This document shows positions 1 through 64,000 of a stretch of 64,000 nucleotides of DNA, piece after piece. The notes under the pieces are model-generated. The model did not search any database. It saw only the letters and a program-made list of their open reading frames with translations, and had not been told where the DNA came from. The translations under genes and the position numbers were made by a program. Location of the stretch: the NCBI GenBank assembly GCA_000002445.1, contig CH464491.1:2496001-2560000 (forward strand), read 5' to 3'. Origin of the DNA: Trypanosoma brucei. Lineage: Eukaryota. How positions within the stretch are numbered: position 1 is the first letter of the stretch; the number at the start of each line of letters is the position of its first letter.

Positions 1-729
1 TAAGGTTATGCGCGTAGGTTGAAGAACTCTAACATTACGTGAATCCACTGTTGTGATCACGCGAATAAAAACATTGATGATGGTGACACTTGAGCTACCG
101 GTTAGCATACCGAGCGTGGAATTTCTTGGGTTGTGACTTCCGCATGCACGGAAGGATGGGCGCAGCATCATTGAGTCCAGAACGCGTGGGTTTGCGGCGA
201 GTGGTTGACGCTAACAGAAATCATCACCGAGGTAACTTTTGAGAAGGATACAGAAGTTTGTTTGTGTGTGTGAAGCGTGGTGTCGCCACTGAGGATGTTT
301 CTGGTGATACTTTCTGGCCACGAAAGGCTGATCCTTTTTATCGCCTAGTATTTCCATATTATTGATGACCGTTACTCTTCCCTTCACACAGGGTCACACA
401 CGGCATATTCAATTCTTGAGTATAACAACTCTCACGCTTGCCTTCGTTTTCGTTATCATTCTTGATTATCCTGTGCATAGTACTAGGTAAGTAGAAGTCA
501 GAATCAATTTCAGTGACTAGAATTGTTCCGTTTCCCACCTGTGGGAAAAGTTACCTATCCGTTAGGTTATATTCGCTTCGTTGTACATATACACAAGCAC
601 TCGAACATTTTTATTTCGTTTTTGTTTTCAGGATAGTGTCGGTGTTTTGTTTTTACCTTTTCGAAGTTTAGTGGTATACTCTGTTGCTCACACTTTTGCT
701 CGTGCGCACCTTTGAGTTCGCTTGGCTAA

Positions 730-3021
730 ATGCTACAAAAGGAGGTATTGGGCTCAAATGCGAATTCCTCCACGGTTCTTGTAAAGGACACAGAGGCTGG
801 AGGGGAACTCCGCGTTGTTAAGCGAATCAACGTCACCTCGTGGGCGGAATCCGATGTGGACAAAACACTCGAGACGTACAACGCTATTGCTTCGGCAAAT
901 ATACCGAATATGGTTAAGTTGTACGTGGCCATGCGGCAGAGCTCCTCCATAAGTGTCGTGAGCTCCTACTGCCTTGGCGAGGAACTGCAGGAGTACCTTG
1001 ACGAGAAAATCTCCTGTCCTTTAGATGAGGTTACTGCCTTGAGGTGGATGCGAAATATAGCGCGGGTCGTGCAACAGGTCCACAACCTTCCCCTCAACAA
1101 CAGGGTGGCATGTTTTCATGGACCTTTAATTGATCGTATTTTTGTTGTGGACGACGGTAAAGAGGTATGCGTAGGTTTGCCACTACCACGCGTCTTGTAC
1201 TTCAAATGGCTTGAGGAGCGTGAGACGTATGGTGTTAAATTGCACCACGAATACCCACCAGAAGTTCTGCGCGGCCGGTATTATTACACCCAAGCAAGCG
1301 ATATTTGGCAGTTAGGACTCGTAGGAATGAAGTTGTTAGCAGCTAACGCCTCATTTGATCGTCGATCAGCCGCCATTCGGACACTTATTGCGTCCATGAT
1401 GAACCCCATAATGAGGAAGCGACCTAACATTGAAGAGGTTAACAGAAAATTGGGGGAAATCACACGGGAACGCAGTATCTCATGCTTGTCGTCTGCGGAT
1501 GTGAATACTCCGACATCGTATGAACGATTTCTCACTCCGCGCTCCGCAGTTATGGAGGAGCCGATCGGAATGACATCGTTGGATGAGTATGACACCTTCA
1601 CCACCGACCTTAGTAAGACGAACTTCGATGAGGTGACCCAAAGCACGCATAAACATGCCTGGCGTAACAGGCTTCAACCAAGTTGGTACAACCAAGCGAT
1701 GAAGCAATTTGAGGAGCTGCAACGGATGAACTCAACCCCGTTAACGTCAAGGTCACGCCCGGCATCACCCACGCCAGCAACTGGTGGAGCTGTATCACCG
1801 CGAGCGAGGAGAGATGCAAAGGCAACAAACGCACGGGACAGGTCGGGTGGAGCTCGGCCATCTCCCCGTCGGCGCGCGTCCTCTTCAACGCTTACCGGAC
1901 CACAAAAAAATCGAACTCTTGAGCGCGTGCCGAGCTCGGCGCGCAGGGACCTTGCGATGCCCAGAATGTTGAATAACATTCCGTCTCAGCGGTCGCGTAA
2001 TGCCCATAGGTTGGAATTGGAAGAAAAAAAGCGAAGGCAACAGGCTCTGGAGCGAGAGGCCCATGCCATGCACCGAGTTCATGAAAATAGGATGCGGGAA
2101 ATCCGTAAGAACCAAGATGAGTCCATGAAACACGATATTCGGAAGTACATCAAGCAGTGGAGAGAGCAGAGCACCGCCGCAAAAGACGATAGCACTTCGT
2201 ATAGCGAACACAATGGTGTGGCAATATTTGTTCCAAAAAATCCACCACCACCGGGGCGGTCACCAAATGTAGACACGAAAGCAAAGCAACAACCACTTAA
2301 TAGTGAAGGGGATACACACAGGAGGGTTTTCTCGGATGAACTCACGCATGCAGCGGCAGGGCCGGTGGTGCATGGAAGCACACCAAGACCCTACAGTGCG
2401 ACACGACACCCGCGGACACCACCATCAGCTACACCGAAGCGCTCAGCATCTATATACCGCATCCGTGGCATTAGCCCCAAGGTGCCGCACTCACGTGCCA
2501 ATCCCTCCGACAGATACAAGGTCACAGAAAGTGCACCCACCACCACTGTGTCGTGTGCAAATCCTTCCAGTAGCAAAAATAGTGGCACGACGGCCTACCA
2601 AACTAGTGAAACCTCGTCCGGTACATATCCGTCAGGAACGAACAGGGCGGGGCAATCAAATTCACGGACAATCTCCGTTCTGGGAGAAGACGCGACTAAA
2701 CCAAGCTGCACAGCTGGTGTGCCAGGCACTAATCGTCTCGCTGCGGAAAGTCTCAGGTGTTCTGCGGGTAGATTGCGGGAAGCACTGGAGAAACTATTAC
2801 CAACCCGCGAGTTGTTCGTTGAGACAATGGAAGTTGTAGATGCCTTCGTGGTGCGCTCAGAGATTGAGCGGTGTAACCCTCGTTTCAACACAGTGTTCAT
2901 GCACACACTTAGGAAGTTAATGAATGATGATGAACTTCTTCTTTCCGCCGTTCCGATGTGTGCGCAGTTAGTTTCGTTGTTGAGTCTGTTGCAAGGAGGC
3001 GAACAGCCTGAGGGGACGTAA
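730..3021 (+). CDS. Protein kinase-like (probable pseudokinase) with an S/T/P/R-rich low-complexity C-terminal half
   Basis: The N-terminal ~280 aa has a kinase-fold layout. It carries a VVKRIN (VAIK-like) lysine region, an APE-like 'YPPEVL' and a subdomain IX-like 'SDIWQLGLVGMKLL'. The Gly-rich loop (no GxGxxG), HRD ('FHGPLIDRIF') and DFG are degenerate. The C-terminal half is R/S/P/T-rich. Confidence 0.65.
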   Translation: MLQKEVLGSNANSSTVLVKDTEAGGELRVVKRINVTSWAESDVDKTLETYNAIASANIPNMVKLYVAMRQSSSISVVSSYCLGEELQEYLDEKISCPLDEVTALRWMRNIARVVQQVHNLPLNNRVACFHGPLIDRIFVVDDGKEVCVGLPLPRVLYFKWLEERETYGVKLHHEYPPEVLRGRYYYTQASDIWQLGLVGMKLLAANASFDRRSAAIRTLIASMMNPIMRKRPNIEEVNRKLGEITRERSISCLSSADVNTPTSYERFLTPRSAVMEEPIGMTSLDEYDTFTTDLSKTNFDEVTQSTHKHAWRNRLQPSWYNQAMKQFEELQRMNSTPLTSRSRPASPTPATGGAVSPRARRDAKATNARDRSGGARPSPRRRASSSTLTGPQKNRTLERVPSSARRDLAMPRMLNNIPSQRSRNAHRLELEEKKRRQQALEREAHAMHRVHENRMREIRKNQDESMKHDIRKYIKQWREQSTAAKDDSTSYSEHNGVAIFVPKNPPPPGRSPNVDTKAKQQPLNSEGDTHRRVFSDELTHAAAGPVVHGSTPRPYSATRHPRTPPSATPKRSASIYRIRGISPKVPHSRANPSDRYKVTESAPTTTVSCANPSSSKNSGTTAYQTSETSSGTYPSGTNRAGQSNSRTISVLGEDATKPSCTAGVPGTNRLAAESLRCSAGRLREALEKLLPTRELFVETMEVVDAFVVRSEIERCNPRFNTVFMHTLRKLMNDDELLLSAVPMCAQLVSLLSLLQGGEQPEGT

Positions 3022-3839
3022 AATTTGAGGAAAGAAGGTGGGGAATAAAGAATGGAGGAAGGAAAGGGGGAGATAGGGACGATGTACGCAAGGTGGAGGT
3101 CGCTGCAGTAGTCACTGCGCTCGCTGTTACGAAGACAGCACGGGCAAGTGATTAACGGTCCAACTAACCGCACCCTTGAAGAGGGAAAACGATGGTAAGG
3201 GTTCCAACTTGTTTTGCTGCACTGCATGTACATATATACAAACTTAGAATTGTGCATGTATCTTGCATTCTTCGTATCTTTTTTGTGTACGTGCGCCTTC
3301 ACGTATCCCTCTCTTTTCCGTCTTCTTCTATCGCTCTGCATGTCCTCTCCTTTATTTTCGACGTGCCACGGGCGCTGTCAACCATTGGAAATGAATTCCA
3401 GCATATTATACGCAAACGCAAACATCCATTTCAGTTTGAATGGGCGGATTTTGGAGGGACGTGATCAGTCTTTTTATGTGTCTCGCAGTTCCGTACCCTT
3501 TCTCTCACACATTGCCGTGTTTTTTTTTGTGATTGCCTAACGTCTTTCAAAAAGGTGGAATTACGACACACGCAAAGGTGTGTCAAGGGTGGATATGAAG
3601 TTGAAGCAAGGGAAAGGAATGAGAATAAATGTAAAAGAGGTAACTGAAGCAGGTGGAGGTGTCTGTAGAAAGGGGGCGCACAACAAGTTGAACATGTGGA
3701 GTATCGTGAAGAATCCCAAAAGAAAACAAGAAAAAAAGAGGAAAACATTTCGCCCTTCTCTTCTTTTTATTTCCCCTCTCCTCCCTTGTTTCTCCTTCAT
3801 TTCAATAGGCTATCATAAAGAATCACTCCAGTTTATTTT

Positions 3840-3925
3840 TCCAGTGTTTCTGCTTCTTTTTCTGGCCCTTCTCTTCTCTTCTCTTCTCTTTTTTGCTTTT
3901 TTTCTTTTTTGTGTGAGCGATTGTT
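3840..3925 (+). promoter_or_regulatory. Long polypyrimidine (CT-rich) tract; candidate trans-splicing/polyadenylation signal in the gene 1 to gene 2 intergenic region
   Basis: A run of 'ttctgcttctttttctggcccttctcttctcttctcttctcttttttgctttttttcttttttgtgtg' on the coding strand of the plus unit. Such tracts guide SL trans-splicing and polyadenylation in trypanosomatids. Confidence 0.4.
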
Positions 3926-4096
3926 GTTATTATTGTTTTCATTACTTTCACTATCATCATCATTATTGACTCGTCCTTATTGGCGGTAAAGGACACCGTG
4001 AGAGAAGAGGGTGAATATTGTTAAAGTTGACGTAATTATGAGCCCTTCAGGAAGGATATTTCCCACCTTGTAGAATTTCATGGGAGTGTACTGTGC

Positions 4097-4114
4097 ATAT
4101 ATATATATATATAT
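4097..4114. repeat. (AT)9 microsatellite
   Basis: Direct reading: 'atatatatatatatatat'. Confidence 0.9.
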
Positions 4115-5453
4115 GGATATGAATAAACATATTTATTACCTACGCAGTCCTGTTAGGCAATGTTTTGATTTGCTGCTGCTGTTGGCATTCCCCCTTCCAA
4201 CTCGATCGTGTGCCCGATTTCATCCCTCTAATTCACTTTCCCTTAAGGCTCATCTCACCTGTGACAGAGTGGGCGGCGCATGAAAATATTTTCCATTAAT
4301 TTTATATGGATGAGTTAAATTCTTTTGTTTCTGCATTTTGATTCTAGTTCGGGTGGGTTGGTGCGGTGCCACTTGTTGAAAGTGGGGTGAAGTATTTTTT
4401 TTTTAGGTTCGTAAACTGCGGCAACGACAGCAGTGACTTCATCATGAAAAGAATCCACTAGTGCGATTGTGACTGCGCGGCCCTTGTGACTTCGGGGCTG
4501 GCGGCACATAATTATCTCTACAGTTGTTTCATCGCATTGGTTTCCTTTTTTTTTCCTGGTTGCCATGGTGTTGGTGGTTCCCCGCACACACTTACCTTTT
4601 CGTTCGTTTTCACTTACTTCCTGCCATCGTGATATCGGTACTACATGAAAGAGGAGAGAGGAAATTTGGGGGGAAACTATGCGATTCTATTTTTGTGAAG
4701 AGCTGGCATTCTTCTTTTATATCGTCCCCTGTTCTGCATGCAGCTTTTCGCATATGCATAAGAGTTGAATGGTGCGGCGATGAGTCGAGAAAAGAAGGTT
4801 GGGGAAACAAAATAATCACGTGAAGGTTGGAAGGAAAAGGGAAAGGGCGGTGGAAGAAGAAACCTTAGAAGGAGAGAAGGCGATGGTAAGTGGCTTTCGA
4901 GAAGCGGAAAGCGACCTACCACGGGGGTAGGGAAATATTTTGTCCACTCTCACAGTTTTTTGTCTGCCTTGTGGTTTTTTTTAACTAGTTATTTTTTAAA
5001 AAGTAAATCACTTTTCAAAGTTGATTGCTTTTGCTCCTTCATTTGCATAATTTAGAACGTAAAGCCCCCACGACTGCTTAGAGAGAGTTCCTGTTGGAGC
5101 CACGAGACGGATGGGAAGGACAAGAAGGGTCGAAACCGTTCAGTGAATCGTACATCACACTTTCCATGATTGCATAGCCACGCACTCGTAAATATAAATA
5201 AATATATATATATTTGCGCTTGCATATGCATATGCATAACCCCACTGAAAACACCTACTTGTGTAATTCACACCTCCAATACTTCCTACACCGCTTATAT
5301 TATTTTTTCCAATACTGCACACTTTGTGGCTTCTGTATTTATCACCTACCATTTGACTGTAGTAGTAAAGTACAGCACAGGGAAATAGTAAGGAGCGATA
5401 AGAGGAAAAACAGACGAGAGCACCGGTTTGTTGCAAGGTATAGCATCGATAGT

Positions 5454-5744
5454 ATGGGAGATTCTGAAGCCACTGCGGCTGCTGCTTTAGAGCAATCCAT
5501 GCGAAGTGGCCGGACCGTGGTTTATTATACTCACCCGCAGAAGCTTCCATCCACATCAAGGGGCCTAACCAATATCGTTTCTGGTGATCAGCAGGGCAGT
5601 GGGGCAGACAGTCGTCATTACAAACATGAAGAGGTTGTCGCGGCGGGTGATTTCTCTTTCCTCCCGTTCCCATCGTATTGTGGAAGGACAACCGCCAACA
5701 CGGTTCTCTACAAGCATTTTCTGTCTTTTGACGTCCACACATGA
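5454..5744 (+). CDS. Candidate small ORF (~96 aa) inside the 3 kb intergenic gap; hypothetical
   Basis: An internal ATG at 5454 (MGDSEATAAAALEQSMRSGRTVVYYTHPQKLP...) sits within the longer ORF 5214..5744. It follows a moderately pyrimidine-rich stretch and has non-repetitive composition. No recognisable domain. Confidence 0.2.
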   Translation: MGDSEATAAAALEQSMRSGRTVVYYTHPQKLPSTSRGLTNIVSGDQQGSGADSRHYKHEEVVAAGDFSFLPFPSYCGRTTANTVLYKHFLSFDVHT

Positions 5745-6086
5745 AGTGAATCTCTCAGATGCACGTTAAATCCTTCGCACGCACTTCCGCCGTTTCCACC
5801 TCACCAAATGACATCCCCCTTTGAGTTTGTCTTTCTGCTGTGTGCGCCCTTTTTTTTTTGTTGTCGCGGCAGCGGACACCTCCGAATGGTGGAAGATCCT
5901 CGGTTCCCGTGATGGTTACTAAACACCTTTCTTGCTCTCACCCTCCATTATTTGTCTTTAACTCTTTAGTATTTAGTGAAACTGCTGCAATTATTGTAAA
6001 TTACTGTCCCCCCCCCTTCGCTCACAACTGTTTGCTCGCTGAAATCGCTGCTGTCACTGCTACCCGGTTCGCACCGATAAAAGGGA

Positions 6087-7769
6087 ATGGGAAACAGGTT
6101 TGAAGGGAGTTCTACAATGGATGATGGCTGCGAGTCGCCCCGTGGTACGTGTGAGCGGCTGGTAGAGGTGAGCGTTTATGACAAGCAGTCGAACGAAATG
6201 CGTGTGTTCAGATGTGATTTGCATTTGCTCGAGTCGTCCATGACGTACTTCACACCTATCATCAAATGTTACCTCGACGAAGAAGAGCGCCAAAAGTCGC
6301 GGGAAGAAAAGTCGTTGGATAGGGCGTCATCGACCGGTGCACGCTCCGTGAAAAACAGCAAGACAAAGGCTCACGAGGCCACCAAGCCGTTGAAGCGAAA
6401 GGGTAAAGAAGAGAAGCCCCCCATACCACTCCATGTCAACTGTGACATGAGCACCTTTTCTTGGCTTATGGCCTACGTGGAGGGGAAGCAACGTTCATTT
6501 ACTCCAAAGAATGCCGTGTCGCTAGCGTTGTCGTCAAACTTTTTGCACATGACACAGTTAGTTGAAATGACCCTCCTTTACATCAAGGATCACCTAGTGG
6601 AGGTTATTCTCTCGGGAGTGAACATGGACTGCTTTACTGGGGAACTATTGGCGAGGCTTGCAAGCATGATGTCGGAGGGCGATGTCGCCAGGGCCTTTCT
6701 AAAACTATTTGACTGGCATGCGGAGGACTCACCAAACCGCCGCTTCCTGACAGCCTTAATCCGACACATGTTGTGCGACCGCTTCGGGGAGGGTCGTCCC
6801 AGTAGTCTTCGGTGGTGTGGTCTCTGTGGTGCTCTTTTTGATCAACAGGAACTACAACACATAGAGCGGCGGTATAAAAATGTTAGGCTCCCTGTGTGCC
6901 CCCGCGTGACTAAGAATTCAGTTGGTCACCGGGGTGAGCTTCTCAAAACCCATGTAGCGTCCAAGCAAGAGGCAAATATCAAGTTTCCCCCACTTTCGTG
7001 GCATGAAAAGGAAGTGGAAGCGTGGGCGTGGCGCGTCGTGGGATCGTTGTACTTGTTTGTCTGCCGCCGTTGCAATTGTTGCGTCTCGCTGACGAACACT
7101 ACCTGCCACTCTTGCCCCGGAGGCACCGCCAACTTTAGCCGCGCTGAAGGAGTGAGTAGTGAAGACGCTGACGCACTTCTTGCGTGGTTCGATTTAGCAA
7201 AGAACTTGTACCCAGGAGGACTACGGCCTATGTACTGCCCAAAAGAGGAGGCAGTGCGTGAACCTTTTCTACTTTTAACCCCCAAGGGTGGGTGGTTATA
7301 CGATGATGAGGGCGACTCAAGCGTGCCAGGTGTGTGGAGCACACATCCAGCTGCAGTGGAAGAGTCCGTTGATGCGAAGGGTTATGTGAATATAGGCGTG
7401 ATGAATGGGTTTGAGCGCTGGTTGATGGAAGAGCTCCAACAAATGATGGAGGACTTTGACCAGTCAGGACTCCACGCAAAGCCGTCCGCAAATCAACACG
7501 GCTCATCTCCTGCACAAGCAGGGCCATACTCACCTAACACTACGATGTCATCTCTTTCCCCAGGGCCGCGTAACATAGTCGGAGGAATCCACGGCGAAGG
7601 CGCCCCCGGCCGACCCGGGCTCCGCGGGGCTAAAGGCGTCGGTGATACGCGAATGAGACCTCTCAGTAATGGGACTGACCTGTCAAGGAAGGTGAAAGAG
7701 GGAGCACCACCAAGTGGGAGGCTGCAGAAGCGTGACAAGTTGGACAGCGGTGCGAGACTGCTTTCTTAG
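6087..7769 (+). CDS. Hypothetical protein with an N-terminal BTB/POZ-like segment and a Cys-rich (zinc-binding-like) central region
   Basis: 'VSVYDKQSNEMRVFRCDLHLLESSMTYFTPII...PIPLHVNCDMSTFSWLMAYVEGKQ...FLHMTQLVEMTLLYIKDHL' follows the BTB fold pattern. Later cysteine clusters include 'CGLCGALF...CPRV' and 'CRRCNCCVSLTNTTCHSCPGG'. The C-terminus is G/P/R-rich and disordered. Confidence 0.55.
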   Translation: MGNRFEGSSTMDDGCESPRGTCERLVEVSVYDKQSNEMRVFRCDLHLLESSMTYFTPIIKCYLDEEERQKSREEKSLDRASSTGARSVKNSKTKAHEATKPLKRKGKEEKPPIPLHVNCDMSTFSWLMAYVEGKQRSFTPKNAVSLALSSNFLHMTQLVEMTLLYIKDHLVEVILSGVNMDCFTGELLARLASMMSEGDVARAFLKLFDWHAEDSPNRRFLTALIRHMLCDRFGEGRPSSLRWCGLCGALFDQQELQHIERRYKNVRLPVCPRVTKNSVGHRGELLKTHVASKQEANIKFPPLSWHEKEVEAWAWRVVGSLYLFVCRRCNCCVSLTNTTCHSCPGGTANFSRAEGVSSEDADALLAWFDLAKNLYPGGLRPMYCPKEEAVREPFLLLTPKGGWLYDDEGDSSVPGVWSTHPAAVEESVDAKGYVNIGVMNGFERWLMEELQQMMEDFDQSGLHAKPSANQHGSSPAQAGPYSPNTTMSSLSPGPRNIVGGIHGEGAPGRPGLRGAKGVGDTRMRPLSNGTDLSRKVKEGAPPSGRLQKRDKLDSGARLLS

Positions 7770-8311
7770 AGCGATCAGTGCGTAAAAACTTTGAGTATGA
7801 TGGTTGCACCAGGTATATCCTCTCAGTAACCTCCATAACCAACTTTGACCTCCGTGATCGCTGACCTGGTGAAGCTGACATCGCGCGATTTCGGTGGCCA
7901 GGAAAGAAGGAAGTGGGTAGATATATAACGGATAAGGGTGCGGCTTCAAGAGAAGAAAAGTATACCTGGTTGCACCCGGTGGGACTTTGTGCCTTCTTAG
8001 CTCCGGTGCGCTGACGGTTGTACGTTGGCTCTATACGTAGCGCATATGCTGCCGTACTCGGCGAGATTTCGAGCATGTAGTTTGATCATTTGTCTAGTAC
8101 GTTCACAGGTCTCCGGCAATGTTTTTGTTTTTCTTTTTACTTGCAAGTGGGTTGTGCTTGTGCTCAATACCCAGCGGGCAATAGTCTTCTGGGCTCACTC
8201 GGCTTACGCCACTGTGTTGGGTCGGCATGCACCTATGTCCCGATGTTGGTTGCATTTTTCTCTTATTCCCTTCCCCCACTGTCTTATTTTACACGTGTAT
8301 TTGTTGCAAAG

Positions 8312-11014
8312 ATGAGGGTGGGGTGGACAACTCGCTCCCCAGTGAAGTCAAAATGGATATGGGAACTTGAGCCGAGCAGGCTCCGCGCTATCGACTTTTT
8401 TACCTACCGTCTCGGGCTTTTCAGCGATCCCTCCACGAAGTGTACCAGGAAGGTCGCAGTCGACGGTAGCAACGGCAAAATAAGCAATAAAAAACGAAAT
8501 GCGAATCGATTAAACAAACTGTCTGAACCTTTGAGCCCTATTCCGTCACCCTATGGCGGGGAGCTTACGAAGGCGCACAATACCGCAGGCGATGGATGCA
8601 GTAGGATTTTCTCATTCTCTCCCTTGAAGCTGATGCAACGGATGATGCGCGAGTGGGAAGAAGAGCAGCGAGAGCTTTTGTCGCGAGATGAAGAAATCCT
8701 GGCAAGGGAAGAAGCGCAAATGGCTTCTATTATGAAGCATCCATCCGCATTGTTCGGGGATGAAGCAGCGGTCCTGTACAAATTTGGCATGGGTGCCTTC
8801 GTTTCACCGAACGCACCGGGCTTCTCGGGAATTTTTCGGCAGCATTGGAAGGACTTTTTGGTCACGGAAATGGTCTACGATAGTGAGGGAGAAGATGGCA
8901 AACCACTTTCCCGCGAGCTCGATTGGACTATTCCACCACTTCCTGATTGTTTTCGTTCAGTTGATGAATCAGATACCAAATATGTGCATGGTGGCAGCAC
9001 GGCTAGCGGTGAAAACCGCATCAACAGTTTCTTTACCGTCGATATAGGAGGGCAGTTAAAACAAATAATGAAGGAAGATAGCGGCGAGGGAGATAGCAAA
9101 AGAACGGGGGTGGAACCCCTAACGGGTAATCTGTCTGGCGCAGCCTCACGAAATAAATCTCGACTAGAGGGAAACGGCCAGGATGAGGATTCGAGCGAAT
9201 TTAGGACGGGGAAGTTTTACCTTCAGTGCTACCTCCGTAAGCAGCATATTGCACACAGCGTCGCGCTCTCCAACATCGCTCAAACTCTTCGAATGCACCC
9301 CTCCTGTATATCCGTAGCCGGTATTAAGGACTACATTGGGGACACGCTGCAAAGGGTCCGGTTGCAAAATGTCACTCCAGCATCAGCGCTAGAAGCAAAT
9401 CGTGTCTTCCGCAAGAAGAAGTGGGCAATGACCCTTTCCGACTTCTCATATCATACGGAACCACTATTTCCTGGGCGGCTGTTCGGTAATCACTTTAAAA
9501 TTGTCCTTCGAGATGTGACGGTGCCAAAGACATGCATTCAACAGGCGGTGTACGAGCTCCAGACGCATGGGTTCCCGAACTATTACGGATGCCAGCGGTT
9601 CTCGTGGTTTGGTGGGACTAATGATGCTGCTTTCGCTATACTAAATCAAAACTGGTTAGCTTTCGCGTTCCGCTTTCTCGGGTATACCAGTCGTGAGCTG
9701 ACACTCCGAGAACTGCTACAGCGTGAAAAAAAATATCCGAACCCAGTACAAGACGAGTATCGTCGCAATATCGTACGGCGTCTTCGATCCATCGCAATAG
9801 AACCCAGTGAATTGGATACGGCTCCATTTCTTGCATGTCCCTCCCTTGGTGCCCCGTTGACCGCTACCGATGGTGGGCCCGTGAGCAAGAAGCAAGAGTT
9901 GATACTTCTGCAGTTACAAGGTGCGTATCTTGATTTGAGCGTGATGAGTCGGCGTCTCACAGCACAGCGTCTCTGTAGCTACTTGTGGAACCAAGTGCTA
10001 ACACTTCGGCTTCACCACTTCGGTGGTAAAGAGGTTTTGGAAGGTGATATGGTTCTACCCGAGGTGCTGCGGCGTGTGCAAACCTCACCAGAAGAACGGA
10101 CTGACTGGTACCGACAGGGTATTCATCTCGTTGAAACTGAGGAAGAAAGAGAGAGAACGTCCATTATGAATGTTATTCATCCTGGTTTCTCCTTCAATTC
10201 CATGCGGTTGCCGCAGAACGCGGTAGGGGAGTATTTTCTTCAGGTGTGTCAAAAGTACCACCTGGAATGGCACAGCCGCCACTCGAGGTTGGGGATTCAC
10301 GACTTCTTTGAGCCACCGCGCCCTATTATTCGTAAACCAATGAACCTGCGGTATGACTACGACACTGAGTCATGCAAGTTGACGCTTGAATTTTCTCTTG
10401 AGCGTGGCAGCTACGCTAATGTTGTTCTTACAGAGCTCATGAAACAAGCTCGTTGTGTTGGTTCCTCTGATATTCTTACCCTTCCCGCTCCCGATGCAAT
10501 GTGGGAGTTTGGAAACCGCGATCCTGGATACGTCACATCCCTGCAAGACATATACGAAGGATTTCAAGACGGTGTTGGGTTTGTGAATGAGGAGCACGTC
10601 CTACCTTTTGTTGGGGATGTCAAGCCGTGGGACTATAATACCGGGCCGCTCTTTCTACCGGAGAGTGCAGATCCTGTGCGCAAAGCACATCGTTGGGGAT
10701 CACGGCACCTGATTCGGAATATGGCCCGCCGGGAACAAGATGAGGAGGAAATGAGGTTGCGACTATTTGAGAAACCACTCGCCAAAACACTTAAAGATGG
10801 CGAAGTGAGCTGTTACGCCGGGCACACAGTTCCCCTTCCACCCAATGCTAAGGCGAAGAAAATATTCTTTAAAGTCCTCCGCCGGCAGCGTCGCTACCCC
10901 GGGGCACCCAAAACCACGCCACGTATCAAACGCGGTGCAGAGGTTCAAAGGAGGGAAACGGCTCGTGTGCCGTTTAAAACCATTAACAAGAATACGTGGA
11001 ACGTGACGTGGTGA
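8312..11014 (+). CDS. PUS7: tRNA pseudouridine synthase, TruD/Pus7 family
   Basis: 'GFPNYYGCQRFSWFG' matches the TruD/Pus7 'NYFGxQRFG' signature, and the length suits eukaryotic Pus7. The ORF track starts at 8090, but its first 74 codons translate a pyrimidine-rich UTR-like stretch. The ATG at 8312 (MRVGWTT...) follows a polyY tract plus AG. Confidence 0.8.
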   Translation: MRVGWTTRSPVKSKWIWELEPSRLRAIDFFTYRLGLFSDPSTKCTRKVAVDGSNGKISNKKRNANRLNKLSEPLSPIPSPYGGELTKAHNTAGDGCSRIFSFSPLKLMQRMMREWEEEQRELLSRDEEILAREEAQMASIMKHPSALFGDEAAVLYKFGMGAFVSPNAPGFSGIFRQHWKDFLVTEMVYDSEGEDGKPLSRELDWTIPPLPDCFRSVDESDTKYVHGGSTASGENRINSFFTVDIGGQLKQIMKEDSGEGDSKRTGVEPLTGNLSGAASRNKSRLEGNGQDEDSSEFRTGKFYLQCYLRKQHIAHSVALSNIAQTLRMHPSCISVAGIKDYIGDTLQRVRLQNVTPASALEANRVFRKKKWAMTLSDFSYHTEPLFPGRLFGNHFKIVLRDVTVPKTCIQQAVYELQTHGFPNYYGCQRFSWFGGTNDAAFAILNQNWLAFAFRFLGYTSRELTLRELLQREKKYPNPVQDEYRRNIVRRLRSIAIEPSELDTAPFLACPSLGAPLTATDGGPVSKKQELILLQLQGAYLDLSVMSRRLTAQRLCSYLWNQVLTLRLHHFGGKEVLEGDMVLPEVLRRVQTSPEERTDWYRQGIHLVETEEERERTSIMNVIHPGFSFNSMRLPQNAVGEYFLQVCQKYHLEWHSRHSRLGIHDFFEPPRPIIRKPMNLRYDYDTESCKLTLEFSLERGSYANVVLTELMKQARCVGSSDILTLPAPDAMWEFGNRDPGYVTSLQDIYEGFQDGVGFVNEEHVLPFVGDVKPWDYNTGPLFLPESADPVRKAHRWGSRHLIRNMARREQDEEEMRLRLFEKPLAKTLKDGEVSCYAGHTVPLPPNAKAKKIFFKVLRRQRRYPGAPKTTPRIKRGAEVQRRETARVPFKTINKNTWNVTW

Positions 11015-11377
11015 TGTGACTTGTTTTAAGAGTTCTGAACAGAACAAATGATCAGTAAAATGGACTTTCTTCCCTGCATTTCCCTTGTATGTGCTCGTGG
11101 GAAAGCAGGCGTGTATATTGCACACTCTGGTCGGTTCCCTTTGCTGTTCAACCTCTCTTTTTTTGTATCAATAATGCCCGTCGTTTGGTTTTGTACTTTT
11201 TTGGGAAGGGGTCAGGCCTTATAAAGGTTGGCGGCTCATTTTTCTCGCCCGTGTGCATCTAGTAATAGGCAAGCAGCAGGTTTAAATAGCTGCCCAGTAG
11301 GGTTTGAGTTGGTTCTCCCCTTTCCTCACTCGTATATAAGTTTAATTTCGTCTCTACGCATTAGTGTTTACGCACGC

Positions 11378-12013
11378 ATGTATCGCTCAGTGGGAGAAGC
11401 AGTCGGACGGACCCCTAAGCAGGACGCACCGCCATACGACCCCTCTCTTTGGGAAGGAAAGGATTGTGCATTCATCACAGTTCTGAAAGAGGCTCATGAA
11501 AGGCAACAACGGCAGGAGCGCCACCGCGACGCACAGCACGGCGGAGTCGACGAGGCTGGCTTGGCGGCTCCCCACACCTCCCATATTCAGCTGACATACA
11601 CACCAACAAGTTGGTGGGAAAGGCTTATGTTGAAATTGTTCCCTCGGTATTATGCCTTACGGGTCATGGCAAATAGTGATATTTCCCGACTGAGCAATGA
11701 AGAACTTGTAATGCGGATGCATCTCGCCCTTCAGGCGGGAGACGGTGATTTCTCTGCCCTCATAGCGCAGGAGTTGGCTCGGAGACGTGTGTATCTGTAC
11801 CGAGAGGAGGTTACCACTGTGAATACAACCCCTGGGGGTGCGGCAGTTAGGCGAAACAACTATAGAGGGATGGGAAGTTCTGACGAAGGGGTTGGTATTA
11901 TGCGTGCGAGGTATTCGGACAGTGCAGTAAAGCAAGGTGCCGTCAGCCATGTTGCAGATTCGTCATTTACGGTGCCAGAGTTTCTGCTGAGGCGTCCCTC
12001 ATACGGTGGATGA
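11378..12013 (+). CDS. Hypothetical protein (~211 aa)
   Basis: The ORF lies on the unit's coding strand between two supported genes. Its composition is not low-complexity. The ORF-track start at 11228 is probably an upstream artefact, and the ATG at 11378 (MYRSVGEAVG...) is more plausible. No recognisable domain. Confidence 0.4.
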   Translation: MYRSVGEAVGRTPKQDAPPYDPSLWEGKDCAFITVLKEAHERQQRQERHRDAQHGGVDEAGLAAPHTSHIQLTYTPTSWWERLMLKLFPRYYALRVMANSDISRLSNEELVMRMHLALQAGDGDFSALIAQELARRRVYLYREEVTTVNTTPGGAAVRRNNYRGMGSSDEGVGIMRARYSDSAVKQGAVSHVADSSFTVPEFLLRRPSYGG

Positions 12014-12423
12014 GGTTTCCGCTGCTTTCGGCTGCCCGTACACGTGGACACAACCGCAGCATGGCAGGCAAAGGGCTGGGAAAGGAGAAGCTGGGACACT
12101 GAAGTAAGTAAATGCTGGAAAAGAGGTAAATCGCGGTGGTGTTACATTACTACAAAACTCAGGTTGCACTGGCAGCTGAATTTTTTCACTCCTCTGTGCA
12201 TGGTGTCTTGTTTGAGGGAGATGATGTAGCTTCAAACTCGTTAATTCCTGTTGTTTTGATTCCTTGGAAAGGATTTGGTGAGCACGCTCACATGGTTCTC
12301 TTTTGTGTTTGTTTGTTTTCCCTTCGCACACGCCTACAACGTAAGACACACCAATTCACCACGAGGCGGCACGCCCTCAGCTCCGCACGGTCCTCCCGTG
12401 TTGGTGTGCACGCAGGCCTGACG

Positions 12424-15321
12424 ATGACAGAGGACGAGGAACCATATGTTATGGCCTTCGAGCCCTACACAGTGCAGAGGGAAATGATGCGAACTGTTCA
12501 TTTGGCTCTTAATTCCTGGCCTCGGCACACCCCCATTGCGGCGATTGAGGTTCCCACCGGGTGTGGAAAGACGCTGGCATTGCTTTCAAGCGTGTTGCGC
12601 TACCAGGCAGGGTTGGAGAAACACACACCACAGGAGCTGGAGCAGCACTTTCGCCTGCGGAGGTGTAGGGGTCCCCCAGTGTTGCCCTCATTGTCAAGAA
12701 CGGAAATGTCGTCACGTAAATGGTGCCACTGCAAGGAAGACAGTAAACACAGTGAAGAGTCGAATGGTTTGAAAGCAAATACAGCGGACGGTGAAGAAGC
12801 TTGGCGTGTGTCGTCGTTATTTCTGAGGCAGTTCAGGCCACCGAACGGCAAACGTCTGCGTGTTGAGCTAGTAACTGAAGGATCGTTGGAACTCCGCAAG
12901 CAGCATCAATCGCCGCCATGTACGATTTTTTACGTGACGCGTACGCACGCGCAGCTTCGACAGTGTGTGGGGGAACTGCGTAAACTCAAAGGTCTGGAGA
13001 GACTGAAAATGAATATCCTGGGAAGCCGCAAGCAATACTGCATAAACCAACATGTGCTGAAGGCGTGTGCAAACAAGACGCTTCCTATAGAGGGAAACAA
13101 CCTTGGTGAAGTCTGTGACAAGCTTGTGTCTCTCGGTCAGTGCGAAGCCGTTCATGGCTACGGTGTCCTTGGTAGTAAGGCTATAACTCACCCCCTGAGC
13201 CAAGGACGGAGTGACAAAGTGTGGGATATTGAAGATTTGGTAACCGAAGGTGTAGGAATGGAGTGTTGTCCGTATTATGCCGCGAGAGACCTTGTCTTCT
13301 TCGCCCACATCAACTTTGCCACGTATCAGTATCTTCTGGACCCGCTCATTCGTCATGAGTGCAAGATGGAGGCTGCCCTAAAAAATCACTCCATCATTAT
13401 CTTTGATGAGGCACACAACGTCCCGCAAGTGTGTCAAGATGCATTATCCGTAGAGACGTCAGTGGACACGCTCCGTCTCATCCTAAATGAGATCGAGCCT
13501 CTAATACAACCCACTGTGGCGGTGGCGACGCTCAGCTACCCGCGCGAGTTCAAACTAACCAAATGGACACTTGTGGAGCTACTTTCCCTACTGTATGACG
13601 TATTCAAAGCCGTCACAGAGTTCGTGTCACCTGCGCAACCGTCGGTAAAAACGCAGCGTGGGGTACACTCCCGGCCGGTGGGGGGACAAGATGTCGAGGA
13701 AAGTGAAAGTAACCATGACGTTGAGAACAACGCAATCTTTCCAGGCGAAACCCTCGCAGAAGTGTTACGCCGCTGCATTACGGATTACATACCGATCGCT
13801 TCTAGCTGCAGCCGTCGAGGGTATGGGACCGCAGAGAGTTCAGCATCGAAAGACGGTGTAGCGATGTTTCGGCAAGTTTACGGGATTATAATGTCTCTGG
13901 GGGTCACCTTTAATCCATTCCAGTTCTCCATTTTTTGTCTTTCACTTATGAAGCGTTGGATCCTCATCATGCGCTTTATCATCCAGAAACCGAGCGCCTT
14001 TGTCCTCAGCATCAGTGACCCATTGCCAGAAAAAAACCGTAACGGTCAAGACAGCGTCCCAAGCAGTGAGGCTGGCGGCAACACCGAGGGGGTTGAGTCA
14101 GCTGTGCCATCACGAAGAATTGTTGGTATCCGATGTTTGGATGGTAGTTTGGCATTTCAGCACATCTTGAGTACCGCTCACCGTGTTGTGTTGGCCTCCG
14201 GGACACTTGCGCCGTTTCATCAGTTGGGACGAGACTTGGGAATACCACCTTCCAGTATGGCAACTTATGAAGGATTGCATGTGGCACAGAAGCATCAGTA
14301 TCGATTGGGGGTTCTCACACATACTGTGGATGCCACTCCGTTGCACTGTACCTACGGGAGTTTGAAGGATCCTTCTTTCATTAGTCAGCTTGTGGAGACA
14401 CTCGCTATGCTTGTTGAAAAAGTGGAACTTGGAGGTGTTCTCGTCTTCATGCCCAACTACACCGTAATGAAAACCATCGGGTTGCAGCTCATTTCTCGTT
14501 ACCGTGACGCAGCCCGTCAGATGGAAGGAACACCAAAGTCTTCTAGGTTCCCGCAGGTTTTCCTCGAGAGTCAGTCAGCAGCTGATTTCCCTTCAGTGCT
14601 AGATAGCTTCCGAAAGGCTACAGTTCGTGGCCCAGCCGTTTTCGCCTCTGTTTTTCGAGCGAAAGTGAGTGAAGGGATTGACTTCGCGGATTGCATGGCC
14701 CGTCTTGTCGTGTGTGTGGGAGTCCCTTTACAGCCGTTGAAATCGTGGACGGTGCAAGCACAGAGGAGATACAGTGGGGAGGAGTGGTACGTAAATGATG
14801 CGGTCCGCGCTGTTAATCAAGCCCTTGGACGCTGCATACGTCACTCACGAGATTTCGGTGCGATGGTCCTGTTGGACGACCGTTTTGAACAAATGAACCT
14901 TCAGCAATCCCTGTCAAGATGGTGCCGCGAGGAGTTGAGGGTCCACCACTCACACGCGTCGTTAGCGGATGATCTTCATGAGTTCTTTCGCACTTGCAGG
15001 GGGGGAAATGCAATAGCGAAGGATTCTCATCTCAGAGAAAACGTAAGCGGTGGAAATACCAGCCAAGGAGAAGAACTGTATTGCCGGTCACTGGAAAAAG
15101 AAAACGTCCCTCCCCCCATTAAGGAAGAACGAGTGACCAGCATCTTGGATGCACCCTTTCTCATGGGGCCTGTACTGAAGCCGAAGGTTCCAACTTACAC
15201 ACGACAGTTGAGTTGCACCGCATTAAAACTCATGTACGAAGCCCATGATGATGTCTCCCAAGTTACAGCCGAAGAGCTTCGTGAGGCACTGCGACTCTTG
15301 GAGGACGGGTTTCCGCAGTGA
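12424..15321 (+). CDS. Rad3/XPD-family (DinG-like) Fe-S DNA helicase; DDX11/RTEL1/FANCJ-like
   Basis: Walker A 'VPTGCGKTLALL' and DEAH box 'IIIFDEAHNV'. A four-Cys Fe-S region spans 'YCINQ...KAC...VCDKL...GQC...ECCPYY'. C-terminal motif VI reads 'LGRCIRHSRDFGAMVLLDDRF'. The ORF track starts at 12136, but the motif-consistent start is the ATG at 12424 (MTEDEEPYVMAFEPY). Confidence 0.85.
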   Translation: MTEDEEPYVMAFEPYTVQREMMRTVHLALNSWPRHTPIAAIEVPTGCGKTLALLSSVLRYQAGLEKHTPQELEQHFRLRRCRGPPVLPSLSRTEMSSRKWCHCKEDSKHSEESNGLKANTADGEEAWRVSSLFLRQFRPPNGKRLRVELVTEGSLELRKQHQSPPCTIFYVTRTHAQLRQCVGELRKLKGLERLKMNILGSRKQYCINQHVLKACANKTLPIEGNNLGEVCDKLVSLGQCEAVHGYGVLGSKAITHPLSQGRSDKVWDIEDLVTEGVGMECCPYYAARDLVFFAHINFATYQYLLDPLIRHECKMEAALKNHSIIIFDEAHNVPQVCQDALSVETSVDTLRLILNEIEPLIQPTVAVATLSYPREFKLTKWTLVELLSLLYDVFKAVTEFVSPAQPSVKTQRGVHSRPVGGQDVEESESNHDVENNAIFPGETLAEVLRRCITDYIPIASSCSRRGYGTAESSASKDGVAMFRQVYGIIMSLGVTFNPFQFSIFCLSLMKRWILIMRFIIQKPSAFVLSISDPLPEKNRNGQDSVPSSEAGGNTEGVESAVPSRRIVGIRCLDGSLAFQHILSTAHRVVLASGTLAPFHQLGRDLGIPPSSMATYEGLHVAQKHQYRLGVLTHTVDATPLHCTYGSLKDPSFISQLVETLAMLVEKVELGGVLVFMPNYTVMKTIGLQLISRYRDAARQMEGTPKSSRFPQVFLESQSAADFPSVLDSFRKATVRGPAVFASVFRAKVSEGIDFADCMARLVVCVGVPLQPLKSWTVQAQRRYSGEEWYVNDAVRAVNQALGRCIRHSRDFGAMVLLDDRFEQMNLQQSLSRWCREELRVHHSHASLADDLHEFFRTCRGGNAIAKDSHLRENVSGGNTSQGEELYCRSLEKENVPPPIKEERVTSILDAPFLMGPVLKPKVPTYTRQLSCTALKLMYEAHDDVSQVTAEELREALRLLEDGFPQ

Positions 15322-16155
15322 CACAGTAGGCAGTTGTTATTTTGATATTAAGCTTTTTTCCTTGGTGGGCATCCCGCACACCGTCTACACCTTGTGTTTC
15401 CTTGGTAAGTGAACCATCGCTTAATAATTCGTGGGTTCGCTAGAACCTCAAGTTCGATGGCGGAGGTCAATGCCTGCCCCTGAGCACCCTGATGCGGAAA
15501 ATAGACCCGCTAACAATGTTGCGTGTTGATTCCGGTTCTACAGAAAGTTGAAAAGGCACCCATCTGGGGGATGCAGCGAGGGGCGAGTAAACTCATGCAA
15601 AATGGGTCGAAGAACATCGCAAAACGAAGGTAGACACCGGCTTTTCTGCCGGTTCACTGCCGACCTCCATATCACTACTCTTATCTGGAGGCATAGAATA
15701 CAGGAAAACTGGTGAGACTGCGCGGTTACGGTAAGATTATTAAACTCTGATGCGTGGTTTCTGGTGCCAGGATTTGTTTCAGATGGCAGTTTAGGCGTCA
15801 ACATTTGTCTCATAGAAAGGCTTTGCGCGCATGAGTCACCACTTTTCCCGAAACACCAACAAGAGAGTATTCCCTTGGTGTTTCCAGTTGACCCCTATGT
15901 GTACCTTGTTGTTGTACATTTACTTTTGACACGGTCAACACCTTCCCACCGAGTTGTATGGTGGGTGGGCTAAAAAGTTGCGTGGATTTTTGTATTCCAC
16001 GTTTTGTTGTTGCTATTCGCGGGTGCGAAGCTCTTTGATATGCGTTGCTCTCCTCCCCTCTTCCTCGGCCCACGCTATGTTTTACTTCTTTGCAAACCCT
16101 CTTTACGCGTTGACTACGCTGGCAACAAGGCTGAGAGATCGCCGGAATCCTTAAA

Positions 16156-17202
16156 ATGGAGTGGGTTCCGTGCACCGAGCAGACGGGGTCGGTGGGCTGC
16201 CGCGAGGGGCACTGCGCAACCTCTCTTCAAGAAAAAAGTACTGGAGAAGAATGGGTTTTGGTTGTTGGGGGATATTGCGAAGGGGAGCGCGACGGCGCGG
16301 TTATGGCAGCGCGAGCAGATGGACTGCCGATGCTACGATGGGTTCGGCTGGATAAGCCCAACATGACGTGGTTCGAATGTGATGGGGCTTCGCTAACGCA
16401 CGTAACTGGCGACACCGCCTACTTCTTTGGTGGATTAAACGAGCACATGAATCACAGTAATCAGTTACTCTGTCTTTCCCTGCATCAGGGGCAACAGGGT
16501 GATCTTTCCCTCGATGTGGTGAAGGTAGAGACAACAGGAGACGTCCCTCTTCCGCGCGCGAGGCATTCAGCTGGTAGTGCCGGGCGGTATTTCGTTGTGT
16601 TCGGTGGTGAAACGGAAGATGCTGAACAAAATAATGACGGATACATCCTGGACACCGACACAATGGTATGGACACGAATTCCAACAGGGCACCAGGTGCC
16701 CAATCCACGACTTCTCGCCGGCCCTCTTGTGTTCTACTCACCCCACGGGTGCATACTTTACGGTGGGGCACACTTTGTGAACGGCGATATAAGGAGTATG
16801 TCTGACGTGTGGAACCTGCACATCCCGCTGGGAGGCACATGGTTTAACGTTTCCTATGGGGACGGCGCCCCCGCCTGTCGCTTCCCGAGGTCGAATGGTC
16901 ACGCCGGTGGCGTTCTGGGGCGGGTTGGGGGAGAAACTGTAGTGTTGTTTGTTGGAGGAAAGGATGCCGCTGAGGGGTGTGACAGAGTAAAACAGGTGCA
17001 GCCTCCGAAATCTGCTGAAGACAAATTCCATCTTCGTCTGGTAGACCCCGTGTTGGCTGGTGGTGAGGGCCCGCACTGGCGGTACACACCAGCAGCGGTA
17101 GATACACGACGTGGCGTATTGCTTTTGGGTGGTCAGTGCCGTCATCCACAGGAGGTTGCTGCCTTCCTACTAAAGCAGACGGGTGTTACTTTGCAACGGT
17201 AA
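16156..17202 (+). CDS. Kelch-repeat (galactose-oxidase-type beta-propeller) protein
   Basis: Repeated 'Y(F)FGG' Kelch-blade motifs: 'AYFFGGLNEH', 'YFVVFGGETED', 'ILYGGAHF', 'VLFVGGKDA', 'VLLLGGQC'. Confidence 0.7.
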   Translation: MEWVPCTEQTGSVGCREGHCATSLQEKSTGEEWVLVVGGYCEGERDGAVMAARADGLPMLRWVRLDKPNMTWFECDGASLTHVTGDTAYFFGGLNEHMNHSNQLLCLSLHQGQQGDLSLDVVKVETTGDVPLPRARHSAGSAGRYFVVFGGETEDAEQNNDGYILDTDTMVWTRIPTGHQVPNPRLLAGPLVFYSPHGCILYGGAHFVNGDIRSMSDVWNLHIPLGGTWFNVSYGDGAPACRFPRSNGHAGGVLGRVGGETVVLFVGGKDAAEGCDRVKQVQPPKSAEDKFHLRLVDPVLAGGEGPHWRYTPAAVDTRRGVLLLGGQCRHPQEVAAFLLKQTGVTLQR

Positions 17203-17537
17203 CAAATAATCAACAAGGTGGAATCAGTGGAGACAATTTGGAGAGATAGTGCAGTACTGCGCCCTACTGAATTCGGGGTTGTTTCGTTATTATCGTTTAC
17301 GTTTCGTACGCATTTCTTGTTTGTCTTCGCTTTTTTTGGATATGCGTGATGTGGCGCGTCGTTTTCACACAGCCTTTTTCCCTAATGTTAGCCCTCCAAA
17401 CCCTCACCCCCTCAATCTGAAGAAAAAGAGAGGGGCTTTCGTATCCTCAGGACTCGACCGCAAGTATGTCTTTAATTTTTTTTTGTATCATCCCTCATCC
17501 GTTCACCCGCACAAAGTGTTCCAAGGTGTCGATCATC

Positions 17538-18731
17538 ATGCAGATGTTGGCCCCTGGTGCTTTCTTCAACGCATTAAAGGTCCGGGGGGTTACACACTTT
17601 TTTGGAGTTCCTGACCCCATTCTAAAATATTTCTGTGCCTTCGTGGCAAGTCACACGACACCGAAGGAACACATCATCACAGCAAACGAAGGGAATGCAG
17701 TGGCCATGGCTGCAGGTTACCATCTTGCAACTGGGGGACTCCCTTTGGTGTACATGAAAAACAGTGGCTTAGGCGATGCACTCAATCCCCTGATCTCTCT
17801 CACACACGCTGAGGCGTGCAGCATTCCCATGTTTATAGTCGTTGGTTGGCGAGGAGCTCCTGATGCTGGAAATGAGCTACCGTGTGCCGCAGAAGGGCGC
17901 TTGACCGAAGGAATCCTACGTGCTGCTGAGGTCCCGTATATCATTTTATCTTCTGCTTGTGGAAACGGGGAGCAGTCGATGGAAACAGCTCTGGATATGG
18001 CACTGAAGCACGTGCATAATTCAAGGACGCCCTATGCCTTTTTGGTACCACCAAACTTTTTTGAGGAATGCGCTTACGAAGGGGTTGGAGAAGGTATTGC
18101 TGAGCTTCCCATGACTCGCAGGGAGGCGGTTGAACAAGCACTGCGCCAAATAGACCGGGGAGATATAGTTGTGGGCGCCGCAAGCTTCCTTGCTCGTGAA
18201 ATCTTTGAAGTTCAGGAGTGTGCCGGGATGCGACACGGCCCACAATTCTTCCCAGTCGGCAGCATGGGTCATTGTTCTTCCGTAGCAGCGGGTATAGCAT
18301 TGGCCAAACCAGAAAGGCAAGTGTTTTGCTTTGATGGAGATGGCGCATTCCTTATGCACATGGGTTCATCAGCAACCATCGGCGGTGTAGCCGCCATACA
18401 TTTAATAGGTACGGGCGAAACTTCCCTCATGCGCAACTACAAACATGTCGTTTTCAACAACGGATCCCACGATTCGGCAGGTGGTCAACCCACTGTGTCT
18501 TTTGATGTATCCCTCACGCAAGTGGCGAGTGCGTGTGGTTTTAGGACTGTCCGCGAAGAACCCGTAATGGACCTTGGCGAAACTGTGCGGGCCCTTCAGG
18601 AATTAAAGAAGGCGGAAGGGCCCGCGTTCTTGGAAGTATTTGTGCGAAGGGGCGGCCATTCAAACCCACAATGTGAACTTCCCTCTTTAGATGAGAGCAA
18701 ACAAGCTCTCACTAACTGCTTGAGGGGCTAG
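17538..18731 (+). CDS. PPDC: Thiamine-diphosphate-dependent decarboxylase, phosphonopyruvate/sulfopyruvate decarboxylase-like (PPDC-like)
   Basis: N-terminal TPP Pyr domain: 'GVTHFFGVPDPILKYF...ANEGNAVAMAAGYHLATGGLPLVYMKNSGLGDALNPL'. C-terminal PP domain with a GDG motif: 'FCFDGDGAFLMHMGS'. The ~400 aa single-chain size fits PPDC/ComDE-type enzymes. Start moved to the ATG at 17538 (MQMLAPG) after a polyY tract. Confidence 0.7.
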   Translation: MQMLAPGAFFNALKVRGVTHFFGVPDPILKYFCAFVASHTTPKEHIITANEGNAVAMAAGYHLATGGLPLVYMKNSGLGDALNPLISLTHAEACSIPMFIVVGWRGAPDAGNELPCAAEGRLTEGILRAAEVPYIILSSACGNGEQSMETALDMALKHVHNSRTPYAFLVPPNFFEECAYEGVGEGIAELPMTRREAVEQALRQIDRGDIVVGAASFLAREIFEVQECAGMRHGPQFFPVGSMGHCSSVAAGIALAKPERQVFCFDGDGAFLMHMGSSATIGGVAAIHLIGTGETSLMRNYKHVVFNNGSHDSAGGQPTVSFDVSLTQVASACGFRTVREEPVMDLGETVRALQELKKAEGPAFLEVFVRRGGHSNPQCELPSLDESKQALTNCLRG

Positions 18732-19132
18732 TAATATCAGAGTACGCGGAGGGTGAGAAACGGCATATATGTGGATCAACACCTCGTTTGAGCGCTATTA
18801 AACGGGTATCGGGGGGGGGGGACCTGTGGGGAAACAAAAGAGGAAGTCGCTTTATTTTCTCACAATCAAACCCAAACAATTTGGTAGTACCAATGGAAAG
18901 GGAGGAGGAGCGAGTGAACGCAAGTAGTGAAGTAGAAGGGATGAACCCAACCAACAAGTCAAATGTTATCTTCCACTGTTACCCCTCATCTCTCTAGTAA
19001 GTGACGCTCCGACGTGGCTGGGGTGAAGACAGAAGTTCTGCTCCGTACCGGCTGAAGTGCGTAGGAAAGGCAAAACTAACAAGCATTTCTCAAGCGGCCC
19101 GCAATAGAAACATCGCTGAAAAGAAAGGGGGA

Positions 19133-20605
19133 ATGTTAAGGCGTACAATTTTCCTGGGAAGGGTAACCCGCTCTTGGACCAAAGGATCTATAGTTAAGGC
19201 ATCGGCCCATTTCCCAGATTCTGTGAGGGCTGATCCCGCAGAAAGACGTAATGAAGACTCGTCTCCGAAGGAAAGCCGCACATGGTCTCTTCATGACGGC
19301 CCGTGCAGCGAACCTCTTCACGTTCCCAAACATATTCAATGGGCAACACAGAAGGTGAGAGTTTGGGGGCAACTAATGCGAGTGGATAAGGCTGCTGCAA
19401 TAAACCTCCTGCTTCAACCTTGTTACTGGGGAGCCAGTCTAGCAGTAACTCGGGCCATCGTCTGGGAGGGGGCGGATCCTGTCGTTTTGTTCGCTCCTTT
19501 CATTCCCGTACATTTGATCGTCCTGTTCGGCGCTGGTGCCTTTTTGGCTCGGGGTGCGGGTTGTATTATTAACGACATGTGTGACAGAAAGTTCGACCGA
19601 ATGGTAGAACGCACCAAAACACGGCCGCTTGCTAGCGGTGTTGTCAGCATGAAGGAGGCATCAGGCCTTCTCATAACAGTAGCTGGTTTTGCGCTTGTTA
19701 TTGCACTAAACCTGTCGCCCATGGCACTTGCTTCGGCGGTAGCGTTAGCTCCCATCGCGGCAGTTTATCCGCTCATGAAGCGTATAACCTACATGCCTCA
19801 GCTCGTTCTGGGACTTTGCTTCAACGGCGGCATTTTTGTTGGGTATGCTGCCGTGCTAAACCGCATTGATTTGGCCGTTACGCTTCCTATCTACTGCTCA
19901 GCCGTCGTGTGGACAGTTTTGTATGATACCATCTATGCGTACCAAGACAGGGCGGACGACCTGAAATGCGGTGTGAAGAGCTCGGCTATTCTTATTGGTG
20001 ACAGGAAGCATATTCTCACTTTCATGATACTCCCCATCGGCATGGGTATTCTTATTTCGGGATTGATGGTCTCACAGTCGCTTCCGTTTTACATCGGTGT
20101 CCTCTGTTGCGTTTGGTACCTTCAGGGTGTCGTTGATAACGTCAACATATACGATGCGTGGTCATGTGGTATGGGATTCCGCAGGAACGTACGATTTGCC
20201 ATCCTGGTTACTTTTTCTCTCTGCCTTGGAAACGTGTTGTGGGCACTCGCATCTGAGCACCAACCGGAAAAGGACGCCGCGAGCAACGCCATATCGGAAA
20301 AGTCGGCCTTGATGAAATTCCTTCTTTTGAATAAGGAAGCGGAACCCATGTCGTACAGCGTGCAAGATATTCGTTGGGTAGACCGTTTTGCGCATCCGGC
20401 ATTCGTGGCAGCGCAGAAGGCTCAACACGAGGGAGAGGAAAAAACGGTGGTGGTGCCGGCGTGGATGCGGCGTGAGTACCTGGGTGAGAATGTAGGGACT
20501 ATCATGCGCTTTTTTGGCGTTGACGAGGAAGCAATCCAAACTTGGCAAAAGTGGTGGTACGCGCAACTTGACCACTACAACATGTTCTCCAGCATCGCCG
20601 TTTAG
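19133..20605 (+). CDS. COQ2: 4-hydroxybenzoate polyprenyltransferase (UbiA family; ubiquinone biosynthesis, COQ2)
   Basis: UbiA Asp-rich motif 'GCIINDMCDRKFDRMVERTKTRPLASG' with a second 'YDTIYAYQDRADD' motif and multiple TM helices. The start is moved from the ORF-track 19001 to 19133 (MLRRTIFLGRVTRSW), a mitochondrial-presequence-like N-terminus. A ~100-aa C-terminal tail follows the UbiA domain. Confidence 0.85.
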   Translation: MLRRTIFLGRVTRSWTKGSIVKASAHFPDSVRADPAERRNEDSSPKESRTWSLHDGPCSEPLHVPKHIQWATQKVRVWGQLMRVDKAAAINLLLQPCYWGASLAVTRAIVWEGADPVVLFAPFIPVHLIVLFGAGAFLARGAGCIINDMCDRKFDRMVERTKTRPLASGVVSMKEASGLLITVAGFALVIALNLSPMALASAVALAPIAAVYPLMKRITYMPQLVLGLCFNGGIFVGYAAVLNRIDLAVTLPIYCSAVVWTVLYDTIYAYQDRADDLKCGVKSSAILIGDRKHILTFMILPIGMGILISGLMVSQSLPFYIGVLCCVWYLQGVVDNVNIYDAWSCGMGFRRNVRFAILVTFSLCLGNVLWALASEHQPEKDAASNAISEKSALMKFLLLNKEAEPMSYSVQDIRWVDRFAHPAFVAAQKAQHEGEEKTVVVPAWMRREYLGENVGTIMRFFGVDEEAIQTWQKWWYAQLDHYNMFSSIAV

Positions 20606-21431
20606 TGTCAAGACATGCTGCTAGCAGAGGGGAACATGGAAAAGCAACTGCGACTTGTGGGATTTGTCTTCATTGGACGGTCTGGGATTTGTTACTGAAA
20701 GAAGGTAAGAGATGGTTCAACAGCAGTCAAATAAACAAAATATATATATGTACATCGTTACCCCCCGCTCCCTCTCTACCCCCATTTTTCAGCACGGTCA
20801 GAAATACATGTGTCTGTTTTGAATTGGCATGAAGAGGAAGGAGATACTGATGAAGCATCTTATTCAGTGGGGTGTCGTATCACCGCCACACGTACAGTTA
20901 TCAACTTACCAACCTCACTCTCACTCTCACATCCACATATAATTTCCACACAACAAATAATGGGATTCACATTTCTTCCTGCCATCAGCTCGCTTTCCTT
21001 ATCCATTCAGGCGCCATCCTATCACATGGGCAGCGTGTAACGGAGATATACCTCCAAAGCTTTACGTTTATTCGCATGTCTCACGCTCTATGGTTTAACT
21101 GACCCGTTTGGATGATCAAAAGGGCAGCAGAACATGGCAGCTGCAGGGAAATATTTGTCAGCCCTTGCACTGATGCATACTCGCCTACAATTGACCGACT
21201 TTACACCAATACCTCGATTGCGCTAAGGTCTGTATGTGCTTGCAAGAATACTTTTTTTAGTAAACTACTCCGCTTCTCTTTTCATCTTTTTTTTTTGTGT
21301 CTCATTTTACCAGGTTACGGAGTAGGAGACTGATTGGGCCCACCATTGCGGAGATTATACATATCCTCGCTTCGCTGTGAGTCTGAAAGGGGACTCGGGT
21401 AACTTGTGAACACACAAGCCTCCTTTTTGAC

Positions 21432-23294
21432 ATGGAGAATGTGGTTATGGAAGCGGGGGAGGGAGGTTCTAAGTCGAATGCCCCGCAGAATGATGATGCA
21501 AGTGTCATGAATGCCTTGTACGAGCCGCCCCCTCCATTAGCTTCTGACGGTGTGGATGATGCCTTCATTGGCATGGCGTTAGAGGAATGTAGTTTACGGG
21601 ATGTTTATTCGTACAGCTGCCACAGATTTGGGGTCCGACCCAACGAAAACATCCTGCGGCAACTCCCTCCTGTTGCTGGTGATGAATGGGTTAGAAAAAT
21701 AAAGGTACTCGACTTTTCCGCGGTGTACCTTGGTGGTAAAGGGTGCCTTTCGCTCGTACCAATAATTGAACGTTGCACGGAGGCAACACATTTGATGATG
21801 CCCAACGTTGGCTTAACACACGAAGCGGCCGCGCCTCTTTTTGAAGTCATGCGGTACCACCCCAGTGTGTCGTGGATGGACGTATCGAAAAATCGCCTGA
21901 ACGATGATGTGGGTCGCTGGATTCTCAACGCCGTGATCGAAAACCCGAGGATAAGGTTCGTTCTTCTCCGAGATGCGGGTATTAGTCCACCGCTTCTGCA
22001 AAAAATCGAAAACCGTTTGCACGAACGAATGTATGGAACGGTGGAGGCTATAACTCCATCCATTCGCGTAACTTACGCCGAAGGATTTTCTCAACTGTTT
22101 GAATCCTCCCTTGGAACTGGTGCGAATGACACCGCAAGGGTTCCGGTGCATTACGTTCCCCCATCCGTGGCTGCAGGTCTTGTGGAATTACGACACCAAC
22201 TGTATCGCAATGCCGAATCCATGCGGTGCGTTTACAACTGTTTTACCCACAACCTCACACCGGAGTCGGGAGGGTGCGCAAGCGACGCAGGGACAGACGC
22301 AGAAGAATTACCGGAAACAAACAGTGAGGCCGGATTCGGCGCCCCTCACCCTGATCGCTGCTCGTGGCGGTCGTTTTTCTGTGGGCTACGCCTGCTTGGT
22401 GTCCGCGCCGTCTGCAAGTCCCTTGAAGATAGCGTGGCCTTCGCCAACTTATGCGGCATATGTAATGTTGAGACCGTACTTTTTGGAAAACTTATCCAGC
22501 TTTTGAGGCCGCATGTGGCGATTAAAGATGAGATGACGCCGGAATCACCGCCTGTGCGCGGGAACACTATTCCAAATCAGTTTGCCGACGTCTCGCCTCC
22601 GTTGGATGTGCAGCAGGGGGCATCGATGGATGCAGAAGAGATTCCATCAAGGGATCTAAGCGGCAACATGCGCGCAGCTACGCCTGAAATGGGGAAACCA
22701 CAAGCAGATACACCGTCTGTTCCTACCCAAGAGGCTGCCCGTATGGCCTCCGAAGCGAGATGCTCGCCACTCACCCTGAGGCCGCTGCATTGCACACTTC
22801 ACGAAAAAAGGTCGTCTTTAGGCCCATCCCTTTTGGACACATTCGTGACGACCCCGAGCATTGCTGGAGTGCATGCCAGTGGGCCCTTGGAGGCGCGGCT
22901 TCGGCTGGATCGTACGTTTGATTCACGGAACAAGCAGACTGTTGTGGACCAACTGTATGATGAACGTGTCACTCTTAGCGAAGTCTTCAAAAAAACAGGT
23001 GGCGAAGACCCTGATGCAAGTGCCCCATCTTACCTAGTGGATATAGATGAGGTGATTAAGCACGCCGTCTCTCGCGTAGGTGAGTCGAATCGGGAAATTG
23101 TGAAATCTTTGGTGGAGCCATGGGCTGTTGGCGTTGAGGATCGAGTGCTCGTGAATACTGAAGGTTGGTTAAGCTCCATGTACGTTCCCCAATTAGAGGC
23201 GTCAACGCTAATGCCGTTCTCGTTTTCTGAAGAAAAGCTTATCTGGGCCGGTGTCACGGTGGAGGAATTACGAGAGTCAGTTGACTTATGGTGA
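21432..23294 (+). CDS. Leucine-rich-repeat (ribonuclease-inhibitor-type) protein, hypothetical
   Basis: The N-terminal third has LRR_RI-like periodicity: 'IKVLDFSAVYLGGKGCLSLV...THLMMPNVGLTHEAAAPLFEVM...WMDVSKNRLNDDVGRWILNAV...FVLLRDAGISPPLL'. The remainder is disordered and S/P/A-rich. It is the last gene of the plus-strand unit. Confidence 0.6.
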   Translation: MENVVMEAGEGGSKSNAPQNDDASVMNALYEPPPPLASDGVDDAFIGMALEECSLRDVYSYSCHRFGVRPNENILRQLPPVAGDEWVRKIKVLDFSAVYLGGKGCLSLVPIIERCTEATHLMMPNVGLTHEAAAPLFEVMRYHPSVSWMDVSKNRLNDDVGRWILNAVIENPRIRFVLLRDAGISPPLLQKIENRLHERMYGTVEAITPSIRVTYAEGFSQLFESSLGTGANDTARVPVHYVPPSVAAGLVELRHQLYRNAESMRCVYNCFTHNLTPESGGCASDAGTDAEELPETNSEAGFGAPHPDRCSWRSFFCGLRLLGVRAVCKSLEDSVAFANLCGICNVETVLFGKLIQLLRPHVAIKDEMTPESPPVRGNTIPNQFADVSPPLDVQQGASMDAEEIPSRDLSGNMRAATPEMGKPQADTPSVPTQEAARMASEARCSPLTLRPLHCTLHEKRSSLGPSLLDTFVTTPSIAGVHASGPLEARLRLDRTFDSRNKQTVVDQLYDERVTLSEVFKKTGGEDPDASAPSYLVDIDEVIKHAVSRVGESNREIVKSLVEPWAVGVEDRVLVNTEGWLSSMYVPQLEASTLMPFSFSEEKLIWAGVTVEELRESVDLW

Positions 23295-24293
23295 GGTTTA
23301 CTCTCTTTTGTTATTCACTAGAAGGATATGTGTAGTATATATTTCCCTATGTGAGTCGCTTATTTGCATACCGGTGAAGCGGTTCCTTATGGTGTCAGCG
23401 CCGATGCAGCAACACACGCCAAGACGACACCGCTCTGGTCGCTGGTGCTTTTTTTTTTTTTACTTCTATTTTTCTTTGCCCTCTGCGGCTACCAAAGGAG
23501 CCATCACAATTAGCAAAGGTAGAACTTAGTTGGCCGTACGGCGGGAAAGGTTGTGTGGTAGAATTGGTGTTGAATGTCCGGTGTTTTTCCAATATGTACG
23601 ATGCCGCGCAGAGGCGCAGTGAACCAGCAAAACTGTGGGGGACAAAAAGGAATATACTGATCTGCAAAAGGTCTCGGCTGACGTTTTACCACTTTTTGTG
23701 TACGGATGCGCCGAGACCGAGGTTGCAGTAAAACGTGGCACATAGGGAAAACGACAAAGAGCAATGCGAGCAGCCCCAATTGCAGGTCGCAGGCGCTCTA
23801 AGAAATAAAAGGAAGAGAATAGTGAGCAAGGCAATTCGGAAGCGTGGACCGGCGGGAAGTGCTCCGCGAGGAAAAAAAAATAAAGGCACGACTCAACAAA
23901 TCCACCTAAAAGTGCGGAGGAGAGCAGGATGGAATACATCAACTGCAACATTTATGGAACACAACACCAAGTCCAATTGCTTCCTGAAACAATTTTTTGG
24001 CGCTTGTGTAGAAAAGTGGAGCTGGAGCGGTGGAAACTCGCATGTGACTACATACTGCGATAAGTCATTAGTGAAAGGGAATTTGGGGTGGAGAGTGCAT
24101 ATGGGCAAAAATAGGTTTCCACAACAATTAAACACAAGATTGTTGATTGTTAGCAGTCGTCGCACTACCCGCTTGTGTGCAACAACTTGGCTGTGATATG
24201 GAAATGCTGTGAGCCGACGAGGTCGGGGGAGCGGATGCCAGTTTGGGGGGGCGAATCCCTTTCTTGATTTCCTCTGCCTGGCGCAAGAATGCA

Positions 24294-24313
24294 CCCCCCC
24301 CCCAAAAAAAAAA
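24294..24313. repeat. C10 immediately followed by A10 homopolymer tract
   Basis: Direct reading: 'ccccccccccaaaaaaaaaa'. Confidence 0.9.
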
Positions 24314-24459
24314 GAAAACAGCTGGGGAAGCCGAGAAACACCACTGCCCAGGAGAGTATCAACGAGAAAGACAATCTCGCAAGGTTTAAATCCGACTAAT
24401 AACATTGTTGACAGCAACCCCTTTCTGATGTTCAGCAATTGTAATGTGTCTCTCGGCCC

Positions 24460-24474
24460 GGGGGGGGGGGGGGG
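24460..24474. repeat. G15 homopolymer
   Basis: Direct reading: 'ggggggggggggggg' after 'ctcggccc'. Confidence 0.9.
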
Positions 24475-26008
24475 AATCCTCTCCGGCACAATTGCACCAT
24501 GCCTTTTCCAACTCGAGCTCACGCTTCATCGGTAATATGGGAATGGGAAGAGGGTAGTTTGTCAGTAACCTTTCGTGCGACTTTGCTAGCATGTACTCCA
24601 CTTTCCCCTCCACACGTGTGGATATTTTCCCCCAGTTTGAGAACCCTTTCAACGGGCTTTTCCCCTAAGTCCCGGGCGTTACACCCCCACTCCCATGATG
24701 AGCCGTTTTGAGACTTCGCCACGAGACCGCCGGTATAACTCTGCGGTGAGGAGTTCATTATTTTCTTTTGTCCTGCGTCGCCGACGCAACCTCCACGATA
24801 AGAAGAAACCCCCGCTTTCCGCGAATGGGCCACTCACGTCAGTTGTCCACCCTCGCGCGAGGAACCACTTACCAGACGAAGTGAACTTAACAACCACCCT
24901 CGTACGATCTTGTTTTTGTATAAATATTGCCCCTCTTCCCGCACGCAGCTGCGCCAGCTACAGTCCGCGGTGCTCGGAACAAACCGTTTCTCGCTTTTTC
25001 CCGCATCCCTTTACTTTCCGCGCAAGCGCGATCCGAGGACACAATGCACGACTCCAGCTCCGACGATGCACCCACCATTTCCTAGAAACCCCTCCGACAA
25101 TGAATTCCTCACGAAACGCGTCATCTTAGTTCACGAGTCCAAAAACGAGAGATAAGGACAAAAATAATCTTGCAAAAGAGTGAGATGTTACTCAGGTTTG
25201 CACCAACATAAATTGCAGCCACACAGATGGGAAGGGAAGATAAGGGCGTGCGCACGCACGCATTAGTTGGATTCGAACAAACGAACATCCCGTTGATCAA
25301 GCACAATGCACTGACGAAATGGGCTGGCGAGACCGGGCTACTCATCCGCCCACTGCGAGCCGAAGGCAGTTGTCGATAATAGCAGGCACCATTTCGCACG
25401 TAAATTCATTACACAAACACGCAAGCAGTTCCTTCATTTGTTTTGGGTTCCAAGACAGCGCAACCCCGCCGCATTTTGCCCAATTCCCATACCCGCACGC
25501 ACGCACGTGCCACTCCCCGGGAAAAAGTTGGGTCAAGATAACTTTTGCCGAGCGCCTGACGTGTGAACTCGAATCTCCAACATGGTACCTGGAACACTGC
25601 AGTGAGCCGCTAGCGCCACAGTTATTTTCGTTGGGTACATCCCAACTGCTGTGGGAAACACTGCAACCCCGTCCTGTCCCGCGAACTGTCGCCCTAAACA
25701 TGTAGAACCCGTGGCATTTCCACTCCAATGCCGCACCCAATCGGTGATATCTTTCCCGCATTCCATGCGGATGTCAAGTTCATTCGCAAGAGATGCGCCT
25801 TCAAGCCAGCACGCCAACCCCTAGCCCACCATACGACCAAAGACACGGCATTCGCGTGGCTGCATTCAGTGGCGCGTACTCGCAAAACTGCAATGTGTTC
25901 GTAGATTTGTCAACAAAGTGAAAAAAAAATAATAATAATACACTCAATCCCATCATTTGAGTGAACGTGTGCAGTCACTAATTGCCGGTGCGACATACAA
26001 AACAAACC

Positions 26009-26806
26009 TTATTCAAGTTCGCAAAGGATGCTTCGCTCCCAGCTTCCATCGATCGACAAGTCAACAAGCTCCGTGTTAACAACACTCTCCTGCTGCTGCA
26101 TACTCAAAAGAAAATGATGGAGCAAGCGAGGTGCGATAACGTGGGGAGTCGGCTCTGCCCCGCTCAATCCTCGTAGCCGGAGTTCCTCCACTAAAGACGT
26201 CGCTGCTTCGTTCGGCATCTCGCACATAACGATATCGTTGAAGTAAAGCAGATTATTACTCACATTCAGTCCCGCACCATGCATAGAGACCCAATTCCCC
26301 AGTTGAAGCCCGACGAACCCCATCTTTCGTGGTGCCACATCTCCCCAACTGTCGGACCAAACCCCAACCCTCCCTCGATGGGCGGGGATGTTGTATTCGC
26401 CCGCTACGTTAATCATAGCCTGTTCCAACACGGAACTAAACCACTCAATTGGGGAACGTGGTTTGTCAGAAGCCGTGCATTGCTTCCACAGAACCTGCAC
26501 GTTAACAATGGGGTACATAGTTACCTGCCCTGGTCCATGGAATGTGACGCCCCCTCCCCTCCTCGTCTTGACCACCTCGGCGGCACAACCCGCTTTGATG
26601 CCATTGGAAGTGTCTCGCCTGCCAATCGTGTAAACAGGAGACGAATGTTCCACAAGCAAAACAACGTTGGGGATGAGGCGAGCAGATTTGTCTCCACGAA
26701 TGTAGCGCATCTGCCTATCGATTTTCTTTCGAAAAATTGCCTCTTGCAGCCGCAGAACATCGTGGTAACGACGGCTTCCAAGGTTATACGCCCGCATTCC
26801 ATTCAT
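26009..26806 (-). CDS. LIPB: Lipoyl(octanoyl) transferase LipB (octanoyl-ACP:protein N-octanoyltransferase)
   Basis: 'VVLLVEHSSPVYTIGRR...RRGGGVTFHGPGQVTMYPI' matches the LipB 'RGGxxTxHGPGQ' core. Size ~265 aa. Confidence 0.85.
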   Translation of the reverse strand: MNGMRAYNLGSRRYHDVLRLQEAIFRKKIDRQMRYIRGDKSARLIPNVVLLVEHSSPVYTIGRRDTSNGIKAGCAAEVVKTRRGGGVTFHGPGQVTMYPIVNVQVLWKQCTASDKPRSPIEWFSSVLEQAMINVAGEYNIPAHRGRVGVWSDSWGDVAPRKMGFVGLQLGNWVSMHGAGLNVSNNLLYFNDIVMCEMPNEAATSLVEELRLRGLSGAEPTPHVIAPRLLHHFLLSMQQQESVVNTELVDLSIDGSWERSILCELE

Positions 26807-27142
26807 AAGAGGGGGGGACTACATTATTCAAAAAATAAAACATGAAAGTGCGAATGAAAGAGAGAAATGAAGCGCAAGAATCAAAGGTTGGTAATGCAGC
26901 ACACCCCTCAACCCCGGAATGTAAGGAGAATTTTAGCGGTTGTTGGTGTCTTCTTCAATTTACATCGTAATATATGCACATCTATCCTCGTTTTTAGAGA
27001 ACCAAAGGCCACGCCATAATCACCCTCCTTATGTGTTTCTATCATCTTCCTCCTTCATAATTCTCTCTAGAACATAGACAAGTTCCGACATCCAAGGCTG
27101 ACGCGACGACACTCAACATCTAATTGATCATTACCACTTGCC

Positions 27143-29824
27143 TCAATCCCTGCTTCCTTCACTGCCTCGCCCACTGATATCCTCAGTTCCTGACCTTTTC
27201 ATCGCTTCACTGGCTTGGTCACTGCCAATCTCCTCAGCATCTACTTTTGCTGCTTCACTGGTTTGCTTACTCTCCGTGTCCTCGGTGTCTGGATCTTTTG
27301 CTGCTTCGCTTGTTCTCTCACTCGCACCTTCTGTACCAGACCTTTTCATCGCTTCACTGGCTTGGTCACTGCCAATCTCCTCAGCATCTACTTTTGCTGC
27401 TTCACTGGTTTGTTTACTCTCCGTGTCATCGTTGTCTGGATCTTTTGCTGCTTCGCTCGTTTTCTCATTCGCATCCTCTGTATCAGATGGCTTCCGCGCT
27501 TCACTTGTCCATTCACTGTCAATCTCCTCAGTGTCCGCCTCTTTTGCTGTTTCGCTTATCTGTTTACTGCCAATCTCCTCAGTCTCCGCCTCTTTTGCCG
27601 CACCACTCGCCTCGTTGCCTTCAATATCCCCGGTATCTGGATCTTTTGCTGCTTCACTGGCTTGTTTACTGCCAATCTCCTCAGCATCTTCTTCTTTTGC
27701 TGCTTCGCTCGTTTTCTCATTCGCATCCTCCGTATCAGATGGTTTCCCCGCCTCACATGACTGCTCGTCCCCAAACTGTTCATCGGCATATTCTTCATTG
27801 GCAACCTCCTGTGCGGCGCCTTCCTCATCCGCATTGGCACCTCCATCGGCAACAGCGTCCTCAGCAGCGACAGTGTCTTGCGCAATAGGAGGTTCTGTGA
27901 CTTGCCCCTCCTCAACCTCAACGTCACCTTCTCCACCAGCCCCATTCTCAACTGCAGAACGGGAGTGTTGGCTTGTGGAACCCTCGTGCAAACGCGAGGC
28001 GCTACCACCGGGGGCGCCCTCAGCGTGTTCACCCTTTGGAGCCTCAACACCACTGGTACTTCTCATACGCCCAACTGAAGAGGCGGAAGGAGGTGCCCCT
28101 GAGCCACCAAAGTTGTTTTGAGTTGCAACGGATGGCAGGGACAGCTCATGTCCCAGTCCGAGGGAACGTTCGTAGAGGGCAATTATGTCGGCTGAGGCGG
28201 ACAGTTTATCTTCATCTTCGCAGATTCGTTTAGCGTATGGTTCGAGTACTTGCCTGAATTGTTCATCCCCAACATTCTCAACAAACTCCAGCACAAGATG
28301 ATTATCTGACGCCTCTTTCACGTTGAATTTCGTGAACCACGGGGTTAAAACAGTGAACACTCCATTTTCGCCCGTTTCTTCAAGTTGGATCACGTTGGGA
28401 ATCCCACAAATCTCCACCTTAAAGGCAGCCTCCGTTTCTCCACTCGAAGAGAGTCGGCTGAGAGGCGGTAAAACAACTTGGCCTCCTTCCTTGGCGTTCT
28501 CGATCTGGTTCACTTGGCCGGCCTCATCACAACAATAATAAAACGGTTTAGCGTCAGTCACTTCTGACGTGCAGTGGCAGATGACTGTATATGCGAGTGT
28601 GGGGTAGTTTTTGAGTAGCGTACCCCCTGCCAACTCATCCGCCAATTCCTGCCGCACTCCAGTAAGTTCCTCAAGTTTGTCACCGTTGCATGATATCAGG
28701 AGTTGAGCCAGTTTAGCGTAAGCAATGCTTCCAGACGGATATTTCTCTGCCGCAGCGTGACACATAATGTGAATATTTTCCGCAGCGACGTTGCAACCGC
28801 TCAGATAAGCTTCCACAGTGGGTAAATCGGCGACAAGAGCCAGAGCGTCCTCCGCATCCTTCTCCGCCTCCTCACATGACATGAGAACGAACCGGCTGTT
28901 ACCCGAGCCATCCGGCTGTATTGCCAAGACTCGATGCCATATCTCCGGTTTCCATTCTGTACGGGCATCGCAGTGGGAACTGAGCACATTGACGAAGCTC
29001 CCAGTTAGTGCGGTGTCGTCTGCGGGCTGGTCCCCAGACGCCTTGCGTTTGCCGCTATCAGCGGGTGTTTCTTCGCTCTTGCTCAAGAAAGGGAAGACGT
29101 TGATAAAAGCCGTCTCTATCGCCTGACCGGCAGTCCACTTGTCGAGTGCACTGACGCTTACTTTATCACCATCAACACCGATAACCTCCGCAAGAGTACT
29201 CTCCTCTTTAGCAGAGAGAGGCCTGGCCGTCCCGACGTGCTCAAGTATGGCACGCATAAAGGACTCCCAGAAGACTTCAGACTCCCCTTCACCAAAGTAA
29301 CGCCCCCAAAAGTCAAGCAATGGCTTGCTTTCCGTGCACTCCTTGGCGGGTTTTTGGGAGCGGCACAGCTCAATAACGTAATTGATTATCTTGGGTGTGT
29401 TAATGCCCTCTATAGAGGTACGTTTCCTGCCTTCTTTAAAAAATACAAAGTAAGACTTCGATTTTCCGCGCCGGCTCTCAAGGATATCCTTCCAGAACGG
29501 TGCCAAGGATTCTCGAAACTTTACCTTGTCATCTGTTTTCATGTGCTGATGGTGCTCCTCTGTCTGGTCAATGCTCTCGAGAATGGAGTTGCACTCCACG
29601 GAGAGAAAACGAAGATACGCCTGATCAGAAGCGTCCATTTGCAAGCGCCTAAAGGTCTCAGACAGCGCCTTGCTAAGTCCCCACTCGGAACTGTACACAT
29701 CTAGTACCGCCACCCCATGTTGCTCATGTATAAGCCGAAGCTCCTGCTCCAGTTTCACGGCATTTGTGATGTCCTGTACAATTTCTGTGCGGTTTTGCTG
29801 TTGCATTACCACGCAGTAAAACAA
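27143..29824 (-). CDS. Acidic tandem-repeat protein (candidate repetitive antigen) with a non-repetitive, possibly thioredoxin-fold-like, N-terminal region
   Basis: The C-terminal ~250 aa is built from ~16-17-aa units 'SEAAKxxDTEEIGSKQT'. These are organised into two near-identical 49-aa higher-order copies 'EAAKDPDTEDTESKQTSEAAKVDAEEIGSDQASEAMKRSGTE...'. The N-terminal part is unique: 'VLDVYSSEWGLSKAL' is weakly thioredoxin-like and lacks CxxC. Confidence 0.8.
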   Translation of the reverse strand: MFYCVVMQQQNRTEIVQDITNAVKLEQELRLIHEQHGVAVLDVYSSEWGLSKALSETFRRLQMDASDQAYLRFLSVECNSILESIDQTEEHHQHMKTDDKVKFRESLAPFWKDILESRRGKSKSYFVFFKEGRKRTSIEGINTPKIINYVIELCRSQKPAKECTESKPLLDFWGRYFGEGESEVFWESFMRAILEHVGTARPLSAKEESTLAEVIGVDGDKVSVSALDKWTAGQAIETAFINVFPFLSKSEETPADSGKRKASGDQPADDTALTGSFVNVLSSHCDARTEWKPEIWHRVLAIQPDGSGNSRFVLMSCEEAEKDAEDALALVADLPTVEAYLSGCNVAAENIHIMCHAAAEKYPSGSIAYAKLAQLLISCNGDKLEELTGVRQELADELAGGTLLKNYPTLAYTVICHCTSEVTDAKPFYYCCDEAGQVNQIENAKEGGQVVLPPLSRLSSSGETEAAFKVEICGIPNVIQLEETGENGVFTVLTPWFTKFNVKEASDNHLVLEFVENVGDEQFRQVLEPYAKRICEDEDKLSASADIIALYERSLGLGHELSLPSVATQNNFGGSGAPPSASSVGRMRSTSGVEAPKGEHAEGAPGGSASRLHEGSTSQHSRSAVENGAGGEGDVEVEEGQVTEPPIAQDTVAAEDAVADGGANADEEGAAQEVANEEYADEQFGDEQSCEAGKPSDTEDANEKTSEAAKEEDAEEIGSKQASEAAKDPDTGDIEGNEASGAAKEAETEEIGSKQISETAKEADTEEIDSEWTSEARKPSDTEDANEKTSEAAKDPDNDDTESKQTSEAAKVDAEEIGSDQASEAMKRSGTEGASERTSEAAKDPDTEDTESKQTSEAAKVDAEEIGSDQASEAMKRSGTEDISGRGSEGSRD
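27150..27780. repeat. Coding tandem repeat: ~48-51-bp units with two near-identical 147-bp higher-order copies
   Basis: The 74-nt string 'gaccttttcatcgcttcactggcttggtcactgccaatctcctcagcatctacttttgctgcttcactggtttg' occurs at 27192 and 27339, an exact 147-bp offset. Related ~50-bp subunits ('tgccaatctcctcag...cttttgctgcttc...') recur about 12 times. Confidence 0.9.
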
Positions 29825-29959
29825 GACACTTATAAGTCAACTGCAGTAAACCTTCTAAGCACTGCACCGTGGAGGGATGTGCGTCGAAGAATTGCGGGGG
29901 AAACGGTAGGAAAGAGATAGTCGAAAGGGGTTGCGGAACATGATAAGCACAGAAAGAAT

Positions 29960-30010
29960 ACTGAAATCGGCATTTTTTTGTCAGAGGGGAAAGGAAAAAG
30001 AAAAAGAAAA
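29960..30010 (-). promoter_or_regulatory. Polypyrimidine tract (minus strand) upstream of the repeat-protein gene; candidate SL trans-splice signal
   Basis: The plus strand reads 'gggaaaggaaaaagaaaaagaaaatttccctccc', so the minus strand is a CT-rich tract ~150 nt upstream of the ATG at 29824. Confidence 0.4.
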
Positions 30011-30298
30011 TTTCCCTCCCAGACACATGGAAGATAACTAAATAATACTGATAACAACGAGACACACAACGCACAGTAATCACCAGCGTTTTTCTTCCTT
30101 CCCTTGGCATGGTTCGGTTCCACCCCACATAGATTTCGCATTCAATAAAAGAAAAAAAGAAAACATCATCAATCTTTCCCCCTCGGGGGGGGGGAGAGGG
30201 AATGATTGTTTCAAATTCCCCCGCTCCATCCTCACTACAGGGCTACATGCAAGCAAGGTCAACAGTTCACAAACAAACAGACAAAGGAAGGGATCTTT

Positions 30299-30835
30299 TC
30301 AGATGCGGGTCCCACAATTCCAACAGAACTGCGCCGTTGGCCGTCTCTGCTCTACTCCACAGTTTGAACATGCCTTCAGCAGTTCCTGCGCATGGGAGGC
30401 GTCCAGTGGGGGGAGCCGCGACGGCACGCAATTTCTAACGCCCCCGTCACGGCCGTGAGGACACGCGCCGACGGACGCGTTCGCAGGACTGTGAGGAGGC
30501 GAAACACTAACAATCCCTCCTAGCACAGCCCCTTCAGATGCAACGGGGTTTGTGCAACGTAACTTCCCCTTATTATTCGCATGCAGAAGGCGCAAGGATG
30601 GATGTTTACTTTGGGGAGAGGGGAGCTGCAAAGGTTCTTGCGTATTCGCTCCCTGCCGCTGAGCCGCTCCACTCGTGCTGCGCACCCGCGGGGGAGAAGC
30701 GACTGCGTCGCTGGAGTTGCGGCGCTTCGAGGAATGTGTCGCGGGACAAGTAGCTTGAACGTCTTCCCAAATCACTTGCAGCTCCTCCAGTTTCAGTTCC
30801 AACTGGGACAGCTCTACCTTCTCCTCCCCTTCCAT
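30299..30835 (-). CDS. Hypothetical protein with an N-terminal coiled-coil and a C-terminal CxxC...CxxC zinc-ribbon
   Basis: 'MEGEEKVELSQLELKLEELQ' at the N-terminus and 'CSNCGVEQRRPTAQFCWNCGTRI' at the C-terminus. Confidence 0.5.
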   Translation of the reverse strand: MEGEEKVELSQLELKLEELQVIWEDVQATCPATHSSKRRNSSDAVASPPRVRSTSGAAQRQGANTQEPLQLPSPQSKHPSLRLLHANNKGKLRCTNPVASEGAVLGGIVSVSPPHSPANASVGACPHGRDGGVRNCVPSRLPPLDASHAQELLKACSNCGVEQRRPTAQFCWNCGTRI

Positions 30836-31501
30836 ACTGAAATTTTTCGATTAGTCAGTATACGCGCATATTCGTGTGACGAACGGCAAGGTGTTGAGAG
30901 AATGAAATAGGGGAGAGAGTACGTAGATGTATGCATTTACAAATAAATAAATACATATATATGTATATATATATATATGTGTGTATCAGTGTAAAGGTGA
31001 AAATGAACAAACAAAAAGTGTGGACACGAAAATCGGAGATGAACGACGCCCTCCATCCCGCCCTCGGGGTGCCTGTCCATCACTTGGTAACACGGCAAAA
31101 AGGGAAGAAGCAAATTTCTTTTATCTCCCATATCACATCCCCCACACCGTCAGTGTATGTGTTTCTCCTTCAAGCATTTCCGTTCCTTCCTATACGCATG
31201 TGTGCACACCCGCGCACGTGTGCCGTGACACATCTGGCCAACTTGTCTTATGCCCCTTGCGGTAAAATACGGAAGAAGGAGCTTCGCCCCCTCTTCGCCT
31301 CTTCACCTCCGCCCAGCCGTCAATGTTATACCCTCTGGAGGCAGCGACGCCGACACGGCACCACGGCCGCCACAGCATTACAGAACAACAGCAACAAAAC
31401 ATACAAACAGAAAGAAGAATGAGGGGGAAGAAAAAGAGAGAGAACAGTAATGTCCATTTAGAAAAAATGGCGTCGTTTTTTCTTGCTCTTTTTCATTTCC
31501 T

Positions 31502-32152
31502 TCAGATAGATGACTCTGGATTGAAGAGGTAGTATCGTATCGTGGGAAGCTGATCATTGACGCAGTTCCTCATTCTGCTGGACAGCGTCCAGTTGCACAC
31601 GATGTGGCCGTCGTGGGACTTAACGACGACGCCGCCCAGTGCCTCCTCTGCGTTAAGATATTCTTTACCCATACGGATGCTCACTCGTGTTCCCACTGTT
31701 TTGAGGTACCACTGCTCGAGTTCACTGAGCATGCCGGTAACAATTGGCTCATCATTCTTGCAAGTGTAAACGATGGCGTCCGTGCGCACGGCAGAGAGAG
31801 CTTCATGCAGGATGGAGACTAGGAGCTTTTTGTAGCTGTCAGTGTTCTTCACAAAAGCCATCAGCTTCGTCTTGATATTCTCCTTTAGTTGTTCCACAAT
31901 ATTAGACTGGGCCTCCATGATGCGCAGCCGTTGTGCCTTGGAGAAGTTCGCCCGCGCCACGCGCCGACCGACATCCACCTGTTTTAACTTTTGCTCATTA
32001 TTGGCACGCACCTTCACTTTCTCCGCCTCCACTAGGCGCATTTTCTCCACGTCATATTCTTCTTGAGCAGCTGAGTTGAGCTCATCCGCCTTTTCCTGCG
32101 CTTCGCGCTCAATAAAGTCAATCATACTCTGAATCTGGCGTGCCTCGCTCAT
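31502..32152 (-). CDS. V-type proton ATPase subunit E
   Basis: 'MSEARQIQSMIDFIEREAQEKADELNSAAQEEYDVEKMRLVEAEKVKV...' is the canonical V-ATPase E N-terminus. Length 216 aa. Confidence 0.9.
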   Translation of the reverse strand: MSEARQIQSMIDFIEREAQEKADELNSAAQEEYDVEKMRLVEAEKVKVRANNEQKLKQVDVGRRVARANFSKAQRLRIMEAQSNIVEQLKENIKTKLMAFVKNTDSYKKLLVSILHEALSAVRTDAIVYTCKNDEPIVTGMLSELEQWYLKTVGTRVSIRMGKEYLNAEEALGGVVVKSHDGHIVCNWTLSSRMRNCVNDQLPTIRYYLFNPESSI

Positions 32153-32660
32153 CTTGGATTCTTCTTTTTATTTTGCTTTATTTCGACTCTTCAGACACTT
32201 TCTATATCAAGTTTTGGCCGGGTGAAATCTGCTAAACTTCGGCTGTCTTTTCCTTCGAATGATTGGCAAGTTGTTATTTTACCCGGGAGGAACGCGTGCG
32301 CTAGCAAGGGACGAGTGCAAACCTATCGCGAGGGGGTGAAGGAAAAGGTTCACAGGAAAAAAAAAGGACGCGTAAAGGTGACAAAACACTGCCATCTGAA
32401 AGAAAAATGTGTGACCGCATGCGCGTCTATTTGTCAATAACATGCGGCCCCAACCAAAGCAGCATCGTTAGGGGTCACCGCAAGTTGGATTAAGCTGTGT
32501 TACCTTAACAATGATTACGAGAACTGATAGAAGGGAATGAAAAACGAACATAAGAATATGTGAATAAACAGCGGAGGAACCAGACGAAAAAGGGAAACGG
32601 TAAAAGAAGAAAAACCCGTCACCACAACTCTCGTTGGGGTAGGCACCTCAGTTACCACAG

Positions 32661-33017
32661 TTAGTTCCACATTTGTTCTGCAACCCTGTACGCTTCCCAC
32701 AGAAACATTACCACAAGAGGCATATTTACGGGGATGAGGTGACGCCTCCATAACCTAAATCGCCAGTAGTGTGCCGCCACCAGTGCGGCATAGACAGACC
32801 AAACACTAAACGCGATGAACAAGCTGAGAGATGGGACGCGGAAGAACGGTAAAGCGGCGGTGGCAACTACTGCTCCCAGTATGACGAAGCAATTACGAAA
32901 TGTAGTGAACCAATGAATCCCCTCACCCGAGGAAAAGAAGACGTAAAAACACATGCAACAGCTAATAATGCCATAGGGCCAAAGAAAGATGAGTGCAATG
33001 TTCTGCAGAATGTCCAT
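32661..33017 (-). CDS. Candidate small membrane protein (118 aa, ~3 predicted TM helices), hypothetical
   Basis: It sits on the coding strand of the minus-strand unit. Hydrophobic stretches include 'IALIFLWPYGIISCCMCFYVFF', 'FVILGAVVATAALPFF' and 'LSLFIAFSVWSVYAALVAA'. No homology recognised. Confidence 0.3.
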   Translation of the reverse strand: MDILQNIALIFLWPYGIISCCMCFYVFFSSGEGIHWFTTFRNCFVILGAVVATAALPFFRVPSLSLFIAFSVWSVYAALVAAHYWRFRLWRRHLIPVNMPLVVMFLWEAYRVAEQMWN

Positions 33018-33549
33018 CGGCCCCGCTTCTTCTTGTGCTTATTCCTTCAGTCCCTGTCTTGCGCCTATGGGCTCGTCCTTAACTTGCACGGGGGCGTGTC
33101 CAGCAAATGCGGAAATGAAGCGAACTGTCGTCGGTGGGAAGAGTGGAGCAGGAGGTGCAAAAGATATGAGCAAGTTTACCACAAAACGAATGTCGAGAAA
33201 TAAGAACCACCTACCAAAAACACATGTATTACTCAGTCACACACATATGCGGCCGGCCGTGAAGCAAGGTTATTAACCACACATGCGCACTGCATCAGGC
33301 GGTTACACCGAACGCAGCCCAGACGAGTCATCCCAACAAATGAAAGAAACGTACCCACTAGGCTCCAGCGCACAACACACCGACAGCGGGAGCGCATGCG
33401 TCAAAGTCACCTCCCAAGACACCCCAACACAAGCCACAAAAAGGAGCGGTTGCATTCATTGAAACACCTAACGCGTTCCCTCTTTTTTGTTGATCATTGA
33501 AGAATTTAGAGGAAAGACTCGAAGGACACCATTGGCAGAATACACTCTG

Positions 33550-34686
33550 CTACTTGGCAGGCGTAGCTCCCCCATGCTCAGCGTCTATTTCGTCAAGGAA
33601 CTTTGTTGTCCGATCCAAACAACTGCGTTGCAGCACATTGTTACTAGCAACCTTTTTCAATCCCTCCAGTTTTGAGCGCAGCGCCTTACGGTGCTTTGTG
33701 TCGCCTCCCCAGAACTTTTTCAACACCTCAAGAACGTCCCTGCTTGTGCTTTTGGGTAACTCCCGCGAAACAGAAGGCGGACACTGCACCCCCGCATATG
33801 CCTGACAGGGCTGCACAGTGCATTGCCAGCGTCTGGAAGAACTTGCAGACGACGGACGCCCACGGAAAAAATGTGCATGAGGCGGCTGACGTTGTTCACA
33901 AGGTGCTTCCCCCACAGGGACCGTGTTGTGACGGAGGTGTGAACTGAACTTTGGCAGTGCCCGTTCTGATGCTACGTTGATGTTCTGTAATGCATCTTCC
34001 TCACTGTTGGATCCCGGTTCAGTCGCACCACTACACCCTTCATCATCAAGCGCCCGTATCTCTTCCTCCAAGAATGTCCGAGAAAAGCAAAAATACTTTC
34101 TTACAACGGCCTCCCAAAAGCGCACCATCGTCTCCTCATCGGTCACATGCCGGCCAAAAATCTTGGCAAGGACAGGTATTTGGCGGAATATGTCGTTGGT
34201 GAGTTGCTCCGTAATGGGGCGGAGCTTGAAGGTTACGGGGTCGACAAGTGAGCCAATTGCATCGAAGGCAGTGACAACACCTCGTGGGCACTCCTCCTTC
34301 ATTATAAGGTCCAAATCTTCTTCAGACAAAACACCTGTGTCGACAGCGGCGTCACAAATGGCAGATGTCACCCATTGCACATTGCTACCCTCGGTCCCAT
34401 CCACAAGCCGCACATTCTTGACAAACTGCTCTCGCTCCCGTGCGTTTACGAACCGCATGACAAAAGTCCTTGAACCCACAATAACCTTGGCTGCGCAACT
34501 ATCCCTCCGAGAGCGCAGGAGCTGCGTAATTTCGGTTATCGTGAAGACATCAGGTTCAGCCTCCCTATTTTCGTCGTCTTTGGGCGTGCACGTCACCACA
34601 GAACCATGGAATTCGATCACGCATTGTCTACCATTACACAAAACCTCCATATCAATGCACAAGCTTCGCGGTATACAAAACCTCAA
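33550..34686 (-). CDS. Hypothetical protein with an N-terminal PH-like region and two BSD-like (FW-motif) segments; possibly TFIIH p62/Tfb1-like
   Basis: The N-terminal ~100 aa looks PH-like: 'VLCNGRQCVIEFHGSVVTCTPKD...AKVIVGSRTFVMRFVNAREREQFVKNV'. Two Phe-Trp motifs sit in helical contexts: 'ETMVRFWEAVVRKYF' and 'LEVLKKFWGGDTKHRKAL'. These are reminiscent of BSD domains. Confidence 0.5.
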   Translation of the reverse strand: MRFCIPRSLCIDMEVLCNGRQCVIEFHGSVVTCTPKDDENREAEPDVFTITEITQLLRSRRDSCAAKVIVGSRTFVMRFVNAREREQFVKNVRLVDGTEGSNVQWVTSAICDAAVDTGVLSEEDLDLIMKEECPRGVVTAFDAIGSLVDPVTFKLRPITEQLTNDIFRQIPVLAKIFGRHVTDEETMVRFWEAVVRKYFCFSRTFLEEEIRALDDEGCSGATEPGSNSEEDALQNINVASERALPKFSSHLRHNTVPVGEAPCEQRQPPHAHFFRGRPSSASSSRRWQCTVQPCQAYAGVQCPPSVSRELPKSTSRDVLEVLKKFWGGDTKHRKALRSKLEGLKKVASNNVLQRSCLDRTTKFLDEIDAEHGGATPAK

Positions 34687-35270
34687 CTTTTGTCTTACTT
34701 TGCCTTTTACACAAGTGCCGCCTCAGGTGGCTGACACCAGCGCCTGAGGCAATAGCCAAACCGCAGCATGAGGGGAAGAAGAGAAGAGAAAAATAAAGGA
34801 AGGAGAGGGACGATAACGTGGCGCGCAGAAGAGATATTGAAAGGTGCGCACAGCTAAGTTAGTTGTATACATAGACATAGGAACTCTGAAGGAAGACTGA
34901 AGTAGGAGGTGACGGATAAAGTCAACCCCGAACTCATTGTCAAGCACATCTACCTCCTTATCCTAAACGGACGTAGGGAGAAAGTAAGAATGAGCAACCC
35001 GGAAAACAAGGTAGCGCGTGCCGCACGGCCACAGAAATCATCACAAGTATTACCTCTTCACTACCACTGGCACCACGGTTTATTTGCTCTTCTTCGTTTG
35101 TTACGGAGCAACGCCCCAGAAAATAAATGAAAGAGAAGTGGCAGATAGGTGAGGCGAAGATTCTACACGTACATTATTCGCCAAACACCTCCGCCCCCCA
35201 CCCCTTCCCCTCGGGTATCAGCCCAGAGACAAAATGAAATTGTTGCGTGACGAAAGAAGAAAAGATAAAT

Positions 35271-36929
35271 TTACATATTTAATCTAATGTCCTTGATGTC
35301 TTTCACTCCACACTGTGTGAGAAACCGTCGGACGCTCGACAAATCTTTGATATTCAACACCGAGGAGTCTGGGAGATATATAATGCTGCTTGTATTGTCT
35401 GACCGAAACACGGTTACAGAACGACAGGGCTTCATACTTTTGTACGCGTCCGTCTCGGGAATTTTCCAGCACCGTTTCAACATCTTGAAGAAACGTTCGT
35501 CGCTCTCGATTGCCGGGGATACGTCGGTGTAGTATGCGACAAACATATCAGTTGTTACAGACGAGGTACTGTTCATGTTCGGCCAGCAGTTAATAAAGTC
35601 AAAAATAATCTCTTCCCGACTGGCAATGCCCTCCTCTACATCGGGGTGAAAACAGGCGTTAAACACGAAGAGGTTCAACATGTCTTTGTAGTCGACAGAC
35701 CCTCCTCCCTCAATAACAAGCTGCTGGAAGGCCGATATAACACCTTGCAACCGGCTCTGCGGCAACTCGCAGCGAAGCTCCCGAAGGAATTCCTGCGCAA
35801 CAACAAAACCATTGCCAACACGGTCCAATTTCTTGAAGATAACATCAAGTTCGCCCGGGTGAATGGTAACTCCCATGAGGCTAATGCCATGGAAAATATC
35901 TTGGCGCCGGACTGGAGTCACGCACTGCTCGTTGCAGGCAACACCCAACACCTTTGATAGCAACCTAAACCCCAAACGACCACCAAAGTACAACACACCC
36001 TCCCGGATGAGGGAAATGATCGCGGACAAGTCCACTTCGTAGCTCTCTGACAAAACTCCCACATTACCGCGTCCGGTGAGGTTTCGCAGCGATGATACCG
36101 ACATGGTGTTGGTCACACCGTAGTTGGCTGCGACAACAACAAAAAGATTTGTGGGCTCGGTTGTTACGGCAGCCACAGACCTTGAGTGGTTGTCACCGGC
36201 AAAAGAGCAGTCCATCCCATACTCAAATCCGAAGGACGTCCTTTGCAGTTTTTTAATGCACCGCAGCGGTTGGTTCGTTGCTGCATGGTAAAGAACGAAC
36301 CGATCACCAACGCGTACGGGGGCACCATAGCGGATGTCATCGCGTTTCTCACCCGGTTTCGCAACAACAAATATGTTGTCTTTGCTCGTTCCCAATGACG
36401 CTACTGCGAGCTGAGCGCCTGACTGGCCTACATCACGAATACTTGAGTGAAGATATAAAAACCCTTCAGAATGAGCGGCTTCATTCGCGATACGTATGTG
36501 CTGACCGTAATGCAGCACATTCTCCTCCTTTAGCTGCTTCGTGTAGCCGACATTGTTCTCATCTTCCGCCCGCATCAAGACCCATTCAACTCGCTGTCGA
36601 GGCGCGGTATTGCCGGTAGCGGTAAGCAAAAATTGGTGAGGCAGCCGCTGTGGATGTGTCCACGCCGTGTCTACAGCCAATACCGCCTCCGTTGCGACGT
36701 TAAGCAGACGTAATGGCTTCCCAAGCATGATCACGTCTCCCATTGTCATCGAATGTGTATCAGCATCCACACAAGACTCCTCTAAACGTTGTGAACCAAG
36801 GATGTCAGCATCATGACCCATTTTACTTCTGTAGGATTTTATTTTGTCCTCGGCTACCCGCATGTCCTCATACCAGTTACCCACAAGCACTCCTGGGGAG
36901 TACCGCATCGGGTTCTTTAATTCGTTCAT
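35271..36929 (-). CDS. Hypothetical protein with MIR-like (beta-trefoil) repeats and a C-terminal EF-hand-like motif
   Basis: MIR-like segments include 'GDVIMLGKPLRLLNVATEAVLAVDT', 'VLHYGQHIRIANEAAHSEGFLYLHSS' and 'PVRVGDRFVLYHAATNQPLRC'. An EF-hand-like segment reads 'FKKLDRVGNGFVVAQEFLREL'. The ORF-track start at 37112 translates a pyrimidine-rich UTR. The ATG at 36929 (MNELKNPMRY) is the preferred start. Confidence 0.6.
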   Translation of the reverse strand: MNELKNPMRYSPGVLVGNWYEDMRVAEDKIKSYRSKMGHDADILGSQRLEESCVDADTHSMTMGDVIMLGKPLRLLNVATEAVLAVDTAWTHPQRLPHQFLLTATGNTAPRQRVEWVLMRAEDENNVGYTKQLKEENVLHYGQHIRIANEAAHSEGFLYLHSSIRDVGQSGAQLAVASLGTSKDNIFVVAKPGEKRDDIRYGAPVRVGDRFVLYHAATNQPLRCIKKLQRTSFGFEYGMDCSFAGDNHSRSVAAVTTEPTNLFVVVAANYGVTNTMSVSSLRNLTGRGNVGVLSESYEVDLSAIISLIREGVLYFGGRLGFRLLSKVLGVACNEQCVTPVRRQDIFHGISLMGVTIHPGELDVIFKKLDRVGNGFVVAQEFLRELRCELPQSRLQGVISAFQQLVIEGGGSVDYKDMLNLFVFNACFHPDVEEGIASREEIIFDFINCWPNMNSTSSVTTDMFVAYYTDVSPAIESDERFFKMLKRCWKIPETDAYKSMKPCRSVTVFRSDNTSSIIYLPDSSVLNIKDLSSVRRFLTQCGVKDIKDIRLNM

Positions 36930-37379
36930 GGTGCTCTTGGGGGTAATGATATCAAAGAGACCCGCTAAAGGGAAGGAACAAGCAATGGCCCGTAGACGGT
37001 GCAAAAAATATATATATATAGAAATAGATGGCGCGGAAACGCAGCGAAGGAGGAATAAGTTGAGTGAGGAAAGAAGTGATAAGAGGGAAAAAGTATTGCT
37101 GCACTTGAGCACAAGTACCAGCTGCTGGGGCGAGTATCACAAGAAAATTCACAACGAAAGAAGTAGAGGAACAAGTCCAGATGAAGTAGCACACAAACGC
37201 CTTCGCTTTTGCCTTTCGCTCTTTTCTCTTTCTTTCCCTTAGAGGGGTGGGAGAAAAGCATAGACTCATCCCTCTTCCTTTTATTAGAGCATCTGTATGT
37301 GTGTTCCCCCGACGATCTTCACTGCGAGAAAAAAATATATTATCTCAATTACTCAACTGTTGCACACAAACCGCGATAA

Positions 37380-37952
37380 TCATTCCAATACCCCACAATC
37401 CACAATAGACACCTTAAGGGACGGAAACCCTGATGGGTCAATAGGAACCTGTTCAATCTCTTGAACAACATCAAGCCCATCAGCGACCTGGCCGAAACAT
37501 ATGCACGTCCCGTTCAAGTGATTGGCTTCCTTCGCAGTCAAAATGAAAAACTGCGAGCCGTGCGCGTTCGGCGAGCTGGAAGCCGTGCCGACCAGACCGG
37601 GTTTGTCGAAGACAGAGGCCCTCACCTCCTCCGGGGCGCTGAAAGTACCACCATAGATAGAAAGCTGTTCCGTCCCTCGCCCCGTTACAATATCACCTCC
37701 CTGAATTAAATACCCCTTCTCCACACGGTGGAAAGTGGAGTTTTTGTACGTGAGCTGCGGAAGGGCGCTCTCCGATATCAGTTTATCCCTGTTCCCCGAT
37801 TCATATGTGTCCGTCGAGACATTTCCACTACAGAGTTCAATAAAGTTCTTCACAGCTGATGGGCACTTCCGCGGAAAGAGTTTAAAGACGATCCTCCGCG
37901 GTGCTTTGGTCCCGATGGCGATATCCATGAAGGCTCGCTCAGAAATGCGCAT
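37380..37952 (-). CDS. Cyclophilin-type peptidyl-prolyl cis-trans isomerase
   Basis: 'RIVFKLFPRKCPSAVKNFIELC...STFHRVEKGYLIQGGDIVTGRGT...SIYGGTF...GLVGTASSSPNAHGSQFFILT' matches conserved cyclophilin blocks. Confidence 0.9.
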   Translation of the reverse strand: MRISERAFMDIAIGTKAPRRIVFKLFPRKCPSAVKNFIELCSGNVSTDTYESGNRDKLISESALPQLTYKNSTFHRVEKGYLIQGGDIVTGRGTEQLSIYGGTFSAPEEVRASVFDKPGLVGTASSSPNAHGSQFFILTAKEANHLNGTCICFGQVADGLDVVQEIEQVPIDPSGFPSLKVSIVDCGVLE

Positions 37953-38446
37953 TAGTTGGCACCTCTCGACGGCCGGAGCGGCTCAGTTCTCCTCTTGTCT
38001 TCACGTGTAACAAAGGAGAGAAACATGAGATGGAAAACCCACGCTCATAAGTGTAAGGCGCACAGGCTGGAGAAACGACAGAGTAAATTGAACAAAAAAA
38101 AGACCCGAACCCCTCTTTTTTTATTTTATTACATGTATATATGTATGTACGGTGCGTTTCAAAATAAAGTATACCAAGGAAAAACTACCTGGTGGTGGCA
38201 GTTCCCGCCGTTATCATATTCTATGGGGGAAACTTCTCTAACTTGGCATCGCTCAAGTGGAGGTTTCTTTTTCTTTGTTGTCGTTCCTTTAAAATCCTTT
38301 ACTTCTCGCGGTGCTTCTATGGGAACAAATCGGTGCATTTTCATGGCTTCACCATTATGGAAATCACTTTCATCTTTAATTTGTGCTTCTAAAGTATTGC
38401 TCCACGCGTACGCACATCTAAAAGGTGGCGATGGTGGAATAAATTT

Positions 38447-39136
38447 CTATGGTGTGTCGGTGGCTGTGGCCCGCAGCCCATCAAATGTCAGAGTACCATC
38501 TAAAATGTTATTTGCGATCTCCTCGTCCACATGATGCCAGGTCCAGCCAGGCTCCATCGACACCTCTTTCCAGTTATCCCATTCGTAGTATGTCCTGCAA
38601 ATGAAGGCATTCTTAGGTTCTATAGTTTTAAACTGTGTCGGTTTCAGTTTCGCCAATTGATCTAGGGTGTGTGCATACAACGGTGCAGCTTTCCCATCAA
38701 TGCGCCACCCCACCAAATGATTTTTATGAACCACCATCGGGGGACGAAGCGGTGAGCTGCCTGCCACACGGAACGGAAGAGAGTGAAGATGTTTCATAAC
38801 TCTCACTATTTTGCGTTTACTAACTACTGAGGCATCGCACAGCTCGTGGTCCCCGCTTTCACCCTGCCACTGTGGACTTACCACGAGCCCCAACACACTT
38901 TCGGGTCTGTGGAGAAGCCAAAGGGCTCTCTGGCCGCCTTGAGACGACTGCGAGATAAGAAGGTTAGGGACAGGGTCACAAATTCTCTGCAACGGAGTCG
39001 ATGTTTGGCCCTTTAACCATAAATTCGCCTGGCCGTGTGCTGCGCCAGAATGAGCATAGGCAAGGAGCGCCTGGTAGGCCCACGGCATCCAAACTTTGGT
39101 CATTATGATAGTACTGTTGATTTTCCTTTGTTTCAC
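38447..39136 (-). CDS. Hypothetical protein (229 aa)
   Basis: On the coding strand of the minus unit. Non-repetitive and Trp/His-rich ('WTWHHVDEE', 'VVHKNHLVGW'). No family recognised by eye. Confidence 0.45.
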   Translation of the reverse strand: MKQRKINSTIIMTKVWMPWAYQALLAYAHSGAAHGQANLWLKGQTSTPLQRICDPVPNLLISQSSQGGQRALWLLHRPESVLGLVVSPQWQGESGDHELCDASVVSKRKIVRVMKHLHSLPFRVAGSSPLRPPMVVHKNHLVGWRIDGKAAPLYAHTLDQLAKLKPTQFKTIEPKNAFICRTYYEWDNWKEVSMEPGWTWHHVDEEIANNILDGTLTFDGLRATATDTP

Positions 39137-39459
39137 CGTGATTGTGTCTATTCATCTGGAGTGGAAACGGACAAAGCAAAAACAGTGAAAACGAGCAAAC
39201 AATAAAGTGGCACGTTAAGTTGACGCAGTCGCCACACCGGTTATGGAAACCATGAACGGCGAAATCCAAAGGGGGAATGAGACGTGGTAGTTGTTAACAG
39301 GCCAGAAAAAGTTAAACACCGAGGTGTACAGCCTTCTGGTGCATGTTTGGGGGTGGTGTGGGAAGGAGAGGGGAAATCTCAAAAGCAAAAGAAACGGAAA
39401 ATTGAGAAGCACAAATTAATGTTTCACTTGGTGTAGAAAAATGTGCCGGACACCAACAC

Positions 39460-40521
39460 TTAGTGCTTCTTACCAAAAGGATTTAGAGAAGCAAAAGCAT
39501 CGTTCTGACTGCTGGTCAACGTGGTGTGAGCGGGAGCGAGGTTTGGGAACTGATTACTTGATGCCGCTGGGTGGAAGCCCTCATTACTCTCCATATGCGC
39601 CGGCATCGCCCCGCGGGGCCCGTACGATTGGAAAGGTCCAGCGCCAGGAATCGAAGCAAATGGGGCATCCGGCATACCACCGCAGTTCGGGGTGGCAAAA
39701 TTGGGGGGAAAGGACATGTACTGTGGATGCACTTGCGGTACTTGGGGAATTCCAGCACCTCCAACTCCACCCAACGCCATTCCTGGAGGGAATTGTCCAC
39801 CGGCAGTGCCCGACATGCCGGGAAATGGTACGTTGGCCTGCGGGGTAGGTTGAGGAACGGAAGCAAACAGATCAGCGGCAGTGAGTGGAACCGATTGTAT
39901 GGCCCCACTGGTTGCGCCAGTTTGTGCAGGGGGCGGGGCAGTAGTAAAATCCGAAAACATGTCATCCTCCGTGGCCGATGCGTTAGTATTCTGCTGTCGG
40001 GGCGGTGGGGCAGTGATTACATCAAAAATGTCGACGGGTGGCCCAACTGGTGACGGTTGTGGGGCTGTCGCTGACCCCTTCGCGGTAACTGACACCGTTG
40101 AGGGCGCCGAAGACGCAGTGGCCCCCCCACCGCCCCGCAAATTAAGCAAGTCGACTTGTAGCTTATCATATTCGGCGGAGCTAGCGAACTCCTTAGCTAC
40201 ATAAACGCGAGAGAAAAATTGTTGCAGCGCAAAATCATTCCCAACCGGGGGTCTCTCCCCCTTAAAACCATGTAACCACACACTTTCAGCCCTGTCATTT
40301 CCACATACCTTCAGCCGCGCCACCTCCTCGTCTGTGAACTCCGTCATGGTGATACCTTTTACTTTATGTTGCTTGTTTCGGTGCAATGATGCACACGCTG
40401 AACAAACAAAGGTTCCAAAGTCCAGGACTACGTACACAGGCCCCCTCATCCTACAGTTCATGCAGAAGCGGTTCCCATCTTTCTGGGAAAGTTTACGCAC
40501 CTCATCCCTATTACGACTCAT
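39460..40521 (-). CDS. ADP-ribosylation factor GTPase-activating protein (ArfGAP domain) with a Pro/Gly/Ala-rich C-terminus
   Basis: ArfGAP C4 zinc finger 'CMNCRMRGPVYVVLDFGTFVCSACASLHRNKQHKVKGITMTEFTDEEVARLKVCGN'. The low-complexity tail is rich in P, G, A and Q. Confidence 0.85.
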   Translation of the reverse strand: MSRNRDEVRKLSQKDGNRFCMNCRMRGPVYVVLDFGTFVCSACASLHRNKQHKVKGITMTEFTDEEVARLKVCGNDRAESVWLHGFKGERPPVGNDFALQQFFSRVYVAKEFASSAEYDKLQVDLLNLRGGGGATASSAPSTVSVTAKGSATAPQPSPVGPPVDIFDVITAPPPRQQNTNASATEDDMFSDFTTAPPPAQTGATSGAIQSVPLTAADLFASVPQPTPQANVPFPGMSGTAGGQFPPGMALGGVGGAGIPQVPQVHPQYMSFPPNFATPNCGGMPDAPFASIPGAGPFQSYGPRGAMPAHMESNEGFHPAASSNQFPNLAPAHTTLTSSQNDAFASLNPFGKKH

Positions 40522-40635
40522 TCTCGTCTGCTTACTGATTTGTTGTATAGTTTGAATAAGTTATGCTAAATGTTTTCTAAGATGGACAAATGAGTGATGA
40601 AGAACAATAAATAGCCCCCCTGCGCATGCACCCAT

Positions 40636-40656
40636 ATATATATATATATATATATA
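40636..40656. repeat. (TA)n microsatellite (~10 copies)
   Basis: Direct reading: 'atatatatatatatatatata'. Confidence 0.85.
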
Positions 40657-40802
40657 CAGACAGTTGCTGGAAGCTAACGAGCAGCAAGAAGTATGCACTG
40701 CGGATTTTGTGTAAAATAGTTCAGAGCGAAACCTCACGCTCATTCTCCCTTCATATTACCCGCCATCACTCGTTACATCATTCAACCGCCAAGTAAGTAT
40801 CT

Positions 40803-41729
40803 TCATACCGCAGCAGCATCCTCCTGAACAAATGGTTGTGCGACGACTTCCCATTGCTCAGCTGCCAGCACACACCAATTCGGGCTGGGTGTTTTCTTGA
40901 GCCACTGAAAGTCATCTACTGTTTTGTACATTTCCCCAGCGCGCTGAAGGTCCTCAATTTCACCCAAGCACTTCAACCACTCCTCATGGCTATTGTATCT
41001 ATGTTCTCCTATAGACGAATGAAGGATGCCCGTCCAGCAGCCGTAGGGGCCGAAACGCATCCCAGTGCAGCACTCGATGATGGGTGTTGAGGCGCAAGAA
41101 ACGTACATGTCTGAGCCTGTGCAGTTTTTCAACCTGAGCTGGTGGCAAGCAACATAAACCTTGCATTGACTGCAGTCAGAGATAAAAACAGAGCCCGCAA
41201 CGGGGGGAATAAGGATCAAACAGTTTTCACATCCTCTCAAAAACACGGCCTTTGATGGAGTAATGCATAGCGTTCTGTCACGTGCGTTACCCAGAACACC
41301 TGCAGGAAGTTCCGGTTCTTCATTGCACTGAATGGTCGGTTGCTCCGTTGTGGCCGCCCCTGCCGCTGCAGGCGTGGGGCGAGGTTTTGACGCAGAGGAA
41401 AACTTGAAGGATCGGGGCCCCTGGGTGCTCTTAGCGCTGCTATCAATAAGCGCCTGAAGGCGTGACAGTGTCGTGTTGGACTTCGCCATGTCGTATGCCG
41501 TCAGGATGCTACTGCTTGAAACCTCCTGGACAACGGCTTTAAACACGTTCAGCCTCTCTTGTGCGACACCGGTATTCCCACTACTAACATATTGAGTGAT
41601 TTCCTGCTCAAAAAGCTTCGCCTGCTCCTCAAAGTGGAGTCTCTCAGCGGAGCTACTGGAGGGTTCCGCAGCCCTTTGCTGACGTACCTCCTCGCGCTCC
41701 GCACGCGTTCTAAGAAACCTTTCTTCCAT
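40803..41729 (-). CDS. Tubulin-folding cofactor C / RP2-like protein (C-CAP/cofactor-C domain)
   Basis: The beta-helix C-CAP segment 'NCLILIPPVAGSVFISDCSQCKVYVACHQLRLKNCTGSDMYVSCASTPIIECCTGMRFGPY' has TBCC-domain periodicity. The N-terminus is coiled-coil. Confidence 0.7.
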   Translation of the reverse strand: MEERFLRTRAEREEVRQQRAAEPSSSSAERLHFEEQAKLFEQEITQYVSSGNTGVAQERLNVFKAVVQEVSSSSILTAYDMAKSNTTLSRLQALIDSSAKSTQGPRSFKFSSASKPRPTPAAAGAATTEQPTIQCNEEPELPAGVLGNARDRTLCITPSKAVFLRGCENCLILIPPVAGSVFISDCSQCKVYVACHQLRLKNCTGSDMYVSCASTPIIECCTGMRFGPYGCWTGILHSSIGEHRYNSHEEWLKCLGEIEDLQRAGEMYKTVDDFQWLKKTPSPNWCVLAAEQWEVVAQPFVQEDAAAV

Positions 41730-41948
41730 AACTCCTATTCAAGTAGTATTTGTCGTGGCGAGGGCAGCAGCAGTTCACCGGAGGTACGAACAAGGAAGAG
41801 AAATTTCAAAAAAGAATTAAGAATACAGCTGGTCCTACGTTCACACGGCCCAAAAACAGTTTTAAGAACCGTTGCAAAGTTTCACACAATTCAAGACTGC
41901 GCACGCGGTCGGGGAGCGCATCACCCTGAAGAAAAACTACCACAGCCG

Positions 41949-42980
41949 CTACGCACAACCCCGGAGGTATTTCAAGAAAATACCCCTCAGCACATTTTCG
42001 TTCAGCTGCTTCCCAAGAACAAGCACTCGTGAGCAACCTAAGGGAACACTCTGACCTTCCATAGGAGTTACGTCAAAGAGGTCACCAATCGTCTGAAGCT
42101 GCAACAAGGAGTAATGGTCACCTTTCCTCATCCAGAGCGCTGCCTTGCATCGAACAACTTCAAAGGGCGGATCGTGCTCCATGTAAAGCATATCCCTGCA
42201 AATCATGTCAACATCACTGCGATCGCTCACGGCGAGAAAATTGGGCTGTTCGAAGAACTCCAACGACATTGCAGTGATACTTGAGGGCCCACTCGAGTGA
42301 AGATGATCTAACTCCATAGCCTGGCGCGTGGTGTTGAGCATAATAACCTCCCGAAGGTTGTTCAACACAGAAAAAGTTGCTGGTAGCACCTGCACGATAG
42401 GATTTATTTGCCTCACCGACACCACTGCCTCGTTCTTCTCCTCCTCAGTTGCTAAATCGCATTTGTTTAGCACAATGCGGTCCGCCATCAGGATCTGCCT
42501 TGTGGCCTCTCCAGCCACGTCAGGGTCCCTCAGATATTTGCAGATGTTCTTCGCATCGACGAGGGTTACGATGCCAGAGAGGTACAAGGAACCACACAGG
42601 GCCTCGTCCTGCCAGAACATTGAAGCAACAGGAGCGGGATCCGCCAAGCCGGACGTCTCCACAAGAACCAAATCGAATGTCCCCTTCCGTTGCATCAGCT
42701 TTTCCAGCGCTTGAACAGTTTGAGTCTGCGCAGTGCAGCACATGCAACCGTTGTCTAGCTCCAACCATTCGTCGTCCGGTTTCTGCGAGCTCTTTAACGT
42801 CAATCCCTTCTCAATTGTTTTGCCGAATTCAAACTCATTAACGATAACAGCAATGCGAAGGTTGTGCTCGGCGGACAACACATAATGTAGTAGCGTCGTC
42901 TTTCCGCTGCCAAGAAACCCTGTCAAAATCGTTACGGGAACCTTTGCACTCACAAGCTCCGGGCATTCATCATCGCTCAT
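41949..42980 (-). CDS. CobW/HypB/UreG-family GTPase (COBW-domain, zinc-chaperone-like)
   Basis: P-loop 'VTILTGFLGSGKTTLLHYVL', 'IAVIVNEFEFG', a Cys motif 'GCMCC' and 'LVLVETSGLADPAPV'. These fit the CobW/CBWD family. Confidence 0.85.
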   Translation of the reverse strand: MSDDECPELVSAKVPVTILTGFLGSGKTTLLHYVLSAEHNLRIAVIVNEFEFGKTIEKGLTLKSSQKPDDEWLELDNGCMCCTAQTQTVQALEKLMQRKGTFDLVLVETSGLADPAPVASMFWQDEALCGSLYLSGIVTLVDAKNICKYLRDPDVAGEATRQILMADRIVLNKCDLATEEEKNEAVVSVRQINPIVQVLPATFSVLNNLREVIMLNTTRQAMELDHLHSSGPSSITAMSLEFFEQPNFLAVSDRSDVDMICRDMLYMEHDPPFEVVRCKAALWMRKGDHYSLLQLQTIGDLFDVTPMEGQSVPLGCSRVLVLGKQLNENVLRGIFLKYLRGCA

Positions 42981-43655
42981 TCGGGTCGCTTGTCCTGCTG
43001 ATTGCCTTACTTGACGTCAAGAACGGAATCAAAACAACCCAGTCTCCCATGGGACAGAAACTTCAAGCACAATTAAGGCAATAAGCATCCACCGAACCTA
43101 CAGAAAACAATAAGTTTAGAAACACATCACAATTATTATCGCTTTTCACAGGAGTTTTTTTTTTTCATATACACAGCCGTGTGCCTTTGTCCACCAATCT
43201 GAACAAGCGGCCACCACACCACACCACACACATACATACACATGAGAGGCAATAGGATCATCATCCAGAATATGCCGGTTAGAGTTGCAGCACACACGGG
43301 CAAACTGCTGAACAACACCTTCCCTGCGCCATTACCGCAGTCACCTCGAGCCGATGACGGGAGTTCACATCCCCACGAAGAAAAACCTCACACTCCTCAC
43401 TGTCATGCATTCCCCCTTTCACGACGGAGAGATACATACAAGAAACGGATTCTAAAAAGCTCGCAACCCGACTGCGCGAGGGGCACTTCCGTAAAAAGAA
43501 AAAAGATACAAAATAGATAGCACAATCCCACGTGGCAATACCGCAGCCAAAAGTCCTCCTGATGGGATTAAAAGTTATCATGTGTCTCTGTTCAAAGGGA
43601 GTTTGGGACGGCCAACACCTTCCCCCATTCCCCGCGAGCGCCAACCCCAAAGAAA

Positions 43656-44069
43656 CTACGATGCCATGTCTTTGTTGTCCTCTTCATCCACACGACTCTC
43701 CAGGCGTTTAACGAGTGCCGCGAAGGCGCCCTCCATATCGAAGCTGTCTATCTCTGGTCTTTTGCGGGCTGTCTTGGGAGTCAGTGTTCCACATGTTAAA
43801 AGATGACTCTCCGTAGTGGAAAAGTAACTCTTCTGTGGAGATCCGCCACTTGAAATAGTCAACATAAGCTCCGTATGGTCCTGTTGAGGTGGCACCGGCA
43901 GCGTCGCAACACGCTCCTTTGGGGGAACGGTGTGTGGCGTTACCCGCGGCATACCAAGGGAAATAAGGTGATTGATGTGGTCCCGGGTCTCAAAATATTC
44001 GAGAGGGATACCAGCCGCGGCTGCACATCCTTGACTAAGTGGCATTGTGGATTTATTTGCGGAGACCAT
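43656..44069 (-). CDS. Hypothetical protein (137 aa)
   Basis: On the coding strand of the unit, with unremarkable composition. A purine-rich (minus-strand pyrimidine) tract lies upstream at 44240-44300. Confidence 0.4.
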   Translation of the reverse strand: MVSANKSTMPLSQGCAAAAGIPLEYFETRDHINHLISLGMPRVTPHTVPPKERVATLPVPPQQDHTELMLTISSGGSPQKSYFSTTESHLLTCGTLTPKTARKRPEIDSFDMEGAFAALVKRLESRVDEEDNKDMAS

Positions 44070-44179
44070 CTGCCAACTAAATTCTTGCTCCTCGATGTTT
44101 TTAACCGCCTTGTGAGATGCAAAAGGTCACCAAGCAAGGAGTCAATTTACACATATATAAAGAAACACATTCGCGCGCA

Positions 44180-44180
<1 letters not shown>

Positions 44181-44223
<43 letters not shown>
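44181..44223. repeat. (GT)n microsatellite, 18 perfect copies plus flanking 'gtgtttgt'
   Basis: Direct reading: 'gtgtttgtgtgtgtgtgtgtgtgtgtgtgtgtgtgtgtgtgtg'. Confidence 0.9.
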
Positions 44224-44224
<1 letters not shown>

Positions 44225-44974
44225 CGTCGTAAGGTGAGAAAAGAGGGAGCAATGAAAAGGCGGTGGGACGCAAGGCGGGAATAACAAAGAGAGCTGCGGC
44301 GTCGAGTAATCGCAGAGCAAAGACAGGAAGTAGCCCATGCAACAACTGATGTGCAATGAGGGGAACGAATCATAGGGGTCCTTGACGATTTCTAACGTTT
44401 TCCGTTTTTCTTCTCATCTTATAAAACCACTTTACAAACTTTACTTGGTTATCTTTCTCGAAGAAAGGGGCGTCGGTTAGACTCCAAGTGATGCTTTCAC
44501 CTTGGGTCAGCCGCAAGCACATCAGCACGTGCACCCATATGTACATATGTATGTATATCTATATATATGTATACCCCTCTCTTTCCTACCATCTAACTAG
44601 CGCTCTCTTCTTTTCGGAGGGGTCGCCCGTAAATCAGTGCATGCACTCTGACAAGAGGTACGAGATTGTTCCTTTTTTTTTTTCCACCCCACTCCTTCTC
44701 CCCGAGTTCAGAAATTAGGTTCGCTTATGGTCGTATTAAATTTTCTCAGTTGCCAGCATTCACTTGCAGAACATGTTTTGTTTTCCAATTTGCTTAACTT
44801 GCACAGAAATGGTTCCACACACTTTTTCACAGCAACCCTCACACAACCACACACACACACTCACTCACTCATTCATAGACCGTGCAAACGCATACAAGCA
44901 GACAAAACGCAAAAAGGCAAATATATATACACTACAATGCTATTTTCAAAACTAGTCCCTCCAGACAACAATCA

Positions 44975-46531
44975 CTACTGAAAGACACTATGGGTGGGAA
45001 AGTCCACTGTCCTGTTGCCCTCCGTGTGGCTCGGCGCGTCAAGTAAAATCTGCGGGAGGAAGTCACAAAGATCTTGGTCTTGCCCGTAAAGTTGCGAGAT
45101 GGAGGAAGAAGTGCCACACACACGGACCGGATTGGGGCCATCTGCCGTTTGGAGCGTGCGCCGCTGCTCCTGGCAGAAGGACACTGCGGGATAAACGTCC
45201 GAATCGCCACATAACAAAACCACCTGATCAAATTGGCGACGCAGGAATGTTTCAATGACACATGTCGCTATGGCAACATCAACACCGGTTTGGACCCACA
45301 CATAACCCGGACCGTCGCCAGTGTAACCCTTTTGACGTTTCATTCGACCAACAAGGCGGGCCACCACATTGCTCAGTTTCCTACCACCATTCATTTCATC
45401 CAGCAATACTCTCTTGCGAAGACTGTTTCCGCGGAACGCCTTCTCCCTATGAATTAATGACATGGAATTTTCCACATAATCCGCAAACGCGGAGGGGTCG
45501 GTATCAAACCAGAATGCCACGCTAGTCTTTTGAAAAATCTCCCCAATAAAATCAAGGACATATCGCAACGCCTCCACACAGCGCTTGTATTGCTCTTCAT
45601 CACGGAATTCATGTCCCTTTAGAAGCCGCTCAAAGTAGCCACCGTCGACTATGACAGCCACTTTTCCATCACGTTTCGCTCCACTTGCCACAAATGGAGG
45701 TATTATTTCTCTTCTTCCAGACACCACCGTGGCAGCATGAGGCGTTGCGTCTACGCCGTCCTCCTCTCGATCAGGTGACCAGTCGTTGACTACGTTTTCA
45801 TCACCACTCGCTGCACTAGTCGGAAAATTTCGTTTCCAATCCACCGTAGGTATGCTACCACCGCTGGCAACGCTGGGAAACTTTGAGCAAGCGACCACAA
45901 CATTCCCTTTTACGTTGCTACGATTACCAGACGCTTGCGGGCACTGGGCCGCGACATGCCCCTTGGCGTTACAGCGGTTGCAAGATATTTGGGGGCATTG
46001 TGCCGACATGTGCCCCTCTCCGTTACACGTGAAGCACAAAGCAGATAAAGAACACCCCGCCATGTCATGGCCGGGTTTTTTACACCGATAGCAGACCCGA
46101 CCCTTCTCTCTTAGCGGGCAATCGGTTGACCTGTGACCCGTTGAGGAGCAATGATAGCACAGAGGCCTGCTAAGGCAACGTTGCGAGCTGTGTCCGTAAT
46201 TACCACAGTTGTAGCACCGCGTCTGCGGGCACATCGGCAACAGATGGCCCTTTTGATGACATTGAAAACACTCCATAGACTTCATCCGCAGTGGGCAACT
46301 AGCTTCAGCGTGCCTGGACGAGCCGCAGCTCCTGCAAACTGATGGGAGTGCTTCCTCCTCTTCTTCGGTGCGTGGACGCTTCCTTGCGCTTAGGCAAGCC
46401 ACTTTGTCATGCCCCACATTACCACAGATCGAGCACCTGACCAAGGAGTTGGCCTGATGAATCTGTTCCCTTCCAGTGCGTCCGCCGCATGCCGATGTGG
46501 GTCCGCCCTCAATGGCTTCAGACATCTTCAA
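44975..46531 (-). CDS. Multi-CCHC zinc-knuckle protein (8 knuckles) fused to a C-terminal NYN/LabA-like domain (predicted RNA-binding/RNase)
   Basis: Eight C-x2-C-x4-H-x4-C knuckles, for example 'CYNCGNYGHSSQRC', 'CYRCKKPGHDMAGC' and 'CNRCNAKGHVAAQC'. The C-terminal part reads 'KVAVIVDGGYFERLL...VVLLCGDSDVYPAV', typical of NYN/limkain-b1-type domains. Confidence 0.8.
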   Translation of the reverse strand: MKMSEAIEGGPTSACGGRTGREQIHQANSLVRCSICGNVGHDKVACLSARKRPRTEEEEEALPSVCRSCGSSRHAEASCPLRMKSMECFQCHQKGHLLPMCPQTRCYNCGNYGHSSQRCLSRPLCYHCSSTGHRSTDCPLREKGRVCYRCKKPGHDMAGCSLSALCFTCNGEGHMSAQCPQISCNRCNAKGHVAAQCPQASGNRSNVKGNVVVACSKFPSVASGGSIPTVDWKRNFPTSAASGDENVVNDWSPDREEDGVDATPHAATVVSGRREIIPPFVASGAKRDGKVAVIVDGGYFERLLKGHEFRDEEQYKRCVEALRYVLDFIGEIFQKTSVAFWFDTDPSAFADYVENSMSLIHREKAFRGNSLRKRVLLDEMNGGRKLSNVVARLVGRMKRQKGYTGDGPGYVWVQTGVDVAIATCVIETFLRRQFDQVVLLCGDSDVYPAVSFCQEQRRTLQTADGPNPVRVCGTSSSISQLYGQDQDLCDFLPQILLDAPSHTEGNRTVDFPTHSVFQ

Positions 46532-46818
46532 TTAACAAAATGTTTCCCGCTCAACTACCACAATCCTGCGTATGAAAACAAAAAACTTTGAAGTGATAAT
46601 AGCAATAATGTCAGTATTAGAAGCGGCACCAGGTTCCGATTTCACGGAGAAACAAACTGAAAGAAAGTAGGAATAGGAGAATGTACAAACAAACTGTAAT
46701 AGATGAAACTTGAACGACTTCGTTGGGCGCCTAAACTTTACTACTATGACAGACATGTGGACGAAACGGACAGATATTTGCACAAGCACGTAGAAGTGCA
46801 GAAAATCAGTAGGCGCAA

Positions 46819-46837
46819 ATATATATATATATATATA
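46819..46837. repeat. (AT)n microsatellite
   Basis: Direct reading: 'atatatatatatatatata'. Confidence 0.85.
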
Positions 46838-46948
46838 CCAACGGTCGTTAGTTATCGAAAAAAAAAAAAGGTACAAGAGCTAGAATAATATTATGATAAA
46901 AGAGACAGCACGCGGGAAAAGAACTCTTAGCATTTGTTTTGATGGGGG

Positions 46949-49705
46949 TCAGTCCAACCACTGAAAAAATTGGCACTTTGAACCATCACATTTTACGAAG
47001 CGCCTGCCCCTGGAAGCCGCTTGACCAGATACAAGATGCACGGCAGGCAATCCACAATGACACAACGGCGTAGCGGCACCATCAGCGAGGCCGGGTGGTA
47101 TTTGAAACAACCCACTATTAACATCTATTGAAGGGAGTGTGTACGCTGGTCGAGGTTGTTGCTGTTGTGCAAGTTGCCGCTCCTGTGGTGCGGAACGAGA
47201 CCCCCTGAGCACATTGTTTCCTTTCGTCCGTATGTGCTCTTTCATCCGAGCATCACAAAAGACACACACCTTCTCTCCTTCCTGCACTCCGGGAACAGCC
47301 GGAGATCCACCGAAGTCAAACTTGAGCATGATGGCGCTACACGATGGACAACGCGCGTCGTAAGCGAGACTCACTCGTTCCGCCGGAGGAAGCTTAATGG
47401 TAAAGTTGCACACGGGAAAGCCACGGCAAGCTAAAAAGAAACCCGAGTTATTGGAGCGAATACGAAGCCCGTTCTTTTTGCAAGACATACAGTTTGTGAT
47501 TGTCACCGTTTCATGTCCCTTCGCTAGCGGGCAGTCAGCACCACAGTGAAAACAACGAAACTCTGCCAACGATTCCATCTCGGCACCTGGTGGAGGCGAT
47601 GTGAAACAGTAGGGGCACACCGTGTGAGATGTGCCCTTGTCGATGTTCGTTATCTCTAGCACGCCAAATTTGCATATCACACAACGGTGACCACTGCGTT
47701 CTATGCGGTTATGCCGCCCATTCGGGACACGATACTCCTTTTGACATGTATCGCAACGCACGAACCAGGGGTTGCGCTCCTTCTGGACATGTTCCATCAA
47801 GTTCATAGGGTTACCGCAAGTCCCGCACTCCACCAGCCCACTAGCCGAAATGTGAGCTCTGGAGGTTCCAACCTCCTCCACGGCAGTCTGATACACGGGG
47901 TCGAGATGGAGGTGCAGCACTCTGTTCATCGCATCAGTTAAACTCAACATCTTTTGAAATATTTCCCTGTATAGGCGGACGGCGGCGTCAACAACGTCCC
48001 TCCTCGTCGCCTTTCCCGCGGCGATATCCGCCATTGCGAGCTCCATCTGAGCCCGCATCTGCGGTTGCAGAAGGCTAACCAGTCCATTTACCTCGTAAGC
48101 CGACGCAAGCGCATTGCCAACATGTGTGGGAACTAACGAAGAACCCTCACGCTTTACGTACTCCCTTTCCACTACAGTCTTGATGTGGTGTGATATTGTC
48201 GCATCAGTCCCTATACCATGTTTATCCATCAGCGTTATAAGGTCCGCCTCCGTTAAATTGGGGGGTGGAGAGGTGCGATGCTGTTCAAGGTCTGCATGTG
48301 TCGGGCGAAAACGCTCGCCTTGCTTGTAGGTTGGCAGAGTCGTGCTCTTCCATCGTTCGTAGATATACACCTCCATCCAACCCTTTTCATCAATGGTTGT
48401 CCCAGATGTTGTGAATTTTTCGCCACCGTACACAACGGCGACGGAAGTGGTGGAAGCCACGGCGTCGGGTGAAGTACACGCCAAAAAGTGGCGCACAATC
48501 AGGTTATACAGTTTAGCCCTGCCGTCGTTGGCAGCGGGCATCGGCTTCGTGGGATAGATAGGTGGATGTGCCTTGTCATCATGACCACCATTCAGCGGCC
48601 GACGAAATTTTCTGTTTGGATCGGCAAGCATCGCTTCCACAAACCCACTAACTTCCGGGTTCCGCCTCTGCGATCCCACTATATCCAGCAGTTCGTTGTC
48701 TGTGAACGAGAAAGAGTCGGTTTCAGTACGCGGGTACGATATGTACCCTTCTTGATAGAGGCTCTCTGCCCAGGTCATGCACTGATCAGACGATATGCGC
48801 AGGTGTGCGGTACACAATTTCTGCAACATGACAGTTGAAAGCGGGAAAGGCGGACGTCGTCTGTTGGGTCGCTTCATAACTTCCACAACCTCCGCTTCAG
48901 GCCTCGTGCGCGCCTCATCAAACATCTGCTGAAGCACCACAGCTGCCGCTATCTTGTCGTATATAGGGCCACGCACACTGTTAAAAGAAGTATCACCGTG
49001 CTGGAGAGTGAGTGTGAAGTAATCCTCCGGCACAAACCCTTTCTGCTCCCAGCCACGCTGAACCAGAAACCCAAGAGTTGGAAACTGGCACGGACCAAAG
49101 CTCAGGACCTTTGGAAAGTTTTTGAACTGGCTGCAAAACTTCAGGGTTTGGAATCGCGTGAAAACCGCCCCGAGGCGAAGATCGAGTTCTTGACGGGCCT
49201 CTACGGCCTCGGAGAGGGCCCTGTTTGGGGCTTTGAGATTGCGCATCGCGCCAAGTATATCACGCTTCGTAAGCGCAGAGAAATGTGCACGGCAAATAGA
49301 AATCGAACTGTGCTCCTTCTGCACCACATCAATCACCTCGAAGCAGATGTTTTCCCCCTCACGATCACAGTCCATCCACAGGGCAAGTGTCGTGGCACGC
49401 CTTCCAAGTTCCCTCAGGTTCTTCTGAATCTCACTAAGATCCGACCTCACGCGCTTCACCGTGCCCAAAGTGAATAAGTCAATGATAGGGAAACTTGCCC
49501 AGCCCGCTGCTTGTGGTGGAAAGTCGGACTCCATCAGGTGCCCCGATACGGAGGTACATATCATTGTCTTCCCCTCAAAATTAAACTCGAAAACTGGATT
49601 ATAGATGGAATGACTGCGAATAGTTCTTTGGTTACCACCCGAAAGAATGGTTGCTATTTCCCTCGCCACGCTGGGCTTCTCCGCAACATTCAGCCATATT
49701 GTCAT
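46949..49705 (-). CDS. TOP3A: DNA topoisomerase III alpha (type IA) with C-terminal Zn-ribbon/GRF zinc-finger region
   Basis: Toprim N-terminus 'MTIWLNVAEKPSVAREIATIL...MICTSVSGHLMESDFP'. Type IA core 'ISYPRTETDSFS' carries the active-site Tyr context. Several C4 ribbons follow ('CVICKFG...CPYCF', 'FHCGADC'). A terminal GRF-type finger reads 'GRRFVKCDGSKCQFFQWLD'. Confidence 0.9.
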   Translation of the reverse strand: MTIWLNVAEKPSVAREIATILSGGNQRTIRSHSIYNPVFEFNFEGKTMICTSVSGHLMESDFPPQAAGWASFPIIDLFTLGTVKRVRSDLSEIQKNLRELGRRATTLALWMDCDREGENICFEVIDVVQKEHSSISICRAHFSALTKRDILGAMRNLKAPNRALSEAVEARQELDLRLGAVFTRFQTLKFCSQFKNFPKVLSFGPCQFPTLGFLVQRGWEQKGFVPEDYFTLTLQHGDTSFNSVRGPIYDKIAAAVVLQQMFDEARTRPEAEVVEVMKRPNRRRPPFPLSTVMLQKLCTAHLRISSDQCMTWAESLYQEGYISYPRTETDSFSFTDNELLDIVGSQRRNPEVSGFVEAMLADPNRKFRRPLNGGHDDKAHPPIYPTKPMPAANDGRAKLYNLIVRHFLACTSPDAVASTTSVAVVYGGEKFTTSGTTIDEKGWMEVYIYERWKSTTLPTYKQGERFRPTHADLEQHRTSPPPNLTEADLITLMDKHGIGTDATISHHIKTVVEREYVKREGSSLVPTHVGNALASAYEVNGLVSLLQPQMRAQMELAMADIAAGKATRRDVVDAAVRLYREIFQKMLSLTDAMNRVLHLHLDPVYQTAVEEVGTSRAHISASGLVECGTCGNPMNLMEHVQKERNPWFVRCDTCQKEYRVPNGRHNRIERSGHRCVICKFGVLEITNIDKGTSHTVCPYCFTSPPPGAEMESLAEFRCFHCGADCPLAKGHETVTITNCMSCKKNGLRIRSNNSGFFLACRGFPVCNFTIKLPPAERVSLAYDARCPSCSAIMLKFDFGGSPAVPGVQEGEKVCVFCDARMKEHIRTKGNNVLRGSRSAPQERQLAQQQQPRPAYTLPSIDVNSGLFQIPPGLADGAATPLCHCGLPAVHLVSGQAASRGRRFVKCDGSKCQFFQWLD

Positions 49706-50831
49706 CCCTCACGTGACCACTGCAGGCGCTATGATCGGTTTTCCTTTTCGTCCCCTTCCTTTGTTATCCTTTCCACTAGGGGCCCCACCCCGCGTTACAC
49801 AGGACGCCTTGTGCAGCCGCGACGTCTGCTACGCCGGTGTTGGCGATTAGGGATCCCTACAAACACATGTGGTACATATGCATAACAAAAATAAAGTAAA
49901 ATGGAAAGGGGACAATGGTGAAAAAACACTCAAATAATGGGGAAGGATCCAAGGGCCAACAAAAGAAACACAACGCACGTGGACCGGGGCGGGAACTCGT
50001 GCGCCGCGGTATACAGTTACTTCTGTTGCAGCCTTCAACATGCTGGTTAACAGCAAGATTGGAACCAACGTCACATGACGGAGGAAACAATAGGGGCTAC
50101 CAACAAAGAGATAAAGACTACAGGGGAGCAAAAGTAATAGTGATCAACGCATCTCTGTATTGCGTGTGAAAAGGTCTTTGCCTCGACAACAACTCGGCGA
50201 CCTATAGCTCCACGCAAACATAATCGGCGTACGCACGTGTGCATGTATGTATACACATGATTTCGCGCCAAGGGGACGAAGGGAAGACAATCCCACTCCT
50301 TTCTACCATACCTATACAATCCCTCCAACTTTACAATGGCACGAACATGTGAACACGCACACACGCAAGCATGTGAAACACCGGGGGCACCTTCACTGAC
50401 GGGCTCTCTTGCTATTATTGTTTCCGTTCCTGATTAACTGGACAATAACTGGTATGGCTTTCGTTTCAGCTGTTCTGGCCTTCAACAACACTTGAAGAGA
50501 GGGGGGTACACCGCTACCGTCGCTTCGATTGAAGTCTGAAGTTTTTCGTTTGCATATTGATTTAATTACCTTTGCTCCTTTCCTTTCACATTTTATTCAC
50601 AGTTCATTCCCTTGTTATAGCTTCTCTATCCACTCGTTCTCCTTCCTTCAAGCTGTTTTTTCCCCCGTTGGCACACCAAAAACAGAGTAGCTGAGAAAGG
50701 GAATATTGCAATGCGTAAATAATCTCTTTACAGTCGAATCACGACAATCATCATGCCCCAGAAGGCACACGTCTTTTCTGCTATTTTCGCCCAGATTTTC
50801 ATATGTGTACCTATAGATATATATCATATAA

Positions 50832-50852
50832 ATATATATATATATATATATA
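50832..50852. repeat. (AT)n microsatellite
   Basis: Direct reading: 'atatatatatatatatatata'. Confidence 0.85.
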
Positions 50853-51074
50853 ACATTTCCTTTCACTCACAATTTATCCCCTCCCTATCTTCCCATTATA
50901 TTTTTCTCCATCGGCAACTTATTACACACTTCATACAAGCCTCTTTGGCGGCATGTTACCGCAAGAAAGGACTTGTGTATTGTATTTCACACTTGCTAGT
51001 GGAAACGAGGCGAATGGCCTGCTCTCGCTGCCTCCGTACATCCCTCGCTTTCCGCCGGCTGGTCTCCACCCTTC

Positions 51075-51863
51075 TCAGTTCACGGGTTGCTCGTCAGTCC
51101 AGAGGTTGAGGTTGTCTCGGAGGAGACGAACAATGAGGTTTGACTCACGGTAGGCCTCGTCATCAAGCGTTTCCAGCTCTGTCACGGCCTCATCGTATGC
51201 CTGCCGTGCGAGGTGGAACCCCTTCTCATGTTCCTTCATGATTTCATAGTAAAAGACAGAGAAGTTTAGTGCAAGGCCGAGGCGAATTGGATGTGTGGGT
51301 GCCAGTGAACTGTTCGCCACCTCCGTGGCCTTGGCGTAGGCGTCGAGTGCAAGCTGCCGCTGATCACCTTCCGGTGCGATCTCGGCGTAGTAGCGGTGGT
51401 AGTCGCCCTTCATTTTAAGGTAGAATACCTTCGCTTCACCTCCCTGGGAAGCAGGGATTAGGTACGTGTCAAGCAGTGACAGTAAGTCGTCGCAAACCGC
51501 CGCTAGTTCCGCCTCAAATTCGCGGCGAAGTGAGACGATCAACTCCATATTGTCACTCTTCTCCTTGGTGCTTTCGCGGTTCTCAATAGAAGTAATGATG
51601 CGCCACGCATTGCGACGGGAACCGATAACGTTCTTGTACGCCATCGAGAGCAGGTTACGCTCCTCTGTGTCAAGTTCGCTGTTCATCTTCACCAACTTGC
51701 GCATGCATTGTACCATCTCGTCGTACCGCTCCGCCTCTTCCGTTAGCTTAGCCATGAACACGAGATCCTTGGTGGCATCGGGAAGTTTGAACTCTGACAG
51801 GTTCTTCTTTGGAACAACCTCATCGAGGAGCACGGCGTTGTACCACTTGATGCAGTCCGTCAT
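51075..51863 (-). CDS. 14-3-3 protein
   Basis: 'LSMAYKNVIGSRRNAWRIITSIE...', 'YLKMKGDYHRYYAEI' and 'THPIRLGLALNFSVFYYEI' are canonical 14-3-3 blocks. Confidence 0.9.
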   Translation of the reverse strand: MTDCIKWYNAVLLDEVVPKKNLSEFKLPDATKDLVFMAKLTEEAERYDEMVQCMRKLVKMNSELDTEERNLLSMAYKNVIGSRRNAWRIITSIENRESTKEKSDNMELIVSLRREFEAELAAVCDDLLSLLDTYLIPASQGGEAKVFYLKMKGDYHRYYAEIAPEGDQRQLALDAYAKATEVANSSLAPTHPIRLGLALNFSVFYYEIMKEHEKGFHLARQAYDEAVTELETLDDEAYRESNLIVRLLRDNLNLWTDEQPVN

Positions 51864-52524
51864 TGTTTGTTGCCTCGTGTTATATTACCTTCAGGTATCC
51901 TCTCCTTAGCCTCGTAACGACCGCCTAGGCACTTTACGAAAATTTGTATGAGCGACAATTAAATATGATTAGCGTCCACAACCCAGGTAAACCTTTGCTA
52001 TCCGTCGATGCTCTACTGGCCTCCTTGAAGTGGCTGCTAAGGCTGTTTTTCGCTCTCCCTTTGCCTTCCCGCTCTATACTTTTCTTTGTTTCACTAGAAC
52101 CTTCCGCAGACGGTGTGGAGTTAATCACCAGTTGTTGCTTGGCGTGTTATTGATTGTGTTTCCCCTTAAATAACTTTCTTCTACAAGTCCGTGATGCTCT
52201 CGCAGAAAAGAAAAAAGGAAAAAAGGAACGCGCTTTCTGCGGCAAGAAAGGTGAGTTAACAGCAGCATTCCGGTGTGAAAAGATAAGGAGGAGATAGAAA
52301 GGGTAGTATGTTTAAACATAAGAAAAAGCGGCTTGCACTGTATTAAAAGCACGGTACCCAAACACAAAAGAAACATGAAAAACAAAACAATAACTAACCA
52401 AAAGTGAGAACTGGAAAAAAAAAGAGTGGGGAACAAAGTCCACCGCATGTAATCTAAGAGAGGAGGTCACTGCAACACCGCCTCTATAAAAACAACACGC
52501 GCATGTATTTAAAAAATGGCACAA

Positions 52525-52559
<35 letters not shown>

Positions 52560-52575
52560 TGTGTATATATATATT
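52525..52575. repeat. Compound AT/GT-rich microsatellite
   Basis: Direct reading: 'atacatatatatatatatatatatgtatatatatgtgtatatatatat'. Confidence 0.85.
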
Positions 52576-52788
52576 TGCATGTCAAACATAAGTCGCGGTT
52601 GTCGTTGTTTCTGAACAAACAAAAAAGTGTCACACACAGGCACCATCTTATTCTCTCCTTTGCCTCCTGAGCGCGCAGCTATTCCAGTAAATATATTTGG
52701 GCTCTTTTGCCCTCTCCTTGTTATGCATCTATGTTTGTTTTATGCTTTCATTGAATCTATGGTTTAACGCTCCCAACCCATAGAGTTG

Positions 52789-54447
52789 TCACTTTGACAA
52801 CTCAACGAGCCGCTGGTGAAGCGCCTCTGCCTGTTCCGTCTGCCCTCGCAGCAGCGTCATAACGTCCAAACCGGATGGGGCTGTAGGAAAGGCGTGTGCG
52901 TAAGTTGATGGCACTCGCTGCTCCCGTTGAGGGGGTTTCCGTTCCATGGTCTCTAAGGAATAGCACGGCCGCAGTTCCATGTCACGTTCTAGAAGCGCGT
53001 GTACAAGTCGACGCCGCACAGTCTCCGCCTGGGAACTCTCCACCTTCGCCTGCTTTTTAATTCGCTTGAGCTCCTGTCGAACGAGCCGCACGCGTCGATC
53101 GGCCGCGTCTTCCAAATCCTTAACGTGCGTCTCTGACACCTCCACAAGGCGACGTGCCTCCTGGAGCTCCTCCTCGCGGAAACGCAATTGAATTCGTAGT
53201 CGTTCCACCTCCAATCCACTCTCTTCCTGGCCTTTATGAGACGCAACCAAATCCTGTACTTGTTTGCGCGCGGCTGCGAGATGCTGCGAGAGGTGATCTC
53301 GCTCGGCTGTTAACCACTCCTCGCGCTGGGTGAGGGTCTCCATTTGGGTTCGCAACTGCTTACACTCCGCCGCATAGCTCTCAAGTTTTGCCTCACGTTG
53401 CCGCAACAAGCGCTTGCTCTCCTCAAGTTCTGAACGAGTTTGCTCCACACGCCACCCCTGTTGTTGCTGCTCCGAGCGAGAATCTGCCAGTAACTTTTGC
53501 ACGGCGGCAACTTCCTCACGCGCGTCTGCGCGCACAGTTTCCAGCTGTTGGTGAACAGATCGTTGCAGCGCCGAATATTTCTCCTGCTCCTGAACCCTCT
53601 GTGCTGCCGCTTCGTCCGCTGCCGCAGAGAGCTGACTCACACGCTCTAACAGCCGAGCCTTCTCTTCAGCGTCTTCAACGCGCAATGCCTCTAACTCCTC
53701 CGCATGCCTCGACTCTGCCTCACACAGTCGGACCTGCGCATCGCGAAGTTCGGCCGTTAGAGTTTCCACCTGAAGCGCAGCCTTCCTGGCATCAGACACA
53801 CACTTTTCGCGCGACACGGCGGCATCGTTCTGCAAATCTGAGGACCGCCGCACGAGAGAGCGCATTTGAAGCAGTTCTGCCTCCATACTCCGACAACGCT
53901 GCTCTACCTCCAATTGCCGCCCTTGTTGCTCACGCAAAGCATTATGAGCGGTCAAAAGTTGTTGACTGAAGCGTTCCCTCTCCTCCAGCAGCTGTCCATT
54001 CTGTACTGCGCACCGCTCTTCAAGCTCAGAAACCTGTCGTTTCAACTGCTGAACAACCGTCACGTCAGCCGACACGTTCAGACGTTGCTGAAGATCTTTT
54101 ATCTGCGCCCGTAGCTGGTCCATCTGCTGCTCCTGTTCCAGCAAGTTGTCGGCAACGGCGTGCCGTGCATTTTCCAGTCGCCCCTTGAGGTGCTCCACAG
54201 ACACTGTCGCTGCAAGGTATCGGTCCTTGTAGGCCAGAGCCTCCTCTAGCTCCTTCTTCAGCTCCCGCATCCCGCTATTTAACCTGTCCTCATTGTTCTT
54301 AGCTGCCTCCAACTGCTTCACAAGCCGCTCACTCCGTTCCCGCTCACTTTGCAACTCGTGAGTCACGCCAGCATATTTCTCACTAAGGGCAGCGAAGTTC
54401 TCTCGGAACTCGGTGCAAACCGCCAGCAGCTCACTGTACGTTTTCAT
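52789..54447 (-). CDS. Long coiled-coil protein (552 aa), hypothetical
   Basis: Near-continuous heptad-like Glu/Leu/Arg/Gln composition: 'ELQSERERSERLVKQLEAAKNNEDRLN...LRAQIKDLQQRLN...'. The antisense-frame ORF 53388..53969 is the mirror artefact of this gene. Confidence 0.6.
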   Translation of the reverse strand: MKTYSELLAVCTEFRENFAALSEKYAGVTHELQSERERSERLVKQLEAAKNNEDRLNSGMRELKKELEEALAYKDRYLAATVSVEHLKGRLENARHAVADNLLEQEQQMDQLRAQIKDLQQRLNVSADVTVVQQLKRQVSELEERCAVQNGQLLEERERFSQQLLTAHNALREQQGRQLEVEQRCRSMEAELLQMRSLVRRSSDLQNDAAVSREKCVSDARKAALQVETLTAELRDAQVRLCEAESRHAEELEALRVEDAEEKARLLERVSQLSAAADEAAAQRVQEQEKYSALQRSVHQQLETVRADAREEVAAVQKLLADSRSEQQQQGWRVEQTRSELEESKRLLRQREAKLESYAAECKQLRTQMETLTQREEWLTAERDHLSQHLAAARKQVQDLVASHKGQEESGLEVERLRIQLRFREEELQEARRLVEVSETHVKDLEDAADRRVRLVRQELKRIKKQAKVESSQAETVRRRLVHALLERDMELRPCYSLETMERKPPQREQRVPSTYAHAFPTAPSGLDVMTLLRGQTEQAEALHQRLVELSK

Positions 54448-55069
54448 TGTACTACCACGCTATCCCTCCCTTCCAGTAGCTGAGCGATGAGTGACTTCTG
54501 CAAATATTAACAGATAAAAAGTAAATAGAAACGAAATGAGATTAAAAAGCTGAAACAGTAATGCAGGAAGCAGTTACAATACCTCAAGATACGCGTATAT
54601 AATAACTTATTGGATAGCCTGGAAGAAGACGATTTTTAACAAAAAAAAACACGCCGACAGATGCACACAAAGAGAAATTCTGCCACGTGCAAATAGCTAA
54701 GAAGCAAAGTACGCAATCATTCTCTAAAACTGTGTACCCGCCAGCACACCGCACAACAATCACAACACCATCTACTCCAACTATCACTTTACCTTCCCCC
54801 TCCCTTCACCTCCACCCCTCTTAAAACACTGAGGGCATGTTCACTTCACATGCATACGAGCAGGGGGTAGTCATAACACCGTTCAGAATTTGGTATATAA
54901 GCTCCCCCAAAGTGCAGCGACACGGCTCCCTTCTCACACAAGTTTTTCACTTACGTAGGCGTGCCCAGAATGCGATTACCCGTCAGATAGGGGAAGAGGG
55001 CAGAACAGGAGGAAAAGTTAGCGATCCAGGAAAAAAAAAGAAAGTTCGATGATATGGCAAAGAGAGGAG

Positions 55070-56095
55070 TTACGACTTCGTTGCGACAATGATTCTACAC
55101 ACCATCGACGCGAGTTGCAACGGTGTGCCTACACCCTCAGCTACCCTCATCGTCACCTCTCCTATAATACGCAGAACTTGTAGTTGCTGCTTCTCGTCGC
55201 GGAATAATTTAACATTCTGAGCGGCGCGGAAGAACGTCGAGATAACATCGGAGGTAGCATAGCCACGACCCAAAAGCCGCTGCATCTCCTTATGCGCTGC
55301 GGCAAGGTCTTGTTTCACACAGCTAGTCAATATGGCTTCAACAAGCTGGGGATGAGGTAAGTCGCAAACCTTGAACACATTATCCGCATTCACCAGACTG
55401 TATCCCGAACACGTTGCCTGCAGCGCATTCACAGCGGAACGAAGGTCACCGTCAGCGAGATACAGCAGTGCCTCGAGCCCGTCATCAGTGTATGCAACAT
55501 TCTCTTGTTGAATGATGTACATGAGGCGCCTCAGGATATCAGTGTGGGAGAGTTTTCTGAAGCGCACCACGGCACAGCGTGATTGAATTGGTTCTATAAT
55601 TTTATGGCTGTTATTACACGCAAACGCAAACCGCGTCGTACTGGAGTGAAGCTCAATGGTGCGGCGCAGGGCCTGTTGAGCAGCGGGTGTCATGCTGTCT
55701 GCCTCGTCAAGAATTACAATTTTGTGCAGATTGATTTTCCGGTTGTTCGAGTCACCCACTCTCTGCGGGAGGGTTTTCTTCGTCTGCGCGAAAAGTTTGA
55801 TTTTCTCCCGCACCACGTCAAGGCCCCGATCATCGCTGGCATTAAGCTCCAACACGGCATCCTTTAGTGCGTTGTTGTTTGAGCCACCACCATCCGGATC
55901 ACTGAGGAGGCTTCGAGCGAGGCATAGCATACTTGTGGTCTTGCCTGTGCCCGGCGGCCCACAGAGCAATAGATTTGGAAGGTTCCCCTCGCGCGCGATA
56001 ACTTGCAACCGTGCAACGGCATCAGCATTTCCAACAATGTCTTCCATCGACATCGGGCGGTATTTCTCCACCCAAGGTACTGTCTGTTGTGTCAT
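55070..56095 (-). CDS. Replication factor C small subunit (RFC2-5 class AAA+ clamp loader)
   Basis: 'VEKYRPMSMEDIVGNADAVARLQVIAREGNLPNLLLCGPPGTGKTTSMLCLA' gives the RFC box II/III and P-loop. 'ILDEADSMT' is the DEAD-like Walker B and 'CNNSHKIIEPIQSRC' is the SRC motif. The start is set at the ATG at 56095 (MTQQTVPWVEKYRP). The ORF-track start at 56128 adds 11 codons. Confidence 0.9.
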   Translation of the reverse strand: MTQQTVPWVEKYRPMSMEDIVGNADAVARLQVIAREGNLPNLLLCGPPGTGKTTSMLCLARSLLSDPDGGGSNNNALKDAVLELNASDDRGLDVVREKIKLFAQTKKTLPQRVGDSNNRKINLHKIVILDEADSMTPAAQQALRRTIELHSSTTRFAFACNNSHKIIEPIQSRCAVVRFRKLSHTDILRRLMYIIQQENVAYTDDGLEALLYLADGDLRSAVNALQATCSGYSLVNADNVFKVCDLPHPQLVEAILTSCVKQDLAAAHKEMQRLLGRGYATSDVISTFFRAAQNVKLFRDEKQQLQVLRIIGEVTMRVAEGVGTPLQLASMVCRIIVATKS

Positions 56096-56655
56096 CTTGT
56101 GGAAGTTACCTGGTGGCACACAATACACTGTTATATGTCACGCAACCGCGCAGTTTCAAGTGCCTAAGCACAACAAATACCAGGTCGCTAGACTGCTTTA
56201 CAGCTAGAGTACAATTTGTTCAAACCGCTAGCGGTACCTCCTTTCGATTATATTTAATTTCCGTCGCCCACTTTTTTCTCCAGTTATCTTTTAGTCGCCG
56301 CACGCCTCCTTTCTGTTTTTATATTTTTACCTGCACTCACAACCTCACCCTTAGGTAGTCCTTTCGGTGTAGTCGTCTTGTTTGTTTATGTCCACTTTAG
56401 AAGAGATGCCACTTATAAGCACTCACGCACACACACCACCCGCGAGTGATGGGTTGGAGGTGACGGACTGCGGCCTCACCATGTTTAAGCAGGAAAGAAG
56501 TGAGTAAACGGAAGTATGCTAGCATAAGGAAGTTGAGTACATGCAAATGAGCAAGGTGTCCGCAGGAGCACACATGAAACAAAAAGGGGGGATGATATTT
56601 TAAAGACGAGATCAGAGCATTTCCACTTCAGAACGAGCGAAACGCCGAAATAGGC

Positions 56656-58290
56656 CTACCCAACGGGGTCTTGTAAAAACGATGCTACCCTGAAACCAAT
56701 GGCCGCACCAATCACACTGCTGGAACCGCAAGTCGGCGCAGGCACAACGCTGGCGTCAGCCACATAGATACCCTCCACACCACGCACACGCAAACTACTG
56801 TCCACAACGCTTCCAAGAGCGCATGTGCCGAAGAGGTCCCCGGTGCTCTCTGCGTACCGCGCCAAAAACGCGGCGCAGCTCCTCTGCGTGGCAAGCCCGT
56901 CAGCCGGGTGATGCAACCTCACATCGAGTGAAGCAAAGGGGGAACGATCATTATACCTGTCACCACCAGGGCCACAGAGTGAACCTACCCACCGCAAACC
57001 CTCATCCATACACTGCACATCATGTCGTGTGGAGAGCATGCGACTGGTGATCCGTATGTTTTCACCGTTAGTTGTCGAAACGCAGTTGGCCCCATCATTT
57101 GAGAGAGTCAACTCACCACGCGCCTCAGGATAGTGATGTGCAACACGAACGGCAAATCCAGTGAACGGCCGCCAGCCACACCACCTAACGTTGGGTGTCG
57201 GGTAAAAAGTTAAAGAAAGGTCGGGATGGGCTAGTTCAGGGGTAGACCGTACAAAGGCACCCGCCTCACACAATGAAGCGAATATACCGCTTCGATCCTC
57301 GTTGTACTCTCTCCATTGACTTAAAAGGTAGCCACTGTTCCCCCAACTTAATGACTTACTACGCAGGTTAGAACCATCGGTTACACGGAAAACAACAGTT
57401 GCGCAACAAGATTGTATGAGATTCTGCCCTACCCCCTGCAAATCCGCCACAGTTCCCTGAGGGCCTACACCACTCCGAAGCAGCAGCGCTGGAGACTCAA
57501 TCGAACCCAGACACACGACCAAGCGGGGAGCCGAGAGAACGGTTGACTGATCACCTTCCACTACCTCAACACCTGTGGCTCGCTTTCCGTCAAAAACAAT
57601 GCGATGTGCCCGCGTTCTGCTCATCACCGTAACATTTGGTAGAAGGTGTCGTTCCGCTTCAAGCAAACAATCGAACACATCAACACGAACACCCTTTCCA
57701 ACGTGTGATTGGAAAACCGAGAAACCATCAGGTGAACCATTGTTGAACTCATCCGTCTGTGGAATGCCAAGAGATTCACATGACTCAAACCAGCGAACAT
57801 TAAGCTCTGAAGAAACACTTGCCGGAGGAGGATCAGTGACTAACAGAGGGCCACTATCACCATGGTAAACGTCACTACCATCTCTCAAATTTCGCTCAAG
57901 GGCCTTAAAGATGGGAAGCACACTATCCATCGTCCAGTCATTGTCTTTCCAAGACGCATAATCATCATTACTGCCTCGGAGATACCTCATGTCATTGCAC
58001 CAGCTGCTCCCCCCGAGGCAACAGCCCTTAACATAAAGTAATTTTCGGCCACCGATACAACTCTCAGATACGCCACGGTAAGACCTGAGAAACTCCCGAG
58101 TACTTCTCACAGAAGAGATAAACGGATAAAATAAAGGCACCCGCATCACAATTGGCGGAGCCCTCGACGAACCTTGTTCCACAATGCAAACATTTGCCCC
58201 GGGATTTTGAAGTGCTATAGCACGACCGGCAGCACAACCAGCGGCACCAGCACCAAGTACGATGACATCAAATGTCCGTTTGCATGTCAT
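56656..58290 (-). CDS. GMC-family FAD oxidoreductase (choline-dehydrogenase-like)
   Basis: N-terminal FAD fold 'FDVIVLGAGAAGCAAGRAIA...ANVCIVEQG'. C-terminal GMC signature 'GTCALGSVVDSSLRVRGVEGIYVADASVVP'. Confidence 0.85.
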   Translation of the reverse strand: MTCKRTFDVIVLGAGAAGCAAGRAIALQNPGANVCIVEQGSSRAPPIVMRVPLFYPFISSVRSTREFLRSYRGVSESCIGGRKLLYVKGCCLGGSSWCNDMRYLRGSNDDYASWKDNDWTMDSVLPIFKALERNLRDGSDVYHGDSGPLLVTDPPPASVSSELNVRWFESCESLGIPQTDEFNNGSPDGFSVFQSHVGKGVRVDVFDCLLEAERHLLPNVTVMSRTRAHRIVFDGKRATGVEVVEGDQSTVLSAPRLVVCLGSIESPALLLRSGVGPQGTVADLQGVGQNLIQSCCATVVFRVTDGSNLRSKSLSWGNSGYLLSQWREYNEDRSGIFASLCEAGAFVRSTPELAHPDLSLTFYPTPNVRWCGWRPFTGFAVRVAHHYPEARGELTLSNDGANCVSTTNGENIRITSRMLSTRHDVQCMDEGLRWVGSLCGPGGDRYNDRSPFASLDVRLHHPADGLATQRSCAAFLARYAESTGDLFGTCALGSVVDSSLRVRGVEGIYVADASVVPAPTCGSSSVIGAAIGFRVASFLQDPVG

Positions 58291-58602
58291 TACCTTTTAT
58301 ATAGAACAAAATAGAAAAAAATATTCCGTTATACGCCAAAAAAAAACAAACAGAGAACACAACTGGGATTCAAAAAGAAAAAAACAAACCAACACCTTCA
58401 AATAGGCGAAACCCACGAGTCTAAAGAACTGAGTTAAAAAACAGCCTACAACAAAGAATACTACACCAACCCTCAACCCACACAGACCACTCAATTACAC
58501 ACGTGAAGAGAGTCCACCCAAGGGACATTACATGAACACAAAAGCGCATTCAAACGACAAATTTGTGAGTCAACGGGGGGAAAAAAGCATCAGACGCACG
58601 GT

Positions 58603-59502
58603 TTATCCCCCTGAGGGCAACTGACGCGCCCTTTCCCTCGCGAGCGCTACGTCAGCGGACTGTATGGGAAGACCTGCAGACACTGCGTATTGCTCGTCAT
58701 CACGCAGGCCACGATGCACATCGCATAGTTGAGAGTTCGCCCGGCGTTTCGCCAAACGAATCTCACACAAGTTCGATTCCAGCAATTGTACCTGCAGTGC
58801 CGATAAACGTTCGAACTGTCGCAAAGAAACTTCAGGGAGAGGAGGCATACCCGGCTGCGGCTGCGGCACCCTTTGAGCCTCAACCTCTTCCTTTCGTTGC
58901 TCCGTATACCGCGCGACATCATCGTAACAGTCCACACAACGGAGTTTCTCCAACGCCCTCCGGTTGCTATTGCGCGCATGCGTAATACCAGCACCCATGG
59001 CGCGCAGCAGCAGGCGGGTAGCCACAACGGCCACAAAACAAGTGGCTACTCCAACAGCAATAGCTCCCACAGGCCGCCGTCGCATCAGCGGCCAGCGCCG
59101 TCGACCTACAGAAAGTACCGCGAAACCACTTGCCACGCCCACACAGAGCGCTGCATTCATTGTGGTGAAGTCGTAGCGCCAACGCCCACCGGCACGCGCA
59201 CGCACAGCCGCAGCGAGGTAAGCGTAGCGAAGAACACCGTACGTCCCCGCGGCTGCCTTCACAGCCGCCTCGTCAACAAGGACATACCCACCATGTATGT
59301 CGAGGGGCAGAGCCTTGTTGAAGTAACCGCTCATGTTGGGAACATTCCAAAAAGTAAACCTGTCCGGCCGCAATCCCGCAAGCTGCAAACACGCCTCCCC
59401 CAGCGTACGATAGGTGGGCGAAGCATCTTCGTGGTACAACGATATATGCGTGGCAAGCTGATGGAACTGAGCCTTAGCGGTGAAGTAAAGACCGTCCATC
59501 AC
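58603..59502 (-). CDS. Hypothetical membrane protein (~2 TM helices, Arg-rich)
   Basis: Hydrophobic segments 'AALCVGVASGFAVLSVG' and 'VGAIAVGVATCFVAVVATRLLL'. On the coding strand of the unit. No family recognised. Confidence 0.5.
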   Translation of the reverse strand: MMDGLYFTAKAQFHQLATHISLYHEDASPTYRTLGEACLQLAGLRPDRFTFWNVPNMSGYFNKALPLDIHGGYVLVDEAAVKAAAGTYGVLRYAYLAAAVRARAGGRWRYDFTTMNAALCVGVASGFAVLSVGRRRWPLMRRRPVGAIAVGVATCFVAVVATRLLLRAMGAGITHARNSNRRALEKLRCVDCYDDVARYTEQRKEEVEAQRVPQPQPGMPPLPEVSLRQFERLSALQVQLLESNLCEIRLAKRRANSQLCDVHRGLRDDEQYAVSAGLPIQSADVALARERARQLPSGG

Positions 59503-59763
59503 TGTTCCCTATGTGTGCCCTGGAGGCCACGAGCAAGACACAGAAATGAGTCAAGGGGAAACAGTAACATCAACAAATACAAAGCGTCACGGTACATACA
59601 GCGAAGCAGTGCCGCGGACTGCGGAGGAGTGAAAACCAGCAAAAGAAACACCGGAATACACGGCACAGCACGTGAGTGCACGGCAGGTGTAATAACCTAA
59701 TACCAGATGGTTCCCGCAACACAATTAGGCAATGAGGTGGTGTAACATGCGAGAGGGATGAGT

Positions 59764-60336
59764 CTACCGCTGGACAATTTCCGCATCACCTTCGTCAGTA
59801 AACGCCTTGTGCGCGTCTAACAGAATCTGGATATCCTCCAGCAACCCACAGGCTCGCGCGGCTGCAGCAGCAACAACAAACAGAAGGGCAAGCAGCGCAA
59901 TACCGGAAACCGTCTGCTTTCCAGCAGCGGAGAGTATTGCCCTCAGGAGAGCAACGGGGAAAGACTCCTGTGGTAGTTTCACCGATGCCTCCAGAAGTAT
60001 GGAGGAAAGGGTCGAAAACACCAATGAGAAGGACAGGGAGACAATCAATGCACCAAAGGATATGCGAAGGAAACCCGCACTGGCGACAAACACAGTTCCT
60101 GTGACTACGACCACAACCGACACCACAACTATCAGAACTGACAGTACCTCCTCGCCCATCACACTACACTTGATGAAAATAGTTGTCACCTGCATACAGA
60201 AGGTGGTGGCATGATGGACAAAAATAGAAAAGAAATAAAAAGAAACAATATCGTCAAAAAATCCATATCGGAAGCGCTGAGAAGGGCACGGCGATGCAGC
60301 AAGACGAAGAAGCGCTAGCAGGGAAGCACCGTCCAC
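59764..60336 (-). CDS. Hypothetical small multi-pass membrane protein
   Basis: Strongly hydrophobic 'VLSVLIVVVSVVVVVTGTVFVASAGFL...IVSLSFSLVFSTLSSILL...GIALLALLFVVAAAAA'. The start is ambiguous, with alternative internal Met codons. Confidence 0.4.
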   Translation of the reverse strand: MDGASLLALLRLAASPCPSQRFRYGFFDDIVSFYFFSIFVHHATTFCMQVTTIFIKCSVMGEEVLSVLIVVVSVVVVVTGTVFVASAGFLRISFGALIVSLSFSLVFSTLSSILLEASVKLPQESFPVALLRAILSAAGKQTVSGIALLALLFVVAAAAARACGLLEDIQILLDAHKAFTDEGDAEIVQR

Positions 60337-60938
60337 TGAACGAGCACATGTTGGCCATGCCTGTCACTCGTTTTGTTGCTAATGAAGCGAAGTATACCCC
60401 ATCATTCTTATCGTTCCTATTAAAACTTCACAATTTCTCCCTTGTAGACATGCGTGGCTGCGCTTACGCGCTTCACGGCAATAAAGCAGTTAGAGGAGGC
60501 ACCGCGCGCCGCTTGACTGTGACTTCACGATGTAGAGGCCGCGCACTGTTGCCACACTGAAATAATAAGGAAAAAAACAAATCACAACAACAGGAATGAA
60601 GAAATAGTAAAGCCAGAAAAGCAAACAAACAGAGGGCGTATCGGTAACACCCTCCCTAGTCGCATGCCGCGCAGTATTACTCCTCGTTTCACTCAGCTGA
60701 TTAGTTGCCGTTATCATGCACACCTCACATCTCTCCATACTGTCAGTTACCATTGCTTCCATTAATTCCCTGAATTTTTCCCACCCCCCGTTTTTACTGG
60801 CCGCGTGCAGCGTGCGGTTACGAAAACGTTCTCATCATACTGATTTCCGCGCACGTACGCACATTGGTCGAACGTACCATTTTTTTAATACTTGAACAGA
60901 CGCGTAGGTGCATCCCAGCAGCCCCTGAAGTGGAAATC

Positions 60939-62252
60939 TTAGTAACGGTAGTGGTCAGGTTTGAAGGGACCGTCGACAGGACAGTTGATGTATTCTGCCT
61001 GTTTCGGTGTGAGCTTTGTCAGCTTAGCGCCCAGCTTGCCGAGGTGCAATGCAGCAACCTTTTCGTCAAGCTTCTTGGGTAGGAAGTAAACCTGAGCCTT
61101 GGCGCCACGTGGGTACTTGCCGGTGTCTCGGTTTGTCCACAACTCAATTTGGGCAAGGACCTGGTTGCAGAAGGAGTTCGACATCACAAAGGAGGGATGG
61201 CCAGAAGCACAACCCAGGTTGACCAGGCGACCCTCAGCCAGAAGAATAATGTGGCGGCCATTGGCCATGGTGTAGCGATCCACCTGCGGTTTCACTTCCA
61301 CGCGCTCCTTCGCATTTGCCTTCAGCCACGCCACCTGGATCTCTGTGTCGAAGTGGCCGATGTTGCACACAATTGCATCGTCACGCATGCGGGGGAAATG
61401 CTCCGATGTGATGATATCGTCGTTGCCGGTCGTCGTGACGAAAATGTGTGCCTCCTCGACAACATCCTCAACCAATAGCACCTGATAGCCCTCCATCGCA
61501 GCCTGCAGCGCATTAATTGGATCAACCTCCGTCACAACGACACGTGCTCCAAAGCCACGCAGCGCAGCCGCGCAACCTTTGCCCACGTCACCATATCCAC
61601 AGACACATGCGGTCTTGCCAGCAATCATTACATCGGTAGCACGCTTGATGCCGTCCACGAGAGACTCACGGCAACCGTACAGATTGTCGAACTTGCTCTT
61701 CGTCACACTGTCGTTCACATTCATGGCGGGGATGGTCAGCTTACCCCGCTGCAGCCGCTTGTACAGGTTTTTTACACCTGTCGTTGTCTCCTCGGAGACA
61801 CCGTATATTTTTCCGTCCAGCTCCTTGCACTCATCCAGGACGTAATTTGTCAGGTCGCCACCGTCGTCGAGCAACATGTTGGGGTAACCATCACCGCTGA
61901 AGCCCTTCAGTGTCTGCTTCATACACCACATGTACTCCTCTTCAGTTTCGCCCTTCCACGCAAAAACAGGGATACCCCGCTTCGCAATCGCGGCGGCTGC
62001 ATGGTCCTGTGTGGAGAAGATGTTGCACGAGGCCCACCGCACTTCAGCACCGAGCTCCACAAGCGTCTCGATAAGCACAGCAGTCTGCATAGTCATGTGC
62101 AGGCAGCCAGCGATCTTGGCACCCTTCAGAGGCTTCGAAGGGCCGTACTCACGGCGAAGTTCCATGAGACCCGGCATTTCGTTCTCTGCGAGCTCAAGCT
62201 CCCTGCGGCCCCATTCAGCGAGGCTGATATCACGTACCTTGTAATCAGTCAT
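60939..62252 (-). CDS. SAHH: S-adenosyl-L-homocysteine hydrolase (adenosylhomocysteinase)
   Basis: '[64 protein letters not shown]' matches the canonical AdoHcyase N-terminus. An NAD-binding '[10 protein letters not shown]' is present. The C-terminus ends '...PDHYRY'. Confidence 0.95.
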
Positions 62253-63073
62253 TATTCAATAAGAGTGTTTTAACCTCACTGCAGAATGTATGAGAGTTAG
62301 ACCGACGAACTTGAATGATCTCCGTTGATGTAAACCAATTTGTTTGTTTGCTTCAAGTGGCTTATTCTGTGTCCAAGAAACAGAGGAGGGACGAAGGTAA
62401 ATGTAAACAGCGTACAACGGGTAACGACTATTGGTGGATTCAACAAAAGTACTCACAAGTGGGTCTCCGCAGCTATCGCAAAATAGCTCCCCTGAAGAGA
62501 CGTCACGGCCACCCAAGCACATCCGAACAAACATACGTACGAAGTTTTACTGATATGAGTGATGTGTGGGTTATGTCGGACTTTTTTCAAAAAAAAAAAG
62601 GAAATATATCGTGCTACCACGTGTAAAAGTCAAGCCGTAGTTTGTGTAACAACGAGAAAGTGGTAAATCACCAGCCATAGTCACCATTGTGCCGTGTAAA
62701 TGGGGAAAATATCGCTTTTTCTAGATTCAGGAAGCCGAGAGGGCATCAAGCTGGTGGCAATATTGTGCATGCCTGAACGATAATTCTTTGTTAGGCCACA
62801 ATATCCCGGTATTTATGATTGAGGAAAGTCGTAAAACCACCGGCATCAGCTTGAATGCCGCGCCGCTCCGAGTCAAACCGCTCTTATTTGGTAGGTAAGC
62901 TTACGGAGGAGCGCAGTACCTGTAGTAGAAACGGCTGTGGCGAAACAACGAAGGTGTGACGAATATCTTTAATCAATAACAAACAGAACTAGTAGGAACA
63001 AAAGTTCAGCAAGGAGGTGGCGGGATGCAACTGAACTTACGGCAGTTGTCGACTGAGTTCGCTAAATGTGAGG

Positions 63074-63979
63074 CTATATGTAATGCGCCTCCAACCACTC
63101 CTCCGGAGGGGTGGCAAGCGCCTCTTTTTCTTCGAAGGTGAGGAAATCATCTTCTGGCCCACGCTCATCAACAGGTATAAGCTCCTGCAGCACGCCTAAC
63201 GCCCACCGCACGTACGACACATGCTCCAAGTAGTGCACCCACTCCGCTACCCACCGTACCCAATCCAGCGTAACGCCGTGGTCCTGCATTACATCATACA
63301 ATTCGTTCAGCATGTCCAACTCGAGGTGCCAGAGACAAGGGCCGTCATAGTAGAGATTGTGACGTACCCATGCTGCGTCGTCGGTAGTTGACATCAGTCT
63401 TTCACATTCAGAGTCCCTGTTCGGCAAATCTTGCTTCTCAGGATCATTAGGCGATAGTTCGTCCTGAGCCTTGTATACTCTCACGTTTCGCATATGCATG
63501 CCACCCTCGGTGGAAGCAATCGAAAAGTGGACAACAACACCGTTCCGCTCCATCAGTACATTTATTGGATACCAGTCCATGAAATACAGCAGGGGATTCA
63601 GTGATTCGGGGTTTTCCACTGTAATTGGGCTGTATGCCACAACCCGTGCGGTGCGCGACCTTGAGTCCCCTTTGTGGGAGAAAATCGCAAGGTTTACGGC
63701 TTCATCGTGATGAACCGACCAGCCCTGCATCGGTGCTGGTGGCTTTGTATAAGCTTCAAGGCGCATTTCGTCCGAAAGGTCTTTGTACAAAGGTCGGAAT
63801 AGTTTGTACGTGCCTGTGCCGTACTTCGCTTCCATCGCACGGCTCCATGCGGTCGCTTCGTCCCCCGTAGTATCTGTAGACAGCGCTCGGTGATGCACTA
63901 GTTGCAGCAGCTTTCCCTGCCACAGAGGCAACGGGACAGCAGCAACTCCACGCCGCCACATTCTGCAACACCGCAGCAA
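63074..63979 (-). CDS. Hypothetical protein with predicted mitochondrial presequence (Trp/acid-rich C-terminal half)
   Basis: The N-terminus 'MLRCCRMWRRGVAAVPLPLWQGKLLQLVHHRAL' is a basic amphipathic presequence-like stretch. No recognisable domain. The ORF starts 21 nt from the window end, so the upstream context is not visible. Confidence 0.5.
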   Translation of the reverse strand: MLRCCRMWRRGVAAVPLPLWQGKLLQLVHHRALSTDTTGDEATAWSRAMEAKYGTGTYKLFRPLYKDLSDEMRLEAYTKPPAPMQGWSVHHDEAVNLAIFSHKGDSRSRTARVVAYSPITVENPESLNPLLYFMDWYPINVLMERNGVVVHFSIASTEGGMHMRNVRVYKAQDELSPNDPEKQDLPNRDSECERLMSTTDDAAWVRHNLYYDGPCLWHLELDMLNELYDVMQDHGVTLDWVRWVAEWVHYLEHVSYVRWALGVLQELIPVDERGPEDDFLTFEEKEALATPPEEWLEAHYI

Positions 63980-64000
63980 CTACAAAACAGTTCACCAGGC

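What the first reader, a model, noticed from the sequence alone, without database searches (positions are those of the whole stretch)
17538..18731. Bacterial-type TPP decarboxylase (phosphonopyruvate-decarboxylase-like) embedded in a eukaryotic transcription unit
The protein is a fused single-chain Pyr+PP TPP enzyme of ~400 aa with a GDG motif. It fits the phosphonopyruvate/sulfopyruvate decarboxylase class rather than pyruvate decarboxylase or acetolactate synthase. A C-P-bond (2-aminoethylphosphonate) pathway is known in T. cruzi and absent from T. brucei and Leishmania. This gene is therefore both a lineage marker and a probable ancient horizontal acquisition. Its neighbours, a Kelch protein and COQ2, are unrelated. 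The partner PEP mutase and AEP transaminase are not in this window.
Basis: partly seen in the sequence, partly recalled or inferred. Interest (0 to 1): 0.55.

Follow-up and report, generated by a model that had tools for sequence, protein, structure and literature searches.

The report
Orphaned, eroded phosphonopyruvate decarboxylase gene of T. brucei
The gene is real and is the already-annotated Trypanosoma brucei copy of phosphonopyruvate decarboxylase, but it sits in a parasite reported to lack the rest of the phosphonate pathway and has lost about a quarter of the enzyme family's invariant residues, so it is a degenerate or repurposed leftover and not a T. cruzi lineage marker.

Summary
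The ORF at 17538-18731 (+) is real. It encodes a 397-aa two-domain thiamine-diphosphate (ThDP) enzyme. Its best profile is TIGR03297 phosphonopyruvate decarboxylase (PPDC): 329 bits against a cutoff of 312.5, with the next family at 82 bits. The class assignment is therefore correct.

The lineage argument is wrong. The protein is 100% identical to XP_828999.1, 'phosphonopyruvate decarboxylase-like protein, putative', of T. brucei brucei TREU927, so the window is T. brucei. Positional orthologues (helicase-Kelch-PPDC) occur in T. cruzi and in bodonid-like metagenome contigs. Further homologues occur in Strigomonas, Novymonas and diplonemids, and the literature reports one in L. major (LmjF.28.1580).

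The T. brucei copy is degenerate:
- It changed 26-28 of 102 near-invariant PPDC positions, against 2-3 in T. cruzi, T. rangeli, T. theileri and T. grayi. Examples are DEPQH to NELPC, TTG..S to AAS..A, and R..LGRP to H..PQCE.
- It evolved about 3x faster than T. cruzi's copy, while the neighbouring genes did not.
- It keeps the cofactor residues Glu51, GDG and NN.

Published work reports no PEP mutase and no phosphonates in T. brucei. The most likely reading is an orphaned, weakly constrained ThDP-binding protein that no longer serves aminoethylphosphonate synthesis. The gene is already annotated and interest is modest.

The parts
17538..18731 (+). Coding sequence of the T. brucei phosphonopyruvate decarboxylase-like protein (397 aa plus stop). 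It is identical to XP_828999.1/Q383Z4 apart from that record's 24-aa N-terminal extension.
17466..17537 (+). In-frame 5' extension used in the TREU927 annotation (421 aa). It is probably not translated. It contains a pyrimidine tract (17469-17509) followed by AG at 17515-17516, a likely trans-splice acceptor.
   Evidence: Orthologues and the T. b. gambiense annotation start at the position equivalent to 17538. The splice site is inferred.
17559..17870 (+). Pyr (N-terminal ThDP pyrimidine-binding) domain, aa 8-111. It includes GVPDP (aa 23-27, canonical GVPDS) and the retained cofactor-activating Glu51 (17688-17690).
   Evidence: RhiE 9iz4_A: TM 0.85, rmsd 2.3 A
17871..17885 (+). Eroded motif NELPC (aa 112-116). 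It replaces the near-invariant DEPQH. The Asp and His are conserved even in the distant, experimentally verified RhiE subunit.
   Evidence: Local pLDDT drops to 75-79.
18177..18194 (+). Eroded motif AASFLA (aa 214-219). It replaces TTGxxS at the start of the PP domain. RhiF has TCGHIS.
18243..18638 (+). PP (diphosphate-binding) domain, aa 236-367. It retains GSMGH, GDG (aa 267-269, 18336-18344), NN (aa 307-308, 18456-18461) and HDSxGGQPT.
18657..18689 (+). Eroded C-terminal motif HSNPQCELPSL (aa 374-384). It replaces the canonical RxDLGRPTTTP.
   Evidence: pLDDT is 74.
16156..17202 (+). Upstream Kelch-repeat gene. Its adjacency to the PPDC gene is conserved in T. cruzi, in bodonid-like contigs and, per the literature, in L. 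major.
12136..15321 (+). DEAD_2/Helicase_C_2 (XPD/RTEL-type) helicase gene, part of the conserved syntenic block.
19133..20605 (+). UbiA-family (COQ2-like) prenyltransferase gene downstream. It is syntenic with T. cruzi.

Best explanation
This is the T. brucei positional orthologue of the euglenozoan phosphonopyruvate decarboxylase. In organisms that make phosphonates, this ThDP/Mg2+ enzyme decarboxylates 3-phosphonopyruvate to phosphonoacetaldehyde and so pulls the unfavourable PEP mutase reaction forward. In T. brucei the gene is an orphan: published work reports no PEP mutase, no aminoethylphosphonate and no phosphonolipids. The protein has evolved about three times faster than its T. cruzi orthologue. 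It has replaced about a quarter of the family's near-invariant residues, including the Asp and His of DEPQH, the Ser of GVPDS, TTG..S and the C-terminal R..LGRP. It keeps the fold and the cofactor machinery: the activating Glu51, GSMGH, GDG...NN and HDS.GGQPT. I infer that it still folds and binds ThDP-Mg2+, no longer serves aminoethylphosphonate synthesis, and persists under weakened but non-zero selection for some other, unidentified role, such as low-level or altered 2-oxo-acid chemistry. What is shown: the identity, orthology, erosion, rate acceleration and retention of cofactor motifs. What is inferred: ThDP binding, loss of efficient phosphonopyruvate decarboxylation and the existence of another role.
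For: Identity: 100% match to XP_828999.1 of T. b. brucei TREU927. Orthology: the order TruD - helicase - Kelch - PPDC - UbiA is the same in T. cruzi, and helicase - Kelch - PPDC is also found in kinetoplastid-like metagenome contigs. Family: TIGR03297 is the best hit. The model has pLDDT 90, pTM 0.88 and a ThDP-enzyme fold. Erosion: of 102 columns that are >=93% conserved in 98 non-euglenozoan PPDCs, T. brucei differs at 26-28. T. cruzi and T. rangeli differ at 3, T. theileri, T. grayi and T. melophagium at 2, and diplonemids at 3-5. TIGR03297 scores are 329 bits for T. brucei against 444-456 for T. cruzi, T. theileri and Diplonema. Several lost residues are conserved even in the distant verified PPDC RhiEF. 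Gene-specific acceleration: in Tajima tests T. brucei has 65-76 unique changes against 19-26 for T. cruzi (chi2 about 25), whereas the neighbours give 59 vs 64 (helicase) and 19 vs 19 (Kelch). Residual constraint: T. brucei changes are depleted at universally conserved sites (20% vs 36%, p = 0.018), and the ORF is intact in T. b. brucei, T. b. gambiense and T. equiperdum. [quoted passage not shown] PMC2784872 reports no phosphonolipids in T. brucei and that its ECT does not accept AEP. Parallel case: Strigomonas differs at 37 of the 102 columns and Novymonas at 45, both score below the TIGR03297 cutoff, and Novymonas has lost the catalytic Glu.
Against: The protein still passes the curated TIGR03297 equivalog cutoff, by 16.5 bits. 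All cofactor-binding residues are intact, so residual phosphonopyruvate decarboxylase activity cannot be excluded. I could not verify the absence of PEP mutase from the T. brucei genome myself: a search with Mytilus PEP mutase returned a list saturated by 77-100% identical metazoan and protist sequences, so this step rests on the literature. Within-species pN/pS (0.78-0.94, from 5-6 nonsynonymous and 2 synonymous differences) is not significantly different from the neighbours (Fisher p = 0.13-0.69). The data therefore do not separate weak constraint from no constraint. The roles of the lost motifs in substrate binding are inferred from conservation, not from a substrate-bound structure.
Confidence: 0.7

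Rival explanations
1. It is a fully functional phosphonopyruvate decarboxylase working in a phosphonate (aminoethylphosphonate) pathway, as the first reader proposed for the organism of the window.
For: TIGR03297 is the best profile and is above its cutoff. ThDP and Mg2+ motifs and the activating Glu are intact. It is orthologous to the T. cruzi gene, and T. cruzi does make AEP.
Against: The organism is T. brucei. For T. brucei, PEP mutase, AEP and phosphonolipids are reported absent. There are 26-28 replacements at near-invariant positions, including residues shared with RhiEF. Evolution is 3x accelerated for this gene only. No partner genes are in the window.
Confidence: 0.07
2. It is a functionless relic: an unprocessed pseudogene-in-waiting that has lost its pathway and is drifting neutrally, with the ORF still open by chance or because the loss of constraint is recent.
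For: There is a large excess of lineage-specific changes at invariant sites. pN/pS between T. brucei subspecies is near 1 (0.78-0.94). No T. congolense or T. vivax orthologue appeared among the hits to the T. brucei protein. One T. b. equiperdum assembly carries a 1-bp deletion at window position 17832.
Against: The 1.2-kb ORF is intact in several subspecies. Every ThDP/Mg-binding residue is retained and substitutions are significantly depleted at universally conserved sites. The model is confidently folded. Equally eroded homologues are kept as open reading frames in Strigomonas and Novymonas, and the Leishmania gene is transcribed and shows regulated mRNA levels. The equiperdum assembly also has indels in the neighbouring genes, so its frameshift is probably an assembly error.
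Confidence: 0.2
3. It is a lineage-specific, relatively recent bacterial horizontal acquisition that marks T. cruzi or a narrow trypanosome lineage.
For: The family is predominantly bacterial in the databases. The T. brucei genome paper listed it as a bacterial HGT candidate, as cited in PMC7954300.
Against: It is present, with conserved synteny, across Trypanosoma and in bodonid-like contigs, and also in Leishmaniinae, Strigomonas and diplonemids. Euglenozoan sequences cluster together, apart from bacteria, in the neighbour-joining tree. G+C content is like that of the neighbours.
Confidence: 0.02

Closest known systems
Phosphonopyruvate decarboxylase (AepY/Ppd/Fom2 type; TIGR03297; EC 4.1.1.82), e.g. 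the Bacteroides fragilis enzyme, and the T. cruzi orthologue
   Same: Same two-domain Pyr+PP architecture of about 375-400 aa without a middle domain. It is the best and only above-cutoff profile. It has the same ThDP-activating Glu, GSMGH, GDG...NN and HDS.GGQPT motifs. It is a positional orthologue of the T. cruzi gene.
   Different: It has 26-28 of 102 near-invariant positions replaced (DEPQH, the Ser of GVPDS, the Gln of MQNSG, TTG..S, R..LGRP). It scores about 115-125 bits lower than the other Trypanosoma and Diplonema sequences. It lies in an organism reported to lack PEP mutase, so it has no known substrate supply.
Leishmaniinae/Strigomonas 'phosphonopyruvate decarboxylase-like' proteins (L. 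major LmjF.28.1580; Novymonas P0246; Strigomonas P0094)
   Same: They are also orphan homologues in lineages without phosphonates. They are kept as open reading frames, are next to the same Kelch gene in L. major, and have lost the same three motif regions.
   Different: They are more degraded: 37-48 of 102 positions changed, and they score below the TIGR03297 cutoff. Novymonas and P0247 have lost the catalytic Glu and one Asn of the NN pair. T. brucei keeps all cofactor residues. The replacements differ between lineages, so the erosion looks independent.
RhiEF heteromeric phosphonopyruvate decarboxylase of Bacillus subtilis (PDB 9IZ3/9IZ4) and sulfopyruvate decarboxylase ComDE
   Same: Same superfamily and fold. 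The N-terminal domain superposes on RhiE (TM 0.85, rmsd 2.3 A). Sequence hits to RhiF and RhiE have E = 2e-12 and 7e-10.
   Different: Those enzymes are split into two subunits and share only about 26% identity. The ComDE profiles score far below their cutoffs (82 vs 221.5 and 65 vs 148 bits). RhiE and RhiF keep the Ser of GVPxS, the Gln of MQNSG, the Asp and His of the DEPQH region, and T.G..SR, all of which T. brucei has lost.
Pyruvate / indolepyruvate decarboxylases and acetolactate synthases (three-domain ThDP enzymes)
   Same: They share ThDP chemistry, the activating Glu (PPDC Glu51 aligns with yeast PDC Glu51) and the GDG...NN motif. They are structural matches by Foldseek.
   Different: Those enzymes have about 550-600 aa with a middle domain that is absent here. 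Their profile scores are about 50 bits against cutoffs above 500. TM-scores are only 0.25-0.38.

Membership tests
Phosphonopyruvate decarboxylase (TIGR03297, EC 4.1.1.82) | Profile score above the curated equivalog cutoff, and best among ThDP families | tested here: met
   329 bits against a cutoff of 312.5; the next family scores 82 bits. The pass is marginal: T. cruzi 444, T. theileri 452, Diplonema 456 and Clostridium 521 bits.
Phosphonopyruvate decarboxylase (TIGR03297, EC 4.1.1.82) | Single chain of about 375-400 aa with Pyr and PP ThDP domains and no middle (TH3) domain | tested here: met
   Pfam TPP_enzyme_N at aa 8-111 and TPP_enzyme_C at aa 236-367. AlphaFold model with pLDDT 90.2 and pTM 0.88. 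Foldseek hits are all ThDP enzymes, including RhiE with TM 0.85.
Phosphonopyruvate decarboxylase (TIGR03297, EC 4.1.1.82) | Cofactor machinery: activating Glu in the NEG motif, GSMGH, GDG...NN Mg2+/diphosphate motif, HDS.GGQPT | tested here: met
   Glu51, GSMGH 241-245, GDG 267-269, NN 307-308 and HDSAGGQPT 311-319 are all present.
Phosphonopyruvate decarboxylase (TIGR03297, EC 4.1.1.82) | Family-invariant non-cofactor residues: GVPDS, MQNSGxGN, GWRG..DEPQH..QG, TTG..SRE, R..LGRP | tested here: not met
   26-28 of 102 near-invariant columns differ, against 2-3 in the other Trypanosoma. Changes include S27P, Q74K, N80D, Y94C, DEPQH to NELPC, Q119E, TTG..S to AAS..A, and R374H/G378Q/R379C/P380E. 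Several of these residues are conserved in RhiEF.
Phosphonopyruvate decarboxylase (TIGR03297, EC 4.1.1.82) | Co-occurrence with PEP mutase, which supplies phosphonopyruvate (and usually an AEP transaminase) | tested here: inconclusive
   Neither is in the 64-kb window (tblastn E >= 0.8). A database search with Mytilus PEP mutase was saturated by metazoan and protist hits and showed no kinetoplastid. The literature states that PEP mutase and AEP are absent from T. brucei (PMC5648825, PMC2784872). The T. brucei genome itself could not be scanned with these tools.
Phosphonopyruvate decarboxylase (TIGR03297, EC 4.1.1.82) | Catalytic activity: ThDP/Mg2+-dependent decarboxylation of 3-phosphonopyruvate to phosphonoacetaldehyde | not testable with these tools
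   This needs a recombinant enzyme assay.
Kinetoplastid PPDC orthologue group | Conserved genomic position (helicase - Kelch - PPDC) and grouping with kinetoplastid sequences | tested here: met
   Same gene order in T. cruzi (L001), T. b. gambiense (L006) and metagenomic kinetoplastid-like contigs (L002-L004). The neighbour-joining tree places it among the trypanosomatid sequences.
Sulfopyruvate decarboxylase ComDE (TIGR03845/TIGR03846) | Profile scores above the curated cutoffs | tested here: not met
   82 bits against 221.5 (beta) and 64.8 bits against 147.95 (alpha).
Acetolactate synthase / pyruvate or indolepyruvate decarboxylase | Three-domain architecture of about 550-600 aa and a profile score above the cutoff | tested here: not met
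   No middle domain. ALS profiles score about 50 bits against cutoffs of 538-1084. Foldseek TM-scores are 0.25-0.38.

The most novel reading that the evidence does not exclude
The T. brucei protein is not a relic but a neofunctionalised ThDP enzyme. Its cofactor site was kept while the phosphonate-recognising residues were replaced, and it now acts on a different 2-oxo acid. One concrete candidate is the unassigned decarboxylation step that would turn the abundant aromatic keto acids of T. brucei (indolepyruvate, phenylpyruvate) into the aldehydes leading to tryptophol and indoleacetate. These compounds are reported as T. brucei tryptophan catabolites (PMC6027508). I know of no dedicated decarboxylase for this step in T. 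brucei. That statement and the link itself are my speculation.
Probability: 0.1. Interest if true: 0.6.

Novelty: already known. Interest (0 to 1): 0.3.

Why it matters
The gene and its 'phosphonopyruvate decarboxylase-like' label are already in GenBank and UniProt, and a bacterial origin was proposed with the T. brucei genome paper. The finding as submitted therefore adds nothing and misplaces the organism.

What may be useful is the comparative pattern. Canonical PPDC sequences occur in T. cruzi and T. rangeli, the two trypanosomes in which phosphonolipids were measured. Eroded sequences occur in T. brucei and in Strigomonas and Novymonas; L. donovani, a relative of Novymonas, was measured as a non-producer. 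This is a clean natural experiment on what happens to a pathway enzyme after its partner is lost. The motifs that erode independently in these lineages point to residues specific to the phosphonopyruvate reaction rather than to cofactor binding.

There is also a practical warning. The TIGR03297 cutoff still names the T. brucei protein a PPDC, so metabolic reconstructions or drug-target lists that infer a phosphonate pathway in T. brucei from this annotation would be wrong. If the protein turned out to have a new substrate, it would be a parasite-specific ThDP enzyme with no human homologue.

Tried and rejected
1. Direct test for PEP mutase in T. brucei. I took a bacterial PEP mutase from the gene next to a Clostridium PPDC. 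I used it to recover the Mytilus PEP mutase sequence from PDB alignments and searched the protein database with that sequence. The 120 listed hits were all 77-100% identical metazoan or protist enzymes. No kinetoplastid sequence, not even T. cruzi's, was visible, so the result says nothing about T. brucei.

2. The Strigomonas query was too divergent for the word index. Only 164 hits came back and Leishmania was not among them, although Novymonas was. The presence of the gene in Leishmania therefore rests on PMC7954300.

3. Sarkar et al. 2003 and Berriman et al. 2005 are not held in the library. Their content is cited only through papers that quote them.

4. The profile-sequence alignment to yeast PDC1 covered only 59 columns. 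The alignment supports Glu51 = PDC Glu51 and Ser27 = PDC Asp28. It does not test my guess that DEPQH His116 and Thr214 correspond to PDC His114/115 and Glu477, so that guess remains an inference from motif spacing.

5. pN/pS within T. brucei is underpowered.

6. I considered the T. b. equiperdum frameshift at 17832 as evidence of pseudogenisation. I rejected it because the same assembly has indels in the neighbouring genes, and another T. equiperdum record is intact.

7. I considered P0012, which pairs with T. brucei in the neighbour-joining tree, as a salivarian relative. I rejected this because its GC3 is 0.91 against 0.49; long-branch attraction is likely.

8. The neighbour-joining tree is midpoint-rooted on long branches and has no support values. 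I use it only for grouping, not for the ultimate origin of the gene.
Full report
**Observation**

The longest ORF covering the reported interval runs from 17466 to 18731 on the + strand (421 aa).

That start is probably the right one, for three reasons:
- The orthologues begin at the equivalent position: MGKLAPE... against MQMLAPG....
- T. b. gambiense is annotated with 397 aa.
- A pyrimidine tract (17469-17509) followed by AG (17515-17516) lies between the two ATGs. This is what a trans-splice acceptor looks like. It is inference, not shown.

Pfam finds the N-terminal and C-terminal ThDP domains and nothing between them. NCBIfam gives TIGR03297 phosphonopyruvate decarboxylase as the best hit, with E = 3.3e-98 and 329 bits against a curated cutoff of 312.5. 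The sulfopyruvate decarboxylase subunits score 82 and 65 bits, far under their cutoffs. Acetolactate synthases score about 50 bits against cutoffs above 500.

An AlphaFold model built on a 50-sequence alignment is confident (pLDDT 90.2, pTM 0.88). It matches only ThDP enzymes in the PDB. Its N-terminal domain superposes on the RhiE subunit of the Bacillus phosphonopyruvate decarboxylase (TM 0.85, rmsd 2.3 A). The observation and the class assignment are confirmed.

**Where the window comes from**

The protein is 100% identical to 'phosphonopyruvate decarboxylase-like protein, putative' of Trypanosoma brucei brucei TREU927 (EAN79887.1, XP_828999.1, UniProt Q383Z4), on a 5.26-Mb contig. Near-identical copies are in T. 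b. gambiense and T. equiperdum.

The window itself contradicts that.

**Distribution and synteny**

| Source | Gene order or finding |
|---|---|
| T. cruzi | TruD - small ORF - DEAD_2 helicase - Kelch - PPDC - UbiA; the window has the same order (TruD at 8090-11014) |
| Three metagenome contigs (PPDC 46% identical to T. brucei's) | The two from P0018 carry helicase - Kelch - PPDC; the third (P0011) has Kelch - PPDC after an ORF cut by the contig end. All are kinetoplastid-like, not bacterial |
| Novymonas | Homologue lies near an alpha/beta-hydrolase gene on the opposite strand |

Further homologues are in T. rangeli, T. grayi, T. theileri, T. melophagium, Strigomonas, and the diplonemids Diplonema and Flectonema.

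In a neighbour-joining tree the trypanosomatid, bodonid-like and diplonemid sequences lie together, apart from the bacterial sequences. The gene has therefore been inherited vertically at least since the common ancestor of kinetoplastids and diplonemids. A bacterial origin is attributed by PMC7954300 to the T. brucei genome paper. It may be true but would be far older than trypanosomatids, and my tree cannot decide it.

**What is unusual about this copy**

I aligned the hits and took the 102 columns that are at least 93% conserved in 98 non-euglenozoan PPDCs. The table gives the number of these columns at which each sequence differs, and the TIGR03297 score (cutoff 312.5 bits).

| Sequence | Columns differing (of 102) | TIGR03297 bits |
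|---|---|---|
| Clostridium | not applicable (in the reference set) | 521 |
| Diplonemids | 3-5 | 456 (Diplonema) |
| T. theileri | 2 | 452 |
| T. cruzi | 3 | 444 |
| T. rangeli | 3 | not scored |
| T. grayi, T. melophagium | 2 | not scored |
| Bodonid-like sequences | 1-6 | 430 (P0018) |
| T. brucei | 26-28 | 329 |
| Strigomonas | 37 | 268 |
| Novymonas | 45 | 243 |
| P0247 (Leishmaniinae-like, JGI) | 48 | 229 |

The T. brucei changes cluster in a few places:
- GVPDS to GVPDP
- MQNSGLGN to MKNSGLGD
- GWRG..DEPQH..QG to GWRG..NELPC..EG
- TTGxxSRE to AASxxARE
- R..LGRP....P to H..PQCE....L

What is kept is the cofactor machinery: Glu51 of the NEG motif, GSMGH, GDG (267-269), NN (307-308) and HDS.GGQPT.

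Several lost residues are conserved even in RhiEF, a distant, experimentally characterised heteromeric PPDC. These are the Ser of GVPxS, the Gln of MQNSG, the Asp and His of the DEPQH region, and T.G..SR. In a profile alignment to yeast pyruvate decarboxylase, PPDC Glu51 aligns with PDC Glu51 and PPDC Ser27 with the catalytic Asp28. The model's confidence dips at the eroded segments: 75-79 around aa 101-120 and 74 around aa 371-380.

**Rate tests**

With bodonid-like or bacterial outgroups, T. brucei carries 62-86 unique substitutions against 16-27 for T. cruzi, T. rangeli, T. theileri or T. grayi (chi2 14-45).

The control matters. For the adjacent genes in the same three genomes the counts are symmetrical. 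The helicase gives 59 vs 64. The Kelch gene gives 19 vs 19 and 21 vs 25. PPDC gives 65 vs 19 and 76 vs 26. The acceleration is gene-specific, not a property of the lineage.

Selection has not vanished. Among columns invariant in the five other Trypanosoma species, T. brucei changed 20% of those also conserved in bacteria but 36% of those that are not (p = 0.018). The ORF is open in all subspecies sampled.

Between T. b. brucei and T. b. gambiense there are 5 nonsynonymous and 2 synonymous differences (pN/pS 0.78). The neighbours range from 0.05 to 0.6. The counts are too small for significance.

**Pathway context**

Neither PEP mutase nor an AEP transaminase is in the window. The literature in the library is consistent:
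- Phosphonolipids were not detected in T. brucei.
- Enzymes for AEP synthesis are described as absent.
- T. brucei ethanolamine-phosphate cytidylyltransferase does not accept AEP (PMC2784872).

I could not confirm the absence of PEP mutase with the tools (saturated hit list). This step rests on the literature.

The correlation is striking. The two species measured as phosphonate producers, T. cruzi and T. rangeli, have canonical PPDCs. T. brucei, measured as a non-producer, has an eroded one. So do Strigomonas and Novymonas; for these the non-producer status is assumed from L. donovani, the measured Leishmaniinae species. In Novymonas and a related metagenomic sequence the erosion includes the catalytic Glu.

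**Most likely mechanism**

The family's chemistry is well established. Glu51 activates ThDP to the ylide. The ylide attacks C2 of 3-phosphonopyruvate, CO2 leaves, and phosphonoacetaldehyde is released. This drives the unfavourable PEP mutase equilibrium (PMC8942020 and PMC11350588).

For the T. brucei protein I infer the following:
- It still folds and binds ThDP-Mg2+.
- It has no phosphonopyruvate to act on.
- It has lost residues that every working PPDC keeps.
- It persists under weakened selection for some other role, or as a slowly decaying relic.

I put about 0.7 on 'orphaned, degenerate, not serving AEP synthesis, still under some constraint'. I put 0.2 on 'functionless relic', 0.07 on 'canonical PPDC in a cryptic phosphonate pathway' and 0.02 on 'recent lineage-specific HGT'.

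**Novel reading**

T. brucei excretes aromatic keto acids, and it is reported to form tryptophol and indoleacetate from tryptophan (PMC6027508). That route needs a 2-oxo-acid decarboxylation. A ThDP enzyme with an intact cofactor site and a remodelled substrate site is a conceivable candidate. This is speculation with no direct support. I give 'neofunctionalised to a new 2-oxo acid' about 0.1.

**Verdict**

The class assignment is correct. The lineage-marker interpretation is refuted by the window's own identity. The HGT idea is old and unresolved.

The gene is already annotated. The added value is the demonstration that this copy is an eroded orphan, together with a warning that the profile cutoff still labels it a PPDC. 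Interest is 0.3.

Noticed in passing
window 17466-17540: The TREU927 annotation (421 aa) starts at ATG 17466. T. b. gambiense and all orthologues start at the equivalent of 17538. A pyrimidine tract (17469-17509) plus AG (17515-17516) lies between the two ATGs, suggesting that the spliced-leader acceptor site removes the upstream ATG.
   Followed up: partly
window 23294-26009: Genes are on the + strand from 730 to 23294 and on the - strand from 26009 to 63979. This is a convergent strand-switch region about 2.7 kb long, and cumulative GC skew peaks there. ARAGORN finds no tRNA genes anywhere in the window.
   Followed up: partly
window 27143-29824 (-), repeats at 27181-27706: An 893-aa ORF with no Pfam domain carries imperfect tandem repeats of 147 bp (49 aa; sub-periods 48-51 bp) near its 3' end. 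The same 2-kb bin has the most extreme GC skew of the window (-0.22).
   Followed up: no
window 26009-26806 (-): A 265-aa ORF with a lipoyl protein ligase A/B catalytic domain (PF21948, 1.2e-19) is the last gene of the minus-strand unit, at the strand-switch region.
   Followed up: no
L011 (T. b. equiperdum GCA_003543875.1), equivalent to window 17832: A 1-bp deletion in a TTT run frameshifts the PPDC-like gene, so that assembly annotates only a 250-aa C-terminal fragment. The same assembly shows indels in the neighbouring Kelch and UbiA genes, so an assembly error is likely.
   Followed up: partly
P0246 (Novymonas, L009 363-1628) and P0247 (JGI metagenome): Leishmaniinae-type PPDC-like proteins have lost the ThDP-activating Glu (NEG to NCG or SSG) and one Asn of the NN pair. 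They are nevertheless kept as full-length ORFs, so they look like pseudoenzymes.
   Followed up: partly
L010 (Logan SRR24540844), P0012: An unidentified trypanosomatid PPDC with intermediate erosion (19 of 102 columns) shares S27P, S219A and V314A with T. brucei and pairs with it in the neighbour-joining tree. Its GC3 is 0.91 against 0.49 for T. brucei. The organism is unknown, and the pairing may be convergence or long-branch attraction.
   Followed up: partly
one search hit list: No T. congolense or T. vivax protein appears among the hits to the T. brucei protein, although other Trypanosoma species do. The gene may be lost, unannotated or highly diverged in those salivarian species.
   Followed up: no
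L002-L004 (metagenome contigs): The helicase-Kelch-PPDC block is conserved in kinetoplastid-like environmental contigs, but the downstream gene differs (no UbiA; HSCB_C and HECT genes follow). One 'Colponema' and one 'Platyophrya' transcriptome PPDC cluster with these sequences and may derive from bodonid prey or contaminants.
   Followed up: no
one search hit list: Eukaryotic PEP mutases are remarkably conserved. Sequences from molluscs, cnidarians, insects, rotifers, Capsaspora and the ciliate Stentor are 77-100% identical to the Mytilus enzyme over 270 aa.
   Followed up: no

What the first reader, a model, noticed from the sequence alone, without database searches (positions are those of the whole stretch)
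23295..26008. Convergent strand-switch (termination) region with extreme homopolymers and no recognisable tRNA
Gene orientation flips here, plus strand up to 23294 and minus strand from 26009. That identifies a convergent junction between two polycistronic units. In trypanosomatids such junctions are RNA pol II termination zones. They are marked by base J and H3V/H4V, and often host tRNA/snRNA genes or retroelement relics. This one has T13 (23449-23461), A9, C10A10 (24294-24313) and G15 (24460-24474) within 1 kb. No tRNA folds. The only ORFs are low-complexity artefacts. The homopolymers could be assembly-fragile sites, nucleosome-excluding elements or termination signals.
Basis: partly seen in the sequence, partly recalled or inferred. 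Interest (0 to 1): 0.5.

Follow-up and report, generated by a model that had tools for sequence, protein, structure and literature searches.

The report
Ordinary trypanosome convergent strand-switch region
This is the 2.7-kb gene-free gap where two head-on gene arrays of a Trypanosoma brucei chromosome meet and transcription ends; it is a well-catalogued kind of region, hides no RNA or protein gene, and its long single-letter runs are normal, length-variable features of trypanosome spacer DNA.

Summary
Long ORFs run on the + strand up to 23294 and on the - strand from 26009, and T13, A9, C10A10, G15 and a second A9 sit at the stated coordinates. The window is Trypanosoma brucei-group DNA, syntenic with T. 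b. gambiense chromosome 11. The gap is a convergent strand-switch region (cSSR).

ARAGORN and Rfam find no tRNA, snRNA or other RNA family. All eight internal ORFs of at least 100 aa lack coding signal. The one ORF annotated elsewhere is labelled "hypothetical protein, unlikely".

The homopolymers are not special to this gap. Their density is about twice that of other spacers in the window (p about 0.05) and equals that of one ordinary spacer. They follow the window-wide rule of oligo-T on the sense strand. They are conserved in place but vary in length between assemblies.

G15 lies on a 109-bp indel in two assemblies and on an N-gap in a third, so it is a variable or assembly-fragile site. 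It also marks the purine-to-pyrimidine skew switch.

The gap is a synteny break. Other trypanosomatids carry GP63, RHS, VSG or retroelement genes there, but no relic is detectable here. Termination chromatin (H3.V, base J) could not be tested. This is a known kind of feature and of low interest.

The parts
21432..23294 (+). Last gene of the plus-strand polycistronic unit (620-aa conserved hypothetical protein)
   Evidence: Homologues in T. equiperdum, T. congolense, T. cruzi and T. conorhini. Positive codon score.
23295..26008 (.). Convergent strand-switch region: 2,714 bp with no supported gene between the two terminal stop codons
   Evidence: ORF map; skew profile; no RNA family; no coding signal.
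23448..23484 (+). The only long plus-strand polypyrimidine tract in the gap (T13 plus CT-rich tail). The first AG downstream is at 23496-23497. It is a candidate signal for coupled polyadenylation of the 620-aa gene and trans-splicing (inferred).
   Evidence: Sequence. polyY scan and the purine-excess minimum at 23493. The T run is 10-13 long in four assemblies.
23494..24476 (.). Block that is purine-rich on + and so pyrimidine-rich on -. It carries four minus-strand polypyrimidine tracts: 23807-19, 23868-80, 24304-18 and 24460-76.
   Evidence: Cumulative purine excess has its minimum at 23493 and its maximum at 24476. polyY list.
23526..23951 (-). 141-aa ORF annotated in T. b. gambiense as 'hypothetical protein, unlikely'. 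It is not a gene.
   Evidence: The only database relative is that gambiense entry. Nucleotide divergence of 2.35% is the highest of any compartment, with many amino-acid changes, and the frame is broken in L003. Codon score -0.08.
23872..23880 (.). A9 (T9 on the minus strand)
   Evidence: Invariant in four assemblies.
24294..24313 (.). C10A10 (T10G10 on the minus strand); a length-polymorphic microsatellite
   Evidence: It reads C9-10 A10-13 in four assemblies.
24460..24474 (.). G15: the longest homopolymer in the window, G-quadruplex-capable, an indel or assembly-fragile site, and the exact purine-to-pyrimidine switch point
   Evidence: T. b. gambiense and GCA_003543875.1 have G7 + 109 bp of unique sequence + G9-10 here, and T. 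equiperdum OVI has 27 N + G16. Switch point.
24477..25100 (.). Block that is pyrimidine-rich and C-rich on the plus strand
   Evidence: 34-49 purines per 100 bp and GC skew down to -0.31.
25921..25929 (.). A9 followed by (TAA) repeats. On the minus strand this is oligo-T, starting 80 nt past the LipB stop.
   Evidence: Variable in length between assemblies.
26009..26806 (-). Last gene of the minus-strand polycistronic unit: lipoyl(octanoyl) transferase (LipB)
   Evidence: Pfam LplA-B_cat, E=1e-19. Orthologues across trypanosomatids.

Best explanation
Region 23295-26008 is an ordinary convergent strand-switch region of a Trypanosoma brucei-group megabase chromosome, syntenic with T. b. gambiense chr 11 at about 2.55 Mb.

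Shown here:
- Two RNA polymerase II polycistronic units meet head-on.
- The gap holds no protein gene and no tRNA, snRNA or other recognised RNA.

Inferred:
- The gap consists of the 3' UTRs of the two terminal genes plus a short spacer.
- Pol II stops here through chromatin (H3.V, H4.V and base J read by the PJW/PP1 complex), not through a sequence signal.
- The A/T homopolymers are the usual sense-strand oligo-T or polypyrimidine tracts of trypanosome spacers. These direct coupled trans-splicing and polyadenylation and disfavour nucleosomes.
- By tract polarity, the LipB-side unit keeps its processing-type signals down to about 23,800, while the other unit has only T13 at 23,449. Any overlap of the two transcripts is therefore expected between about 23.5 and 24.5 kb.

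G15 and C10A10 are slippage-prone microsatellites at the compositional midpoint. G15 sits on a 109-bp indel and is hard to assemble.

The gap is also an evolutionary synteny break that other trypanosomatids have filled with lineage-specific genes.
For: Gene orientation and skew. Identity as T. brucei group. No tRNA or Rfam family.

Internal ORFs. No Pfam match. Codon log-odds are -0.10 to +0.025 against 0.027-0.291 for all 30 real genes. ORF141 is unconstrained and labelled 'unlikely'. No relic of GP63, RHS, RT or VSG.

Homopolymer polarity. Outside the gap, 15 of 21 runs are oligo-T on the sense strand. Inside it, T13 fits the + unit and A9, A10 and A9 fit the - unit. Tracts are conserved in place but variable in length.

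Literature:
- 72 cSSRs are catalogued in T. brucei and are enriched in H3.V and J (Reynolds 2016, PMC4721609; Schulz 2016, PMC4721952).
- No defined termination sequence is known, the average 3' UTR is 676 bp, and oligo(dA.T) and oligo(dG.C) are depleted from nucleosomes (Maree 2017, PMC5359979).
- Reynolds' table lists a chr 11 cSSR at 2,517,606-2,523,771. It is the only one within about 400 kb of the gambiense position 2,547,850-2,550,679. It has low small-RNA counts (7.3 RPM in wild type, 14.3 in the H3.V knockout, not significant). This mapping is tentative.
Against: No transcript, Pol II, H3.V or base-J data for this locus could be examined, so termination here is inferred from the class and not shown.

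The link to the published cSSR list rests on approximate coordinates in a different subspecies.

The purine-to-pyrimidine polarity around 24,476 is the reverse of what two simply abutting units would give, and the model explains it only loosely.

Homopolymer density is nominally about 2-fold above other spacers (p about 0.05), so a weak local enrichment is not excluded.
Confidence: 0.85

Rival explanations
1. The central C10A10...G15 module is a functional cis element. G15 would form a G-quadruplex that seeds base-J insertion or blocks Pol II. Together with the oligo-A tracts it would keep the midpoint nucleosome-free and so fix where termination occurs.
For: G15 is exactly the minimum length for a three-tetrad G4 and is one of only two canonical G4 motifs in 64 kb. 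It lies at the purine/pyrimidine and GC-skew switch. In Leishmania, de novo J insertion occurs near G4-capable G-rich sequence in cSSR fragments (Genest 2015, PMC4344527). Oligo(dG.C) runs above 7 are strikingly absent from T. brucei nucleosomes.
Against: The G4-capable run is not conserved within the T. brucei group. T. b. gambiense and GCA_003543875.1 have G7 and G9-10 separated by 109 bp and no canonical G4 motif on either strand at loop lengths 1-7. Genest et al. state that G4 potential alone does not suffice for J entry. No termination sequence is known in T. brucei. The C10:G15 hairpin folds no better than shuffled sequence (z = -0.9 and -1.4).
Confidence: 0.1
2. The core of the gap is a DNA replication origin. 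It has poly(dA) and a plus-strand G4 upstream, and pyrimidine-rich sequence downstream, of a centre near 24,480.
For: Origins mapped by short-nascent-strand sequencing (SNS-seq) in T. brucei show A/G, poly(dA) and plus-strand G4 upstream, and T/C downstream, of the centre, with G4 summits 100-200 nt away (Stanojcic 2026, PMC13179062). Here A10 (24304-13) and G15 (24460-74) precede a C/T-rich block at 24477-25100.
Against: The same paper finds that origins are not enriched at termination regions; only 3.7% of origins fall in TSS, TTS or HT regions. There is no T8 run within 0.5 kb downstream. The weaker A4/T4 pattern is present in 78% of control spacers. The G4 is not conserved.
Confidence: 0.06
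3. The G15 tract as written, with the missing 109 bp, is an assembly or sequencing artefact of this assembly and not the true allele.
For: Two independent assemblies carry 109 bp of unique sequence between two shorter G runs at this exact place. A third assembly has an N-gap there. The junction is not a clean recombination between the two G runs: CCCCGGTG7...G9 in the relatives against CCCG15 here.
Against: T. equiperdum OVI independently shows a run of 16 G next to the same right flank AATCC, so a long-G allele exists in at least two assemblies. All other tracts also vary by 1-3 bases, as expected of real slippage.
Confidence: 0.25
4. The gap hides a real gene: ORF141 (23526-23951, -), another small ORF, or an unannotated spliced non-coding RNA starting after the T13 tract.
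For: ORF141 is called as a gene in T. b. gambiense. T13 plus a CT-rich tail followed by AG at 23496-97 looks like a usable trans-splice acceptor.
Against: The gambiense entry is itself labelled 'unlikely'. There is no other homologue among 5.8 billion proteins. ORF141 has the highest divergence with mostly non-synonymous changes, and a frame break in L003. Codon scores are negative. No Pfam match. No Rfam hit. No conservation outside the T. brucei group.
Confidence: 0.05

Closest known systems
T. brucei convergent strand-switch regions, i.e. Pol II transcription termination regions (72 catalogued; H3.V/H4.V and base J enriched; Reynolds 2016, Schulz 2016)
   Same: Two polycistronic units converge. 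The spacer is gene-free and a few kb long, with no defined termination motif. A chr 11 entry in the published list lies at a matching position.
   Different: Nothing in the sequence differs. Chromatin marks and transcript ends were not testable here. If the mapping is right, this one is a low-siRNA cSSR (7 RPM against more than 3,000 RPM at some others).
cSSRs that carry tRNA, snRNA or other Pol III genes (common in Leishmania and in some T. brucei cSSRs; established knowledge)
   Same: Same position class, at the end of two converging units.
   Different: No tRNA or other RNA gene is present here.
Synteny-break 'islands' at strand-switch regions that hold species-specific surface-protein families and retroelements (El-Sayed et al. 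2005, comparative trypanosomatid genomics; established knowledge)
   Same: The same junction holds several lineage-specific contents. T. cruzi has GP63 and RHS/TS-like genes, T. theileri has GP63, T. congolense has VSG/ISG, and T. vivax has an RT/RNase H retroelement. In L. tarentolae the LipB unit simply continues.
   Different: The T. brucei version is empty. No relic of any of these families is detectable by tblastn, tblastx or blastn.
SNS-seq replication origin topology in T. brucei (Stanojcic 2026)
   Same: Poly(dA) and a plus-strand G4 lie upstream, and pyrimidine-rich sequence downstream, of a centre near 24,480.
   Different: Such origins are not enriched at termination regions. There is no T8 downstream. 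The G4 is not conserved.

Membership tests
Trypanosomatid convergent strand-switch region (Pol II termination region) | Two arrays of same-strand protein genes converge, with the terminal stop codons facing each other | tested here: met
   9 genes on + end at 23294 and 21 genes on - start at 26009. The skew reverses at about 24.4 kb.
Trypanosomatid convergent strand-switch region (Pol II termination region) | No Pol II protein-coding gene between the terminal genes | tested here: met
   No Pfam match. Codon scores are non-coding. ORF141 is unconstrained and labelled 'unlikely'.
Trypanosomatid convergent strand-switch region (Pol II termination region) | Enrichment of H3.V/H4.V and base J | not testable with these tools
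   Known for the class. No ChIP or J-IP data are accessible here.
Trypanosomatid convergent strand-switch region (Pol II termination region) | Pol II transcripts of both units end within the gap, with possible siRNAs from overlapping transcription | not testable with these tools
   The only evidence is a tentative match to the Reynolds 2016 S2 entry chr11:2,517,606-2,523,771, which shows low small-RNA levels.
cSSR with Pol III genes (tRNA, snRNA, 5S, 7SL) | At least one tRNA or small-RNA gene inside the gap | tested here: not met
   ARAGORN finds 0. Rfam finds 0 at gathering score, and only sub-threshold noise at E<=10.
Retroelement, RHS or surface-gene relic at a synteny break | Detectable protein- or DNA-level similarity to ingi/L1Tc-type RT, RHS, GP63 or VSG | tested here: not met
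   tblastn with 19 neighbouring proteins from syntenic loci gives its best E of 0.02 on a low-complexity stretch. tblastx and dc-megablast give nothing. A 20-nt motif recalled from memory as the conserved 5' end of ingi/L1Tc-type retroelements has 0 matches.
Trypanosome centromere | AT-rich tandem repeat arrays in a strand-switch region | tested here: not met
   TRF finds only the G15 run inside the gap. There are no dispersed repeats shared with the rest of the window.
SNS-seq replication origin (Stanojcic 2026) | A8 upstream and T8 downstream within 0.5 kb of the centre, with a plus-strand G4 100-200 nt upstream | tested here: inconclusive
   A10 and G15 are present upstream of 24,480. Downstream is pyrimidine-rich but has no T8. 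Nascent-strand data are not available here.

The most novel reading that the evidence does not exclude
The C10A10/G15 module at the exact compositional midpoint would be a strain-variable cis element. A G-quadruplex and a nucleosome-free patch would set the local entry point of base J or the Pol II stop point, or would fire as a replication origin. The 109-bp indel would then switch this property on or off between T. brucei lineages.
Probability: 0.07. Interest if true: 0.45.

Novelty: already known. Interest (0 to 1): 0.12.

Why it matters
It matters little beyond annotation. The result confirms that a tool-free reading correctly recognised a trypanosome termination region and that nothing is hidden in it.

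There are three minor uses:
- It flags position 24,460-24,474 as an indel or assembly-fragile site that should be checked before variant calling or primer design.
- It gives a natural pair of alleles (G15 against G7 + 109 bp + G9-10) with and without G-quadruplex potential at a cSSR midpoint. These could serve as a natural test of whether G4s matter for base-J placement or termination.
- It documents this junction as a recurrent insertion site for lineage-specific gene families across trypanosomes.

Tried and rejected
1. tRNA, snRNA or other RNA: ARAGORN and Rfam at gathering score on the whole window, plus a permissive Rfam scan of 22.8-26.6 kb, gave nothing credible.

2. Coding gene: Pfam on six internal ORFs, exact look-up of six ORFs, a homology search with ORF141, codon log-odds and a constraint test were all negative.

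3. Relic of GP63, RHS, retroelement or VSG: tblastn, tblastx and blastn against the syntenic neighbours in T. cruzi, T. theileri, T. vivax, T. congolense and L. tarentolae gave only noise. A 20-nt motif recalled from memory as the conserved 5' end of ingi/L1Tc-type retroelements gave 0 hits.

4. Conserved non-coding element outside the T. brucei group: none found.

5. Repeats: no meaningful direct, inverted or tandem repeat apart from the homopolymers. The gap shares no repeat with the rest of the window.

6. C10:G15 long-range hairpin: folds no better than shuffles.

7. Finding the source assembly and TriTrypDB gene IDs, so that published ChIP and RNA-seq tables could be used. Exact-protein look-ups returned only T. 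equiperdum OVI, T. b. gambiense and GCA_003543875.1. Literature searches for gene IDs failed. The supplements of Schulz 2016 and Reynolds 2016 do not name the flanking genes. Only an approximate coordinate match was possible.

8. The 109-bp indel segment as a dispersed repeat: it is unique in all sequence held.
Full report
OBSERVATION

The sequence was read directly. A further A9 lies at 25921-25929.

Every long ORF with a homologue or domain lies on the + strand up to 23294 and on the - strand from 26009. Cumulative GC skew climbs across the first unit, peaks at about 24.3-24.6 kb, and falls across the second unit.

ORGANISM AND LOCUS

The last minus-strand gene (26009-26806) is lipoyl(octanoyl) transferase (Pfam LplA-B_cat). 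It is 99% identical to the T. b. gambiense DAL972 protein, with orthologues throughout the trypanosomatids.

Three T. brucei-group assemblies hold the same locus:
- T. equiperdum OVI (L001).
- T. b. gambiense chr 11 (L002). The gap lies at 2,547,850-2,550,679 of FN554974.1.
- GCA_003543875.1 (L003).
The source assembly of the window itself was not found.

IS ANYTHING HIDDEN IN THE GAP?

- ARAGORN finds no tRNA in the whole window.
- Rfam finds nothing at gathering score in 64 kb. A permissive scan of 22.8-26.6 kb gives four matches, all far below gathering score.
- Six internal ORFs of 128-209 aa have no Pfam match, and none is in the protein collection.
- On a codon log-odds score trained on the window's own genes, all 30 real genes are positive (0.027-0.291 bits per codon, leave-one-out). 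The eight internal ORFs of at least 100 aa score -0.10 to +0.025.
- ORF141 (23526-23951, -) is the only one annotated anywhere. Its sole relative among 5.8 billion proteins is the gambiense entry named 'hypothetical protein, unlikely'. It shows the highest nucleotide divergence of any compartment (2.35%, against 0.5-1.1% in the flanking genes), with mostly amino-acid-changing differences. Its frame is broken in L003.
- There are no repeats beyond the homopolymers.

The gap is therefore gene-free as far as sequence analysis can show.

THE HOMOPOLYMERS

Against random sequence they are highly non-random. Against trypanosome spacer DNA they are not.
- 25 of the 27 runs of 8 or more lie in the non-coding 35% of the window.
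- The gap has 2.2 runs/kb against 0.97/kb in the other spacers (Poisson p about 0.05). The ordinary spacer 3022-6086 has 1.96/kb.
- Outside the gap, 15 of 21 runs are oligo-T on the sense strand. This matches the polypyrimidine tracts that drive coupled trans-splicing and polyadenylation (Maree 2017 and references there).

Inside the gap the same rule sorts the tracts. T13 with its CT-rich tail (23448-23484, AG at 23496-97) belongs to the + unit. It is the only plus-strand polypyrimidine tract of 12 or more. The - strand has five such tracts, at 25229-40, 24460-76, 24304-18, 23868-80 and 23807-19.

In four assemblies the tracts are conserved in place but differ in length: T10-13, and C9-10 with A10-13. 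They are real, slippage-prone microsatellites.

Published MNase data show that oligo(dA.T) of 7 or more and oligo(dG.C) above 7 are depleted from T. brucei nucleosomes. The 'nucleosome-excluding' option therefore holds as a generic property. No defined termination sequence is known.

G15

Alignment with all three relatives breaks exactly at this run.
- T. b. gambiense and L003 carry G7, then 109 bp of unique sequence with an AT-rich core, then G9-10.
- T. equiperdum OVI has 27 N followed by G16.
- The 109-bp piece is unique in all the sequence held.

G15 is thus an indel or assembly-fragile site. The OVI run suggests that a long-G allele is real, but this needs PCR.

G15 is one of only two canonical G-quadruplex motifs in the window. 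It sits at the exact maximum of cumulative purine excess (minimum at 23493, maximum at 24476). This could suggest a G4-based role in base-J entry (Genest 2015) or an origin-like topology (Stanojcic 2026). Three results argue against this:
- The G4 motif is absent from gambiense and L003.
- Origins are not enriched at termination regions.
- The C10:G15 hairpin is no better than shuffles.

SYNTENY

The junction is a synteny break.

Downstream of LipB:
- T. cruzi has RHS and trans-sialidase-like genes on the same strand.
- T. theileri has GP63 genes.
- T. vivax has an RT/RNase H retroelement.
- L. tarentolae has housekeeping genes with no strand switch.

Downstream of the 620-aa gene:
- T. congolense has VSG and ISG genes on the same strand.
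- T. cruzi has a convergent GP63 array starting 624 bp after the stop codon.

This fits an older arrangement in which the LipB-side unit ran on through lineage-specific genes and converged right after the 620-aa gene. It also matches the asymmetry of polypyrimidine tracts in T. brucei. That link is an inference. No relic of those genes is detectable here.

MECHANISM (INFERRED FROM THE CLASS)

T. brucei has 72 catalogued cSSRs. They are enriched in H3.V and base J, and some yield siRNAs from overlapping transcription (Reynolds 2016; Schulz 2016).

Reynolds' table lists a chr 11 cSSR at 2,517,606-2,523,771. It is the only one within about 400 kb of the gambiense coordinate. Its small-RNA counts are low and show no significant H3.V effect. 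The match is tentative.

With an average 3' UTR of 676 bp, two UTRs account for about half of the 2.7 kb.

VERDICT

This is a correctly recognised, ordinary and already-catalogued kind of region. The only locus-specific points are the G15 indel or fragile site and the synteny break. Termination chromatin and transcript ends could not be tested with these tools.

Noticed in passing
L002:5326-7021 (= window 27314..25616): The T. b. gambiense assembly carries a second copy of the 893-aa repeat gene, LipB and the first 393 nt of the gap (98.4% identity). The copy ends in a 100-N assembly gap. It is either a real tandem duplication whose junction lies inside the cSSR or an assembly artefact.
   Followed up: partly
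window 27181-27706: There are 147-bp and 48-51-bp tandem repeats inside the 893-aa gene next to LipB, with extreme strand skew in 27001-28000 (GC skew -0.33, AT skew -0.36). The gene length differs between assemblies: 887, 987 and 777 aa.
   Followed up: no
L004, L005, L006, L007, L009, L010 (syntenic loci): The same junction is occupied by different lineage-specific families. These are RHS/TS-like genes and GP63 in T. cruzi, GP63 in T. theileri, an RT/RNase H retroelement in T. vivax, and VSG/ISG in T. congolense. In L. tarentolae (L008) the LipB unit continues without a strand switch.
   Followed up: partly
window 18804-18831: This is the only other canonical G-quadruplex motif in the window (GGGTATCG11ACCTGTGGGG). 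It lies in the spacer between the TPP-enzyme and UbiA genes.
   Followed up: no
window 42981-44974: This is a 2-kb ORF-free gap inside the minus-strand unit. It holds two T11 runs on the + strand (43155, 44673), which is the opposite polarity to the 'oligo-T on the sense strand' rule seen elsewhere. No Rfam hit.
   Followed up: no
window 3022-6086: This is a 3-kb low-GC (0.43), ORF-poor stretch with six homopolymer runs of 8 or more, as dense as the cSSR. It has overlapping ORFs on both strands at 5155-5744.
   Followed up: no
L003 (GCA_003543875.1), region aligned to window 21432-23294: There is a 1-bp indel inside the conserved 620-aa coding sequence. This suggests residual single-base errors in that assembly, so its 1-bp differences, including the frame break in ORF141, should be read with care.
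   Followed up: no
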